Source: Ruditapes philippinarum
Lineage: Eukaryota
Reading direction: 5' to 3'
Length of the DNA stretch: 64,000 nt
Assembly (NCBI RefSeq): GCF_026571515.1
Contig: NW_026866095.1
Location: 62,001-126,000, forward strand
A program made the translations under genes and the position numbers. How positions within the stretch are numbered: the first letter of the stretch is position 1; each line of letters opens with the position of its first letter. This document shows positions 1 to 64,000 of the stretch, in pieces. Under the pieces are notes generated by a model that was not told the DNA's origin, did not search any database, and saw only the letters and a list, made by a program, of their open reading frames with translations.

Positions 1-378
1 TAATTTTTTGTACTTTACATGTAGTTAAAACATATTTTATATTAGTTTCATTGTCTCTGAAAAGTACTGTAACAGTCACAGTGAGTAATAAAAGTAAATT
101 ATAAAAAAATTTCTGTATTATAATGGTCTTTTTATTTTCTAGGAATGTTTGTGTGTCACAAAGTGATAATTGTAATAATAAAAGATTAATGTCTTTGATA
201 ACTTTTGGATTGCTAGATCAGGAGGACATACAGTTTTAAGTTTGTCTGTTTGTCACAAAACTTTATGTCTGGTTATAATCTTGATGTCCTTCCACCTTCA
301 TATACAGCCTCCAAACTTCACAAACATACATGGCGCTTGTGTCTGCTTTTTGCACATGTACACTTTATTATTTTCTAG

Positions 379-432
379 GATCTGCTGCTAAAGACCCATT
401 AGATGATTTACTTGGAGATCTTCTAGATGATG
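379..432 (+). CDS. FBF1: FBF1 exon (GSAAKDPLDDLLGDLLDD)
   Basis: ttttctag acceptor, G|gtaggt donor. Confidence 0.8.
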
Positions 433-3400
433 GTAGGTATCTAATCTTGCCACATTGAGAATTTTGGATAGTATAACAATCAGTACTTGGTAAAATTGAG
501 CATATATAGTTCTTCCTCTATTAACCTACTTTGTTAAAGAGAAAAGTTAGGCATTAATACATTTGTTTTACTCTTATTCATAACTTGTGATATTAATAAG
601 ACCAATAATTTCCATGATGTAGGACCATCCATGGCCGAGTGGGCTAGGTCGCTGCATTCAAACCACTTGCCCCTTACCGTCATGGGCTCTAATCCTGCCA
701 GGGACATTGGATTCTTTTATGTGAGGAAGCTATCCAGCTAGCTTATTGAAAGTCAGTAGTTTTACTGAAGTCTTCCTCCGTTTTCCATATGATCTCTTGG
801 TGCGACCCAACATTGCTCATTGGATTTGTCCAACATTTAAATTTGGAACTGTCTTATTTTAAAATTTAGAGAATGTAAAATAAAATCAAGTAAGATGAGC
901 AAGCAACATTAATAACATTGCTGAACAGAAAGTATATATCCTTTGCCACCATTATAGAGCAGTCTGATCAGGCGCTAGAATGGTAGTAGCTAATTTTTCT
1001 TATTTTAATAATGAAGTTCCTTAAACTTTAGAGCTGTAGCTGATATATGGATTACACTGTTCCAAATTAAAAGCTTGGCAAATCCATTACACAAATTCAA
1101 CAGTTTAGGTTTACCTGGCTGTATTCTGGTTACATTGACAAATCTTAATCATAATGCTACTTTGATTAATTACTCATTTCAAATTTATCATATTCTTTTC
1201 TCTCCAGATACAGGAAGCCCACCAAAAAAGCCTTCAAATGGCAATGCTGGCAGACAACAATTTCCTGCAAAGAAACAAAGGTATGTTCACATGTACGAGG
1301 GGTTATCCAAAAATTCGTGGACTTTTAAATATCTCTTGAACGTCAACGTGTATTGTAATGAAAATTTATCAGCATACATTGTAGAATATTAGCAACACAT
1401 TTTGAAAGGAACAGTTAATTGTGTCAATAAATAATTATTTTCTATTGCTTTTAAATAAGTACATACACGGCACCCGGCGCACGGTAGAAAAGTGCAGTAA
1501 GTCATCGTATATTTCTTGCTAAAGAACTAAAAAATTAACGTAGAAAACCCGCTGAACATCGCATGTTTCTTTTATGATGTCATTTAAGTAATTCTTTAAA
1601 ATAATGGACGTCCTTGATTGCATAACGTTGAAGCACAAGTTGTACGTTAATATTATGACGTTGACGTCAATAATTTTTTGGAGTGCGCCGCTGTCACCGA
1701 CATGTGTTTATGTAAAATTAAATATTGTTGTAATAAAAGTAGCTACTCACATGAATTTTTCGGTGTTTATTTGTTATTAATTCTTCTAAGCAGTGTAAGA
1801 ATTTCAAATTAATATCTCAAATAAATTTTACGCAACAAAGAAAGTCCAAGAATTTTTGGATAACCCCTCGTATATGTCCGAGAAAAGAATTTTAAATGAA
1901 TATAATTTCAAAAATGACACTAGATTACATGTAGATCTGACAAAGGGCGTTAAGTTCAACAAAGTTTGAAGAACAAAGTGTAAATATGTTGAGAAAATAG
2001 ATGAAAAATGCAATAGTTCAAAAGTGGAAAGTTATTTAAATTGAGCATCTTAATCAAAAGTGTAAGGAAAACATTTTATTTTGATAATAGACTATAGTTT
2101 TATAAAGTTATTTGATTAGTTCTTAGTAATGTGAAAGTATACAACTAAAGAGATTTATCCCTATTCAAGAAGCATTTAAATGACATTCCTCCAGTTAATT
2201 TATATAAGTTACCTAGTGTTCACTTACTCCACTGACGTTTTTACATGATTGGACTGAAAATACTGTTTTTCAAGATTTGTGTGTCATCTGATGTAGATCT
2301 AAACCAATAACTAATATGCAAAATTTCAGGTCATTAGCTCATTTTATCTTTCCAGAATTATTGTTTTTATTGTGTAAAATGTCTTAGATAAAAAGTGTCA
2401 CACAACTGATTTAAGAACTGCACAGAATATGAATTTTGATTAAAATCTTAGTGTATTCCTTCAATATCTTTTACAATTTTTCCTTTTAATTGCCCCAGTT
2501 AATCTAGGTAAGAATAAGAATTTTTACCTCATATTTATAAGGCTTGTAGAGCTGCCTTGTACATGTACTATAAACTAGTCAGACAGCACATTTACATATT
2601 GGTGGAATAGGTTTTTGACTATATCAGCTATAGTCTCTGAAAGTTAATGTAATAAAATTTTACTGTTTTTCTCATAGCTCTAAAGATGAAGATTTCTATA
2701 GTAGCCTGGCTCAGGCAGCAGAAGATGCTGAATTATCAGATGTTTCTGAAGCAGATGTTAATAAAATGGCTAAAAGCATAGCAGTAAGTGATTTATCTTA
2801 ATACATAATGTATATATTGTAGTTGGTACATTTTATACTACAGTTGGAAAAGAATTATTGCAAAACTTGAATTTTCAAGATATGTTTTGAAAAACTTGTT
2901 GGAACTGAAAGTGATAGAGTATTGCCTTGCCAGCCTGAACATCTGTGTAACTTACTCAAAATTTTCATTTTGACATACCTAAAAATTGTTATTGGACAAT
3001 ACAAAAATGGAAGCTGGTCAAATCTTAGAATGAAATTCAGGTTACAACTAGTCTGAAATTCAGGTTAAAAATTCTTTTTATTGTTTATTTTAGCTGTCTT
3101 AAACAATTTTCAGCTAAAGAATGATTTGTTGACATTTTATTTAATCAACACAATAAGATTTTGAAAATATAAATAAACAACTATTTGTAAACTTTATAAA
3201 ACTCTGTACTATCCAGTTTATGTTTGAAAAGGTCTCTACTTTATGCGACAAATAATTTATTGAGAACTTGTGAAGGCTGATAGATCTGAATGAAAATTTA
3301 TTTATGTCATTCTTTAGGATCTTGATGACTTGGATGCTGATCTGTTTCAAGCAGCAGGTGGTAGCACTAAAACACCTAAGCGTGGAAGTCTTAAGGATAA

Positions 3401-6400
3401 AACTGGCAAGAGCGGGACCCCTCGAAGATCTGGTACACCAAGGTCAAGAAGTGGGACACCTAGAGCTTCCTCTCCTCCACTGAGGATGACCTCACCTGGT
3501 AACAGAGTAATCTCCCCTTCACATCAGAGAGTTACTTCCCCTCAAGGACGGGGCACTCCTACAAGCACTGGCAGGGACACTCCTGGAAGTCAACACTCGG
3601 GAATCGATTCAAATAGACCAGGCAGTGGGTCTAAAAAACCTTCATCTCTCAGAAGATCAAAATCCCCAACAACTGAACCAACTGTAGAGTACAGGCCTAC
3701 CACTGCTCCTGGCAAAATGACTGGTAAGTTAAGGACGTTTTCGGGAGTTTTCATATAGACATAAAAGTAAAATTAAAACTGTTCAATAGAATTTCTTTAA
3801 ACTTGGCATGTTGTTAGAATATGATAACAGAAACATTTTAAGTGAAAAAAAATATTGGGGTCACCGTTTTTGAGTTATCTGCCCCTAAAACGTCTTTAAG
3901 TGAATTGTTTTTATACATTTACTTATCTCTTAACCTGCCTTATATGTGTAACTGATTTACCCAGCTTTGAGTATAGAACAGTCCATTCATAGTGAAAGGG
4001 TTTTCAAAATTGGAATACAAAAAATGAGTATCAACAATATATGGTCTGGTCAGACTGAAGAGATATGCAGACTGGCCTTGGTCTATACTGGTGGTAAAAG
4101 GTGATCACTTGATTCCAGACGGGTAAATGTTTATCTTTTGCTGCCTTTTATTATTCACTTACAAGTAAAAATCATTAGTTTAGAATAATTATTTTGAACT
4201 ATACCTTAACTTTTCAACTGTTTTTTTTTAATTTTCAAAATTTAAATTTTATTATATAGTTTAAAAGTGTTTGCTTGATGTAAGAATACTACTCAATTAT
4301 TTTTGCATATTTATTTCTATAGATTTGAATGAAAGGGCAAGTGTTGGACTCAAGCCTGGCCAGGAGCAAGAAAGACCAAGGACAGTACCTAAAGCAAAGT
4401 CAATTGACTTTGGAGGTCAGTTCTGTAATGACTAATGTTACCTTGAGCTACTAACAGATTTTAAGCTGTACATAATTTAAGCTTATCTATATTTCATTCT
4501 TCAGTTCACATAGATTTAAAAAAGTGAAAAGTTTGTTTTTCAACCATGTGCTTTTATGGATCGATTTGGAGGGATTCAAAACTGAATTTGGCAAAAGACA
4601 ACTTTCCAACATCAATAATGATTGATTGACCTAGTAACCTCCCTGTGAATTATCATGTGAAAAGTCAACTGTGTAAAACGATGGACCTTCCATAAGCTTG
4701 TGTGAAAGCTTCTTTACATGCAAGAATTCAATTGCCTCAAGGCAGTGATTTGAAGTTGATTACCTTAACAACTTTGCTACAGGGTTTTAACCAATTACAT
4801 TGAGATTATCATTACAATATATCAAACATATTTCTAAGAAGCTGGGACAGAGTTTCAATTTGTGACCAAGAGATTATTTTAAAAGAAGAATTATAACTTA
4901 TTTTCCACAGAAATATGTTATATTTTCCACACAAATATATATTAAATATAAATATTTTATTTTCACAGATTTTGATGCAGACGACCCTCTGGCTGGTATT
5001 CCTCTATCTGATGATGAGGAAGATTTCGGGATACCAGCAAAAAAAGCAGCACCTAAACAACAGGTGACAAGACAAAAATCCAGTGAAAATATTTCACCAA
5101 GAGCTGCTGCAGCTGTTACCATCGACACTAAACTAGGTAAGAACACCTTGAATTCTTAAAAAACTGTGCAACCTGTACTGAGTGGCCCTCTGAAAACCAT
5201 TATTCTCTTAACAACATTGTTATCATTTTGTTTCAAAATCTAAAATTCACAATGAATTAAACTTCTTTAGAGCAATGTCTCTTGGTAACAACCAATATTT
5301 TTTCCCAAGGAGTGTTACTCTGCAGGGGTTACACTGTATGTGTAATAAATGCTAGAACATAATATTATTAAAAAGAATTACTTGTTTGATAGATGTTAGT
5401 GCAGCATTCCTTAGGCTTTACTAATGTTCAGAACATGACCTTAAAGTAAGGAAGTCTGATAAATAAGTTTTGTTTTTCAAAGTATTCATTTAATAGATAA
5501 GGCAATTTTGGCTGTTTTGAAAACTGTAAATTTTGTTTTGATAAAAAATTGGTTAATGATATATATGTAACTTTTCAAAAATAAAAAAAGTAATGGTAGT
5601 CCTTGTTGACTAAATGATATGTTAAGATTGTTTTTTAAATTGACATAAAATGTTTTGTTTTATTTGATGTAGAATCCCCTCGACAGAGGACTTTGTTTGA
5701 CAGACCTCCCACTAGGAGTGGAAGTACAAAGACCGAAACACCAGACAAAGATCAGGAACCAGCCCCAGTACAGAAACAAAGTACACCTAAACCTGGTATG
5801 ACCTATATGTCCTTTGTAAAATGTAGACATTTAATATAAAAGAGATATAAACACAACTAAAGCAAAAAGTTTTTTCTCTTGTGCATGCATCATTCCTTTT
5901 AAAATAAACATGCAATATCATTTATGTTTCACAGTGATTAGTGCTATTGTTGAAAGAAATTTAATTTTTTCAGCTCTAACTAAGAAGAAGTCAGAAGACG
6001 CCTTATTCAGTGATGATGATGACTTCCTTGGAGGCCTTGGAATAGAAGAGAAAGGTGCCGCCCCTAAACCCAAAGCTAAACTACCGGATGATGATGAAGA
6101 CAGTAGGCCAGCTAAGTCAGCAATGGATAAACTTCTCGGGAAAAGTTCCGTGGCAAAACATCTGGAACCAACTAAAGAAAGAAGAGAATTTGTCCTTGAT
6201 GCAAAATACACACAGCCACAAGGTAAAATAAGGTGATTTTATGTAACATACATGTATATTGTGATATTTATATAAATGTATATTGTAGGCCTGGTGTAAT
6301 TGTTTATTATGGGATCAATATAATTGTGTTTGTGGAATAGTTATAAATTATTGTACCTTGAAGAATTTATATACATGTATGTTGTGGGATTTTGCCTGCA

Positions 6401-9400
6401 AGTTAGCATCTTCATAGCTACATAAGGGAATAGATTGAAACTTCACACACTTATTTGAGAGAATAACAGGAGCTCACTATCCCAGGTCCATAACTCTAAC
6501 ATGGATTTTTACAGAATTATGGCCCTTTTTGAACATAGAAAATTCTACATTATCCCTTCGCTTGTTTACTATCAATCACTGTGAAAAGTCGAGCCCGCTA
6601 TTCTACAAAGAGCTTTGTTTGTTTGTTTTTTGTTTGGTTTCGACTCTCCTTACTTAATGACATTTAGCTCGACTATTCGAAGAATATGAGAGCTATTGTA
6701 GTCGCCCCGGCGTCGGCGTCCGCGTCCGCGTCGGCGTCTGCGTTGGTTAAAGTTTTTTGTAAAGTCAAATATCTCAATTATTACTTGAGATATTCAATTG
6801 AAACTTACAATACTTATTTATAGTAACAAGGTACATCAGATTGACAAGTTGGATAACTCTGCCTACAATATTGACAGAATTATGCCCCTTTTTAACTTAG
6901 AAATTTTGGTTAAAGTTTTTTGTAAAGTCAAATATCTCAATTATTGCTTGAGATATTCAATTGAAACTTACAATACTTATTTATAGTAACAAGGTACATC
7001 AGATTGACAAGTTGGATAACTCTGCCTACAATATTGACAGAATAATGCCCCTTTTTAACTTAGAAATTTCGGTTAAAGTTTTTTGTAAAGTCAAATATCT
7101 CAATTATTGTTTGAGATATTCAATTGAAACTTACAATACTTATTTATAGTAACAATGTACATCAGATTGACAAGTTGGATAACTCTGCCTACCATATTGA
7201 CAGAATTATGCCCCTTTGGAACTTAGAAATTTTGGTTAAAGTTTTTTGTAAAGTCAAATATCTCAATTATTGCTTGAGATAATCAATTGAAATTTAAAAT
7301 ACTTATTTATAGTAACAATGTACATCAGTTTGCAAAATTGCATAACTCTATCTGCAATATTTGCAGAATTATTTACCCCTTTGAAACTTAGAAATTTTGG
7401 TTAAAGGTTAACGGTCTTCAAAGATATTTACTTGAAACTTTACACATGCACTTAGGGTCATAATTGGAGGGTCATAATTGTATGTCACTGACCAAGTTCC
7501 ATAACTCTATCTTGCATTAAGGCTGATTCATATCCCCTTTTCTACTTAGTCTCTTGGTTAATGTTTACATGCAAGTTTTACATATCTCAATAACTATTAA
7601 AGATATTTATTTAAAACTTCACATTATGCATTTAGGGTCATAATTGTAGGTCACTGACAAAGATCCATAATTCTATCTTGCATTTAGGCTGATTTTTCTC
7701 CCCTTTTTCAACTTAGAAATTCATGATAAAGTTTTGCTTGTAAGCTGTTATCTCAATAACTACTGAAGGGTTTGTGCCTTTTTTTGGACAATTTTATGCA
7801 TTCATAATAATAAAGTAGTGATTTACTTGATAAAACATCTTAATAACAAGCCTTTGTACCTTTTCTGTCAAATTAATGTATTCATAGGTAATTAGTATTA
7901 TTATACTCAATAAAAAACCCTTGTGACATTACCTTCCGAATAGTCAACCCAATTCTGTATAATTAGACTCTCTCTAAGGCCTATAACATGAATTTATAAA
8001 AAAAAATTAGCCCTTTTGTGAACTTAAAAAATTTAACAATATCAAGGCTCTTTTACTATCAAGCACTTAGAATAGTCGAGCATGCTGTCCTACAGACAGC
8101 TCTTGTTATTTGGGTAATCAAAAGATTATGATAATATTGAATACATTGAATTACTAAAAGTATATTAACATTTTTCAGGTGGTCAGGAGGCAGAGGATGA
8201 CTTCTTGTTTGGGAGTTACATGCCTTCAGCGGTGGGCTCTAACAGTTCAAGACCAACGTCTCGTAGATCTGTTAGGTATGTCAATTTTATTTCTTTCTTC
8301 TGAAGGGGCGTCTTTTGTTGATTTTTTACGGTCATTCTTGGATCTTGGTTCTTGGATTCTTTTTTGTTAGGAAGCTGTCAGTGATGTAACAGAATGTCAG
8401 TGGTTCTACTCAAGGACCTGCTTGTGCCTAAAATAATGCAAAGAAGGGCATCTGAGATCTTTCTTTACCAGTAATGCTGGAAAGTTCCCATATGACCATT
8501 ACAGTGTCGTAAAAACTCAACTATAACAACTTTCATGTAAAAGTGGATAACTTGATTAAGATTTCCATGTTATTTCAAAAGTCAGGCAAATAAAACTTAT
8601 TGTATGATTTATTTAATCGAATACTAGTACTTAATTGAGTAATTTCTATGTGATCATTGCCAGTCATAGTTACCACAAACTTGCAAAATTTTGTACAAAC
8701 TGAGTTTTGAAACTAGTATAATAATACAGTAAAAACTCTGAAAACCGGAATCCTCTGAAAACCGGACCATTTCAAAAGTCCCGTAAATTCTCCTTATAAT
8801 GTTCATTGAAAAAAAATCCTCTGAATACCGGAACCTCTGAATTCCGAAAACTGGACGATTTTCTATGGTTTCTAATGCTAAACATGCATAAAAAATCCTC
8901 TGAAAACCGGACAGCAGTTTTAAGTGTCAACTTTCTGTGTATTTTAATGTAGATTAAAACATAATCTCAACTGGTGACGTGTTCAATTAACAATTAATGA
9001 TTACCCTTTTTTTTTATCTATGCAGGGGTGAAAACACTTTTCAGTGTGTGTTAATTTCTTATTGGCAATTAAATTGAAGCTCTTCCATCATAATTGTGTC
9101 TTTCCCTGTATAGGCATGGTTTTTCAAAATGTTGTAAATTTGTTGTGTGATTTTTTTTAATATAAAATGTCTAGCAGAATTGAGAAACTTTTGCTGTTTT
9201 GCTTAAAATTTTGACCTTGAAGTTATCCTTGTTTGGATATTAATTAGACTCTATATATGCAAAATATTAATACTAAATTCCATATACATTGAACATGGAT
9301 TTGCATAATAAAATTACTTAAGACATTTATTGCAAAAAGAAATTAAAACATGACTAAGAAAAAAGTGTTGAAAAGTAAATACAAAATGATTGAACAAAGA

Positions 9401-12400
9401 TATTGTTCAAACACATCATAATAATCAATAATGTATAAAACCTCTGAAAACCAGAATCCTCTTAAAACCGGACTTTTGGTCAAGTCCGGACAGGGTGCGG
9501 TTTTCAGAGTTTTTACTGTACTATGATTTAATTATCACTTAAGCCAAACACATTTTTTTAACAGGAATGCATCATAATTTTCAGATATTTTTTATATGAT
9601 TATGAACAGGTTTCAAGATGATGATGATATATTTGGCTTGAACGATGATCCGCCTAAATCTAGTATGACAAAGAAACCAGTTGAGGATGACAGTATGGAC
9701 TGGTTAGAGATGGCCACTGGAGGGAAAACTCCAGATAAAACTTCAGATAAAACTCCAGCCAAACAGGTGGAGCCTCCTGTACAGAAAAAGGTAGAGGCTA
9801 AACCAGTGACTCCGCCTAGCAAGTCAACAAAGGCAGCTGATTGGCTAGGACTAAAGAGTGATGATGAAGAGGAGGAATATGATTTCCTGAAAGCATCCTC
9901 ATTCTCTGCTCCTGCCAGACAAGGGCAACCATTGGTAAACATATTAATAATGATTATTTATGCTTTAAATAAGATTTTCAATGACTATTTCTTGTGTAAA
10001 TGTATATTGTATGGCTGGTGTAATTGTTTATTATGGGATCAATATAATTGTTTTTGTGGAATTGATGTAAGTTATTGTACAGTAAGGATTTTCTATAAAT
10101 GTATGTTGTGGAATTTTTGCCTGCATATAAATAATATATCAGTAGTTCAGAAATGAATGCAAATATTTGAGAAACATTAAAAGACCTTTAAACAAGTTTA
10201 AAGAATATTAACAGTCAAATCTTTGATTGGTAAAAAACCAAGCAACTGTTTTTTGTTTTACCTCTAAAACTTATTCAGTGATATACATATTTTAGTTACA
10301 GTCTCAACCTAAGCCAGCTCAACAACCTAAACCTCAAGCTGTTTCTAGCCCAGCACCAGCCAAGCAACCAGAACCTAAACTGTCTCAGTCTGGTGGGAAA
10401 AAAGATGATTACCTTGGTCTTGGCGATGAAATAGACCCAAGTAAACTACTGAGGTACAGATTGACTTTGTTAATGTAGTGTATAATTACAGACAAGTTAC
10501 TTAAAAATGGCAACAATTGAACAATGCAACACCTTTAACCCATTTCTGCATGAGCATTTTGTGAAAAAATGGCTGTTTTCATTGAAAAGTCTCCTGTTAC
10601 AAGTTCAAATTGCTATGAAACTATAAAAGATGCTTCAATATTCATCAAACTTGGCACAAATGTTGACTGGACCATAGCTTTTGTCAGGGCATGCTCAATC
10701 TTAAATTTTCAATTACCATGGCAACAAGGGGACATCTCAAAATTGCCAAAAATTACTATTTTTCATTGTTTTTTTCCATCAAAACTGATTTCAAAGTGCT
10801 GCAATATCTCAATGGATAGAGATAGTCAAAAGTTTTTCAGCTTTGGTTACAATTTACCTTCTGATCGACCTAAGGCCAATTTTAGCCTCTCACAAGTCAA
10901 AAATCTTTTTGGGGATGAGGCCCTCCCCTCAAACCCCTACTCAGAAGGGGGCACATCCCCCCTCTGGGCCCCCCCCTCCCTGATGTATTTATTTTATAGG
11001 GGTCGCGCTGAAAAAGTGATAACTTTTTTTTACAACATTTCTCAAATGAAAACAAGTGTTTGGGGTCTTAGATAGGACATTTTTTTTCACCATTTGAGGC
11101 CTCAAAAAAATGGGGGGAGGGGAAAGAGGTCTATATGAAGTAATGGATTAAGCATCGAATTGATTTATGTTAAGAGTAAATTTTTTTTAGTTTCTTTTCT
11201 TTAGAAAAGTGAGCATTGCATGGCCAATATGTAATAATTTATGCCAGTTTAAAGTGATTTGGCTGTATTTACAGTTTCATACCTATTGGAATGTTTGCTT
11301 ATAATGTATCTATTAATTCCTTAAGATCTATCAATATATCAACTTCTTTAGAATACTGTTTTTGTAAGATAAATGATACTTTTTCACATGAGTGTTAAAG
11401 CATTTTGATTAGCAAAAATAATAATAAAATAATCATTAAAATTAATCCATTAAACGTTGATCAACAGTTTGGTGCATTTCCCTTTGCCACTAAAGACAAT
11501 TTCTGATATTGTAAAACTGGATAGAAAGTAATGACAGATATATGTGCTTACACTTTTGATGACTTTGACAAAAAAAATCCAGGCAGGATTTTACAAGTTT
11601 GATAAATAAAAATTAAAAAGAAAAAATTGTATCCACCTTTTAGACATGCCTGATGAGTAATATGAGGGTTTTCTATATGCTAAAATCCAAGCTATTAATG
11701 AATGTTCTAACATTCCTGTTTTCCTAAGAAGATTTCAATAATTTTCAACTATATTTCTGTCAATCTGTTTTCCCTAATATTCTCTATACATAATCTAGTT
11801 TGTATCCTTAGTATTTAAATACTTTTTTCCATATAATTTTACTATTTGGTGAAGGACCTTGTATACCTATAGATGAGATTATTTAAACATGTTTACAGTT
11901 AACTACAGTCAAACTGGAATTGAAGGCCAGATTTGCATTGATTTCAAAGCTATAAATTTACATAAAGTACAGATAAAAATTAATTTCAAAACTATAAATT
12001 CACTTCAACTACAGATTTGAAACAGCTTCAGGCCAATGAATTTACACCAACAATAGGTTTGAAATAATGTCAGATCTATAAATTCTCTACAGAATTGAAT
12101 CACAAACCTGTTTCATTTAGGTTAGAGTAATATGAAACAACATTTTTTCTATTACTGCTTAGTGAACATTGATTCTGATGTCTCTAATCATACAAACTGA
12201 GGCTTTCTTACTGCCTGCCTCTATAATTTTACCTTTACAATGTATATATGTTCATTACACATTTTTAAACAGAACCTTTTCTTGCATTTTAGAATTAATC
12301 GGATGTTCTTTATGAACCATTTAATTTTATAAATACAGTTTTAGCAATGGACCTTTCCATTGTTTACATTTTTATGCAAATTTGATGACTGCCTATCAGT

Positions 12401-15400
12401 TGTTAAACTGGAATAAGACATAATCACTGGATGATCTTGTTTACACAAAAGAACACATAGTTTCATTACTTGTACTGTTTGTAAGCAATTTACCTGGCAT
12501 TAAACAGAAAAAGCGGGGCTAATTTTTTCACTGCTAAACCTGTAAAGGTCTTCTTGGTTAGGTAAAAAAAATAATACTCTATCTTTAAAACATTGTTCTT
12601 TTTATTTTACATTTATTGGTCTTCAATTCAAGGTTTGACTGTAAATAAACATGTAAATATTCTTGTACAATAGAAAAAAAATAACCCTATTTTATACATA
12701 AAAAACCCCTTTTCAGAGGGAAAAAAACCTCCTAAAATTTAGTGCAAATTTGTCCCGATTGAATTTCTGAAGGGGGACGACTATTTTTGTCTCCGCGCCA
12801 GAGTGCGGGAACCAAACCTCCAGTAGAAAAAGCGGACCCAAAGTAGGTTTACGTGTGATGTTGTCAGTGTGATATTTTTAATATCTTCATTGAAATCATC
12901 TTGACGTCATGAAATCATTCACTTATGAACAAAATTTTAGCTTTAGATCTAATAAAAAAGTTTCATTATAAGTCCTCAAGATTACCAAAAATATGCAAAG
13001 AAAATAGAACTTAAGATTATTTATTGATTATAATAGTTATTGATTATTAGTAATTTCATTAACATTTTATTTATGTAAATGCAAAATTGGGGAATCATAC
13101 GTGATGACAAGTTTTAAACTTGATTTTCAAGTTTAAGTCCCAAGTATTTGAGTTTACAGGCATACTCAAATATGTGTGATATGGCCCAGTATTTGGTTTT
13201 TAAGCTTTATTTTTTTACTTGAGTAATTGACTTTAAGTTATTTTTACACTATGCTACTTAGCAGCTTTCCATATTGATCAATGTCTGCAAATAACATTTT
13301 CATATGATTGAAAATTTTTGCTTATATGTATTTCAATTTTTATAGCAGTGCATGCATAGTGCAATATTTGAATCTTTTACCTGTGAGATAATTAATTAAA
13401 TTTACATTTTTTAGTTAGATTGATATTGATTTAAAGAGTCCATCCTATCCAATTTAAACTTATATATTATGTTTCAATTCATAAATAAACCTTTTTATGA
13501 AAGGTTTTGTTTTTAAGTGAAGATTAGTTAACTGAAGCTACTTAAATGGATCTTGATGATTTTAACTGTCAGAGTTAAAAAAAAACAACAGCTATAACAT
13601 TTTAGCTACATCATTAGATAGTTAGTTATAATAGAATAGACTTGACTAAATTTGCTGGTAAAAGGATAACTCACTGATACCAGACGGAAACATCTGAATT
13701 TATTGAATATGTGCATAAATAAGGTAATATTTAATTAGACAAATTTAGCAAGAGTTATCTTGTTTGAAACCATAGAAAATAATGTATAATATTTAGATAC
13801 AATTACTGTGTGCTCTCAATGCATGTCTGTCAAAACTTAACCCTTAATCTGCTGCAAGAGATCAGCCTTTGTCACTAGTATAGAGCCAGGCCTGTCTGTA
13901 TATCCATTTAGTCTAAACAGGCTCTATACTATTGCTTGCTTAATTTTGGTATTTTTATACTGAAATCTTCAAATGAACAGTTCCAAATTCAAAGCAGTGT
14001 AAATCCATTATACAGATTCAGCAGAATAGGGGTAAACTATTGAGTGTTATCAAATAACGACATTTTATGCTCTGTTTTTTTTAGTAGGTCTTGAGCTAAC
14101 ACGGGGGCCTGCCCAGGCTCTTTCTGTTGGCTTCTTATTTTATTTTGGTAAGTCATATCTTTTGCTGCATGTGGACTTTTAAAGTAAAAGCAAAAAATTT
14201 CATTAATAAAACAGCAATAAGGACAGAAATCAAAAAAATCATTTAAAAAACCCTTGATATATGTATAATATATATTATTATTTTTTTAATTTTGTTTTTT
14301 AAAGAGATCAGGGATGTTTCAGATGTTTGGGGTACATATGTCATATCATTTTGTTATAATCCACCAGTCAGTTGTTACCATGGTCCCCTACACCAGGCAG
14401 GAACGGAGATTATGAGCCAAGTTTTTACCTGCAGCCGATTTGTTTTGGGTAGAATGTGATATTGCCAAATCCCAGTGCAGGGGCATTTAGTTATGAGCTT
14501 GGGTTTTACTGGGGTTTAAATAATCCAATAGCCAAAGTTTCTACAATTCTGTAGGTGTTTGGGGGCCGTGATAAATATTGACTGGTGCATAACAGAACAG
14601 GAGCGGTTCTAGGTCACATGTTTCAATTCAGATATAAATATATTTGACTGTTTCAAAGTGTATTTTGTAAGAAAGCTTAATTTCACACCTTAAACAGAGA
14701 TTTATTTTATGTCAAAATTGGAACTGGATTACTGCTAATTATAGCATTTATTTACAGTCAAGTTTTCTTTTTATTTTAGTTGTATTTGATAAAAAAAATT
14801 CATTGTAAATGTTGTTGTGCCAAGATATGATTTTATCAGTTTGAAAAAGTGGCGAGTGTCTTTAGCTCAAATAATGTTAACAGGTAAAATGCCTATAGTA
14901 GGGAGCCAGGGCCGATATGCCATTCTGGCGAGGCTTTTCATGGTTAACTGCCAAGTTTTATTATTTTGATATTTGAGATTCAAACTAAAACACAACCTCA
15001 GTGCAGACTATTTAATATTTTGGATTATAAAGTATGAAAAGTCACATTCAATAAGATATACATATAAAATATCTTTTAAAGAAAGCATGCTTGACTGTAA
15101 ATATATATGCTCAAGAAAGAGCTTTGAATTATAATCAGACTCCAGATTATTGTATTTTTTACACAAACTTTATTTTTGTTTAATTCAGACATTTTGCTTT
15201 CTGTGTTGTGTTTTATGTTTATTGTGGATGTTTAAATGTTGTCACATTATGTGGATGTTTAAATGTTGTCACATTATCATTTAATTTAAAGGTCACATTA
15301 TCATGGTCATTTAACTGTAGGGTCACATGATCATTTAACTATATGGTCACATGATCATTTAACTATATGGTCACATGATCATTTAACTATAAGATCACAC

Positions 15401-18400
15401 GATCAGTTAGCATAATGTCAGATGATCATTTAATTGTAGGGTCACATGATCATTTAACTATATGGTCACATGATCATTTAACTATATGGTCACATGATCA
15501 TTGAGCTATAAGGTCATGTGATCATTGAACTATAAGGTCACATGATCAGTTAGAATAATGTCACATGATCTTTTAACTGTAGGGTCACATGATCATTTAA
15601 CAGTTAGGTCACATGATTGTTTAACTTGATGGTCTCATGATCATTTAACTATAAGATCCCATGATCAGTTAGCATAATGTCACATGATCATTTAACCATA
15701 CATGATAAGGTCTCACTTCTAAACTTGCCTCCACATTGTGGTAAAGAAACAGCTTTAAAATGGATGACTTTAGTAATTAGGTAATTTTGAAGGTAAACAT
15801 TTAACAATTGTATCATTGCATAATATTAATTTCATCTTTTATAATCTAAATCATCATGGTCTGTAATAATTCTAATATATTTCTTTTTAGCTCGACTATT
15901 CGAAGAATATGAGAGCTATTGTAGTCGGCGTCAGCGTCCGCGTCGGCGTCTGCGTTGGTTAAAGTTTTTTGTAAATTCAAATATCTCAATTATTACTTGA
16001 GATATTAAATTGAAACTTACAATACTTATTTATAGTAACAAGGTACATCAGATTGACAAGTTGGATAACTCTGCCTACAATATTGACAGAATTATGCCCC
16101 TTTGGAACTTAGAAATTTTGGTTAAAGTTTTTTTGTAAAGTCAAATATCTCAATTATTGCTTGAGATATTCAATTGAAATTTAAAATACTTTTTTATAGT
16201 AACAATGTACATCAGTTTGCAAAATTGCATAACTCTGCCTGCAATATTTGCAGAATTATTTGCCCCTTTGAAACTTAGAAATTTTGGTTAAAGGTCTTCA
16301 AAGATATTTACTTGAAACTTTACACATGCACTTAGGGTCATAATTGGAGGGTCATAATTGTATGTCACTGACCAAGTTCCATAACTCTGTCTTGCATTAA
16401 GGCTGATTCATATCCCCTTTTCTACTTAGTGTCTTGGTTAATGTTTACATGCAAGTTTTACATATCTCAATAACTATTAAAGATATTTATTTAAAACTTC
16501 ACATATGCATTTAGGGTCATAATTGTAGGTCACTGACAAAGATCCATAATTCTATCTTGCATTTAGGCTGATTTTTCTCCCCTTTTTCAACTTAGAAATT
16601 CATGGTAAAGTTTTGCTTGTAAGCTGTTATCTCAATAACTACTGAAGGGTTTGTGCCTTTTTTGGGACAATTTTATGCATTCATAATAATAAAGCAGTGA
16701 TTTACTTGATAAAACATCTTAATAACAAGCCTTTGTACCTTTTCTGTCAAATTTATGTATTCATAGGTAATTAGTATTATTATACTCAATAAAACACCGT
16801 TGTGACATTACCTTCCAAATAGTCAAGCCAATACTGTATAATTAGACTCTCTTTAAGGCCTATAACATGAATTTATAAAAAAAAATTAGCCCTTTTGTGA
16901 ACTTAAAAAATTTAACAGTATCAAGGCTCTTTACTATCAAGCACTTAGAATAGTCGAGCGTGCTGTCCTACCGACAGCTCTTGTTATTATGATGTAGTTA
17001 CTTGTTTTAAAAATAAACACTTTTAAGAGGAATCATTTATAAACAAAGCATTTTATAGTAGTTTTGTAAAAACTGCAAGTGAAAGACAAAAATTAGTTCG
17101 TGTTACCTTAAAATAAATACCTGAAATCCAACTTTTCCTTTCTCTGCTATATCAACAAAGATATATACATGTACCTATTTTGAAGGACGGCTTCTCTGTC
17201 TAATTTTTGTAAAAAATTGAAGCTTCCAAAAGTTTGAACATTAATTATTATCGTCATGAATATGTGCAAAATAATTCATACAAAAAAATATTGTTTTTAG
17301 ACTTATCTTTATATTATAATTCTTTAGTGTACATGTTTAAGTACATTAGCTTTATAAGCAATGGAAGGGTATTTTACCTTAGTGACATTAATATATGGGT
17401 AAATATTTATCTTTATTTCAGTAGTAAGAAACCATTGTTTGAGTCAGCAGTAAGGAGAAATCAGATGAATATGTCTCCAAGATTCAAGAAAGAAGGTCAG
17501 AGAAAAAGCCCTAGAAGCCCTGAAAGGAAACGTAAATAAGTTTGATTCATTAAATAAACATTTGAAGCATTCCCTTAAATGATGAATAAAACTTGTATAG
17601 AATTTCTGTCAATGTAGAGCCATCATTTTGGTATCAGATTTTTTCAATGTTGGTGCAAAATGACCTTTACCATTTGAGAAAGACCACTTTACAACAGAGA
17701 CCTATTGTCATTCCCCTGGTCTTAATAGACAAGTTAACTTTTGAATATTTAGGATTATAGCTTACATTGTCATAATGTAAGACAAATGAATAATAATGCA
17801 TTTATCTGTGACTAACAATCATAACATTTATGTATGTCTACTTTTATATATATTACTATGTATAAATATTGTTTATACATCTATTAGTTTTAGAGACAAG
17901 TCCCCGTTCCAAGTCTTTATTGGAGCAACTGAAAACACTTCCATCAGCACAACCACCTGAACAACAACAACAGCCAGTATCTGGTATGCAGCAGTCAGCA
18001 ATACAAACATCTCCAGTACCAAACTCAAGTCAACAACAGCAGCAGCCAGAAACTGAGCAAGCTGAAGATGAATTAAACTCATCAACAGATTTCTTTAGTT
18101 TTAAGAGGAAGGACACAAGCAGGGACCAGTCTGCTGATTTACAGACTGGTTTACAACAGACAGGTTCGACTCAAACCAGTCTACCACAAAGTCTACCACA
18201 GACTAGTTCCTTGCAGATGGGAATGCAACCAGACTTTACAGTTCAAGCCAGTATCCAGTCTACTCAGAATATGGGATTCCCATCTAGCTCCCAGCAGTAT
18301 CAGACTGGTATTCCAAGTATGCCAGATATGATGACTGGTTCTCAGATGTCTGGTACCCAGCAGTTACAACAACAACAGCAACTTCTGCAGCGTCAGCAGC

Positions 18401-21400
18401 AAATAAAACAGCAACAGATAATGAAACAGGTACAGCGACAGCAACAAATGTTGCAGAGACAGCAACAGCAATTTCAACAGCAATTACAGCAACAACTTCA
18501 GCAACCACTTGTCCCAGAAGCACAGGTATATTGTTTAAATGTGTACAGTTTTGGGCTGATTGAGTTTATACTGTTTCTATATTTCTATGTTGCTTTTATA
18601 GTTGAAATAAAAAAAAAGATATGTAAGAAGTAACAACAATAATAATTTCAATAATTTTGAAAGGGTTTTCAATGCTTGTTGTGCATAACATCAGCCAAAT
18701 ATTTTTAAATATTATTTATTTTTTCATATATTGACATTTCAGTTATTCAGCACAGGAAGTTCAATGTTTATGGATGACATGAGTTTTGGTCTGGCAGGCC
18801 AGGTGGATCTTGATGCTCAGTCCAAGGTTTGAGCCTTTTGTGACTTAAACATAACCAGGCTAAAATTTTTGAAAAAAAAATACCAGTGATTTTCTGCATA
18901 GACATTTAGAAAAGTAGCTTATTATCCCCCGCCGAAAAGGCGGCGGGGAAAAAAAAAAATAGTCTCCGTCCGTCTGTCCGTCCGACCTTCCGTCCGTCCG
19001 TCCGTCCTTCCGTCCGACATTTTTGTCCAGAGCATATCTCTAAAAGTATTTGAGTTATCAACTTGAAACTTCATAGGCTGATAGACCTCATTGAGGAGGA
19101 GTGCAGTGCACAAGAATGATAACTCTACCCTGCATAATTTTTGAGTTATTGCCCTTTGTTATTTTTCAAAATTGATTTTTGTCCAGATCATAACTCCAAA
19201 AGCCTATGAGATATCAACATGAAACTTCATAGGTGCATATATCTCACTCAGGAGGTGTGCAGTGCACAAGAATGATAACTCTACCTTTCATAATTTTTGA
19301 GATATTGCCCTTTGTTATTTTTCATACTTAATTTTTCACCTGAGTGGAGCAAAACTCAAAAGTGTTTGAGATATCAACATGAAATGTCATAGTTGGATAG
19401 ATCTTATTGAGGAGGAATGTTGTGCGCAAGAATGATAACTCTTCCCTATACAATTTTTGAGTTATTGCCCTTTGTTCTTTTTCATGCTATTTTGTCCAGA
19501 GCTTATCTCAAAAAGTATTTGAGGTATCAACTTGAAACTTCATAGGTGGATGGATCTTATTGAGGAGGAGTGCATTGCACAAGAATGATAACTCTACCCT
19601 GCATTATTTTTGAGTTATTGCCCTTTGTTATTTTTCAAAATTTATTTTTGTCCAGAGCATAACTAAAAAAGCCTTTGAGATATCAAAATGAAACTTCATA
19701 GGTGCATAGATCTCACTCAGGAGGTGTGCAGTGCACAAGAATGATAACTCTACCTTTCATAATTTTTGAGTTATTGCCCTTTGTTATTTTTCATACCTAA
19801 TTTTTCACCCGAGTGGAGCATAACTCAAAAAGTGTTTGAGATGTCAACATGAAATGTCATATGTGGATAGATTTTAATGAGGAGGAATGCTGTGCACAAG
19901 AATGATAACTCTTCCCTGTACAATTTTTGAGTTCTTGCCCTTTGTTCTTTTTCATACTATTTTGTCCGGAGCTTATCTCAAAAAGTATTTGAGGTATCAA
20001 CTTGAAACTTCATAGGTGGATGAATCTCATTGAGGCAGAGTGCAGTGCACAAGAACGATAACTCTACCCTGCATAATTGTTTTAGTTATTGCCCTTTTTT
20101 ATTTTTCAAAATTAATTTTTGTCCAGAGCATAACTCAAAAGGCCTTTGAGATATCATTATGAAACTTCATAGGTGCATAGATCTCACTCAGGAGTTGTGC
20201 AGTGCACAAGAATGATAACTCTACCATTTATAATTTTTGAGTTATTGCCCTTTGTTATTTTTCATACTTAATTTTTCAATTCAATTTTTTTCTCAAAAAG
20301 TATTTGAGGTACCAACTTGAAACTTCATAGGTGGATAGATTTTACTGAGGAGGGATGCAGCACACAAGAATGATAACCTACCCTGCATTATTTTTCAGTT
20401 ATTGCCCTTTGTTATTTTCAGCCATCAGTATTCACATAGGTTTCAAATCTGTAATCACTATAGCCATCAGTTTTCATTACCAAAAGACCTCTTAAAATGG
20501 AATTATTCTGCTCTACTACATAATTATACATTCTTCCAATGAGCAAACACATTCGGCGGGGGATGGCCATGTTGACATGGCTCTTGTTTGATTTTTGAAA
20601 TACAATTAATCAAAATATAAGATTAAAAAACAAAATGTGTTTCACTAAAAAAATCTGTTAAAAAACAAAATGTGTTGCACTTAAAAAATCTGTTTTTGAA
20701 TAATGTCCAACAGTTAGAGCACTAACAAAAACTTTTTGTGAAAATAAGAAGAACTGATGGGTAATTACAAAGGTAGTACAATTTCTGACAAACTAATCTG
20801 TTTTACAGATCCGACGTTTAGAGGTTGAGCTACAGTATGCTAAAGATATCTTGGCCAGTACTAAACTGAGGTACGAGGAAGAAATTGCAGCCATAGAAAC
20901 ATCATTCAAGTAAGTCAAACTTTATATAATACATAGAGGGGAGATGTGACCTAGTGGTTCCAGTGTCTGCCAGTCTAGCCAGGGATTGCAGGTGTCATGA
21001 AATTGTTACCTTATACATGTATCTCACAAGAGAGCTTCCCAAGATGCTACAAGTTTTTTCACAAACTGTAAAAGATAATATATAAACAAAGTTGTTACTT
21101 CAAGCTTTAAGTAATGTGAAAAAAAGACACAAAATGTTCTTTTCTAAACTAAAAAGGCAAAAAATTGTTGCAATGTTTGATGTAAAAGAGCATGAACTCC
21201 TCAGAGAAGTATAATGTTACATATTTTATAAAGAATGAAATGATGTATCTAATTTGTATAGTCATAATTTTAAATATGTATAATTGTGTTTACTGTCATT
21301 GTTTTATTTATTATGTTCATTTTGCAGGAACAGAATTGCTCTCCAAGAGGAAACTCACACTAAAAGAGAGCAAAGGTAAGTGTTTAAGAAATAACCTTAG

Positions 21401-24400
21401 ATATAAGTGTATAGAATATAAATGAACACAACAGAATCGAACAGAAGTTCATTTCATAACTTACACAATACAATTATAGTTGATATCAGAGTTTAATACT
21501 AGAGGAAATATTCTGTGCAACATGTTTCGGGTCACCTAGCGATTTTTGGTAAATTCATTCACATTCTTATATATACTCTCCTACATTAAAGCTGCATGCC
21601 TCCAGATGAACCAAAACATTTCAAGAAAATCAATTTTGACTTTAAGAAAAGTAAAAATATTCACAATTCAAGTAATGATTTACTTGTTATATGCAATTGC
21701 AGTATTTATCATAAAATTTCTCCTGTATGACTAATGCAGTATAAACTATTTTTGCATATTTTGACCTTTATTTGGTAATTTACCTGAATTGAATGTGCTG
21801 TTTGCAACGTGAAAATTACTTTTGTTGTTCACATGACAATATTTTATTTCTTAAAACATTTTCAAAATTTTCTTGAAAATAAGCATGAATCTGGAGGTGT
21901 GCTGTTTTAAAGAATAATACCTGCCCTTGTTAAAGTATAATGAAACACTTGCATGTTATGATATTTTCTATATAATTATAAGATGGAGGGCAGAGAATGA
22001 AGCATTATTAAATCAACAATTATCAAAGATGAAACAGATGGAGGATCAGAAGTCAGATATATTATCTAACATGTACAAAAAACTGGAGGAAAGTGAGAAA
22101 GATAAAGCTCAAGAAATAGAAAAACTCAAAGAAATACAAAGGTACAAAGGATTGTCAAATAGTAACTCTGAATACATTTGTCAATTAAATGTTCATATTT
22201 AATACCATCTTTATTTGGAATTTCCCTATAAGCCTTATTTTGAAGGCATTCCATTTCATTTACAATTTGTATGAGTATGGGCTGTTCTATCTTGTAAAAA
22301 GGAATTGACTTTGAAGGAACTTTACTTAGGTCCAAAAACCTAAATAAAAACATAAAACTTGAATTATTACATAGATCAACTGGAGCCTTTAAAAAGAATG
22401 ATTTGCAAAGGACAAAGAAATAATACTCTTGAATTTTTGCTCATTTATCACAATTAGTAGATTATTCTGGAAAACTGAGTGATCTAATGATCTAAAATGT
22501 TGTACACAAGTTACAAGTCTACCCTAAGTCAAATGGAACATTAATCTTGAAAAATTATTTCTAGTCCCTTCATGTCAAAAACCTTTGTGGAGTCCCTTTA
22601 AGTTTTCCTTCTGTGTGTTTCAAGTATTTGTAATTAAATGTTTATTATTGTAATGAAGGTTTGGTTTACTTTGCAATAAAGAAATTTCTTTTTTAACTCA
22701 TTAAAGCAATGAGCATTATTATTTTTTAAGTGCAACTAGGAATGGCTGAAATTTTACAGGCTATAGGAATAAGATATAACTTCATTTCTTTTTATGGGAA
22801 GAAAGATTTAAAGATTTTTAAGTAGCATTCAACATCTGAAGTTAAAATCAAAAAGAGGCAAGGAAATGTTTTTTTGAAATTTTGGGCTTAAAAATGTTTT
22901 GTTCAAAAGGATTTCAAAAAATTGGGTTTTTAACTTTGGGCTGAAATTTTTGGAAAAAACCATGGCTTCCCTTTGACTGTTTTAAAAATTATAGAAATAA
23001 TTTCAAGACAAGCTTTTAAAGGGGAAAAATAAAGAAGGAACGAAGGAGACCGGAAAAAGTTTTAGGGAACGTTCTAAAAAATTAAGCGATGATGCAAGCT
23101 GCGCTAGTAAAATTGATACTTTTAAGGAAATTTTGTAGTCCCTTTTGTTTTTTTAAAAGAAAAAAAACCCTTAAAATTTTTAAAACAAAAACAAAAAAAT
23201 ATTCCCAAATTTTGTTTAAAAAAGAGTTGTTTTTAAAATTTTTTGGGGAAAAATTTTTAAAACCTTTTGACTTTGTACGAATTATTGTTGTCCTTACAGA
23301 AAATGTGGGGGAATGAGGTCGGTTGTTGCTTTTGTTTTAAAATTTTAATATTCAGCAGCCATACATATAAAATCTGGTCAGACTGTGTCCACTAAATTAA
23401 CATTGTACTAAACTAGTGGCATTGCTGATTGTATTCAAAGATTTAAGAATCTATATAAGTAAGCATTGTTTATGGATAGGATTTATTCCTCTAAATTAGA
23501 CAAAAACTTGGTACATGTAATTTGTTTTCAGGTTCTCTAATTATTGAGTTTATTATTGTTATCTCTTGGCTAATAATTCTTCTCTTTATCTGTTAAAATT
23601 ATAATAATAATAATACATGTATATATACTGTAAATGATGCCAGGTCAGAGTTTCCTGAGAAGTTTCATCATTTAGTCACACTTGGACTTTAATGTTAATT
23701 GGGGAAATATTTTTTATTTGATGTTTTATATAAAATTTTGGAATATAAGATACATACATTAGCATTTTTCAGTAGTATTGATTTAAATTTTATTTGCTAT
23801 GGATTTATTTTGTTAAATAACTATTTTTTCAGGTCGTTAATAGCAGCTGTTGAACTAATCAATAATAATGCCAAAGATTTAGGAGATTTACAGCATAAGG
23901 TGCAAAACTGGCATGCTCAAGGTCTAGATGACAGAGAGATAACTCTTAGAGCTAAAGATGAACAACTTAAAAGTAAGTTAGATATCAGTTATGATATAAT
24001 TATGTTGTCAAATGCATTCAATAATTTTACCCTATTTTTGGACACACAAGACCTGTTATTGTTCCACTGTCAGTCTCTGAGAATAATCTAGTGTACTGCT
24101 GTAGGAAAAGCTCCTATAACCAATAGCTACTACCTATTATTCCCTCTTTAAGTATAATAGGATTGCAGAAGTTTTAATGATTCTTGATATCAACATATTT
24201 GATATGCAAAATTTCAGCAATGTTACTCTATTATTTAACAATTCCTACTTGACCATCATTGACTATAGGGTGTTAACTGTCGATAATGAAAATACAATGG
24301 ATATTTCAGTGTTACAAGATCGTCTAAACAAGCAGCAGGAAGACAATGATCAGGAACGTCAGAGACTTCAGGAGCTTGTAGCGCGTCTAGAGACACAGAT

Positions 24401-27400
24401 TAGAGAACAAACACGCATGCTCGAGGAGGTATATAAATTAACAGTGTTTTGCTTCTGCAAATAATCTTTTAATGGATATTTTAAGACTTTTATCAAAACT
24501 GAAATACATAAAAATATATACAAATCTGATTACTGCAGTATATTTATTTAGAGGAAAGATATAATATTTTTATTATATGAAAAATATTTTATGTTGTTTA
24601 TATGGAGGATCTGTTATTTAATTCTAGGAAGAATGTTTTGAAATGATAGGAAAAATGTTTTTTGTTATACAAGTAGTAAAATATTTTAAGAAATATATTG
24701 TATTTGATTATAGGATAATAAGAAAGATAATGTGTTTCAAATATAGGAAAGTTACTTAATTATAGGAAAGATATTGTATTTAATTACAGGAAAGATGGAA
24801 GGTAAAACAAGAGCAGTCTAGATTACAAGGGTTACAGACGGCATTAGAGGATGAGAGGAGAGCCTGGAGTGATCATCAAGCTAGAGAAAGAACTAACATG
24901 GAAAAAAGTAGAGTATGTATACCAAAATACATAGACCTATTTATATAAATGTGATTCTTTTGTCTGAGATACAGTCACCACTGTGGGCTAAAATCCCATA
25001 AAGATCTTTTGAATCTTTCATGTGAGAAGCTATCTAGCTAGCTTTCAAAAGGGAGATGGTTCCTCGATCAGTAAAGATGGAAAGTTACCATATCAGTTTT
25101 GTGTCTAAAAATACCCACATTACCCACAAAAAAAATATGATAAGCAGCAAAGTATGAAATAGGTTTATTGTTGTGGTTTTTTATAAAAATGTAAAATGGA
25201 TTTCATTTAAAGCATCAATAGGCATGTCTTAAATTAATTGCAGGAAGGCATTATTGGAGGTAGACAAAGATCAAACACTTTTGGGCACAGTATATCATAA
25301 GGAAACCCAAAACAGGGCGGGGCCCTAGCAGAGGAACCCCAAGTCAGTTTTGCCATGAAAAGAAATGGCGAAGGAAGAAGGTGGCCAGTATCAGATCAAG
25401 TCAGCACAAGCTAAAGCTGAATTTGAGGCCCTCACAAAGGCTATAGCTGAGGCCCGGGACAGGTCTGTTTTTATGGATATTTTTATATACAAAAAAGACA
25501 AAAAAGAAAAATTTAAAGAATATTTCAGAATATTAGTCATTTATAGAATATTTTGTAAGTATAAGAACCCCTTGACAAATAAGAAAAATGAAAGCTAGCA
25601 TGTTCTTTAAGACACAGTGTTTTGTTCCATTTTTATTGCATATAAAGGACTAAATAAAATGTTATTGCCAATGTTGATGGAGGAAAATGAATTGAATATT
25701 AACTAAGGATGTGGCTATAAGATCAAGTTAACACCAATAGTCTATAAGTGTAAAAATCTGACTAATGATGGATTTATTTGACCACTGAAATAGATAATCA
25801 ACAGTGTCTGTAATAACAGGAAAAGTTGTTTTTTAACTTTGTATTTTTTGTAACAGATGGATATACAGTAAGATTATAAAAAGAATTTGTGTTTAGGTAG
25901 TTAAGATAGTCTTGAAAGTTTATGAAAATGAAGATGCTTGTTTCCCCCTCCCCTACCTAGGGATGTTGCCCTAGACTCACCATAGTAACCTGGCCCCAAA
26001 CAGAATCTGAGATTTTTAGAAATTTTAACATTCACATAGAATAATGTATAGAATACTATATTGATACAGGTATGAATCTATGAAGGAAACAAACAGAAAT
26101 GAGGAGGATCGTCTACAAGAGGAGAGGAGAAGAATGGAGAAAGAGAGAAATAAGATGGAAAATAAGGAAGCTGAGCTGATGGAAGCCGCTAACATGATAC
26201 AAGAAAAATCTCGCGAAATAGAAGATACATATACTGTAAGCCACAGAGATATGTTACTTTGTAATAAAGTGGTCTCTAAAATGAAAGTCAGAGTTCTTGG
26301 ATAATTGGGTACTGTATGTTTGAACCCCACCAGACACTATGAATTTTTTACAAGCGGCCGATGATTCTACTCATATGCAAGCTCATGACTGATAAAATGC
26401 AAAGAATGGCAGGCTATAAATTTGGAAACTGGCAATATTATCTTGATATTGTAACTTTAAACACAATGAAAAATAGATAAATAAGGGAAATATTTTCCCC
26501 ATTGTTATATACATGAATTATGTATATAAGAATATACTATAATGAATATATATATTTACAGGAAGGACAGAGAAAGTTTGAGGAAGGAATGGTGGCTCTA
26601 GCAGAAGCACAGAGAATTGAGAGTGAGGAAGGAAAGAGAATTGATACAATCAATCATCAGCTTAATCTACTTAAAATGAAGGAGAAAGAAATGGCAGATG
26701 TAAGATTATTGTTGTTTTCATTGCCAAAAAATTCAACTTTCTGTTTATTTTCAGAACAATTTTCCATATGTTTGTAACATTGCTTTTCTTAGGATGATCA
26801 TAAAGTTTTAATTGTCCAGAAACTGCAATTTTTTAATTTTGATTTCTTAACAAAAGCATTTGACAATAAGTTTTTAAAATGTGGGTTTTCTGTGTTACAT
26901 TTTTAAATTTGTGGAAAAATGGTTTTTTACGATATTTAGCTTTTTTTAAAAAAATTTTAAAACATTTGCAATATCAAAAAAAATTTGACAAAAAAAATTA
27001 AAAAATTTAATTTTTTTTCATATTTAACCAAAATTTTCTAAATTTCAAAATTTTTCTTGTTTTGAAAATTGATTTAAATTTTTGAAAAAACATTTACTAA
27101 TAAAAAGTTTTTTTTTGTTTTTACTAGGAATTGAGGGTTATTTGAAAGGGGAAAAAAGAGATCATGAGAAAATTCACGGGAAAAAAAAACTTGGTTTGTC
27201 CTTTAACCCTAAAACATTTAAAAACTAGAACTGTAAATAACCCCACAACAATAACAATACTTCCCCTTTTAAAGGTAAACCCCAATCTAACAGGTTTTTC
27301 CAAAAACAGATATAACCTCAGGGTTAAAAACTTTTTTAAAGACTTGGCCTTTTTTTTAAATTTTTAACTGGGCCATTTTTTATTTATTTTTTAAAAAATT

Positions 27401-28314
27401 TTAAAACATCAAAATTATTTGGAAATTTTTGTCAAGGCCCAAAGCCATTGTGGAATTTTAAAATTTTTTAAAATTGTTTTTATAAAGGGATTAGAAAAAA
27501 AATTTTTGTATGTTTTTTAAGGTCATCATTGGAGTTTTATTATTTTGTATATTTGTAGGGTTTTTTAGGGAAAAAGGGACCAAAACTCCAGTTATCCAAC
27601 AAAGGTTTCCCCAAAAAATTGGCATGTCATCCCAAAGGTTATATGGTACTTTAAGGAGTAACCACCTGCCCTTTAAAACCCGGCCCCCTTAAAATTTAAC
27701 TCCCGTGAACAAAGTTTTGCTTTTCACAGAGGCTATTTAAAACTGAAAAAGGGTTTTTAAAATTCTGGAAAATTTTTTGGAAATTTAAAAAGGGAAGAAG
27801 GGTTTTGAGTAGAATTAAAGTTTAAATCATGAATTTATTTTTTTCATACTGTGTAACATCTCAAAGATTCTTCATGAATGCAAAAATAGTTGATTCGTTT
27901 TACAATACTAGACAAAGTTATACTAAATTGTAAAAATGTTTTTGTAGATGTCACAGAATCCTCTTATCAGATGTGTTTCAAAATGTCTTCTAGTAAAAAT
28001 TCAGATGCAATTCAAAAATGCTAGTCATAAATTTTCCATTTAAAAGACAGTTTGATTATGGCCATTTTTGCCAAAGAATATTTTTTCTGCCATTGTTTAT
28101 TCAAAATGAGTAAATGAGTTTTTAATTCAAGATATTTGAGGGTTTTTTTTTTAATTTTTACATAATTACATACTGTCATAGGTGTTAAATTTATATAAAA
28201 CAAAGTATTTATGTATTAATATTAATTTTTCCACAGGACCAGAAGTACTTGGAAGAGCAGAGTTTATACCTACAGACATTGAAATATATGCCACATTCCT
28301 CTCCCAAAAGCTGA
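379..28314 (+). CDS. FBF1: Fas-binding factor 1 (FBF1/Albatross) homologue; multi-exon, 5'-partial
   Basis: Exons joined by hand at AG/GT sites keep phase, except across garbled patches. Motifs match human FBF1 as I recall it, in order: DDLLGDLLDD, AELSDVSEAD...DLDDLDADL, RPAKSAMDKLLG...REFVLDAKY, EDDFLFGSY, ADWLGLK, a long coiled coil (IRRLEVE..., LQDRLNKQQ..., ERWKV...) and C-terminal DQKYLEEQSLYLQTLK. No database search was run. Confidence 0.9.
622..810 (+). mobile_element. Degraded SINE, same family as 52872
   Basis: tggccgagtgg...ccacttgccc...ggattcttttatgtgaggaagctatccagctagctta. Confidence 0.8.
1208..1280 (+). CDS. FBF1: FBF1 exon (DTGSPPKKP...KKQ)
   Basis: ctccag acceptor, AG|gtatgt donor, phase 1 to 2. 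Confidence 0.85.
1296..1870. mobile_element. Mariner-type non-autonomous element (MITE)
   Basis: 30-bp TIRs CGAGGGGTTATCCAAAAATTC(G/T)TGGACTTT with 1 mismatch, TA on both sides. Confidence 0.9.
2678..2783 (+). CDS. FBF1: FBF1 exon (SKDEDFYSSLAQAAEDAELSDVSEADVNKMAKSIA)
   Basis: ctcatag acceptor, gtaagt donor, phase 2 to 0. Confidence 0.9.
3318..3723 (+). CDS. FBF1: FBF1 exon (DLDDLDADLFQ..., S/T-P-rich)
   Basis: ctttag acceptor, G|gtaagt donor; overlaps ORF 3330..3758. Confidence 0.9.
4323..4415 (+). CDS. FBF1: FBF1 exon (DLNERAS...SIDFG)
   Basis: tctatag acceptor, G|gtcagt donor, phase 1 to 1. Confidence 0.85.
4969..5136 (+). CDS. FBF1: FBF1 exon (DFDADDPLAGIPLSDDEE...)
   Basis: ttcacag acceptor, G|gtaaga donor. 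Confidence 0.9.
5673..5795 (+). CDS. FBF1: FBF1 exon (ESPRQRTLFDRPPTRSG...)
   Basis: tgtag acceptor, G|gtatga donor. Confidence 0.85.
5974..6222 (+). CDS. FBF1: FBF1 exon (ALTKKKSEDALFSDDDD...AKYTQPQ)
   Basis: ttttcag acceptor, G|gtaaaa donor; conserved RPAKSAMDKLLG and REFVLDAKY. Confidence 0.92.
6401..6620 (+). mobile_element. Degraded 3' fragment of a related HINE
   Basis: ccataactct...gaattatggcccttttt...actatcaa...aagtcgagc, similar to the 3' end of family A. Confidence 0.55.
6664..8107 (+). mobile_element. Helentron/HINE (DINE-1-like) element, family A copy 1, four 163-bp units
   Basis: Subterminal IR CTCGACTATTC/GAATAGTCGAG, GCGTC-type microsatellite, 163-bp units, 3' hairpin GCTGTC-N5-GACAGC, CTTGTT end. 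Confidence 0.85.
8179..8275 (+). CDS. FBF1: FBF1 exon (GGQEAEDDFLFGSYMPS...RRSVR)
   Basis: ttttcag acceptor, AG|gtatgt donor. Confidence 0.9.
8351..8525 (+). mobile_element. 5'-truncated degraded SINE, same family
   Basis: ttggattctt...gtggttctactca...gtgcctaaaataatgca...ccagtaatgctggaa...atatgacc. Confidence 0.75.
8727..9518. mobile_element. pogo/Tigger-like MITE
   Basis: 21-bp perfect TIRs CAGTAAAAACTCTGAAAACCG, TA TSD, internal repeats of CCTCTGAAAACCGG. Confidence 0.9.
9610..9934 (+). CDS. FBF1: FBF1 exon (FQDDDDIFGL...ADWLGLK...QPL)
   Basis: aacag acceptor, TTG|gtaaac donor. Confidence 0.88.
10296..10453 (+). CDS. FBF1: FBF1 exon (LQSQPKPAQ...DDYLGLGDEIDPSKLL)
   Basis: ttttag acceptor (in-frame alternative start 10302), AG|gtacag donor. 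Confidence 0.85.
13837..14036. mobile_element. About 200-bp TTAA-type (piggyBac-like) MITE; related degraded copies near 820-1110, 3930-4130, 36468-36690, 39652-39858, 40750-40957, 47316-47497, 63042-63247
   Basis: TTAACCCTTAATCTGCTG ... CAGCAGAATAGGGGTAA ends; shared internal motifs such as (c)agtccatt and ctatactgg. Confidence 0.6.
15290..15705. repeat. Minisatellite, about 23-25-bp unit GGTCACATGATCATTTAACTATA
   Basis: About 17 degenerate tandem copies; preceded by a 28-bp duplication at 15223-15277. Confidence 0.9.
15887..16985 (+). mobile_element. Helentron/HINE family A copy 2, two 163-bp units
   Basis: Near-identical to 6664-8107 at both ends and in the body, with fewer units. Confidence 0.85.
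17422..17531 (+). CDS. FBF1: FBF1 exon (SKKPLFESAVRRNQ...SPERK)
   Basis: tttcag acceptor, C|gtaaat donor; phase 2 to 1 fits both neighbours. Confidence 0.75.
17888..18525 (+). CDS. FBF1: FBF1 Gln-rich exon
   Basis: Within ORF 17869..18633; acceptor tag giving start 17888 (or 17894), CAG|gtatat donor. Confidence 0.85.
18743..18826 (+). CDS. FBF1: FBF1 exon (LFSTGSSMFMDD...DAQSK)
   Basis: tttcag acceptor, AAG|gtttga donor, phase 0 to 0. Confidence 0.8.
18919..20588 (+). mobile_element. Helentron/HINE element with about 157-bp units in a 470-bp trimeric higher-order repeat
   Basis: IR ATCCCCCGCCGAA/TTCGGCGGGGGAT, (CCGT)n microsatellite, 3' hairpin GCCATG-TTGA-CATGGC, CTTGTT end. Confidence 0.85.
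20809..20909 (+). CDS. FBF1: FBF1 exon (IRRLEVELQYAKD...ETSF), start of coiled coil
   Basis: ttacag acceptor, AA|gtaagt donor. Confidence 0.9.
21328..21375 (+). CDS. FBF1: FBF1 48-nt exon (NRIALQEETHTKREQR)
   Basis: ttgcag acceptor, AG|gtaagt donor. Confidence 0.9.
21983..22141 (+). CDS. FBF1: FBF1 exon (WRAENEALL...EIEKLKEIQR)
   Basis: ataag acceptor, AG|gtacaa donor. Confidence 0.88.
23008..23127 (+). other. FBF1: Garbled FBF1 exon (expected coiled-coil segment), not translatable as assembled; bounds approximate
   Basis: Purine-rich island (ACAAGCTTTT...GAAGGAACGAAGGAGACC...GATGATGCAAGCTGCGCTAG) where the protein alignment needs an exon; lies in a homopolymer-inflated patch. Confidence 0.55.
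23833..23972 (+). CDS. FBF1: FBF1 exon (SLIAAVELINN...RAKDEQLK)
   Basis: ttttcag acceptor, A|gtaagt donor. Confidence 0.9.
24310..24428 (+). CDS. FBF1: FBF1 exon (LQDRLNKQQE...RMLEE)
   Basis: tttcag acceptor, GAG|gtatat donor. Confidence 0.9.
24790..24912 (+). CDS. FBF1: FBF1 exon (ERWKVKQEQSRL...MEKSR)
   Basis: ttacag acceptor, AGA|gtatgt donor. Confidence 0.9.
24975..25100 (+). mobile_element. SINE fragment, same family
   Basis: tctttcatgtgagaagctatctagctagctt. Confidence 0.6.
25244..25462 (+). CDS. FBF1: FBF1 exon, 5' half frameshifted as assembled (...QIKSAQAKAEFEALTKAIAEARDR)
   Basis: ttgcag acceptor, AG|gtctgt donor; an ALLE-like start is readable in a shifted frame; in-frame TAA at 25298 probably from sequence error. 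Confidence 0.75.
26070..26235 (+). CDS. FBF1: FBF1 exon (YESMKETNRNEE...IEDTYT)
   Basis: atacag acceptor, gtaagc donor. Confidence 0.88.
26562..26699 (+). CDS. FBF1: FBF1 exon (EGQRKFEEGMVAL...KEMAD)
   Basis: ttacag acceptor, gtaaga donor. Confidence 0.9.
27128..27800 (+). other. FBF1: Probably two garbled FBF1 exons (about 27128-27321 and 27559-27790)
   Basis: Acceptor-like ttactag (27127) and tttgtag (27558) followed by coding-like composition; the protein needs sequence between KEMAD and the last exon. Confidence 0.45.
28237..28314 (+). CDS. FBF1: FBF1 terminal coding exon (DQKYLEEQSLYLQTLKYMPHSSPKS*)
   Basis: ccacag acceptor, TGA stop; resembles the conserved FBF1 C-terminus. Confidence 0.9.
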   Translation, partial: DQKYLEEQSLYLQTLKYMPHSSPKS

Positions 28315-30086
28315 ATCTCATCATTACTGCAGTTTATAATGTGTACTTTCAATGTAATATAATTTCCAGATATGAACATTACAAAAACATTTAACATTTT
28401 TACACTGTAGAAAGATATTGCCAACTAGAAACAAATTCTGAACCATTGCAGCAATATGACCTACCTATGCAACCATTATAAAGTCAGACCATCTTACAAT
28501 CTAGTTACACTATACATGTATATTGTTTGCTGCTCAAATTTTGTGTTTTGATGTTGAAATCCCTTTGACTTACTAATAGACTGATCCATGCTTCAAGCAA
28601 GTCAAAGTGGTCAGATTTTCATGCTTTCATATTTTATTTTTCGATTTGAAAGCTTGTGAATTGAAATCATCAGTTTTGACTTTGTGATAAGTGTGCATAG
28701 ATTTTATAGGAATGTTTTTGGACAAGTTGTAATATGTATGGAATTACTAGTAGGATTTAGTATCCATAATGTATTCAACACCAAATAATTATTTTATAGT
28801 TTGTATATTTGGACTTCATCTTCTTAAAAGTTAATGATTATGAGTATTTGATTATTCAGGTGTAACAAAAATTTTGGAATTATCCACAGAATAAAAAGTA
28901 TTCAGCTACTATCTTGTAGTAATTAACTGTAGTTTAACTGTTATATAACTTAACTAGAATGTAATTTTTGTTGATTGGCAGATAAATCTTTGTGTGGATA
29001 ATCTATAGCACATTAAATTGTTGAAAAGTTTATTTATAGCTCATAACAGTGTAGAAAATCTATTTATAGTGAATACTGTTTGCAGAAAATCTGTTTATAT
29101 TGTATATTGACATAGAAAATCTATTTTTAGGTCTTGGAGATAGTATAATTAGATCTAGCAAATATGTGTCTTAAGGTCGTATAAAATGAGCTCAGTGCCA
29201 TTTAATATCTGTAGTATTTATCAAAGTTGCAGCTATGTTTTTTGGTCTGACATTTTGCATTATTTTGATTTATTTTTCGTGTTGGACATTTTACATTATT
29301 TTGGCACATTTTACATTATTTTAGTGCCAAACCTCCATTTGTTTCCATTTCTTGTGCCTTACCTAGATCTGTAGAGCATGTTAAATGCCTTATTATCCTT
29401 CAAAAACATGTTTTTCCCCACAGCATTTTACAGAGTTGTATTCTCATTGTCCTGTGATACAAGTCAGCAATAAAACTTTGTACACTTACATATAAACATA
29501 AAGGGAAAAATGAAGCAATTTCATGATTGGAAATTTCATGAGGTTATTAATAACATTGACTTTTCATATACATGTATATATAAAAATTATATATAAATCA
29601 ATGGGAAAGGTTACCCATGGTACATATAAAAATATTTTTTAATTTTTATAAGGTTTGTGAAGATTGCAGAAAAATTGGTAATGTGATAAAAATGATTTGA
29701 TGGTATTTGTTTGTTTTTGTTTTTTTTAAACTGAATTACAAAGCATTAAATGCTCATCAGATTCTTGCATTTTTATTTAAATTGTTTGATAAATTCATTC
29801 AAGATCCTCGTGTTGTATTCTTATTTATTATATTGTAAGTTTTCTGATGAATATAAAGTGTATCAACTCAAGATATATATACATAAGCGATAGTTGTCTG
29901 TAACCCATGCTCGATATTTGCTCGAGTTGGGATGTCAAGAATGTGCGCTGATTTTATGTTTACATACACCTAAGAAAAATTGTTCCTTTAGTTTTGTCCA
30001 GATTTTCTGTATGTATTTTTACATAAGGTGTATAATTAAAGGAGAATTATACAAGTTTTGGTATTCTGTTGGATTGCATCACACAT

Positions 30087-30223
30087 TGTGTAAAGTTGTA
30101 TATGTTCACACTAGCATGTACACACTCAAAAAATTGTGTAAAGTTGTATATGTTCACACTAGCATGTACACACTCAAAAAATTGTGTAAAGTTGTATATG
30201 TACACACAAGCATGTACACACTC
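30087..30223. repeat. 48-bp tandem repeat, about 3 copies
   Basis: TTGTGTAAAGTTGTATATGTTCACACTAGCATGTACACACTCAAAAAA. Confidence 0.9.
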
Positions 30224-30571
30224 GCCCAGGTGGCTGGGGTGATAATCAATATGGATCATACAACCCATGAAAATATCACATTCATGCAATATTTCCTTGT
30301 AATGCATATAGTTATATTTGAAAAAACTATCTTATTTGTTGGGTCCATACCCTAAAGGGCGGATGGACCCTCATTAAGCATAGAATACACACAAAGCCTT
30401 ATTTGTTTTTGTACAAGAAGTAAAGACACTGGTAATGAATATTTTTACCATTATTTTGTATACAAGAAATAAAGATTTATAAATGTTGTGTCAGTGTAGA
30501 CTATATTACATGTAAACAATCTTATAATAACAAACCAAGCTGTGATATGTTTTAATTTGTTTATTTTATGT

Positions 30572-31966
30572 TTTTATATGCCCGAAAGAATTTCGGGCAT
30601 ATTATGTTATACCCCCTGGTGTCCGTCTGTCCGTCCGTCCGTACGTCTGTTAGCAATTTGGTTTCCGGAGCATAACTTAAGTTCCATTTGGCCCACAGTA
30701 TTCAAACTTCATAGGATGATTGCCCATATTGGATAGAAGACCCCTATTGATTTTGGGGTCACAAGGTCAAAGTCACTATTAGCTAAATACTGAAAATGGT
30801 TTCCGGAGCATAACTTAAGTTCCATTTGACCCACAGTATTTAAACTTCATAGGATGATTGCCCATATTGGGTAGAAGACTCCTATTGATTTTGGGGTCAC
30901 AAGGTCAAAGGTCAAGGTCACTATTAGCTTAATACTGAAAATGGTTTCCGGACCATAACTTAAGTTCCATTTGACCCACAGTATTCAAACTTCATAGGGT
31001 GATTGCCTATATTAAGTAGAAGACCCCTATTGATTTTGGGGTCACAAGGTCAAAGGTCAAGGTCACTATTAGCTTAATACTGAAAATGATTTCCGGAGCA
31101 TAACTTAAGTTCCATTTGGCCCACAGTATTCAAACTTCATAGGGTGATTGCCCATATTGGGTAGAAGACCCCTATTGATTTTGGGGTCACAAGGTTAAAG
31201 GTCAAGGTCACTATTAGCTAAATACTGAAAATGGTTTCTGGAGCATAACTTTAGTTCCATTTGACCCACAGTATTCAAACTTCATAGGATGATTGTCCAT
31301 ATGTGGTAGAAGACCCCTATTGATTTTGGCGTCACAAGGTTAAAGGTCAAGGTCACTTTTAGCTAAATACGTAAAATGGTTTCCGAAGCATAACTTAAGT
31401 TCCATTTGACCCACAGTATTCAAACTTCATAGGATGATTGTCCATATGTGGAAGAAGACCCCTATTGATTTTGGGGTCACAAAATCAAAGGTCAAGGTCA
31501 CTATTAGCTTAATACTGAAAATAGTTTCTGGAGCATAACCTAAGTTCCATTTGGCCCACAGTATTCAAACTTCATAGGATGATTGTTCATATTGGGTAGA
31601 AGACCGCTATTGATTTTGGGGTCACAAGGTCAAAGATCAAGGGATTACTATCACCTTTAAACTGGAAACAGTTTTCGCTCAATATCTCAAGTATTAATCG
31701 AACTACAGCTGTAAAATTATATAGGATTAACAGCTTTATACCCCTGACGTCTTGGTGTCCATCCGTTGTAGCATTTTTACTTACAAGATAACAAGTTGAT
31801 GGTGGTGCTTTGAAAACAGCAACTGTATATATACATGAATGTTCTTCAGCTATAAAGGAGGATTGCTTTTGGAAGGAGGTAATACTGTATTTAATTCCCA
31901 TGTCTTCCTCACTAAAAGAAAGAGTACTTTCGGGCATATAATGCTCCACCTAGCGGTGCTCTTGTT
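30572..31966 (+). mobile_element. Helentron/HINE element with seven 145-bp units (first 138 bp)
   Basis: IR TATATGCCCGAAAG/CTTTCGGGCATATA, (GTCC)n, units starting 30661, 30799, 30944, 31089, 31234, 31379, 31524, CTTGTT end. Confidence 0.85.
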
Positions 31967-32251
31967 TAAGCATTTTATAGTCCTGTGCTACATGTCAAAG
32001 TTTAAGTTCAAAGTTTTAGTTTGTATGTTATTTATTAGTAATAAACATTAGTCAGGTTGTTCTATTTACATATATGTCCATGTTTTTACATATCATGTGT
32101 ACTTTTTATAAGACTTTTTGGAATAAAGTGGAAAAAAGAAGATGTATTTTAAATCTTTGCTCTTGTCATCCTATGTTAAAATCTCTTCAGTTATATCTTT
32201 TGCAGGTTCTAACTTCAAAAATGGTGAGATACATGTATTTTGATATTAATG

Positions 32252-33397
32252 AACAAGAAACGCCGCAATGCGACGAAAACCAGGTTTTCAACGACCAAGT
32301 TTTGATGTGACAGCAATCAATAGGTCAAAGTGCACTGAAGTTATGGAGTAGAAGCTGAAAATTCTATTGTAAGCAAATGACCTTGAACTTGCTCCCAGAT
32401 ATCTAAGTGGCAATCCAAAGCTGCCACTCAGCAAGTTTGGTGTCAAAAGGTCAAAGCAAACTCAAGTTATAACATGAAATCTAAATACATTGACCTTGAT
32501 CACAGAAACCTGGATAGCAATCCCAAGCTGCCTCTTGATATAAGCTACCCATTTATCAAGTTTGGTGTCAATAGGCCAAAGCAAACTCAAGCTATTGAGC
32601 AGAAACTGAATTTCTATTTTTAGTAACAGTGACCTTGACCTTGATCAAAGACACCTGGGTAGCAATCCCAAGCAGCCTCTTGATATAAGCTATCCATACA
32701 CCAAATTTGGTGTCAATAAGCCAAAGCAAACTCAAGTTATTAAGCGGAAACTGAATTTCTATTTTTAGTAACAGTGACCTTGATCACAGACACCTGGGTA
32801 GCAATCCCAAGCTGCTTCTTAATATAAGCTATCCATACACCTTGTTTGGTGTCAATAGGCCAAAGCAAACTCAAGTTATTGAGCGGAAACTGAATTTCTA
32901 TTTTTAGTAACAGTGACCTTGACCTTGATCACAGACATCTGGGTAGCAATCCTAAGCTGCCTCTTGATATAAGCTATCCATATACCAAGTTTGGTGTCAA
33001 TAGGCCAAAGCAAAGTCAAGTTATTGAGCAGAAACTGAATTTCTATTTTTAGTAACAGTGACCTTGACCTTGATCACAGACATCTGGGTAGCAATCCCAA
33101 GCTGCCTCTTGATATAAGCTATCCATACACCAAGTTTAGTGTCAATAGGTCAAAGCAAACTCAAGTTATTGAGCAGAAACTGAATTTCTATTTTTAGTAA
33201 CAGTGACCTTGACCTTGATCACAGACATCCGAGTAGCAATCCCAAGCTGCCTCTTGATATAAGCTACCTACACACCAAGTTTGGTGTCAATAGGCCAAAG
33301 CAAACTAAAGTTATTGAGCGGAAACCAAAAGATGACGCCCGGCCGCCGACTTCGGCATTACAATTACCCGGCTTTCGTTGAAAACCTGGTTAAAAAA
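32252..33397 (-). mobile_element. Helentron/HINE element with about six 145-bp units
   Basis: IR CCAGGTTTTCAACGA/TCGTTGAAAACCTGG, AACAAG end (CTTGTT on minus), GTGACCTTGAC core. Confidence 0.85.
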
Positions 33398-34610
33398 TAG
33401 TTACCAAATAAATTCACTTATTTTGTTTGGGAAAGGACTGAAACACCATGTCATAACAAATCTACGATAACTATGTCAACATTTGAGACAGTAATTACTT
33501 GCCTTTCAATCTAGCCAGGTCAGTCTGAACTTCAGCATTGTTTGAATTGGATTTATCCTGTTGTAAGACTTTTATGTTGAAAATCGTTTAAATTAACAAT
33601 GGAACAAGCTTGCACCAGAGTCGAACGTCAACCTTCTGTAAGCTAGCCAAATAGTACTCTCTCATGGAAGAGTTTAATTTTGGGATTTGAACCCTAAACA
33701 GTGATTTTAGACAAAGATTATAGCTAAATTTACATATGGTCTATAGAAACACAGAGGCAAGTAACATTTCAGGTGATGGAAGTTTTTAAATGTCTTTGTG
33801 CATTAATTTCAATCTGAAATATTTGTCATAAATGGCCCATTTCAATCATAACCACATCATGACATGTGTTTTGATATCAAGACATGTATCTGCATGACTG
33901 CAAATAATAAAATGTTTCAAAATGAAACATGAAAGCCTAATTTCCATACATTTCCCTTTATAAAAAGGGCTTTCTACTAGCTGTAACTTTTCGGTCCTTT
34001 CGATCAGTCTTCGGATAAGGAGCTTAAACACAATAGAAAGAATACACACTTTTACTAAGCAGGTAAATTCATAGTTATACAAGTTATACATTATATTTTA
34101 ATCATTATATTTTTAGAAACCAAAAGTACAATCTGTATACCTATTGAGGATATTCCAGATTTGGTTATAATTAGGTGACAATGGGCATTCCATTGATTGA
34201 TTTTGTTTGTCAGACAAATTTTTCAATCATAAATTTACTAACATTGACTTTTATTTTCTGTTGGATGTCAGTAAATACTTTTGATACTCATGATACAAAG
34301 ATTTCACCCTTTGTTTATGTTGACATCTGAGCTTCTTTCAAACCATATTATTATGAGTAATCGTCAAGGTGTTCCTTATGGGCGACTTTTTTTTAAAAGT
34401 CATACTAATTACAAATCCAATCCTGTCTCAAAAGTTGTGCAAAAACAAATCATCTATGGACTATACTTTGGAAAAGTAAAAAAACGTTTGCCATGCTTGT
34501 TCGCCATGCTTTGTATGTAAACCTTCCTTAACTACTGTACTATGGTTGACACGATCATTTTCATTTGGTAGACAACAAATACTTGGTGGTAAAAGTCATG
34601 TGTCACTGAA

Positions 34611-34780
34611 GGGATGTTCTGACCGAGTGGTTAAGGTGTCTACCTAGTGATCGTGGATTTGAGCCCTACTTGGGTCACAATTATGTTATGTTGTATGACA
34701 TCATACTGGTTCCACCAAGCGGACTTGAAAATGATAAATATAAGTTGCCAGAACTTGTTTTACAATCAAGCTTAAATAAT
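34611..34780 (+). mobile_element. Degraded tRNA-derived SINE of a second family
   Basis: A-box-like gaccgagtggttaagg, B-box-like ggatttgagccc, body different from the 52872 family. Confidence 0.55.
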
Positions 34781-37224
34781 TTCTCACTGAAGACAAACCT
34801 GGCTATTATCTACAGAAAGGGGGGGGGGGGGAGGTTAGGGGTGAAATAAAAATCAACACTTTACTCCATTTTATATTGTGTATTAAATTGTCTTATGTAA
34901 AAAGCACAAATTGTTTCCCTTTAATGCTCTTTTTTCTGATGAAGAAAAAGAAGAAAAAACAACAACATAAAAACTCAACTAATTGCAACATCAACAGAAT
35001 AAGTATAGAGCACATTTTTTTTCTCTCAAATTGCCAGCTGTAAAATTTAATATGTATAAAAGAAGGTATTAATAGACATGTTACACTGTTCATTACCTCT
35101 CATGTACATACTCCATTAAACCCAGTGTAATTTTAATAAGGTCTGACTTTGTGTTATTCTGATTTTGTACTTGGAACTACTGACATTAGAAATGAATAGG
35201 TCGTAACTTGAAAAAAAAAACCACTATACAAACTCAGTGAAGAAAAGTACAATAAAATGACATGAAATAAAAAAATAACCAGACTGACCACTGTCATCAT
35301 CATAAATTTACTTATCATAATAGAGGTGACAGAGAATCCCAAAACAATAAAAAACTAATTTCAGTAATTATGAAAAAAGTGCCTTTTAAAACATCTCCAT
35401 CATATTCATGGGTAACACTTGCTTTATGCCAAAGTTTGCATATAAAATTTCAGTTACCTTGCATATTATATAGAAGTATATAACACTTTTGATAAAGCTT
35501 TGACAAGCCAGATTTTGTCCTGAAAAAAAATGTCTACAAAAATAAATTTATTTTTCTATAAATAGTAACACTGTTAGAAATCTGTCAAATCACACGAAAA
35601 AGCAATAATTTTATACTATAATTGTAAACAATTGAATTAAGCAGAAGGTAGGAGGTATGAGAAGTTAAACTATTCATTACCTCTCATGAACAAAATCAAT
35701 TTAACCTAGTGCAATTTTAACCTGTTTTTTTTTTTCTGTTTTCAAATTCGGCACAAGTCTGACATGATTTTCTGTGTCCTATATAGTTATAAAAGCATTA
35801 CAACAAAAAGTGCTCATCATCCCACTGCCTTCTAAATAAATATCTTGATTTAGATTTTTTACAGCTATTGCTTTATGGAAAACTTTATAATTAAATGCCT
35901 TGTTCATTAATTGCCAGGAAATGTTACACTGATTACTGTCATACAATAAATAACAATATCGCAAATTATATCTGATATCTGATCACTACATATATATGTG
36001 TGTGTGTATATAAAAAAATAAAGCACAACTCTTCATATAAAAAACTTTTGAAAGAAAATAAAGCAACAACAAAAATGAGCTAACAAAAACAACAATAACT
36101 TGAGAAGAATACAACTTTCTCACTTACAGCAGGACAATGTTCTACAACATCATACAAATATAAACATGTGTTTCAGTAAATGTATAATGTACATGTTTAT
36201 ATATACATACATGTAAAGATATAGGAAAAAGCTACAGCCTTTGTATGTTATTCAAAACATTTCTCTATTAAAATTGTCTGGCCATTCATTTTAAACCAGT
36301 GAAAAATCCAAAAAAATAAAACATAAATATAACCACCCCCTAAATTTCAGCATTATTCCCATTTGATTATTCTGACAATTTGGTAATTTTAATCAAATTA
36401 TTTACCAAAAGTTAATTAAAATAAATCAAGCAGATACACCCGTAACTTTATTACTTTTCTTAAACCCTTAACCTGCTGAATTTTTGTAATGGATTTGCCC
36501 TGGGTTGAAACTAAAAGTTTAAAGGGAATTTTAATTTTAAAAATTTAAAAACACAAAAATTTGAAGCACCCCAGTATAGAAAACTTGAGGGCTGGTCGGA
36601 ATGCATGAAAATGCAACCCCAAACCTGGGTCTGACGGTGACAAAAAGCTAAACAGTTTTATTTTCCCAGGGGGAAAACTGGTTTTAAAGGGTATTACTTT
36701 ATTTTTTATAAGGGAAAGTTTATTTTCAGCTGTAAATTTAAAAATCCAAAACTGCCCCAAATTTCAAAGCAAAATGGGAATTTAAAAAAAATGAGTTTAA
36801 AAAAATTACAAAGTATCGCATTTTAAATCAAAAAAGTTTTATTAGAAAATGTTATCTTGTCATTTACCTGGGTGTTTCAATAAATTTTAATATATATTCC
36901 CAAATAACAAAAGCTGAGAAAATAATCTATACAGCAGAAATTATTCTGACTCAACAGTTGTTATGTCTATCTAAAGCATGTTTGAAATAAAGTTTTCATA
37001 AATTACTACACTGTATAAGGATGATAACTTGGTTTTAATGTTCTTTGAAGAGTCCAATAAATGTCCAATATTATCCCAAATAAGAAGCCAATACCTGAAA
37101 TCTTTCTTATCATTTATTTGTTACAATAATGATATCTTTGTTATGCAACCAAAATGTTGAGTTATCACTAGAGCATGATATTGTTTACAAAGTAGGTCAT
37201 ACAACACAGATTGTCCACAGATCT

Positions 37225-37900
37225 GACAGGTCATATGACACTCAATGTACACAAATCAGGTCATATGACACTCAATGTACACAAATCTGGTTATATGATA
37301 CATACCATAAAGGTCATATGACAAAAAGTGTACACAAATCAGGTCATATGACACTCAATGTACACAAATCTGGTTATATGATACATACCACAAATAAAGG
37401 TCATATGACAACAAAAAGTGTACACAAATCAGGTCATATGACACTCAATGTACATAAATCAGGTTATATGATACATACCACAAATAAAGGTCATATGACA
37501 AAAAGTGTACACAAATCAGGTCATATGACACTCAATGTACACAAATCAGGTTATATGATACATACCATAAATAAAGGTCATATGACAAAAAGTGTACACA
37601 AATCAGGTCATATGACACTCAATGTACACAAATCAGGTTATATGATACATACCACAAATAAAGGTCATATGACAAAAAGTGTACACAAATCAGGTTATAT
37701 GATACATACCATAAATAAAGGTCATATGACAAAAAGTGTACACAAATCAGGTCATATGATACATACCATAAATAAACCAGGTCATATCACAAAAAGTGTA
37801 CACAGAGCAGATTGTTTGACAGACTGTACATACACAAATTAGGTCATTTTGCACACAGACCTTACACAAAAAAGGTCATATGACACAGAATGCACACAAA
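37225..37900. repeat. Minisatellite of 27-30-bp units with an 87-bp higher-order period
   Basis: AAATCAGGTCATATGACACTCAATGTACAC and variants; produces the repetitive ORF 37129..37842. Confidence 0.9.
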
Positions 37901-38865
37901 ATTTATTAAATTTGGAATTTTGGTCAGTTTTTACATTATTTATCTAAGCAATACACATACTATCTACTTATATGATGAATGCCAAATAAGTACTTGCAAA
38001 TAATTGTCTATTAATAGCCAATTAATATACCAAATACCTTAGAACATGTAAAGTCTAAACTACCATAAATATTAAAACATATATTGGCATGACAAAAGCC
38101 ACACTAATTTTCTGGTAAATATATTAAATAATTTTCACTACATCATAAACTATAGCACTTCTTTAAAATAGCATTGCACAAAAATATAAGTAGAACATGA
38201 ATTGAGACAGAAAAAACCAGGGGACATAAATTTTCCTTTTTATAAAACCATACCATTTAAATAGCTTTAAATTTGGTTATATTTTCATAATTATGTCATT
38301 TACAGTGTATTAAATACAGAGTTAGAGTATATGGCATACATGTGAACTTTTTTTGATAATCAAGTGGGCGATTTTTCTTCAAAAAGAGGGAGATTTTAGA
38401 ATTTGCAATAAACAAAGAAGAAAGTTCTGGCATCAAAAAGAGGGAGATTTCATTAATTTGTGAAAATACCCCTTATTTTAAGAAAAACCTTTGAAGATAT
38501 GGCTGCAGAAAGTGGGGGTCTCCGGCTAAGGTGGGAGAGTTCACATGTATGATACGGCCTTAATTGAAAATCTCTCTAAATTAGTTTTGATTTTTGTATC
38601 TTAAACATTTAGATAAATTAACCGGTATGTAATCTATATATCACAGTACAAGAAAAATTCTAATTGAACCCCATTCAATAATCTTTCTATATAATCTTCA
38701 AATTATTAGATTTCAAGAAAAAAAAAATATAATTAACTGTCAAAGATTTCAAGGCAGTTTTAAACATTAGATAAAATACCAGCTTATACCAGCTTTGAAT
38801 AAAAGTCTCATTCTCAAATAAATTAGAAAAAAAATTACATAATGCTGAAGAAATTTGATTTTAGT

Positions 38866-39087
38866 TTAATCCCAAACCTGCAGAATTTGTGTAATGGATT
38901 TGCCCAGCTTTAAATTTTTTAATTTAAAACAGTCAATTCCAACTTAAATGGATTTCAGTATTAAAATACAAAATTTGAGTGACCAACAGTATAAAGTCTG
39001 GTTAGACTGTATTGATGGGCCCACTGGACTGGCTTTATACTGGTGGCAAAGGCCAATTTATTTCAGTTCCAGCAGGTAAAGGGTTAA
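38866..39087. mobile_element. TTAA-type MITE copy
   Basis: cccaaacctgcagaa ... ccagcaggtaaagggttaa. Confidence 0.6.
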
Positions 39088-41624
39088 AGCCCATTTTCAT
39101 TTGGTTAGATTATTCTAATTGTAAAACTGTACACATCAAGTCTACCCTATCATCTACAATCAATAAACAACTTCTTCTCATGTATCCATTTTTAAACGAT
39201 AAAAACAATGTGACTGACCCTTTCCTAACTATATGTAATCACAACAAAAATAGACAATTTTCTTATAGTCTATGTTTCTAAGCATTTATGAGTAAAATCA
39301 TTCAGAAATATTACAATACAAAGATGTTTATGATTATACTTCCCGAGCAAACTACAGAGGTGGACAACAAATACAAAATTAACTTATTATTAGACATTGT
39401 TTGATATACATGTACAATGTAATTACAATACAATAAACGCATTGTAGATAGTATGCAACATTTCAGAAACCTAATTTATTCCAAGTTTTTTATTATCTTT
39501 GAAAAACAGTTGATCATTTTGCTAAAAGATTTTTCTAAAATTGTTTACAAGTTCAATTTCAATAATCATCTTGGTTCAGTCAAGTACTTATGTATCAAAT
39601 ATGGAAATACATTTTATGATTAGTATTCATTAAAGCAGTGCTTTGTATTTTTAACTCTAAGCTTGCTGATGGTAAATAATCTTATTTACATGACCATTGA
39701 AGACCAAGATCAGTCGAAATATCTATGCTATCTGATCATGGTCTGCACTGTTTGGTTTTCAGGGAGTACATATTTTGAAATTTTTCTGCAAAATGACAAA
39801 CAGTCCATTTTGAAAGGTGAAAAAGTCCATTTGTGATATTAATTGTGGTAAAGGTTAAAAAATACATGATATGTCTACATGACTTGCATTTTCATATTAC
39901 AATCACATTACATAAGAAAAGAAAATAGAACAATAGAAGCCTACTGTTACAGTGTAACTAACTGTTTGACACAACAAACATGCATACAAAACATTAAACT
40001 ATAATCACTCAACAAGCAACTGGCTTATTTGCTATCGCAAAAAAAAAGTTTATAGCTTTACCATACAAGTGTACAATTTTGAGTTTCAAATATAAAAAAT
40101 ATCACAGTCATTTTTTCAATCAATTATATATTTATCAATTCAAAGGAAATATATTAATTTTTTCTTTTCGAAATTTCTGGCAATTACCCTATACAGAAGC
40201 TCTCACTAAAATCTTTATAAAAAAGACCAAAATTACAAAAGAATGAATGAATGAGTAAAAACAACAAGATATGTACGGTATATAACAAGGTAAATGTGTA
40301 TAACCCCTAAGTAAGCATTTGAAAACTCAGGAATTGTGCAGTGATATTGCCTATCTCACCTATCTGTGGCTGTATTTGAACTTTTTTAATGAGGTTTAAA
40401 ATATAATGCCTTAGCACCCTATCCTCAAATTCATTTCTTTCAATTTGGTTTATACCATAAATTAAATTGGTCAGTTTACTTTAAATGTTGCTCTGCTGGA
40501 CATAAATTACACAGATTTAACAATACAATTTCACAATTCCTGCATTATTTTCACATTCCTGTTTTTAGGTTATACACAGTGAAGTTTAATACTAAAGATT
40601 TGTTTAAAGTTCAAGCTGATGAGATGAATAAAGTAACATATAGTTTGGTATATTAAACTGTGTCACTAGGCATCATTCTTTCCTTAATTGACATAAAACA
40701 ATCAATATATACTCTTTGAATGAAGCCCCCATTAATGACTTACCTAAGTCATCAGTACACAGCCCGGCCTGTCTGCATGTATATGTAGTCTGATCAGGTT
40801 CAATCAAGCATACTACCTTTAGACTGACTGGACTCTATACTATAGTGTACTTAATCTTAGTTTCTTTTTTACCAAACCATCTTATTTTGACAATTGAAAG
40901 TTCAAAAATTTAAAAGAGGACAAGTCCATTATATAAATTTAGCAATGTACAGGTTAATACATTTACACACTGAGGATGATGCCAACAATTACAGGTACAA
41001 GAATTCACTCAATGCCATCATAACTTTCAGTACACTCAGTCATAACCATGTTGCGTTTAAATTGTGACGTCTGATATGACCTGCACAACTGGAAGCTGAT
41101 CTGCGGTTTGGTATACACACATTCATAACACAGCATAAATTAACAACACAAAAAAAGCTCTTTGTAAATGGCAGTGATATTTCTCTTCACCTAATTTGAT
41201 ATATATAAATTACAACTCATTATCTACATAAATTACTATAAACATGTATATACATCAATTTTATTCTATTGGAACAAAACAAAAATATTAAGAACTCAAA
41301 CTACTCCACAATAAATGATGCAAAATGAAAAAAAAACAAAAACTTTATGACATAAGTTTTTCAAACAAGCTAAAATTGACCTAAATAAATGAAAGCAGAT
41401 TCAGAGTGAATCATCTGATTGATTGGTTAGAATTAAAAAAATATCTGAATTCAAAAATACTTTCCATCTTTTCGATACTGTTGGACCCAAAAGCAAAGTA
41501 AATTATACATGTATATAAAAAAGATGCAAATGTCCGAAAATTAATTAATGTTGCATGTTTAGGGAAATATAATGTTATATGATCTCAAATATGCTAGATT
41601 TTCTTTGCATAAATTAAAATCTAA

Positions 41625-42857
41625 AACAAGAGGGCCATAATGGCCCTGAGGTCGCTCACCTGTCAAGTGGCCCCTCAGTGGGGCCAGTTTAAACCCTAAG
41701 GCTTTTATTTGAACAAACTTGGAAGACACCCATTAGAAGATGTTTCATGTTGTTTAGTTTTTACTACACACATATAATGATGTTGTTTAGTTTTTACTAC
41801 ACACATATAATGAAAAACAATGACCTGCCCCCCCCCTCTGGCAGGGCCAATTTCAACCCAAGGGCTTTTATTTGAACAAACTTGGTAGACACCCATAAGA
41901 AGATGTTTCATGCTAAATATCTAAGCTCTAGCTCATTGGGTTTTTTAAAAGAAGAAATTTTATGTTTTTACTATACAAATATATCTAAAAACAATGACAC
42001 CCCAAGGGCGGGGTCAGTTTTGACCCCAGGGCTTTTATTTTGAACAAACTTTGTAGACACTTACTAGAAGATGTTTCATGCTTAATATCTAAACTCTAGC
42101 TATTTGGGTTTTTTCAAAGAAGATTTTTAAGTTTTTGCTATATACACATATAAGGAAAATTAATGACACCCGGGACGGGGCCAATTTTGACCCCAGGGCT
42201 TTTTATTTGAACAAACTTTGTAGACACTCACTAGAAGATGTTTCATGCTTAATATCTAAACTCTAGCTATTTTGGTTTTTTCATAGAAGATTTTTGAAGT
42301 TTTTACTATACACATATAAGGAAAATCAATGACCCCCGGGGCGGTGCCAATTTTGACCCCAGGGCTTTTATTTGAACAAACTTGGTAGACACCCATTAGA
42401 ACATGTTTAATGCTAAATATGTTAGCTCTAGCTCTTTGAGTTCTTTAAAAGAAGATTGTTTAAGTTTTTACTATATGCATATAGGGAAAATCAATGACCC
42501 CCGGGGCGGGGCCAATTTTGACCCCAGGGCTTTTATTTGAACAAACTTGGTAGACACTTATTAGAACATGTTTCATGCTAAATATCTTAGCTCTAACTCT
42601 TTTGGTTTTTTAAAAGAAGATATTTAAAGTTTTTTCTTTCGGTTGCCATGGCAACCAGAGTTCTGCATGGAATTAAATTCTTTGAACAATTTTTAAAGGT
42701 GACCACCAAAGGAACATTCCTGTGAAGTTTGGATGAAATTGGCTTAGTGGTTTATGAGGAGATGTCATTTAAAGTAAAAGTTTACGGACGGCCGGACGCC
42801 GGACGAAAAGCGATCACAAAAGCTTACCCTGTCACTTTGTGACAGGTGAGCTAAAAA
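41625..42857 (-). mobile_element. Helentron/HINE element with about 165-170-bp units, just 3' of the SPHK stop codon
   Basis: IR GCTCACCTGTCA/TGACAGGTGAGC, hairpin AGGGCCAT-A-ATGGCCCT, GGAC-type microsatellite, AACAAG end. Confidence 0.85.
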
Positions 42858-42983
42858 CTCAACAAATATTTGGCACATTAGAACTTGTATCATTGTAACC
42901 ACTACAAAATTCAAGCTTATCATTAACATTTCATGTAGATGTTTATAAAAAAGCATCTGCGGTTCTACAAAATAATTATTTGT

Positions 42984-43858
42984 TTACTGTATTGCCATCA
43001 AATTTGCAAGTCCTGGGAGCACCTGAGCTTGTAATGAATCAGAGTCGACCTTTTCCCCATCAACCATTATAATTCCTTCTCTACCCTGAGGTTCCAGACG
43101 AAATGCCAGAACTTTAACTAATTCAATATGTGGCGAGGGATGATCAATATGCGTTCCTTTCTCCAACATCCCCATCAACTGAATTAATTCCCCTTTCTGA
43201 ATCCCAGCCCTAACTATGCATAGATGAATAATACCATCACTAAAACGAGCATCAGGGGCCATAATTACATCACTTCCTAAATGTGTCTGATATGTTCCAC
43301 AAATAGTAACAAAGTCATCTTCAATAGTGACCCAGTTATCTGGCACAGGTTCATTGAGCGGAGGTAGAATGCATGGCACTTTTTGTCCAGGGACATTCGA
43401 CAGTTTCAACACTTCCTGAATGCTGTTTATACTGTTTGATTCTTTCATAGGTTTATCCGGTGGAGAAGACGACGTATCCATTTCTTCTGTAGAAAGAGAA
43501 AACTTGATCTCTTCATTTCCTTGATCCTCTTCATTTCCGTCTGCTTCAAAAACTTCTTCACTAAATTCTCGTGATATATATGATCCACGAATATCAGTTA
43601 ATTGTTCACCATTTTCAGCATCATCCATGATCTCATCAGGATCAGATTTACCTCGAAATAATTTTGTCGGCACCGATTTCGAACGAATTCTGAAATCATC
43701 ACCGCCACCCTGTTCAGCTACATTATCAAGGCTCTGAAAAGAAACTCTCCGGTTTTTCCCCTCCATGTTGATATTTTTAGTGTTGTTATTTATAGAAGCT
43801 TTTGGAATGTATTCAGATACAGGAAGGAAAGAAAGCTTGCATTTGTACTTCCGTAAGG
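42984..43858 (-). CDS. SPHK: SPHK terminal coding exon (SLRKYKCKLSFLP...acidic insert...VDGE...LMAIQ*)
   Basis: tttcag acceptor; frame continues into ORF 42984..43766; TAA stop. Confidence 0.95.
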
Positions 43859-45991
43859 CTGAAATAAAAACAAAAAATTCAAGGCTAAAAAAAATAAGGA
43901 AAAGTTATAAAGCTAATGCCTACAAATGTACTTTTTTCCACATATGCCTTACAAATAATTTATTTCCAAAACAAGAATAACAGACCATGGAGACTGTTAA
44001 ATCAAGTGTCACAGGGAGTTGGCCAATTCTGGCATCAGGTTGAAAAAATCTGATAGAAGTCCATTACAAAATATCTAAGCTACAAAACAGAAGAAAATTT
44101 TAAAATGTGTTCCTATATGAGCTTACATAGATCTATATCATTTTCAAGAGCCCGAGTAGAAAGGGTAACATAATTAATCAGAGCTAGCATTTAACCATAA
44201 TTTAAATTGTGCGGACATAAAAATCGTACAACATTCAAGACTGTTTAGTTTTGCTGCCTGATATATAAAGAATAAACAGTTTGATTTTCATAATCTAAGG
44301 TTGCTGTGTTTGTGATGTAAAAACTTACCCACTTTTGGATTATTATTTTTATTTTATATTCAATACAAAACTATATTGTACAGAATATAAAAACTGTAGA
44401 CCTAATATGATATGCAAAGAGCTGTTGACAAAAAGCATGGATGACATTAGTTTCTCTTGAAATAACCTTGACAATAAGTGCATTTGCTGACATTTATAGG
44501 GTTTGTGTCTGATCATCTAAAGTGAGCTGAGGTATCAGTGATTGATTAAAACTTCTTGCTTGTCTCTTTAATTTGGCTTTAAAAATGCAGTAACCTGTAT
44601 TGAAAATTCCTACAGTAGGAAATCCTAAGATTAACACATTCCAAAATAAATCAGAATTATACTGAGTTCCCAAAATGCTGGTCAAAAATCTTTATGGGAA
44701 TTTTCATCAAAGTGAAAATGAAAAAAGAATTTGCAAATACATGTACTGTACATGGTCCAGTCATCTTCTTGGATATAAAAAATAGCTCTTTCTAAAAAGG
44801 GTTAATTACTCCTCATAAATGACAAGGATATGATACCTGTACCTGTGTGTTACCATTTTATATCACACATATAACTTATTTTGATTCTTATCAGTTTTAA
44901 TTTTGAAAATTTAATTTTAGTTTAAAATAACATGAAATAACATGAACTGTCACAAAAACAGTGATAGTGGCATTTTAACATCTGAAGTTAATAATAAAAT
45001 GAACTGCACCATAAACCTTAACCAAGATGTCTATTAATGGCATATTCTTCAAACATTTGAGATAAAATCTGAAATTTTACAAGTACTTACAAAATATTCT
45101 CCTTATAGCTTGGAGAGTGAACCTGGCCTCTCCAATGGCACGGAACTGTTCACTCTCATAGTCGATGTCAGCAAGAAGGCCCCAGGCAAGAGATAGGAAG
45201 GAATATATCTGCTGTCTAGGTTGTTGTATCAGAACAAGGTCCATAGGAATGACACGATGTTTGATGAGAATAAATGTGGAATGTAACACAGCTTCAATCT
45301 GTACAGATTCACTGAAATGTATAAATTGTATGAATTAATTTTTGTATTGACATACTTAAAAAAGCACTATGTTCAAATGAAAGCCAGGCCCCAAAAGGGT
45401 GACCTCATCTTTAACCCTGTGACCTCTAAGAGGGTGTGGCAGGGATAGCTCATCAAGGTGTATGCATCTGTGCTGTTTGGAGGCTTTGGGCTTTCGTGGT
45501 CGAGGTAAAAATTTTCACAAGCAGAAAAACACAAAACATTGTCTAAAGATACAGGAGCAGAAACGTATTTACTTAATAAAAAAAAGCCATTATAACTAAT
45601 TTGAACACTTTTTTAAAATTCAAATTAACATTAAAACAAATCTGGAGATACTTTAAACATTGATAATACATTATGTGAAAACTCAGGTACTGACGGACTT
45701 TAATTTGCAGAATACCAAGCTCACAGTGTATTTGGCAGAAGAAAAAAATTTAGCAGCATTTGCCCTGTTTGAAATCAATCAGTACAGGGTAAAAACAACC
45801 AAATTTCAGACAAAAGCCAGCTGGTGCTCAAATAATGAGATTCCATAGTGCTTTGGTTTATTTAATTTTACATTTTGGCATTACAGAATATTGAAGAATA
45901 TATTGTTTTAAACATTGATACATCACTTATTGTGTTTTAAATAGAAGATATGGAGTTCATCATGAATATTATAAGACCTGTGGTATACCAA

Positions 45992-46025
<34 letters not shown>

Positions 46026-49000
46026 CCCTTTTTCCTGAACAACAATATTCCTACTTAGAGAAACAATAACTAATTTATGAGACTTAAACAGAAATAACTA
46101 AAATGTTTATTGTCTTATAAAGACAGGGTCATCAAAAAAAGACAAGTTAAACATGTACACAATATTGTAGCTTCCTATACATATTGGTGACTTCTTACAA
46201 GAAATATATATATTATACATATGCACTTACTACAGGGAAGTTTTCCCTGAACATGTATTTGATAAATAAAACTCCCTCAATACCCTTGAAACCTAGCAAT
46301 GAATACACTCAATGCCATTTACAAGTACAGCAATATTAAAAACAAATTCTTTTGTTGTTCTTTTTTTTTCAATCCTACAGTATAGCCAGCAATATTCAAG
46401 CTGAAAATATTTTTTTTGAATTTATGAAAAGTATAATATAAATGTATTAAAACTATGTCAAATCTGATAAACAAACAATAAACTACTTGTAAGGCCTGAG
46501 AGCTTGACATTTTAAGTCATCCTGTACATATCCCCCACTATAGACATCTAATGACAGTTTTAAATCTTCACTTCCTACTCAAATCACTTCCAGATTTGAC
46601 CCCCTTAAACCTGACATTTCATAACTTCATATATCTATACTGGCCTTTTTCCTTTCATATCTTTCATATAATATATATTTATATTTATACTATAGGTCAT
46701 GGTTTCTAGCTGTCCCGGTGAGTCACTGTTTTATTAAAATATCAGGCCATAAATATAGTGACACAACACTGAATGCAACAGTCCTAGAACTATCATCCCC
46801 CGTAACTTGCTGAGCAACACTGGAATAGTTGGTGACAAATGGGAGATTTAAATTTCATTGTTAAATATTTTCATAATGGTTAGTTATAGATAAAGCCAAC
46901 AACCTTACATATGTGAGGCCATCACTTGGAAATGTTTCAAGGTAACAATGACCAGTTCTACATGAAAACATTGTAAATCAATTACACAGATAATAGTATA
47001 TCAAGATTAACTTGTTTAATGTTACACCTCAAACACATTTTTGACCATTTATTTTGACACTGGACATTGGGTTTAAGCTCTTCTGCAAATTTTCAAATTC
47101 TTCTTCAAAGCAAACAGAAAAGGAAGAAAAACAAACATCCCTGTAATTCACACCAAATTGAAACTGGTTAAATTTCTTTTACATTTAACATATATAAATA
47201 TGGTATACAACTCTTTGTTTAAAACCAAGAAGTTTATTGCAATTATTTCCTTAAAACATTCCCTATCAAAGTGCATGCATCTTTGTCAAGTAGCAGGAAT
47301 TTGCCTGTTAACATAGCCCTTAGCCTTTAGTCAGAAACTGTATTTATCTATATGAACACTTCCTTGCCATCTGATCATGGTCTGCACTACTATTCACTCT
47401 GTATTCATTTTAAATTTTCCCTATATATGATGGACAGTCTTGTTCAAATTGAATGATGGACAAGTCCATTGAAGATATTTAGTATCTTAAGGGTTAAACA
47501 GTTAAAAGTCTAGTATCAGTTCAAACTACATGGAAGTTTATTCTTATGAGAAGAAGTGTCACTTGTGTTTATTTCAACAAATTTAATATGAAATGTGCCC
47601 TTGCTAATTTAATGAAGAAGAGCTTTATGACTGTTTGTTCGATATAAAAAACTTAACTATTGTCACATTAGAAGAGGTCTTGACATTAATGATCCATGCA
47701 ATTTGATCAATCAACTCACTGACAATGGCTCAATTTCATTATATTGGGCCTTGAATGACCTATAATCATTATCATGAAGACATGTGTGAAATTCTAAGAG
47801 AATACCTTCTTTGGGTATGGAGAACTTGTATGCCAAACCATGAAATTTAAGTTAAATCTGCTGAAAGTCTATTACAGAATTGTGTCTAAAAAAGTGGCCA
47901 AAATATCTGATCCCATAGACATGTGTGATGTTTCAAATTAATACTTTCAGTGCCTGACATTAAACGTGATGTTCATTAACAAAGGGGTATAATCCATTCA
48001 AAAACCCATTATCCATATTATGGATATTGTATTCTCAACTAAATATGTTATATGGTAAATGCTACAAGCAAAACTTCAACTAAGTTTACATTGTGTCAGA
48101 GTGAGTAGGTTAACCCCACTGTTCTTCATATCTACTGTTCTTCAAACAGTCAAGCTAAAAACGTGCAATAAAATGCACACAAGACAAGTCTATTATATAA
48201 CAATGGTGATGACAGAATTAACATTAAATAAATTACCCAGCTGAGTAGTTTATTGAGCAAGCTAGAGCATTTCCTGATCCCCCTGGTATACAACCAATTG
48301 GTGTCTTTATGGCATCTTGCCAATCGTCACGGTTCATTAAACCATTTATCACCTGTAGAAAAAAATATCAAAATCATTTTGACATATGTAAATTGATTAT
48401 CTGTATCATTGTGAACATTGATTAATATCAATGAAATCATATTTAATGAACACATCTTGTGGATACAGCAATGTTTTTGTACTAAAATCATTACCTTTAT
48501 TCATTACTAGCAACACTGATAGTCATTTAGTACTAGTAATTAATAATAGCATTATTCACTGATGATAAATATCATTGTAACTTCTTCCATTCAGCCAATT
48601 TAATCTAAAGTTGACGGAATTTGATCTCCAACCAAATTAACACAAAAAAAATCCAACATTTCTAAGATGAAAAGTCCTAATGCATTTCCCACTGAGCTTA
48701 TAATTTCTTGTGGACATCTGATTTTTATATAAAATGTAAACCATGGAATAAGTGTTGTTATATGAAAGTTCCACACTGTGTATTAATATGTATTATCTAA
48801 GGAGGAAACTATACAGTGGACATGATATATTTTATAACAATTTATTCTTTTTATGAACAGTATTCATAAGCATTTAACATTACAACTCTTTCTGTAATTG
48901 ACCATTACACTTTAGAAACAACATAATTGGACAATTTATAAATTTTATAAAAAAAACATTAGATATAGATTTATACCCTTTTTGGCAAAACCTTGTATTT

Positions 49001-50531
49001 AGAGAGTACATATATTGGTGGTAAACCAAATTCTGCCAATATATATCTTACAAACAAATAATACCCTGACAAGTCCAATTTGGTCATGATTTTATCAAAC
49101 TCTTAGCATGATCATTATATTTCTCTGTTTATTGTCAGGAAATCTGGAGCTCCTAGATATTAACGAGTCTACCAATTCTAACCATATCAATCTAAATCAA
49201 TAGTAGTTCTGAATGTTATTTCTTTCTTTTAACTGCAAATTGGCACAACGAAATGAACATTACTCTTCTGTTCCAACAACCCACTCCTATACTGTGCAGC
49301 ATTATTTAAACTAATGTCTTTTTAGGAGATAAATATGCACATAATCATTTATAACATAAATTTACTTTTGTAGGCTTTGAAAGGAATTTAGACATTTATG
49401 TGGCACTGTCAAAAACAATTTCTTTATGAAGGTTAATTCAAAGACATTGACCTTACCTCATAGATAAGACATTAACCATACCTCATAGATGAGACCTTAC
49501 CTCACAGATAAGTCATTGACCTTGCCTCATAGATAAGACATTGACCTTGCCTCATAGATAAGACATTGACCATACCTCATAGATAAGACATTGACCTTGC
49601 CTCATAGATGAGACCTTGCCTCATAGATAAGACATTGACCTTGCCTCATAGATATCAACCTTGCCTCATAGATAAGACATTGACCTTACCTCGTAAATAA
49701 GACCGTCTCCTGACACTATAACCACTCCATCATAATCTTTCCTATTCATTGATTTCATTAGTTCTGTGCCATGTCCTGCATGCTCTGTAATCATATATAA
49801 CCAAAATTTTATTACTCATTCCTGGTAAGACTAAATAAGAGATTTTTGCCAATACTGGCAAATTACTATATATAATATCATTTTATTGTCTCTCTCTCAC
49901 TCTCTCTGAGAAACATCTAAAATTGATATTGACACTAAGGAGGTCACTGGGCAATAAATATGCATTGTTGGTGTAAATTTCACAAAAGTTTGGTAACTTT
50001 CCAGTTCCAAAGGTTTTCAATATCATCCTACAACAGATTTCATACAGTTATATTATTATCCTTTTTCAAGTATAGATCAACATACATGTAGTTTTAAAAT
50101 CTTGCTATTTTGTATATTTAGCTTTTATTTATCAATATTCTTTGCATTAATTTTCTTCAGTTTTTTTGCTTGTATACTGAAATATTGTATGGTTCAAATA
50201 ATTGTTTACTAACTTCAATGTGAGATGATTCAAAATGATTGTCTTGGTAATATTTGTCATGTGGGGATCAACTAAGAAATATAGTTAACTTCCAATATAA
50301 ACAGAAATTTTAAAAACATACAGAAATTAAAACCTTGACTTGAAGGTTAAGAATATTAAAATATTGGAACATATCAATTACCAGTTTCTATAAGTTTGAC
50401 ATGGACATCAGCCTCATCCAGCATTGGGGCCACTTGTTTCTGATAAATCTGCATAGCTTTACCTGGACCACTATGTGGGTTCACTAGCACCAAAAATTTT
50501 ACTTTAGGAGGCACAGGACAATTGTCTACAT
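42984..50531 (-). CDS. SPHK: Sphingosine kinase (SPHK1/2 family), 5 exons, 5'-partial
   Basis: Spliced product has VLVNPHSGPGKA (C1), VIVSGDGLIYEVINGL (C2), IPGGSGNAL (C3), LSLAWGLLADIDYESEQFRAIGEARFT (C4) and MVDGE (C5); all junctions keep phase. Confidence 0.95.
45091..45311 (-). CDS. SPHK: SPHK exon (ESVQIEAVLH...GEARFTLQAIRRIF)
   Basis: tttcag acceptor, T|gtaagt donor; C4 motif. Confidence 0.95.
45992..46025. repeat. (AATC)n microsatellite
   Basis: About 8 copies. Confidence 0.9.
48237..48352 (-). CDS. SPHK: SPHK exon (VINGLMNRDDWQDAIKTPIGCIPGGSGNALACSINYSAG)
   Basis: ctacag acceptor, GG|gtaatt donor. Confidence 0.95.
49441..49703 (-). repeat. 25-bp (some 19-20-bp) minisatellite copied from the SPHK exon/intron donor junction
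   Basis: Minus-strand unit GTCTTATCTATGAG|G(T/C)A(A/T)GGTCAAT, 10 copies beyond the real junction. Confidence 0.92.
49690..49784 (-). CDS. SPHK: SPHK exon (EHAGHGTELMKSMNRKDYDGVVIVSGDGLIYE)
   Basis: ttacag acceptor, GAG|gtaagg donor; SGDG motif. Confidence 0.95.
50382..50531 (-). CDS. SPHK: SPHK exon (VDNCPVPPKVKFLVLVNPHSGPGKA...IET)
   Basis: ttacag acceptor, G|gtaatt donor on minus strand. Confidence 0.92.
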
Positions 50532-52004
50532 CTGTAATGGGGAAAAAACAACATATTGTTACTATAAATAAATAGACAATCAATGAATAGGGAACGTCTC
50601 AATCCATGTGACAAACTTTGATTGCAACAACACATCGACACAACAATATGCCCCTTTTTTATTCCTTTTAAAATTTACAGGATAAATTATATATGCCCAA
50701 AAATTATATTTCTTATTGCTTTGGCATCTTGTTTTAAAGATAAGCTCAAACATCTCCTCTCTCAATTTTGAAGAAGTTTTACTGTACAGGTCTATCCTTG
50801 GCCGACAAAAAATGTGAACAAATATTTGCGTCCAATCTCAGTGTCCAATCAATACAGCCAATCATATTTTATTAGATTTAGGATAAACCAGCATTATAAA
50901 GGATGACACCAGTCCATGCATTAGATTTCCCAAATGTTGTTTTCTGTACTAGAAAATTGTGCAAAACCTTAATCAATTATTAGTAAACGTGTTTTAAAGC
51001 CACTTAGACAAGACACAGAAACTTGAAAGGGAAATCCTGGGGGGATATTAATGTTCGAGATTAATGAAACTGCCGATGAGGCAACTTTCTGCTAGGATTC
51101 ATTAATGGGATCTGTTATATTCACAATCAATAGTAAAACAACTACATTGGTATATTATATATATAACATAAGTACAAAATGGTTTTTCATTAAGTTTGTA
51201 TCTTCATTTTATATGATTGCATTCCAATCACTTCATACTGCTAAATAACCAATAAGATTTGTTGCTTTTTTTGTAATCTCTTGTATAATTATATGCATTT
51301 ATTATCTTCAAATTTAAAGATTTTTAACAATTCCAAATATGACAGATCTTTTACGCGATAATGTTTGAGAAATCCCTATAATTCTACAGTCGTGCTTAGT
51401 AGGACTACTTAGTTGAACTCACTAATGAATAGACTCACTAAGGAATAGTGCACTGATCTTTGTTAACAAAAGTCACTCAATACGTCTGTGACAAAGTGTA
51501 TGCTGGCCTTAATCTAAACTAGTAACAAAGTCAAGTATTATCATTGGCAGCACTAAACATGGTAAACATGTTATTACAATCTATATACATATAAGTTCTG
51601 TCTATGTATCATCACATTAATAAGCAGGCTACAAGGATAATTACATGAGTTGACATGTTGATCATTTTATTAATGCATTATTATGAATTACATGTCCTGG
51701 AAATTGTGTAAATGGCTTCAGGGAATAATGACACCAATATGTCATTTAGTACATTATAATGGACATTACCAAATTAAAACCCCACTAAAGGACATGATTT
51801 TATATGACAGTTTTAGTTGAAAACAATATTTGTTCCATCAAGTCTAATACACCTCTGCTGTTTTAGATGACTTAACAATGTGTAGAAGTTTGCATAAAAT
51901 TGACATAAGTGGCAAATACAACAGACTTTTGCCATCAGAATCATAACATAGTATTACACAAACTATAAATAACATCATTATTGCAAATTTTAACTCCCTA
52001 AATA

Positions 52005-52603
52005 CTAAACTGCCTGAATACTAGCAAATCGTCATAATAGCAAGTTTAAACTGTCTGAAATAATAGCAAGTTTAAACTGTCTGAAAACCGGTAGATTAAC
52101 ATAATAGCAAGTATAAACTGCCTGAATACTAGCAGATCGTCATAATAGCAAGTTTAAACTGTCTGAAAACTAGTAGATTAACATAATAGCAAGTATAAAC
52201 TGCATGAATACTAGCGGAATAATATATTTGCAAGTTGTTATTCCCTGAAATCTAACAGAATTATGTATTTGCAAGTTGTAATTCCCTGAATACTAGCAGA
52301 ATAATATACTTGGAAATAGTTTTTTCCTGAATACTGATAGAATAATATACTTGGAAGTTGTTATTCCCTGAATACAGTATAAGCATAATACACTTGGAAG
52401 TTGTTATTCCCTAAAAACTAGCCAAAATAATATACTTTGAATTTTTTATTCCCTGAAAACTAGTAGAATAATTATGAATTGTTATTCCCTGAATACTAGT
52501 AGAATAATATATTTGCAAGTTGTTATTCCCTGATAACTAACAGAGTAATGTTTTTGCAAGTTGTAATATCCTGAATACTGACAAAATAATATACTTGGAA
52601 GTT
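52005..52603. repeat. Compound minisatellite, about 41-bp units
   Basis: ATAATAGCAAGTTTAAACTGTCTGAA-type units grading into GAATAATATACTTGGAAGTTGTTATTCCCTGAATACTAGCA-type units. Confidence 0.85.
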
Positions 52604-52871
52604 GAGTACAGAACAATCCCCACAATGATCACTGTCTCTGAGTGAAAACATTTATCAAGAAATGACAACAATCATGTTGCTTAAATGTTGGCAGTTACTT
52701 GAGTACCAGTAAGTTCTAGGTCATTTTTGTATAAAAAACAAACTTAAATATTTTGGGTATATTTAGTATCTGTCCTTACATAGCAAATGTGTCACTTTAT
52801 AGCAAATGTCTATAAAAAACTATGATTATATTCATTGTATATGTTAATATTTATATACATATATATAACAT

Positions 52872-53147
52872 GGGGCGCGTCCGTGGCCGAGTGGTTAAGG
52901 TCGTTGACTTCAAGCCACTTGCCCCTCACCGCTGTGGGTTCGAATCCCCCACAGGGACTTTGGATTCTTTCATGTGAGGAAGCTATCCAGCTAGCTTACG
53001 GAACGTCGGTGGTTCTACTCAGGTGCCTGTTCGTGCCTGAAATAATGCACGGAAGGGCACCTGAGGTCTTCCTCCACCAGTAAAGCTGGAACGTCGCAAT
53101 ATGACCTATACTGTGTCGATGTGACGTAAAACTCAAAACAAAAAAAC
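52872..53147 (+). mobile_element. Intact tRNA-derived SINE (central domain resembles mollusc Meta-SINEs, from recall)
   Basis: A box TGGCCGAGTGG, B box GGTTCGAATCC, A-rich tail, 11-bp TSD ATATAACATGG at 52863-52873 and 53148-53158. Confidence 0.92.
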
Positions 53148-56100
53148 ATATAACATGGAACAAGGCATAATCTCAGCTCAAGTCATCCCATTCATCTTTA
53201 CAGTTTGACCAGGTTCTATAATACCATTCTACTCAATTTTTGCATTTTGATATTGAAATCCCTTTCACTAATAATGGACTATTCCAAATTCAAAGCAGGA
53301 CAACAACCATTATATAGGTATATAGGTCCGGCATAGTGAACATTACGATTATATCAAGCAGAAAATGAAAACAAATAAAATGGTACAGTATTTATTTATT
53401 TTCAACCAAATAAAAGATTAATGAATCACTGAATTGTAAAAATGCAACATTGATTTCACTGATCAAATAAATGAAACTATCATATATAGCTTTAGGCATT
53501 AATATTTATTTTATGACTCACTAGCTTAATTCATTTACATTTTAATATTTTCTACACAGATCCGCTTCAAAGGAGTTCATGTTTAATGAAGTGAATAAAT
53601 TCACATATGTTTCTCATTTCCTTTAACATAATGACATCTATTACAGCATATGCTTAAATCACTTCAAATTTACTTACCCAACCCAAAAACAGAGAAAGAA
53701 AAATATAATTATAAGTAAAATGAGATTAGAAAGTAAAAATCTACCCTTTTTTCTGAAAAATATTTATAAATGGTCTTGCCCTCTTTGAATTTAGAACATT
53801 CCATTGTTATGATAGGGGATTTCAATATTGAAATATCAAAATTTAACATCGAACAACACAAATAGTCTAGCCAGTCTGCAGAGTGGCCTCAGACACAACC
53901 AATTGTCATTTCCAGGATTCAAAGGCATTAAGTAAAATATTTATTCAGAGCAGGCAAAAAATGGGGGGAAAAATTGAAATTCATATATTCATAATATATG
54001 TGATAATTAAGATATGTCCAATCACATGCGATCATTATCCAAAAAAAAGCTTTGTCACACCTTAGATATAGGTAAAATTTTGAAGATAATTTATTCAAAA
54101 TTCTAATTGCAAAATATGAACAGTTATAAATTCCATGCACAATTTGAAGTTATAAATTTAATTAGTGAGTCATAGTTGTTGATTACGCCTTCATGCCAAA
54201 GGAAATATTTTGGCTTCTTTCAACTGAATTTCAAATAAATTTATGATTCATAATTTGAAACATTTTGTCATTCAGGTGGGTTTTGTTATGCAAAGTCTCA
54301 AATATATATTTCTCATGTGAAATTTAGTCATCAACAGTGTCTATATAGCATTAAATTTAAATTGCAAAATGGCCTTGAAGTTCTGTTTCTAAGAATAGCC
54401 TTGAATTTCAGACGTAATAAATTTTTTCTTCCAGTAATCATTTTCACATCAGCCACTTCATATTATAACCGGTAGCAACGATTTCCAAAAATTAAAACAC
54501 TTCAATCTCTTTCTAAAACTGTTTAAAATGTTAAATGCATCTCTGTTACAATACAACTACTTGCCAGTCTGTTGTAATGTTGACCTTAACAGCCTGGCAA
54601 GGACTTTTAGATTTTCAAAGCCCTATTGGGGCAGTGTGATGTTAAATATCCACACTGCACCCACTGAATTTGTGTGATTGAATTCTTATCAATTTTTATT
54701 ATACCAAGTATTAGTGAAAGCAATTCAACAGCATTGTAAAATTCGAAAAAAAAATAGAATAAAAAAATTTCAGACAATGTAAATCAACCATTTGTATAAT
54801 CTATAAATAAATATTGTTTATTCATTTATTCATCACATTATTCTGTAAATTATATACTTCAAACTAAAATAAACTGATTTATAAACAGTTTGAAAATAAA
54901 GGAAATTAACTGCAGATATTCCAGTCTGGTATAGCACATTAATTTTGTTACATCTTTTACCTAAAAATAATGTCTACTTCTGCTTTAGTTATTTGCAATC
55001 TGAAGCATCCCTGAAATGTTACAATGGACACTTCCAAATCTAAGACTGGAACTGCCTATTACTCAAAATAAAGGATTGTGGACAAGTTTACTAATCACTG
55101 ATGTGCAGTGAACAAAAACGCTATTCAGGCACAATCTGGCAACCGTTTAGTAGCTACTTCACATTCAGGGCTTAAACTTTGAATGTGACTTGTCCGTTTA
55201 ACAAAGTCACAGACTGTAAACAATTATGGTTAAAATTAATCTATGCAATATAACCTATTATAGCTTTCAAGTTCTTTTAAAATCTATATGAATTACAATT
55301 AAAATTAAAGATTTCACTGCAAAAGTATTTGTAATTTTCAAAGTAAGAAGCTGAAAACTGAACAATCCAAATACATGATAAATATACAAGAAGAAATTTG
55401 GTACATGAAGGCTATGAAATAAAACAGAACAAAACTTCCAACAACATAAACTACCAACACCATCACAGCCAATCCATCACCAGGTTCCAATTACACTAAT
55501 TTTACCTCAATGGGCTAACATCATTCAATTTTAGTTTTTAGAATTGTCTTACATAGACAAGACAGACAGAGTTTTAACAGAACATATGCTAGAATAGTAG
55601 TGACTCTTTCCTTTTAATTAAAATTGAATCCTACTATGAAATTTCCTACTACTTTATTTCATTGATAGAATTCACGTATTTGTTTTTTCCCCAACGAAAA
55701 CATATCTTTTTCCCAATCAGTGAAAAGTGATAGTTCTAAATTTTAGTTATAGTTCTAAATTTTAGTTTTATATGACCAGGGGTCATCTCATTGTATGTAT
55801 TTATTCTAGGCTTAATGAGGGTCCACCAGACCTTTCAGGACCCCAGACATGTTATCAACCATGTCCTTGGTCATCTAATTAAATTTGTCATTTTCTGTTA
55901 AATAAGAAATGACTCATGCTCACCTTCGTGGGATACTTTGCCTCCCTAATTCTAGAACTGTTCTTCCACCCTTACAGTATAGACAGCCCCTAACAAAGAA
56001 TCATTGTACAAGAGGTACAGAGACTGCCTGCTTTATTATAAGTGAAAGTCATTAGGATTTAGTCAATATTCTGTTCTGTTGATACATTCATTGTCCAGCT

Positions 56101-57109
56101 CATGTTTCTCTCCCAACAGAGCCTTGCTTGTGATAATTGCATTATTCTATTTTGAATAAGACATGATAATCACATGACTAAGTCACTTCCTGTTGTAAAC
56201 TGTGAATTATTCATACAGCTTCTAGACAATTATATTTGAAATTTAATAATGGACCCTGACAATAGATTATATGAGAACAAAGATTGAAAGAATATTTGTC
56301 TTTGAAAACATACCCTGTTTGTAACCCTATTTTATCAAATGTAAAACATGCATGATTATGTACAACTTCTGGTCTCAAAAAAAAAACAACCCAAAGTCTA
56401 CCTTTTAATATCTGTCAATCTGACTAACTCATTTCACATGGCATTCTGTTTTTAACAGTATTTAAGTGAAGTATCTAAGTGCCACTTGACCAATATATCT
56501 AGTAATCTACAAGCCAATAAACAAAATACAATTATGGAAGTATCTGTTTTTGCTGATTAAAAGCTTTGTGGAAAGGAAGCAAGAACCAGGTATACACATC
56601 CCTTAATTAACCTAAAATTACAATATTTCAGACAGAGAATAGAGATTTTATAGAGAATAAAGGTACCACAGATTAAAATAGCACCAGTCATTTGTAGCCT
56701 TGTTCTCCTACTACTGGAGATGAAGTGTATTTCTACATGTACATGTTCCCTCTGTCTCGGCACAGACCGGTTGTGCCAACAATAGCAAGTATGCACTCTA
56801 CCATACATTGAAGGCATGTAACCATCTTATTGCCCTTGAATTTAAGGGATGTTGTTGGTCCCCTCAACCGCAGTAGTGGTGGTGTTGGTAGTTTTAACTC
56901 TGGTTCACTGAGATGTGGTATTCCAGGTACCAAATGACTGGTGTATAGAAGAAACTTCAAATATTTATAGAGAAATACTTTATAAATAAATTGTAGCTAG
57001 AAAGATAAGATATTAACTGCAATAATGTATATAAATGCAGTCTGACTTTAAATTAGTAGTGTGTTGTTAGGAGATAAAGCCACTGCACTTCAGTGTAATT
57101 GTTTACAAT

Positions 57110-57775
57110 GACTAAAGCTGCTAACAGCTAACAAAGTTAAAATCTGAATTAGTAATTAACTACTAACAGCTAAAAGACCTAAAATCAAAATCAGTAATAA
57201 GCCGCTTACAGTTAAAGATTCTGAATAAGTGATTAGATGCTTACAACTAAAGTACTAAAAATTTGGAGAAGTAATGAACTGCTAATAGCTAAAGAGCACT
57301 TTGTGTAAACTTTGAATTACAAATTACATTTGTACTTGCTAACAGCTAAAATCTGAAATATTAATTAGGTGCTAAATGTAGCAGCTACAGTGGGCTACAT
57401 TAAGAAATTTGACAGGTAAAATTAGAATATCAATTAGCTGCTACCTGTACAGCTAAAAGAGCTTAAATATGAATTAGTAATTGGCTGCCAACAGCTAAGG
57501 GAGCTACATGTAAGACAAGAATAAGTAATTTGGTATGTACAACAAGAGAGAGCTAAAATCAGAATTAGTAAATGGCTGCTAACAGCTAAGAGAGCTACAT
57601 GTTAATTCAGAATAAGTAATAAGCTGCTTACAACTAAGAGCGCTAAAATCAGAATTAGTAATTAGCTGCTTACAACTAAGATAGCTAAAATCAGAATTAG
57701 TAATTAGCTGCTTACAACTAAGAGAGTTAAAATCAGAATTAGTAATTAGCTGCTAGCAGCTAAAAGAACTAGAAT
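57110..57775. repeat. Minisatellite, about 41-bp unit
   Basis: ACAACTAAGAGAGCTAAAATCAGAATTAGTAATTAGCTGCTT, most homogeneous at the 3' end. Confidence 0.85.
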
Positions 57776-57942
57776 CACTACAATTCTATATATTTTACAC
57801 AGACAGGACTTGCCTATTTCAATTGATGCTTCTTCTTGTTTTGATTCCTTTGCTAAAAATAAACAAAACATGCAACAACCATATTATACAACAATAAAAA
57901 CTAAAACTCAACTGATACATGGTAAATTCATGCATTTATGTA

Positions 57943-58106
57943 CAGTAAAACTTGTATAACATAAGTTGACAAGAATATTTTCTAATGCAATAATTCACAA
58001 ACCATGGATTTGACACTTTAAATAAAAATTGATGAATTATAATAATGCTGGTTTTATTTAAGTCAAGGTTACTATTATAACTTGGTCTTACACACAGGTT
58101 TTACTG
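57943..58106. mobile_element. Short pogo/Tigger-like MITE
   Basis: TA-CAGTAAAACTTGT ... ACAGGTTTTACTG-TA. Confidence 0.65.
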
Positions 58107-61100
58107 TACATATTTTGGTTTCATGCATAAACAAAATGAACAAACAAAATCTCTGGCAGCAAAATAAAAATATATTTTATAGCAAAAAATTATGCTCAAA
58201 CATAAAATAACTCTTATATATAAACCTAAAATTACTAACAATTCACAGAACATTGGTAATTAACCCCTAAAATAATTTGTGGCACCTAATTGCTGATAAT
58301 TATGCTAAATACACTCTCAGAATGAAAGGTTGACTGGCTGCATAATATGTGACATTTTGAATACTTTATACAGTGTAGTAAGACTTTCACTACTATAATC
58401 AATGATAAAACTATTCACTACTAACCTGAAGAAAAACAGGCTAAAAAGTTCATATAGGTATGTTATAAATATCTTTTATATGGCTTATTAAATCTGTCAT
58501 TGCATTCAACGGAAATCGAAAATTTTAAATTTCAGCTTGTCTACTTTTTCCATAATTTTAAATGAGCGCATTGGCATGCTAATGTGTAATGTTCTTACAA
58601 ATGTAAAGATGATAACTAAAATAGACTAATTTGACTCTTATTTACCAGTCACCCTACGTTTTTTCAGAAGAATAACAACAAACTTGTCAAGACGTCACAT
58701 CATAGTCTTGCGTCTTTCGCGGATTTCCAGAAAATCTATTTTTAGAATATACTCTGAAAATCTGTTTTTAGGAAAAAAAACAGTGAATATACTCTGACAT
58801 TGACCTGTTATTTTTTACAAAAAGTTGCTTGTTAACCAATCAGGGAAAGGCATTAATCAATGCTATTTATAGATTATATAATAATACTACATGTATTTAT
58901 ATGCTTCCATGGAGTAACAATGTACATTCTATAAAGACATGTGGTTTTTCTGTTAAATATAATATGATATACTTTTAATTCACATTCACCAGTAAAATAA
59001 TATTTTAATAATTTCATAATGAAATATAATTTCACAGTCGTACTGAAAAATATAAAATTGTAATAAAGCAAATTCCATATCATCATATAGTTTGTTTATA
59101 ACCATACAGGAATTGAAAATTCTACTTACTCATACTTACAAGTAGAGTTTGAGAGATTTTATTGCAGGACAAGTACAAAATGAATGCCACTCATAGAATA
59201 AGCAATGTGGGGCTCATCCAGCAGCAAAAATATTCTTCAATTCCTGTCATTTTTCTGATTTTCCTAACATCTTTGTGAACAAGCAAAATTTTTTTCAGAT
59301 CAAGCTGAACAATATCATATGGGACAGTGAGCTTAATATACAAGATTTATTTATAATATTTTTAAGAAAAAACAACAATATTATTATGTTACAACGGCAC
59401 TAAATCAGTCTGCAGTGTTGTGCAGTTTTCTTTGAGCATTTTTGGGGCCAATGTTTGACTAATTCCCTTCTTCAAACAATATATTTTTATGCCTACAGTA
59501 CATTTAGCAAAATTTCCCCTTCATAGACAAAATATATATAATTATATATACATGTATAAATAAAAAAAATTGAAACTTCAGAACTTGAAGGTCCTGATAT
59601 ACAATATATAAAACAAATTTTGTCCCTTTTACTTATTTTCGTCATAACAGGGGGTAATTGTCATCAATATTGCTTCATGATTGTATAATTAACAAAATTT
59701 TTCTGTCCAAAACGGACCAGCCTGTGACCATTCCCCATCAAAGTCATGTTGTTTCCTTTTTCCTATTCTGTTTAATCATCATTTCCTATGGAACAATTCA
59801 TTAGCACAAAATGGTGGAATTTTCTTTTGATGTAATTTTTTTTTCACCAAATTTTTTTATCATTACCATAACATTTAAGATGTTTACAAGTATTTGAAAA
59901 TCACTGCGCAATATATTTAATCTACATCAGTCTGTTAATTATGTCTAACATTCTAAATATTTTACAATAAAAATTTAAGTACAAAACATTGCAAAATTTT
60001 CATGCAGCTGTTTTCAACATCATGAACATTAGGGTGCCTGCAAAAAGAATTTTGTTCCAAATAAACAAAGCATGTTATAAACTCATACAGTGCATAGTTA
60101 TTTATTCTACCTAGAGTCCTTGTCTGCAAAATTGTTTTGCCAAACCTTTATCTAAAGATCACCTCTGAACTACAATTATATTATCATTTTTAAAATACAT
60201 GTAATTGCATTTTTTCTATTTATATGAATTAGAACTTGGCTTGTTTAGATGTTTAAACAACATATCATATCAAATCTGCATCAAAAATATAATGCAAATA
60301 TCAAATTGAAAATAAAATTCCAAATAGCTTTCAGTATTTTATTGAAAAAGACCTTTTTTGATACTGTTTATTTTTTTTAATCAAATTTTTACCAAATAAT
60401 ATCTTTGAGTATAAAAAAAATAAAATGTCTTGTGAAAAACACTACCATTACAGTACACTATCAAAAGTAAATTTATTGTAGACAAATAGGATTTGAATAT
60501 TTGCCCAATTTACAAATACAATGTTGTTTGATGTGTAATCTTAAGTTTAAGAGTTCAATATATGGGCTTTGAGCTCTAGTAAATATCATATCACAGCCCT
60601 ATACACACAGTCATCATATGCATACTGCATATATAAGATAGGAAACTTAATTCACGCTGCTTATACCTGATGGATTTTCTTTCACCTTTCACATATTTCT
60701 ACTATATACATTACATTGTATAAAAAATAAAAAAAATAAAAAAATTCCTTGTGATAACCTGATAGATTAACATTATGTCAGAGATAAAGTTACTAATCAA
60801 ATTTGACTGATTATGAACAATAGGTTGTGAAAGTCAAATTATCACCATGTTTGCACTACATCTAAAAAGATTAGCAAATGGGGTGACTTTGCAAGTTTTA
60901 TAGTCCTTATGTAGTATCGGAATTTTTCATAATTATCTGTGACTATAATGATAATTCACCATAGTTAGCAGTTCTCACATTTTCTTTTTGCCCACTTCCA
61001 TTGAAAAGGTCACCTTTACTAGTGCAGAAAAACCTGAGAGTTGCCCTCTGTTTATTTTTTCAGACTCATGCGTACAAATACTTGTCTATCTGGACATAAA

Positions 61101-61709
61101 AAACTCAAAGTCCCTGGTGGGATTCACAAGTGATTTCGAGTCTGGGACTTTAACCAGTTGACCATTCATGAGGACCCCTTTGAAACATTATAAACAATGA
61201 AACAAATTACAGTCAAAATCTTAACAAAGGTTGTACAGTCATGTAAATGCGGTCTTTGTTGAAAGGTGGTCCCTGATGAAGAGATGTTAGGGGAAAAGCC
61301 ATTTATGAAATAGAAAACTAAAATATTAACATTTAAAGATTTTTTTCATTATAATGGTATAAATGCGTATCTATATTTTAGCAAAGTTTTTATTGTACAT
61401 GATTGTATAAAAGAAGGTTATCATGACTGTCCTATATATTACAATGATGAACATGAATACATCAGGCGATGTGTACGTTCACCATCATTTTATCATTGAG
61501 TACTACTGATGCCCGTAATAAGGGTAGTAGTTTGCTACACTAAAATGTATTTAGGTTAAATTTCAAAGTGCTTCAAAATAACAAACAGACCATCAACTTG
61601 ACAAGGCCAATCGTAAAGTTAACAGTATATATTGAGTGTTATGTTACAGGTTTAATTATATACAATATAAAATCACAATATCAAATAAAACATCAGGAGA
61701 CTGAGGTTA

Positions 61710-61907
61710 TTAACCCTTTTTAAAAGTTGGGGTACCTATTAAATTCATTAAATGGACTTGTTAAGCTAGTATGTTTGGAACTGTCCATTATCTATTTAGG
61801 AGAACAGTTATAGTAATGGGTCAGACTACACTGATGTGCAGACTGGCTTGGCTCTCTACTGGGTGGAAAATGCTAGTCACTTTCCATTTCAGCACAGTAA
61901 GGGTTAA
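61710..61907. mobile_element. TTAA-type MITE copy
   Basis: TTAACCCTT ... AAGGGTTAA with the shared internal ggtcagact...gtgcagactgg core. Confidence 0.65.
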
Positions 61908-62057
61908 ACCACAGGAACTTGAAATTCTATCAATATTAACGATAATATCCAAAATATACCCCCTATACAGTATAAATAAACAGTTTATTTATACTGTATA
62001 GGGGGTATATTTTGGATATTATCGTTAATATTGATAGAATTTCAAGTTCCTGTGGTT
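61907..62057. repeat. Perfect 151-bp palindrome (75-bp arms, 1-nt centre at 61982)
   Basis: Arms compared by eye, no mismatch found. Confidence 0.93.
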
Positions 62058-63296
62058 AAACTCTATATGGATTAATTACCAGATTAAAAAAATAAACATA
62101 TTAAATTTCTGATATAAATTTTTAACTTATAAAGAATGAGTTTAGTGCCTGTTTACAACCTATTACTTATATACATGTTTTGGTTGGCAGTAATCTTGCA
62201 TTTGTTCAAGGTTAACCCAACTTTCTCCACATCTAATAGACCATTCATGAAAGATACAAAAGTACAATATAAAGGGCTCTAGAAACTGTGTTGTCAACAT
62301 ATTTTAAGGCACACAAAGGTTAAACCAGACCCTGTTTATAAGTTGCTCATTTATACCACTTCTATTACTGTGGTCCCTTAAATAGCTTGGCATTTTAATA
62401 AAACAGTATGATAATTTAAAGGGACACCACCGACGTTTTTTGAAACACAAGGGCACTGAAAATATTTTTCCAAGATTTGTATACCATTTTATGTAGGTTA
62501 GGACAATTAACTTGTGTTCAAATTTTCAGACCATTCCCTCACCCTGTTTTTCAAGAATAATCATTTTTACAGTTCAAAATGACTCAAAAAATCAAATCAG
62601 GCCAAGAATCACTCATTGCCATTGGATTGCCAGTATAATTCTGGGTATATTTCTTTAATATCCCTTGCAGATTTTTTTTCGATCTATTTAAGAATTTTAA
62701 ATTTCATGTTTTTAGGCTTTTTGACCTCAGTGGAGTTAAATGTAAATCAAATTGATATCATTTCAATACAGAATGATTTGCATTACATTTTTAATGGAAA
62801 AAAATGCTTGCTGTACTTTCTTATTACAAGACTTACAATTGAGCTTGCCCTGATTAGAATATGGGGTGGGACTGCAAATTGCAATTTTATGGGATTTTAC
62901 CATTCTTATACCAAAGAGCCTCACAGAATAGAATCTGGCCAAAAATGAAAGCCATGGAGACTGTCCTGGTTTCTTAGAGGTGACATTCAAGTAAGTAAAA
63001 AAAAAAATTGATTTTCTCATACTGTACATGTAAAAGTATATTAAACCCTTAATCTGCTGAATTTGTGTAATTGATTACATTTGCCATTCTCTGAATTTTT
63101 TTGGAGCAGTGCCAGTCCATTTAAATTTTCAGGGATTTCAATGTCAAACTAAAAAATTCAGCTAACAACAAAACAGCCTGTTCATACTGCAAGAATGAGC
63201 AAGCCAGCCTGACTATGTACTGATAGCAAATGCTAATCACTTGGTTAAGTGTTTTAAATGTACAAAATCAATAACTCAATATACTGATAAATACAC

Positions 63297-63425
63297 AAAA
63301 ATCAATTCACTAAAAAACACCCCCTTTAAAATTTTACAAACATGTTTTCATTAATTTGTCAAATTAAAGAAAACAACATGTTTGTAAAACTTTAAAAGGG
63401 GTGTTTTTTAAGTGAATTGATTTTT
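63297..63425. repeat. Imperfect palindrome, about 60-bp arms
   Basis: AATCAATTCACT...AACATGTTTTC / centre TTAATTTG-T-CAAATTAA / ...AGTGAATTGATT. Confidence 0.88.
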
Positions 63426-63740
63426 TGATACTCATCTTAATTTATATTCATATTACTAAGTTGAGTAACTATTTGCTCCAGTGGCTTTATAATAAAATTT
63501 ATGTACAATAACATGTAAATATAATATATATGCAGAGTTAAACTTAAACTTTACTGGCTATAAATTAAAACTTACCGTAACTTTGTAAAAAAGATTGTTC
63601 TGCATGATAATATGTGACAGTCTATTTAAACAGAGACCGGCAAACATTAGGAAAGCATTCTTTTCCACTAAGAAACTTGTAATATACTGTCTAGGTATTT
63701 GTTGTTGATACATGTATTTTATGAGAGGTGAGTAATCAGT

Positions 63741-63820
63741 TATAATAATAATAATAATAATAAAGACTTTATTTAAAGAGGCAACATAGTTAGGCAAGCC
63801 CAGTCTTCCCTATGAGCCTC
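63741..63820 (-). mobile_element. 3' tail of a CR1/L2-like LINE or a LINE-dependent SINE
   Basis: Minus strand reads AGAGGCTCATAGGGAAGACTGG...CCTCTTTAAATAAAGTCTT followed by (TAT)n. Confidence 0.55.
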
Positions 63821-64000
63821 TATCAGAAATGGTTTAATTCTCAGAAGTAGATATAGTAAGGAATTGCATTTATTCAGCGTCATCTTGACATGTGTTTTCC
63901 AATTAAGTGTATGATCAACATGGACTCCTAAAAGTTTTTCTGTTTCTGAGAATTGAATGCTTTCATCTTGCAGAGTGATGTTGAAATCACTAGAATTATT

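Follow-up and report, generated by a model that had tools for sequence, protein, structure and literature searches.

The window analysed here is a stretch of 64,000 nt of Ruditapes philippinarum contig NW_026866095.1, and its minus strand carries a gene that sequence and structure comparisons identify as a sphingosine kinase (SPHK). Four of the five exon-containing stretches scanned match Pfam DAGK_cat or YegS_C, the best structure hits of both exons flanking the intron considered here are to human SPHK1, and the last exon is 97 % identical to the sphingosine kinase of R. philippinarum (Manila clam) and 79 % identical to that of Mercenaria. Five exons were mapped by tblastn with the R. philippinarum SPHK, the focal exon at 100 % identity, and RefSeq isoforms X1 and X2 both run on as YEVING across the focal junction. 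The exons around this junction are:

50382..50531, minus strand: upstream exon with the LVNPHSG motif (RNA joint, tblastn)
49690..49784, minus strand: focal SPHK exon, 95 nt, ending in SGDGLIYE (RNA joints, tblastn at 100 %, DAGK_cat, SPHK1 structures)
48237..48352, minus strand: downstream exon (VINGLMN...PGGSGNALA) with its acceptor at 48352 (RNA joint, SPHK1 structure hits, tblastn)

Four sequencing runs (X5, X13, X15, and X24) were placed on positions 48150-50650, X5 and X13 being DNA and X15 RNA contigs. In record 10 of RNA run X15, a contig of depth 83.9 without mismatches, 50382 is spliced to 49784 and 49690 to 48352. These joints set the length of the focal exon at 95 nt and confirm the acceptor and real donor named in the initial annotation of this DNA.

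On the minus strand the authentic junction reads GTCTTATTTACGAG/GTAAGGTCAAT, or in a longer rendering ACGGTCTTATTTACGAG/GTAAGGTCAAT, with intron base 1 at 49689. It forms the first unit of a minisatellite that runs on into the intron (TRF: period 25, 11.2 copies, 49441-49703), the last 14 nt of the focal exon being the first half of unit 0.

49441..49703, minus strand: junction-spanning minisatellite; 25-nt unit of 14 nt of exon end and 11 nt of intron start, in 11.2 copies with the real junction counted
49703-49679, minus strand: unit 0, straddling the RNA-confirmed exon/intron junction
49684..49692, minus strand: authentic donor GAG/GTAAGG, intron start 49689 (RNA contig joint)
49666..49668, minus strand: in-frame TGA, intron codon 8, common to all ten decoy products
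49595..49667, minus strand: pseudo-donors D1-D4 (49664, 49644, 49619, 49600), all GAG/GCAAGG
49520..49578, minus strand: pseudo-donors D5-D7, GTATGG at 49575 (D5), GCAAGG at 49550 (D6) and 49525 (D7)
49451..49503, minus strand: pseudo-donors D8-D10, intact GTAAGG at 49500 (D8) and 49456 (D10), GTATGG at 49481 (D9)

The ten pseudo-donors lie at +25, 45, 70, 89, 114, 139, 164, 189, 208, and 233, with one unit of 20 nt, two of 19 nt, and the others of 25 nt; the first description of these copies, as a 25-mer with some units of 19-20 nt, was accurate in every detail examined. In order from D1 to D10 they read GCAAGG (four times), GTATGG, GCAAGG (twice), GTAAGG, GTATGG, and GTAAGG. The tally is therefore six GC copies, two GTATGG, and two intact GTAAGG, with the four nearest all GC and the intact pair distal, as had been stated. 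Compared with the real donor at -3 to +8, two of the ten copies are identical and eight (8/10) are weakened by one core change, including all of the first seven. Splicing from D8 or D10 would make exons of 284 or 328 nt, respectively. Within the 64-kb window the unit motif is matched 11 times, each time inside the array, against a chance expectation (shuffle mean) of 1.0.

Read-through into the intron gives VRSMSYL followed by the TGA at codon 8 (49668-49666), so that the earlier claim that every decoy product is truncated there holds. The stop lies close to residue 237 of 632 and is followed by three more exons. As a general rule, a premature stop ahead of later junctions is expected to lead to NMD, and because of the position of this stop the decoy products are predicted NMD targets and would be removed.

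Local origin of the repeat unit

The unit was derived locally from the gene's own junction, as the initial annotation had proposed: it retains LIYE, has no other match in the window, and produces no spike in depth. LIYE is a conserved SPHK motif, and the exon-like halves of the units still encode it in six of seven ungapped copies, the seventh reading LICE. Two synonymous sites, -7 and -4 (49696 and 49693, minus strand), set all ten intron copies apart from the exon, with ATC TAT in the copies and ATT TAC in the exon. Either the exon has drifted since the birth of the array or the founder copy had mutated, TACG>TATG being a CpG change. As all ten copies share the difference, there has been no recent copying of the real unit into the array, and D1 gets no resupply of GT.

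In the DNA runs the depth over the array is 7-23 (X5) and 12-33 (X13), against flanks of ~10 and ~30, respectively. The array thus has a depth like its flanks and lacks the spike of the dispersed repeat at 48906-48989, showing that the unit is single-locus. This dispersed-repeat stretch, in the same SPHK intron, reaches depths of 136 and 434 in two DNA runs vs the flanks of ~10 and ~30.

It is very improbable that the array arose in assembly, or that it is a dispersed clam satellite with a chance resemblance to the junction. No contig spans the whole array and repeats containing AAGGTC are common in the window, as such an account would have it. However, contigs of all three samples X5, X13, and X15 extend into the array at its distal side, as do those of X5 and X13 at the proximal side, the units differ from one another by structured variants, and both the even depth and the single-locus, LIYE-encoding unit argue against it. 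Contig 16 of X5 passes through D1, the first GC copy, with no mismatches in 175 nt, and the GC of D1 is therefore identical in another sample. One X13 contig over the array, at half the depth of its flanks, has seven mismatches in 185 nt and no gaps, which suggests differing alleles. The net lengths of the X5 and X15 contigs differ too, but X13 has a like net insertion in a contig with scarcely any of the array in it, so the length differences are not assignable to the array and no claim on copy number is made.

The two ends of the array share a 5-mer:

49699..49703, minus strand: exonic GTCTT, first 5 nt of the array, putative seed microhomology
49441..49445, minus strand: second GTCTT, last 5 nt of the array, partner of the putative seed microhomology

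Such a remnant is expected if two 5-nt repeats lying 25 nt from each other gave rise to a duplication, and points to an ordinary slippage origin. The model of Haber and Louis, as described in the available text of PMC6947457, has minisatellites born from flanking repeats of 5-10 bp.

Comparison with other genomes ties the array to this lineage. Searching metagenome contigs for the SGDGLIYEV coding pattern yielded 11 loci, of which eight share the 95-nt exon and the intron position and three are without the intron. The eight represent about five distinct animal lineages (there are three near-duplicate pairs), with exon identities of 52-72 of 95 nt. In none of these eight was a copy of the locus's own junction found downstream (best 12-16 of 25 matches, vs 22-23 of 25 in the clam). 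Since junction copies are missing from 8/8 homologous introns, the array is lineage-specific. An exact search for the array unit in the metagenome contigs gave no match.

The window is rich in repeats, with 12 tandem arrays covering 7,037 of 64,000 nt and seed units that sum to 1.5 % of the window; in a window with this many arrays some are expected to be seeded on splice sites by chance. Among them are satellite arrays of 145-165-nt units at 6743-7406, 15955-16293, 19019-20418, 30659-31642, 32490-33325, and 41840-42634, those at 6743 and 15955 sharing a unit. The minisatellites at 15268-15700 and 37227-37900 also have GGTCA-like cores. In the long upstream intron, about 52860-53150, lies a putative SINE-like element with a tRNA-like end, recognized by eye.

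Donor use and donor strength

Both splice joints listed for the focal intron region (2/2) are authentic, and both are from X15. No joint from a decoy to the acceptor was present in the four runs, X15 being the only informative RNA run and at contig level, where rare forms are dropped. Intron contigs at depth 3-9 were kept in X15; as contigs drop rare forms, low-level decoy use is still compatible with this run. The authentic upstream donor dominates in the mRNA (one run, contig level). Run X24 was set aside as splicing evidence. Although it is labelled RNA-Seq, its 79 raw reads placed on the region are unspliced, reach a similar depth in exons as in introns, leave the array uncovered, and often show GATC at their loose ends; it looks like genomic or proximity-ligation DNA under an RNA label.

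In predicted U1 duplex energy the real donor and D8/D10 score -10.1 kcal/mol, the GTATGG copies -6.6, and the GC copies -5.4, bearing out the earlier statement that the GC copies are weaker than GT. The authentic donor has the strongest predicted U1 pairing among the five correctly registered true donors of the gene tested, and two ordinary GT donors in the same SPHK gene score only -5.1 and -6.3. A GC donor is also used by the gene itself:

57814..57852, minus strand: 39-nt cassette exon AKESKQEEASIEI, with GC donor TAG/GCAAGT at 57813 (RefSeq X1 vs X2, RNA contig)

The 13 aa of this exon are the sole difference between RefSeq isoforms X1 and X2, and the spliced RNA contig of run X15 continues into it (loose end at 50533). 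Its donor has a predicted U1 energy of -5.8 kcal/mol and the intron spanned is 7.3 kb. Isoform X1 of Mercenaria SPHK has a 12-aa insert at the same place as the 13-aa cassette of the clam. Splicing of the cassette from TAG/GCAAGT indicates that AG/GCAAG is a usable signal in this gene when unopposed. If the GC copies of the array are silent, it is therefore probably their position and the strong upstream GT donor that do the work, and not the GC change alone. Likewise, 15-18 % of GT>GC sites are reported to splice still, chiefly those with strong U1 pairing (10.1101/479493, in the available text). The six GC copies are alike in being +2T>C versions of a strong donor, a context in which GC can work; they are unlike in that the reported variants alter the real site itself, whereas the clam copies compete with an intact GT that lies upstream of them.

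The initial annotation had also raised a copy-number-tunable unproductive-splicing or U1-binding element. On such a reading decoy use and NMD, or titration of U1, would set SPHK dosage in a regulated or allele-dependent way. Every decoy product has the same stop, GC donors work in this gene, the half-depth X13 contig suggests differing alleles, and tandem repeats associated with splicing are numerous in humans (PMC10078293, in the available text). However, the stop follows trivially from the 25-nt unit, and no decoy joint was recovered in X15 although intron contigs were kept (the sensitivity of contigs to rare forms being low). A premature stop upstream of later junctions, as expected of AS-NMD, is present, but conservation in homologous introns is not (0/8). 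In human F7 splicing is unchanged when units are deleted or added, according to the available text of PMC1557585, and the folding of the array is unremarkable. The element finds no positive support here, and such a function is improbable. RNA structure masking the decoys was also considered, the array having a folding z-score of -2.9 relative to dinucleotide shuffles. It was rejected, as 15-31 % of tandem arrays built from shuffled units are equally well folded and the real donor is not set apart from the decoys by predicted accessibility.

A 'poison-donor ladder', in which the GC copies would send a small and regulated fraction of SPHK pre-mRNA into NMD and the proximal GT>GC gradient would reflect selection tuning the leak, is equally a long shot. 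Were it true, alleles differing in copy number or in GT/GC order would set sphingosine-1-phosphate output in wild clams.

Weakened copies near the real donor

With the units taken as independent, the distal position of the GT copies has a rank P of 4/210 = 0.019 (0.048 without the edge unit), and the probability that the first four are GC is 0.071. Array units share ancestry and are not independent, and neutral slippage was therefore simulated with only the exon and the real donor protected. Simulated arrays with 9-11 copies, 5-9 segregating variants, and 2-4 majority differences were kept, giving 2,089-6,210 accepted arrays for each of five parameter sets in a model with arbitrary rates and without indels. 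Of these arrays, 15-18 % had at least six non-GT copies, 6-8 % began with four non-GT copies, 19-23 % began with seven weakened copies, and 5-6 % showed the last two features jointly. Among arrays with 5-7 non-GT copies, 9-18 % matched or exceeded the observed polarity and 53-63 % retained GT in the last unit. An earlier, looser simulation, which had too much fixed divergence, arbitrary rates, and no indels, gave four leading non-GT copies in 11-35 %.

Seven substitution types are present within the array, at -13, -10, -5, +2, +4, +8, and +9, and two of the seven hit the 7-nt donor core, where 2.0 are expected. A 6-nt deletion serves as a marker common to units: it is found with GC in D3 and with GT in D8, and D4, which is GC, sits between the markers. 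As GC and GT each adjoin the same deletion, several conversion events or recurrent mutation are needed, which argues against slippage from a single origin alone.

It is possible, though the less likely explanation, that purifying selection has filtered the alleles, with intact GT close to the real donor leaking into NMD and alleles with GC or GTATGG copies proximally surviving and expanding. Intact copies persist only at +189 and +233 (exons of 284-328 nt), behind seven weakened ones, the naive rank P and the 5-6 % joint frequency lean the same way, D1 is also GC in the X5 sample, and use of pseudo-sites drops with distance in F7 (PMC1557585, in the available text). However, the low P-values treat related units as independent, polarity of this strength is not rare under neutrality, and hits to the donor core are at the level of chance. 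GT>GC is moreover a mild donor kill, with the 15-18 % of sites still splicing (10.1101/479493, in the available text) and TAG/GCAAGT in use in this gene, and the pattern was singled out after the fact. The proximal GC bias is therefore a weak hint, a likelihood nudge from one array chosen for its pattern and not a demonstration. The suggestion in the initial annotation that selection has weakened the competing donors is left with this hint, whilst the neutral alternative that it also offered, a GT>GC change spread by slippage, is the best-supported reading.

We therefore read the array as a locally born minisatellite that is likely to be a splicing-silent by-product of repeat turnover, with a probability of roughly 0.6. 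Slippage between the two GTCTT 5-mers 25 nt apart would have duplicated the junction; further slippage and conversion would have produced 11 units and spread the +2 T>C change through the interior ones, with the distal edge unit keeping the ancestral GT and the real donor held by selection. The spliceosome would then pick the most upstream, strong GAG/GTAAGG donor, as in F7, and any rare decoy product, with its TGA at codon 8, would be removed by NMD at small cost. The shared GTCTT ends, the retained LIYE, the even depth, and the absence from 8/8 homologous introns support this silent by-product reading, as do the two authentic joints, upstream-only use in F7, undisturbed splicing at amphioxus mirages, and the neutral simulation rates. 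Against it are the weakening of all the first seven copies, with a joint pattern in only 5-6 % of neutral runs, and human 6-16 and CBS, where use of the two nearest pseudo-sites indicates that proximal copies can leak.

Comparison with known donor-spanning minisatellites

The arrangement belongs to a class already described, in human F7, CBS, and 6-16 and in the mirages of amphioxus, which the initial annotation had missed. As in that class, the first unit spans the real boundary, the donor is reiterated in the intron, the unit is locally derived, and the upstream donor is dominant. As it stands, one more donor-spanning minisatellite is of small import. It is nevertheless a natural test case: a single real donor is followed, at graded distances, by copies that are intact, GC, or mutated at +4, and the gene is one in which a GC donor is in use. 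If proximal weakening held across many arrays, splice-site competition would be seen to shape minisatellite evolution and the upstream-first rule of donor choice would be tested outside mammals.

A targeted literature search, mainly of open-access papers, found no donor-spanning minisatellite in a bivalve, and no paper was found on a UPF3A-type VNTR donor. No precedent for GT>GC spread over six units was found in the available text on such arrays.

The closest likeness is to the 37-bp VNTR of human F7 intron 7 (IVS7), whose opening unit likewise straddles the exon/intron boundary (Borensztajn et al. 2006, PMC1557585, for this and the following in its available text). Only the upstream donor is used there, and pseudo-sites of up to 91 % consensus do not compete. 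The two arrays are alike in the boundary-spanning first unit, the reiterated donor (5-9 times in the F7 intron), and the upstream donor alone being seen in use. They are unlike in that the F7 pseudo-sites are identical to the real site, whereas 8/10 are weakened and unit lengths vary in the clam. With a different gene and phylum, their origins are independent.

The 31-bp VNTR of human CBS intron 13 and the minisatellite of 6-16 intron 2 have 15-25 pseudo-sites, the two nearest of which are used (via the available text of PMC1557585). A second-repeat substitution in CBS prevents multiple alternate splicing, according to a title cited there. These too are donor-spanning minisatellites, and the second-repeat change in CBS is a precedent for weakened proximal copies; unlike their two used pseudo-sites, no use was detected in the clam (one informative RNA run, contig level).

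Among invertebrates, the mirage repeats of amphioxus in Adh3 and the globins BflGb6 and BflGb9 are likewise tandem copies of an exon/intron boundary, of which many, not all, keep splice signals (PMC3087553, in the available text). Splicing is undisturbed by these repeats and the boundary units escape homogenization. The lancelet units are of 10-160 bp, whereas that of the venerid clam is of 25 bp.
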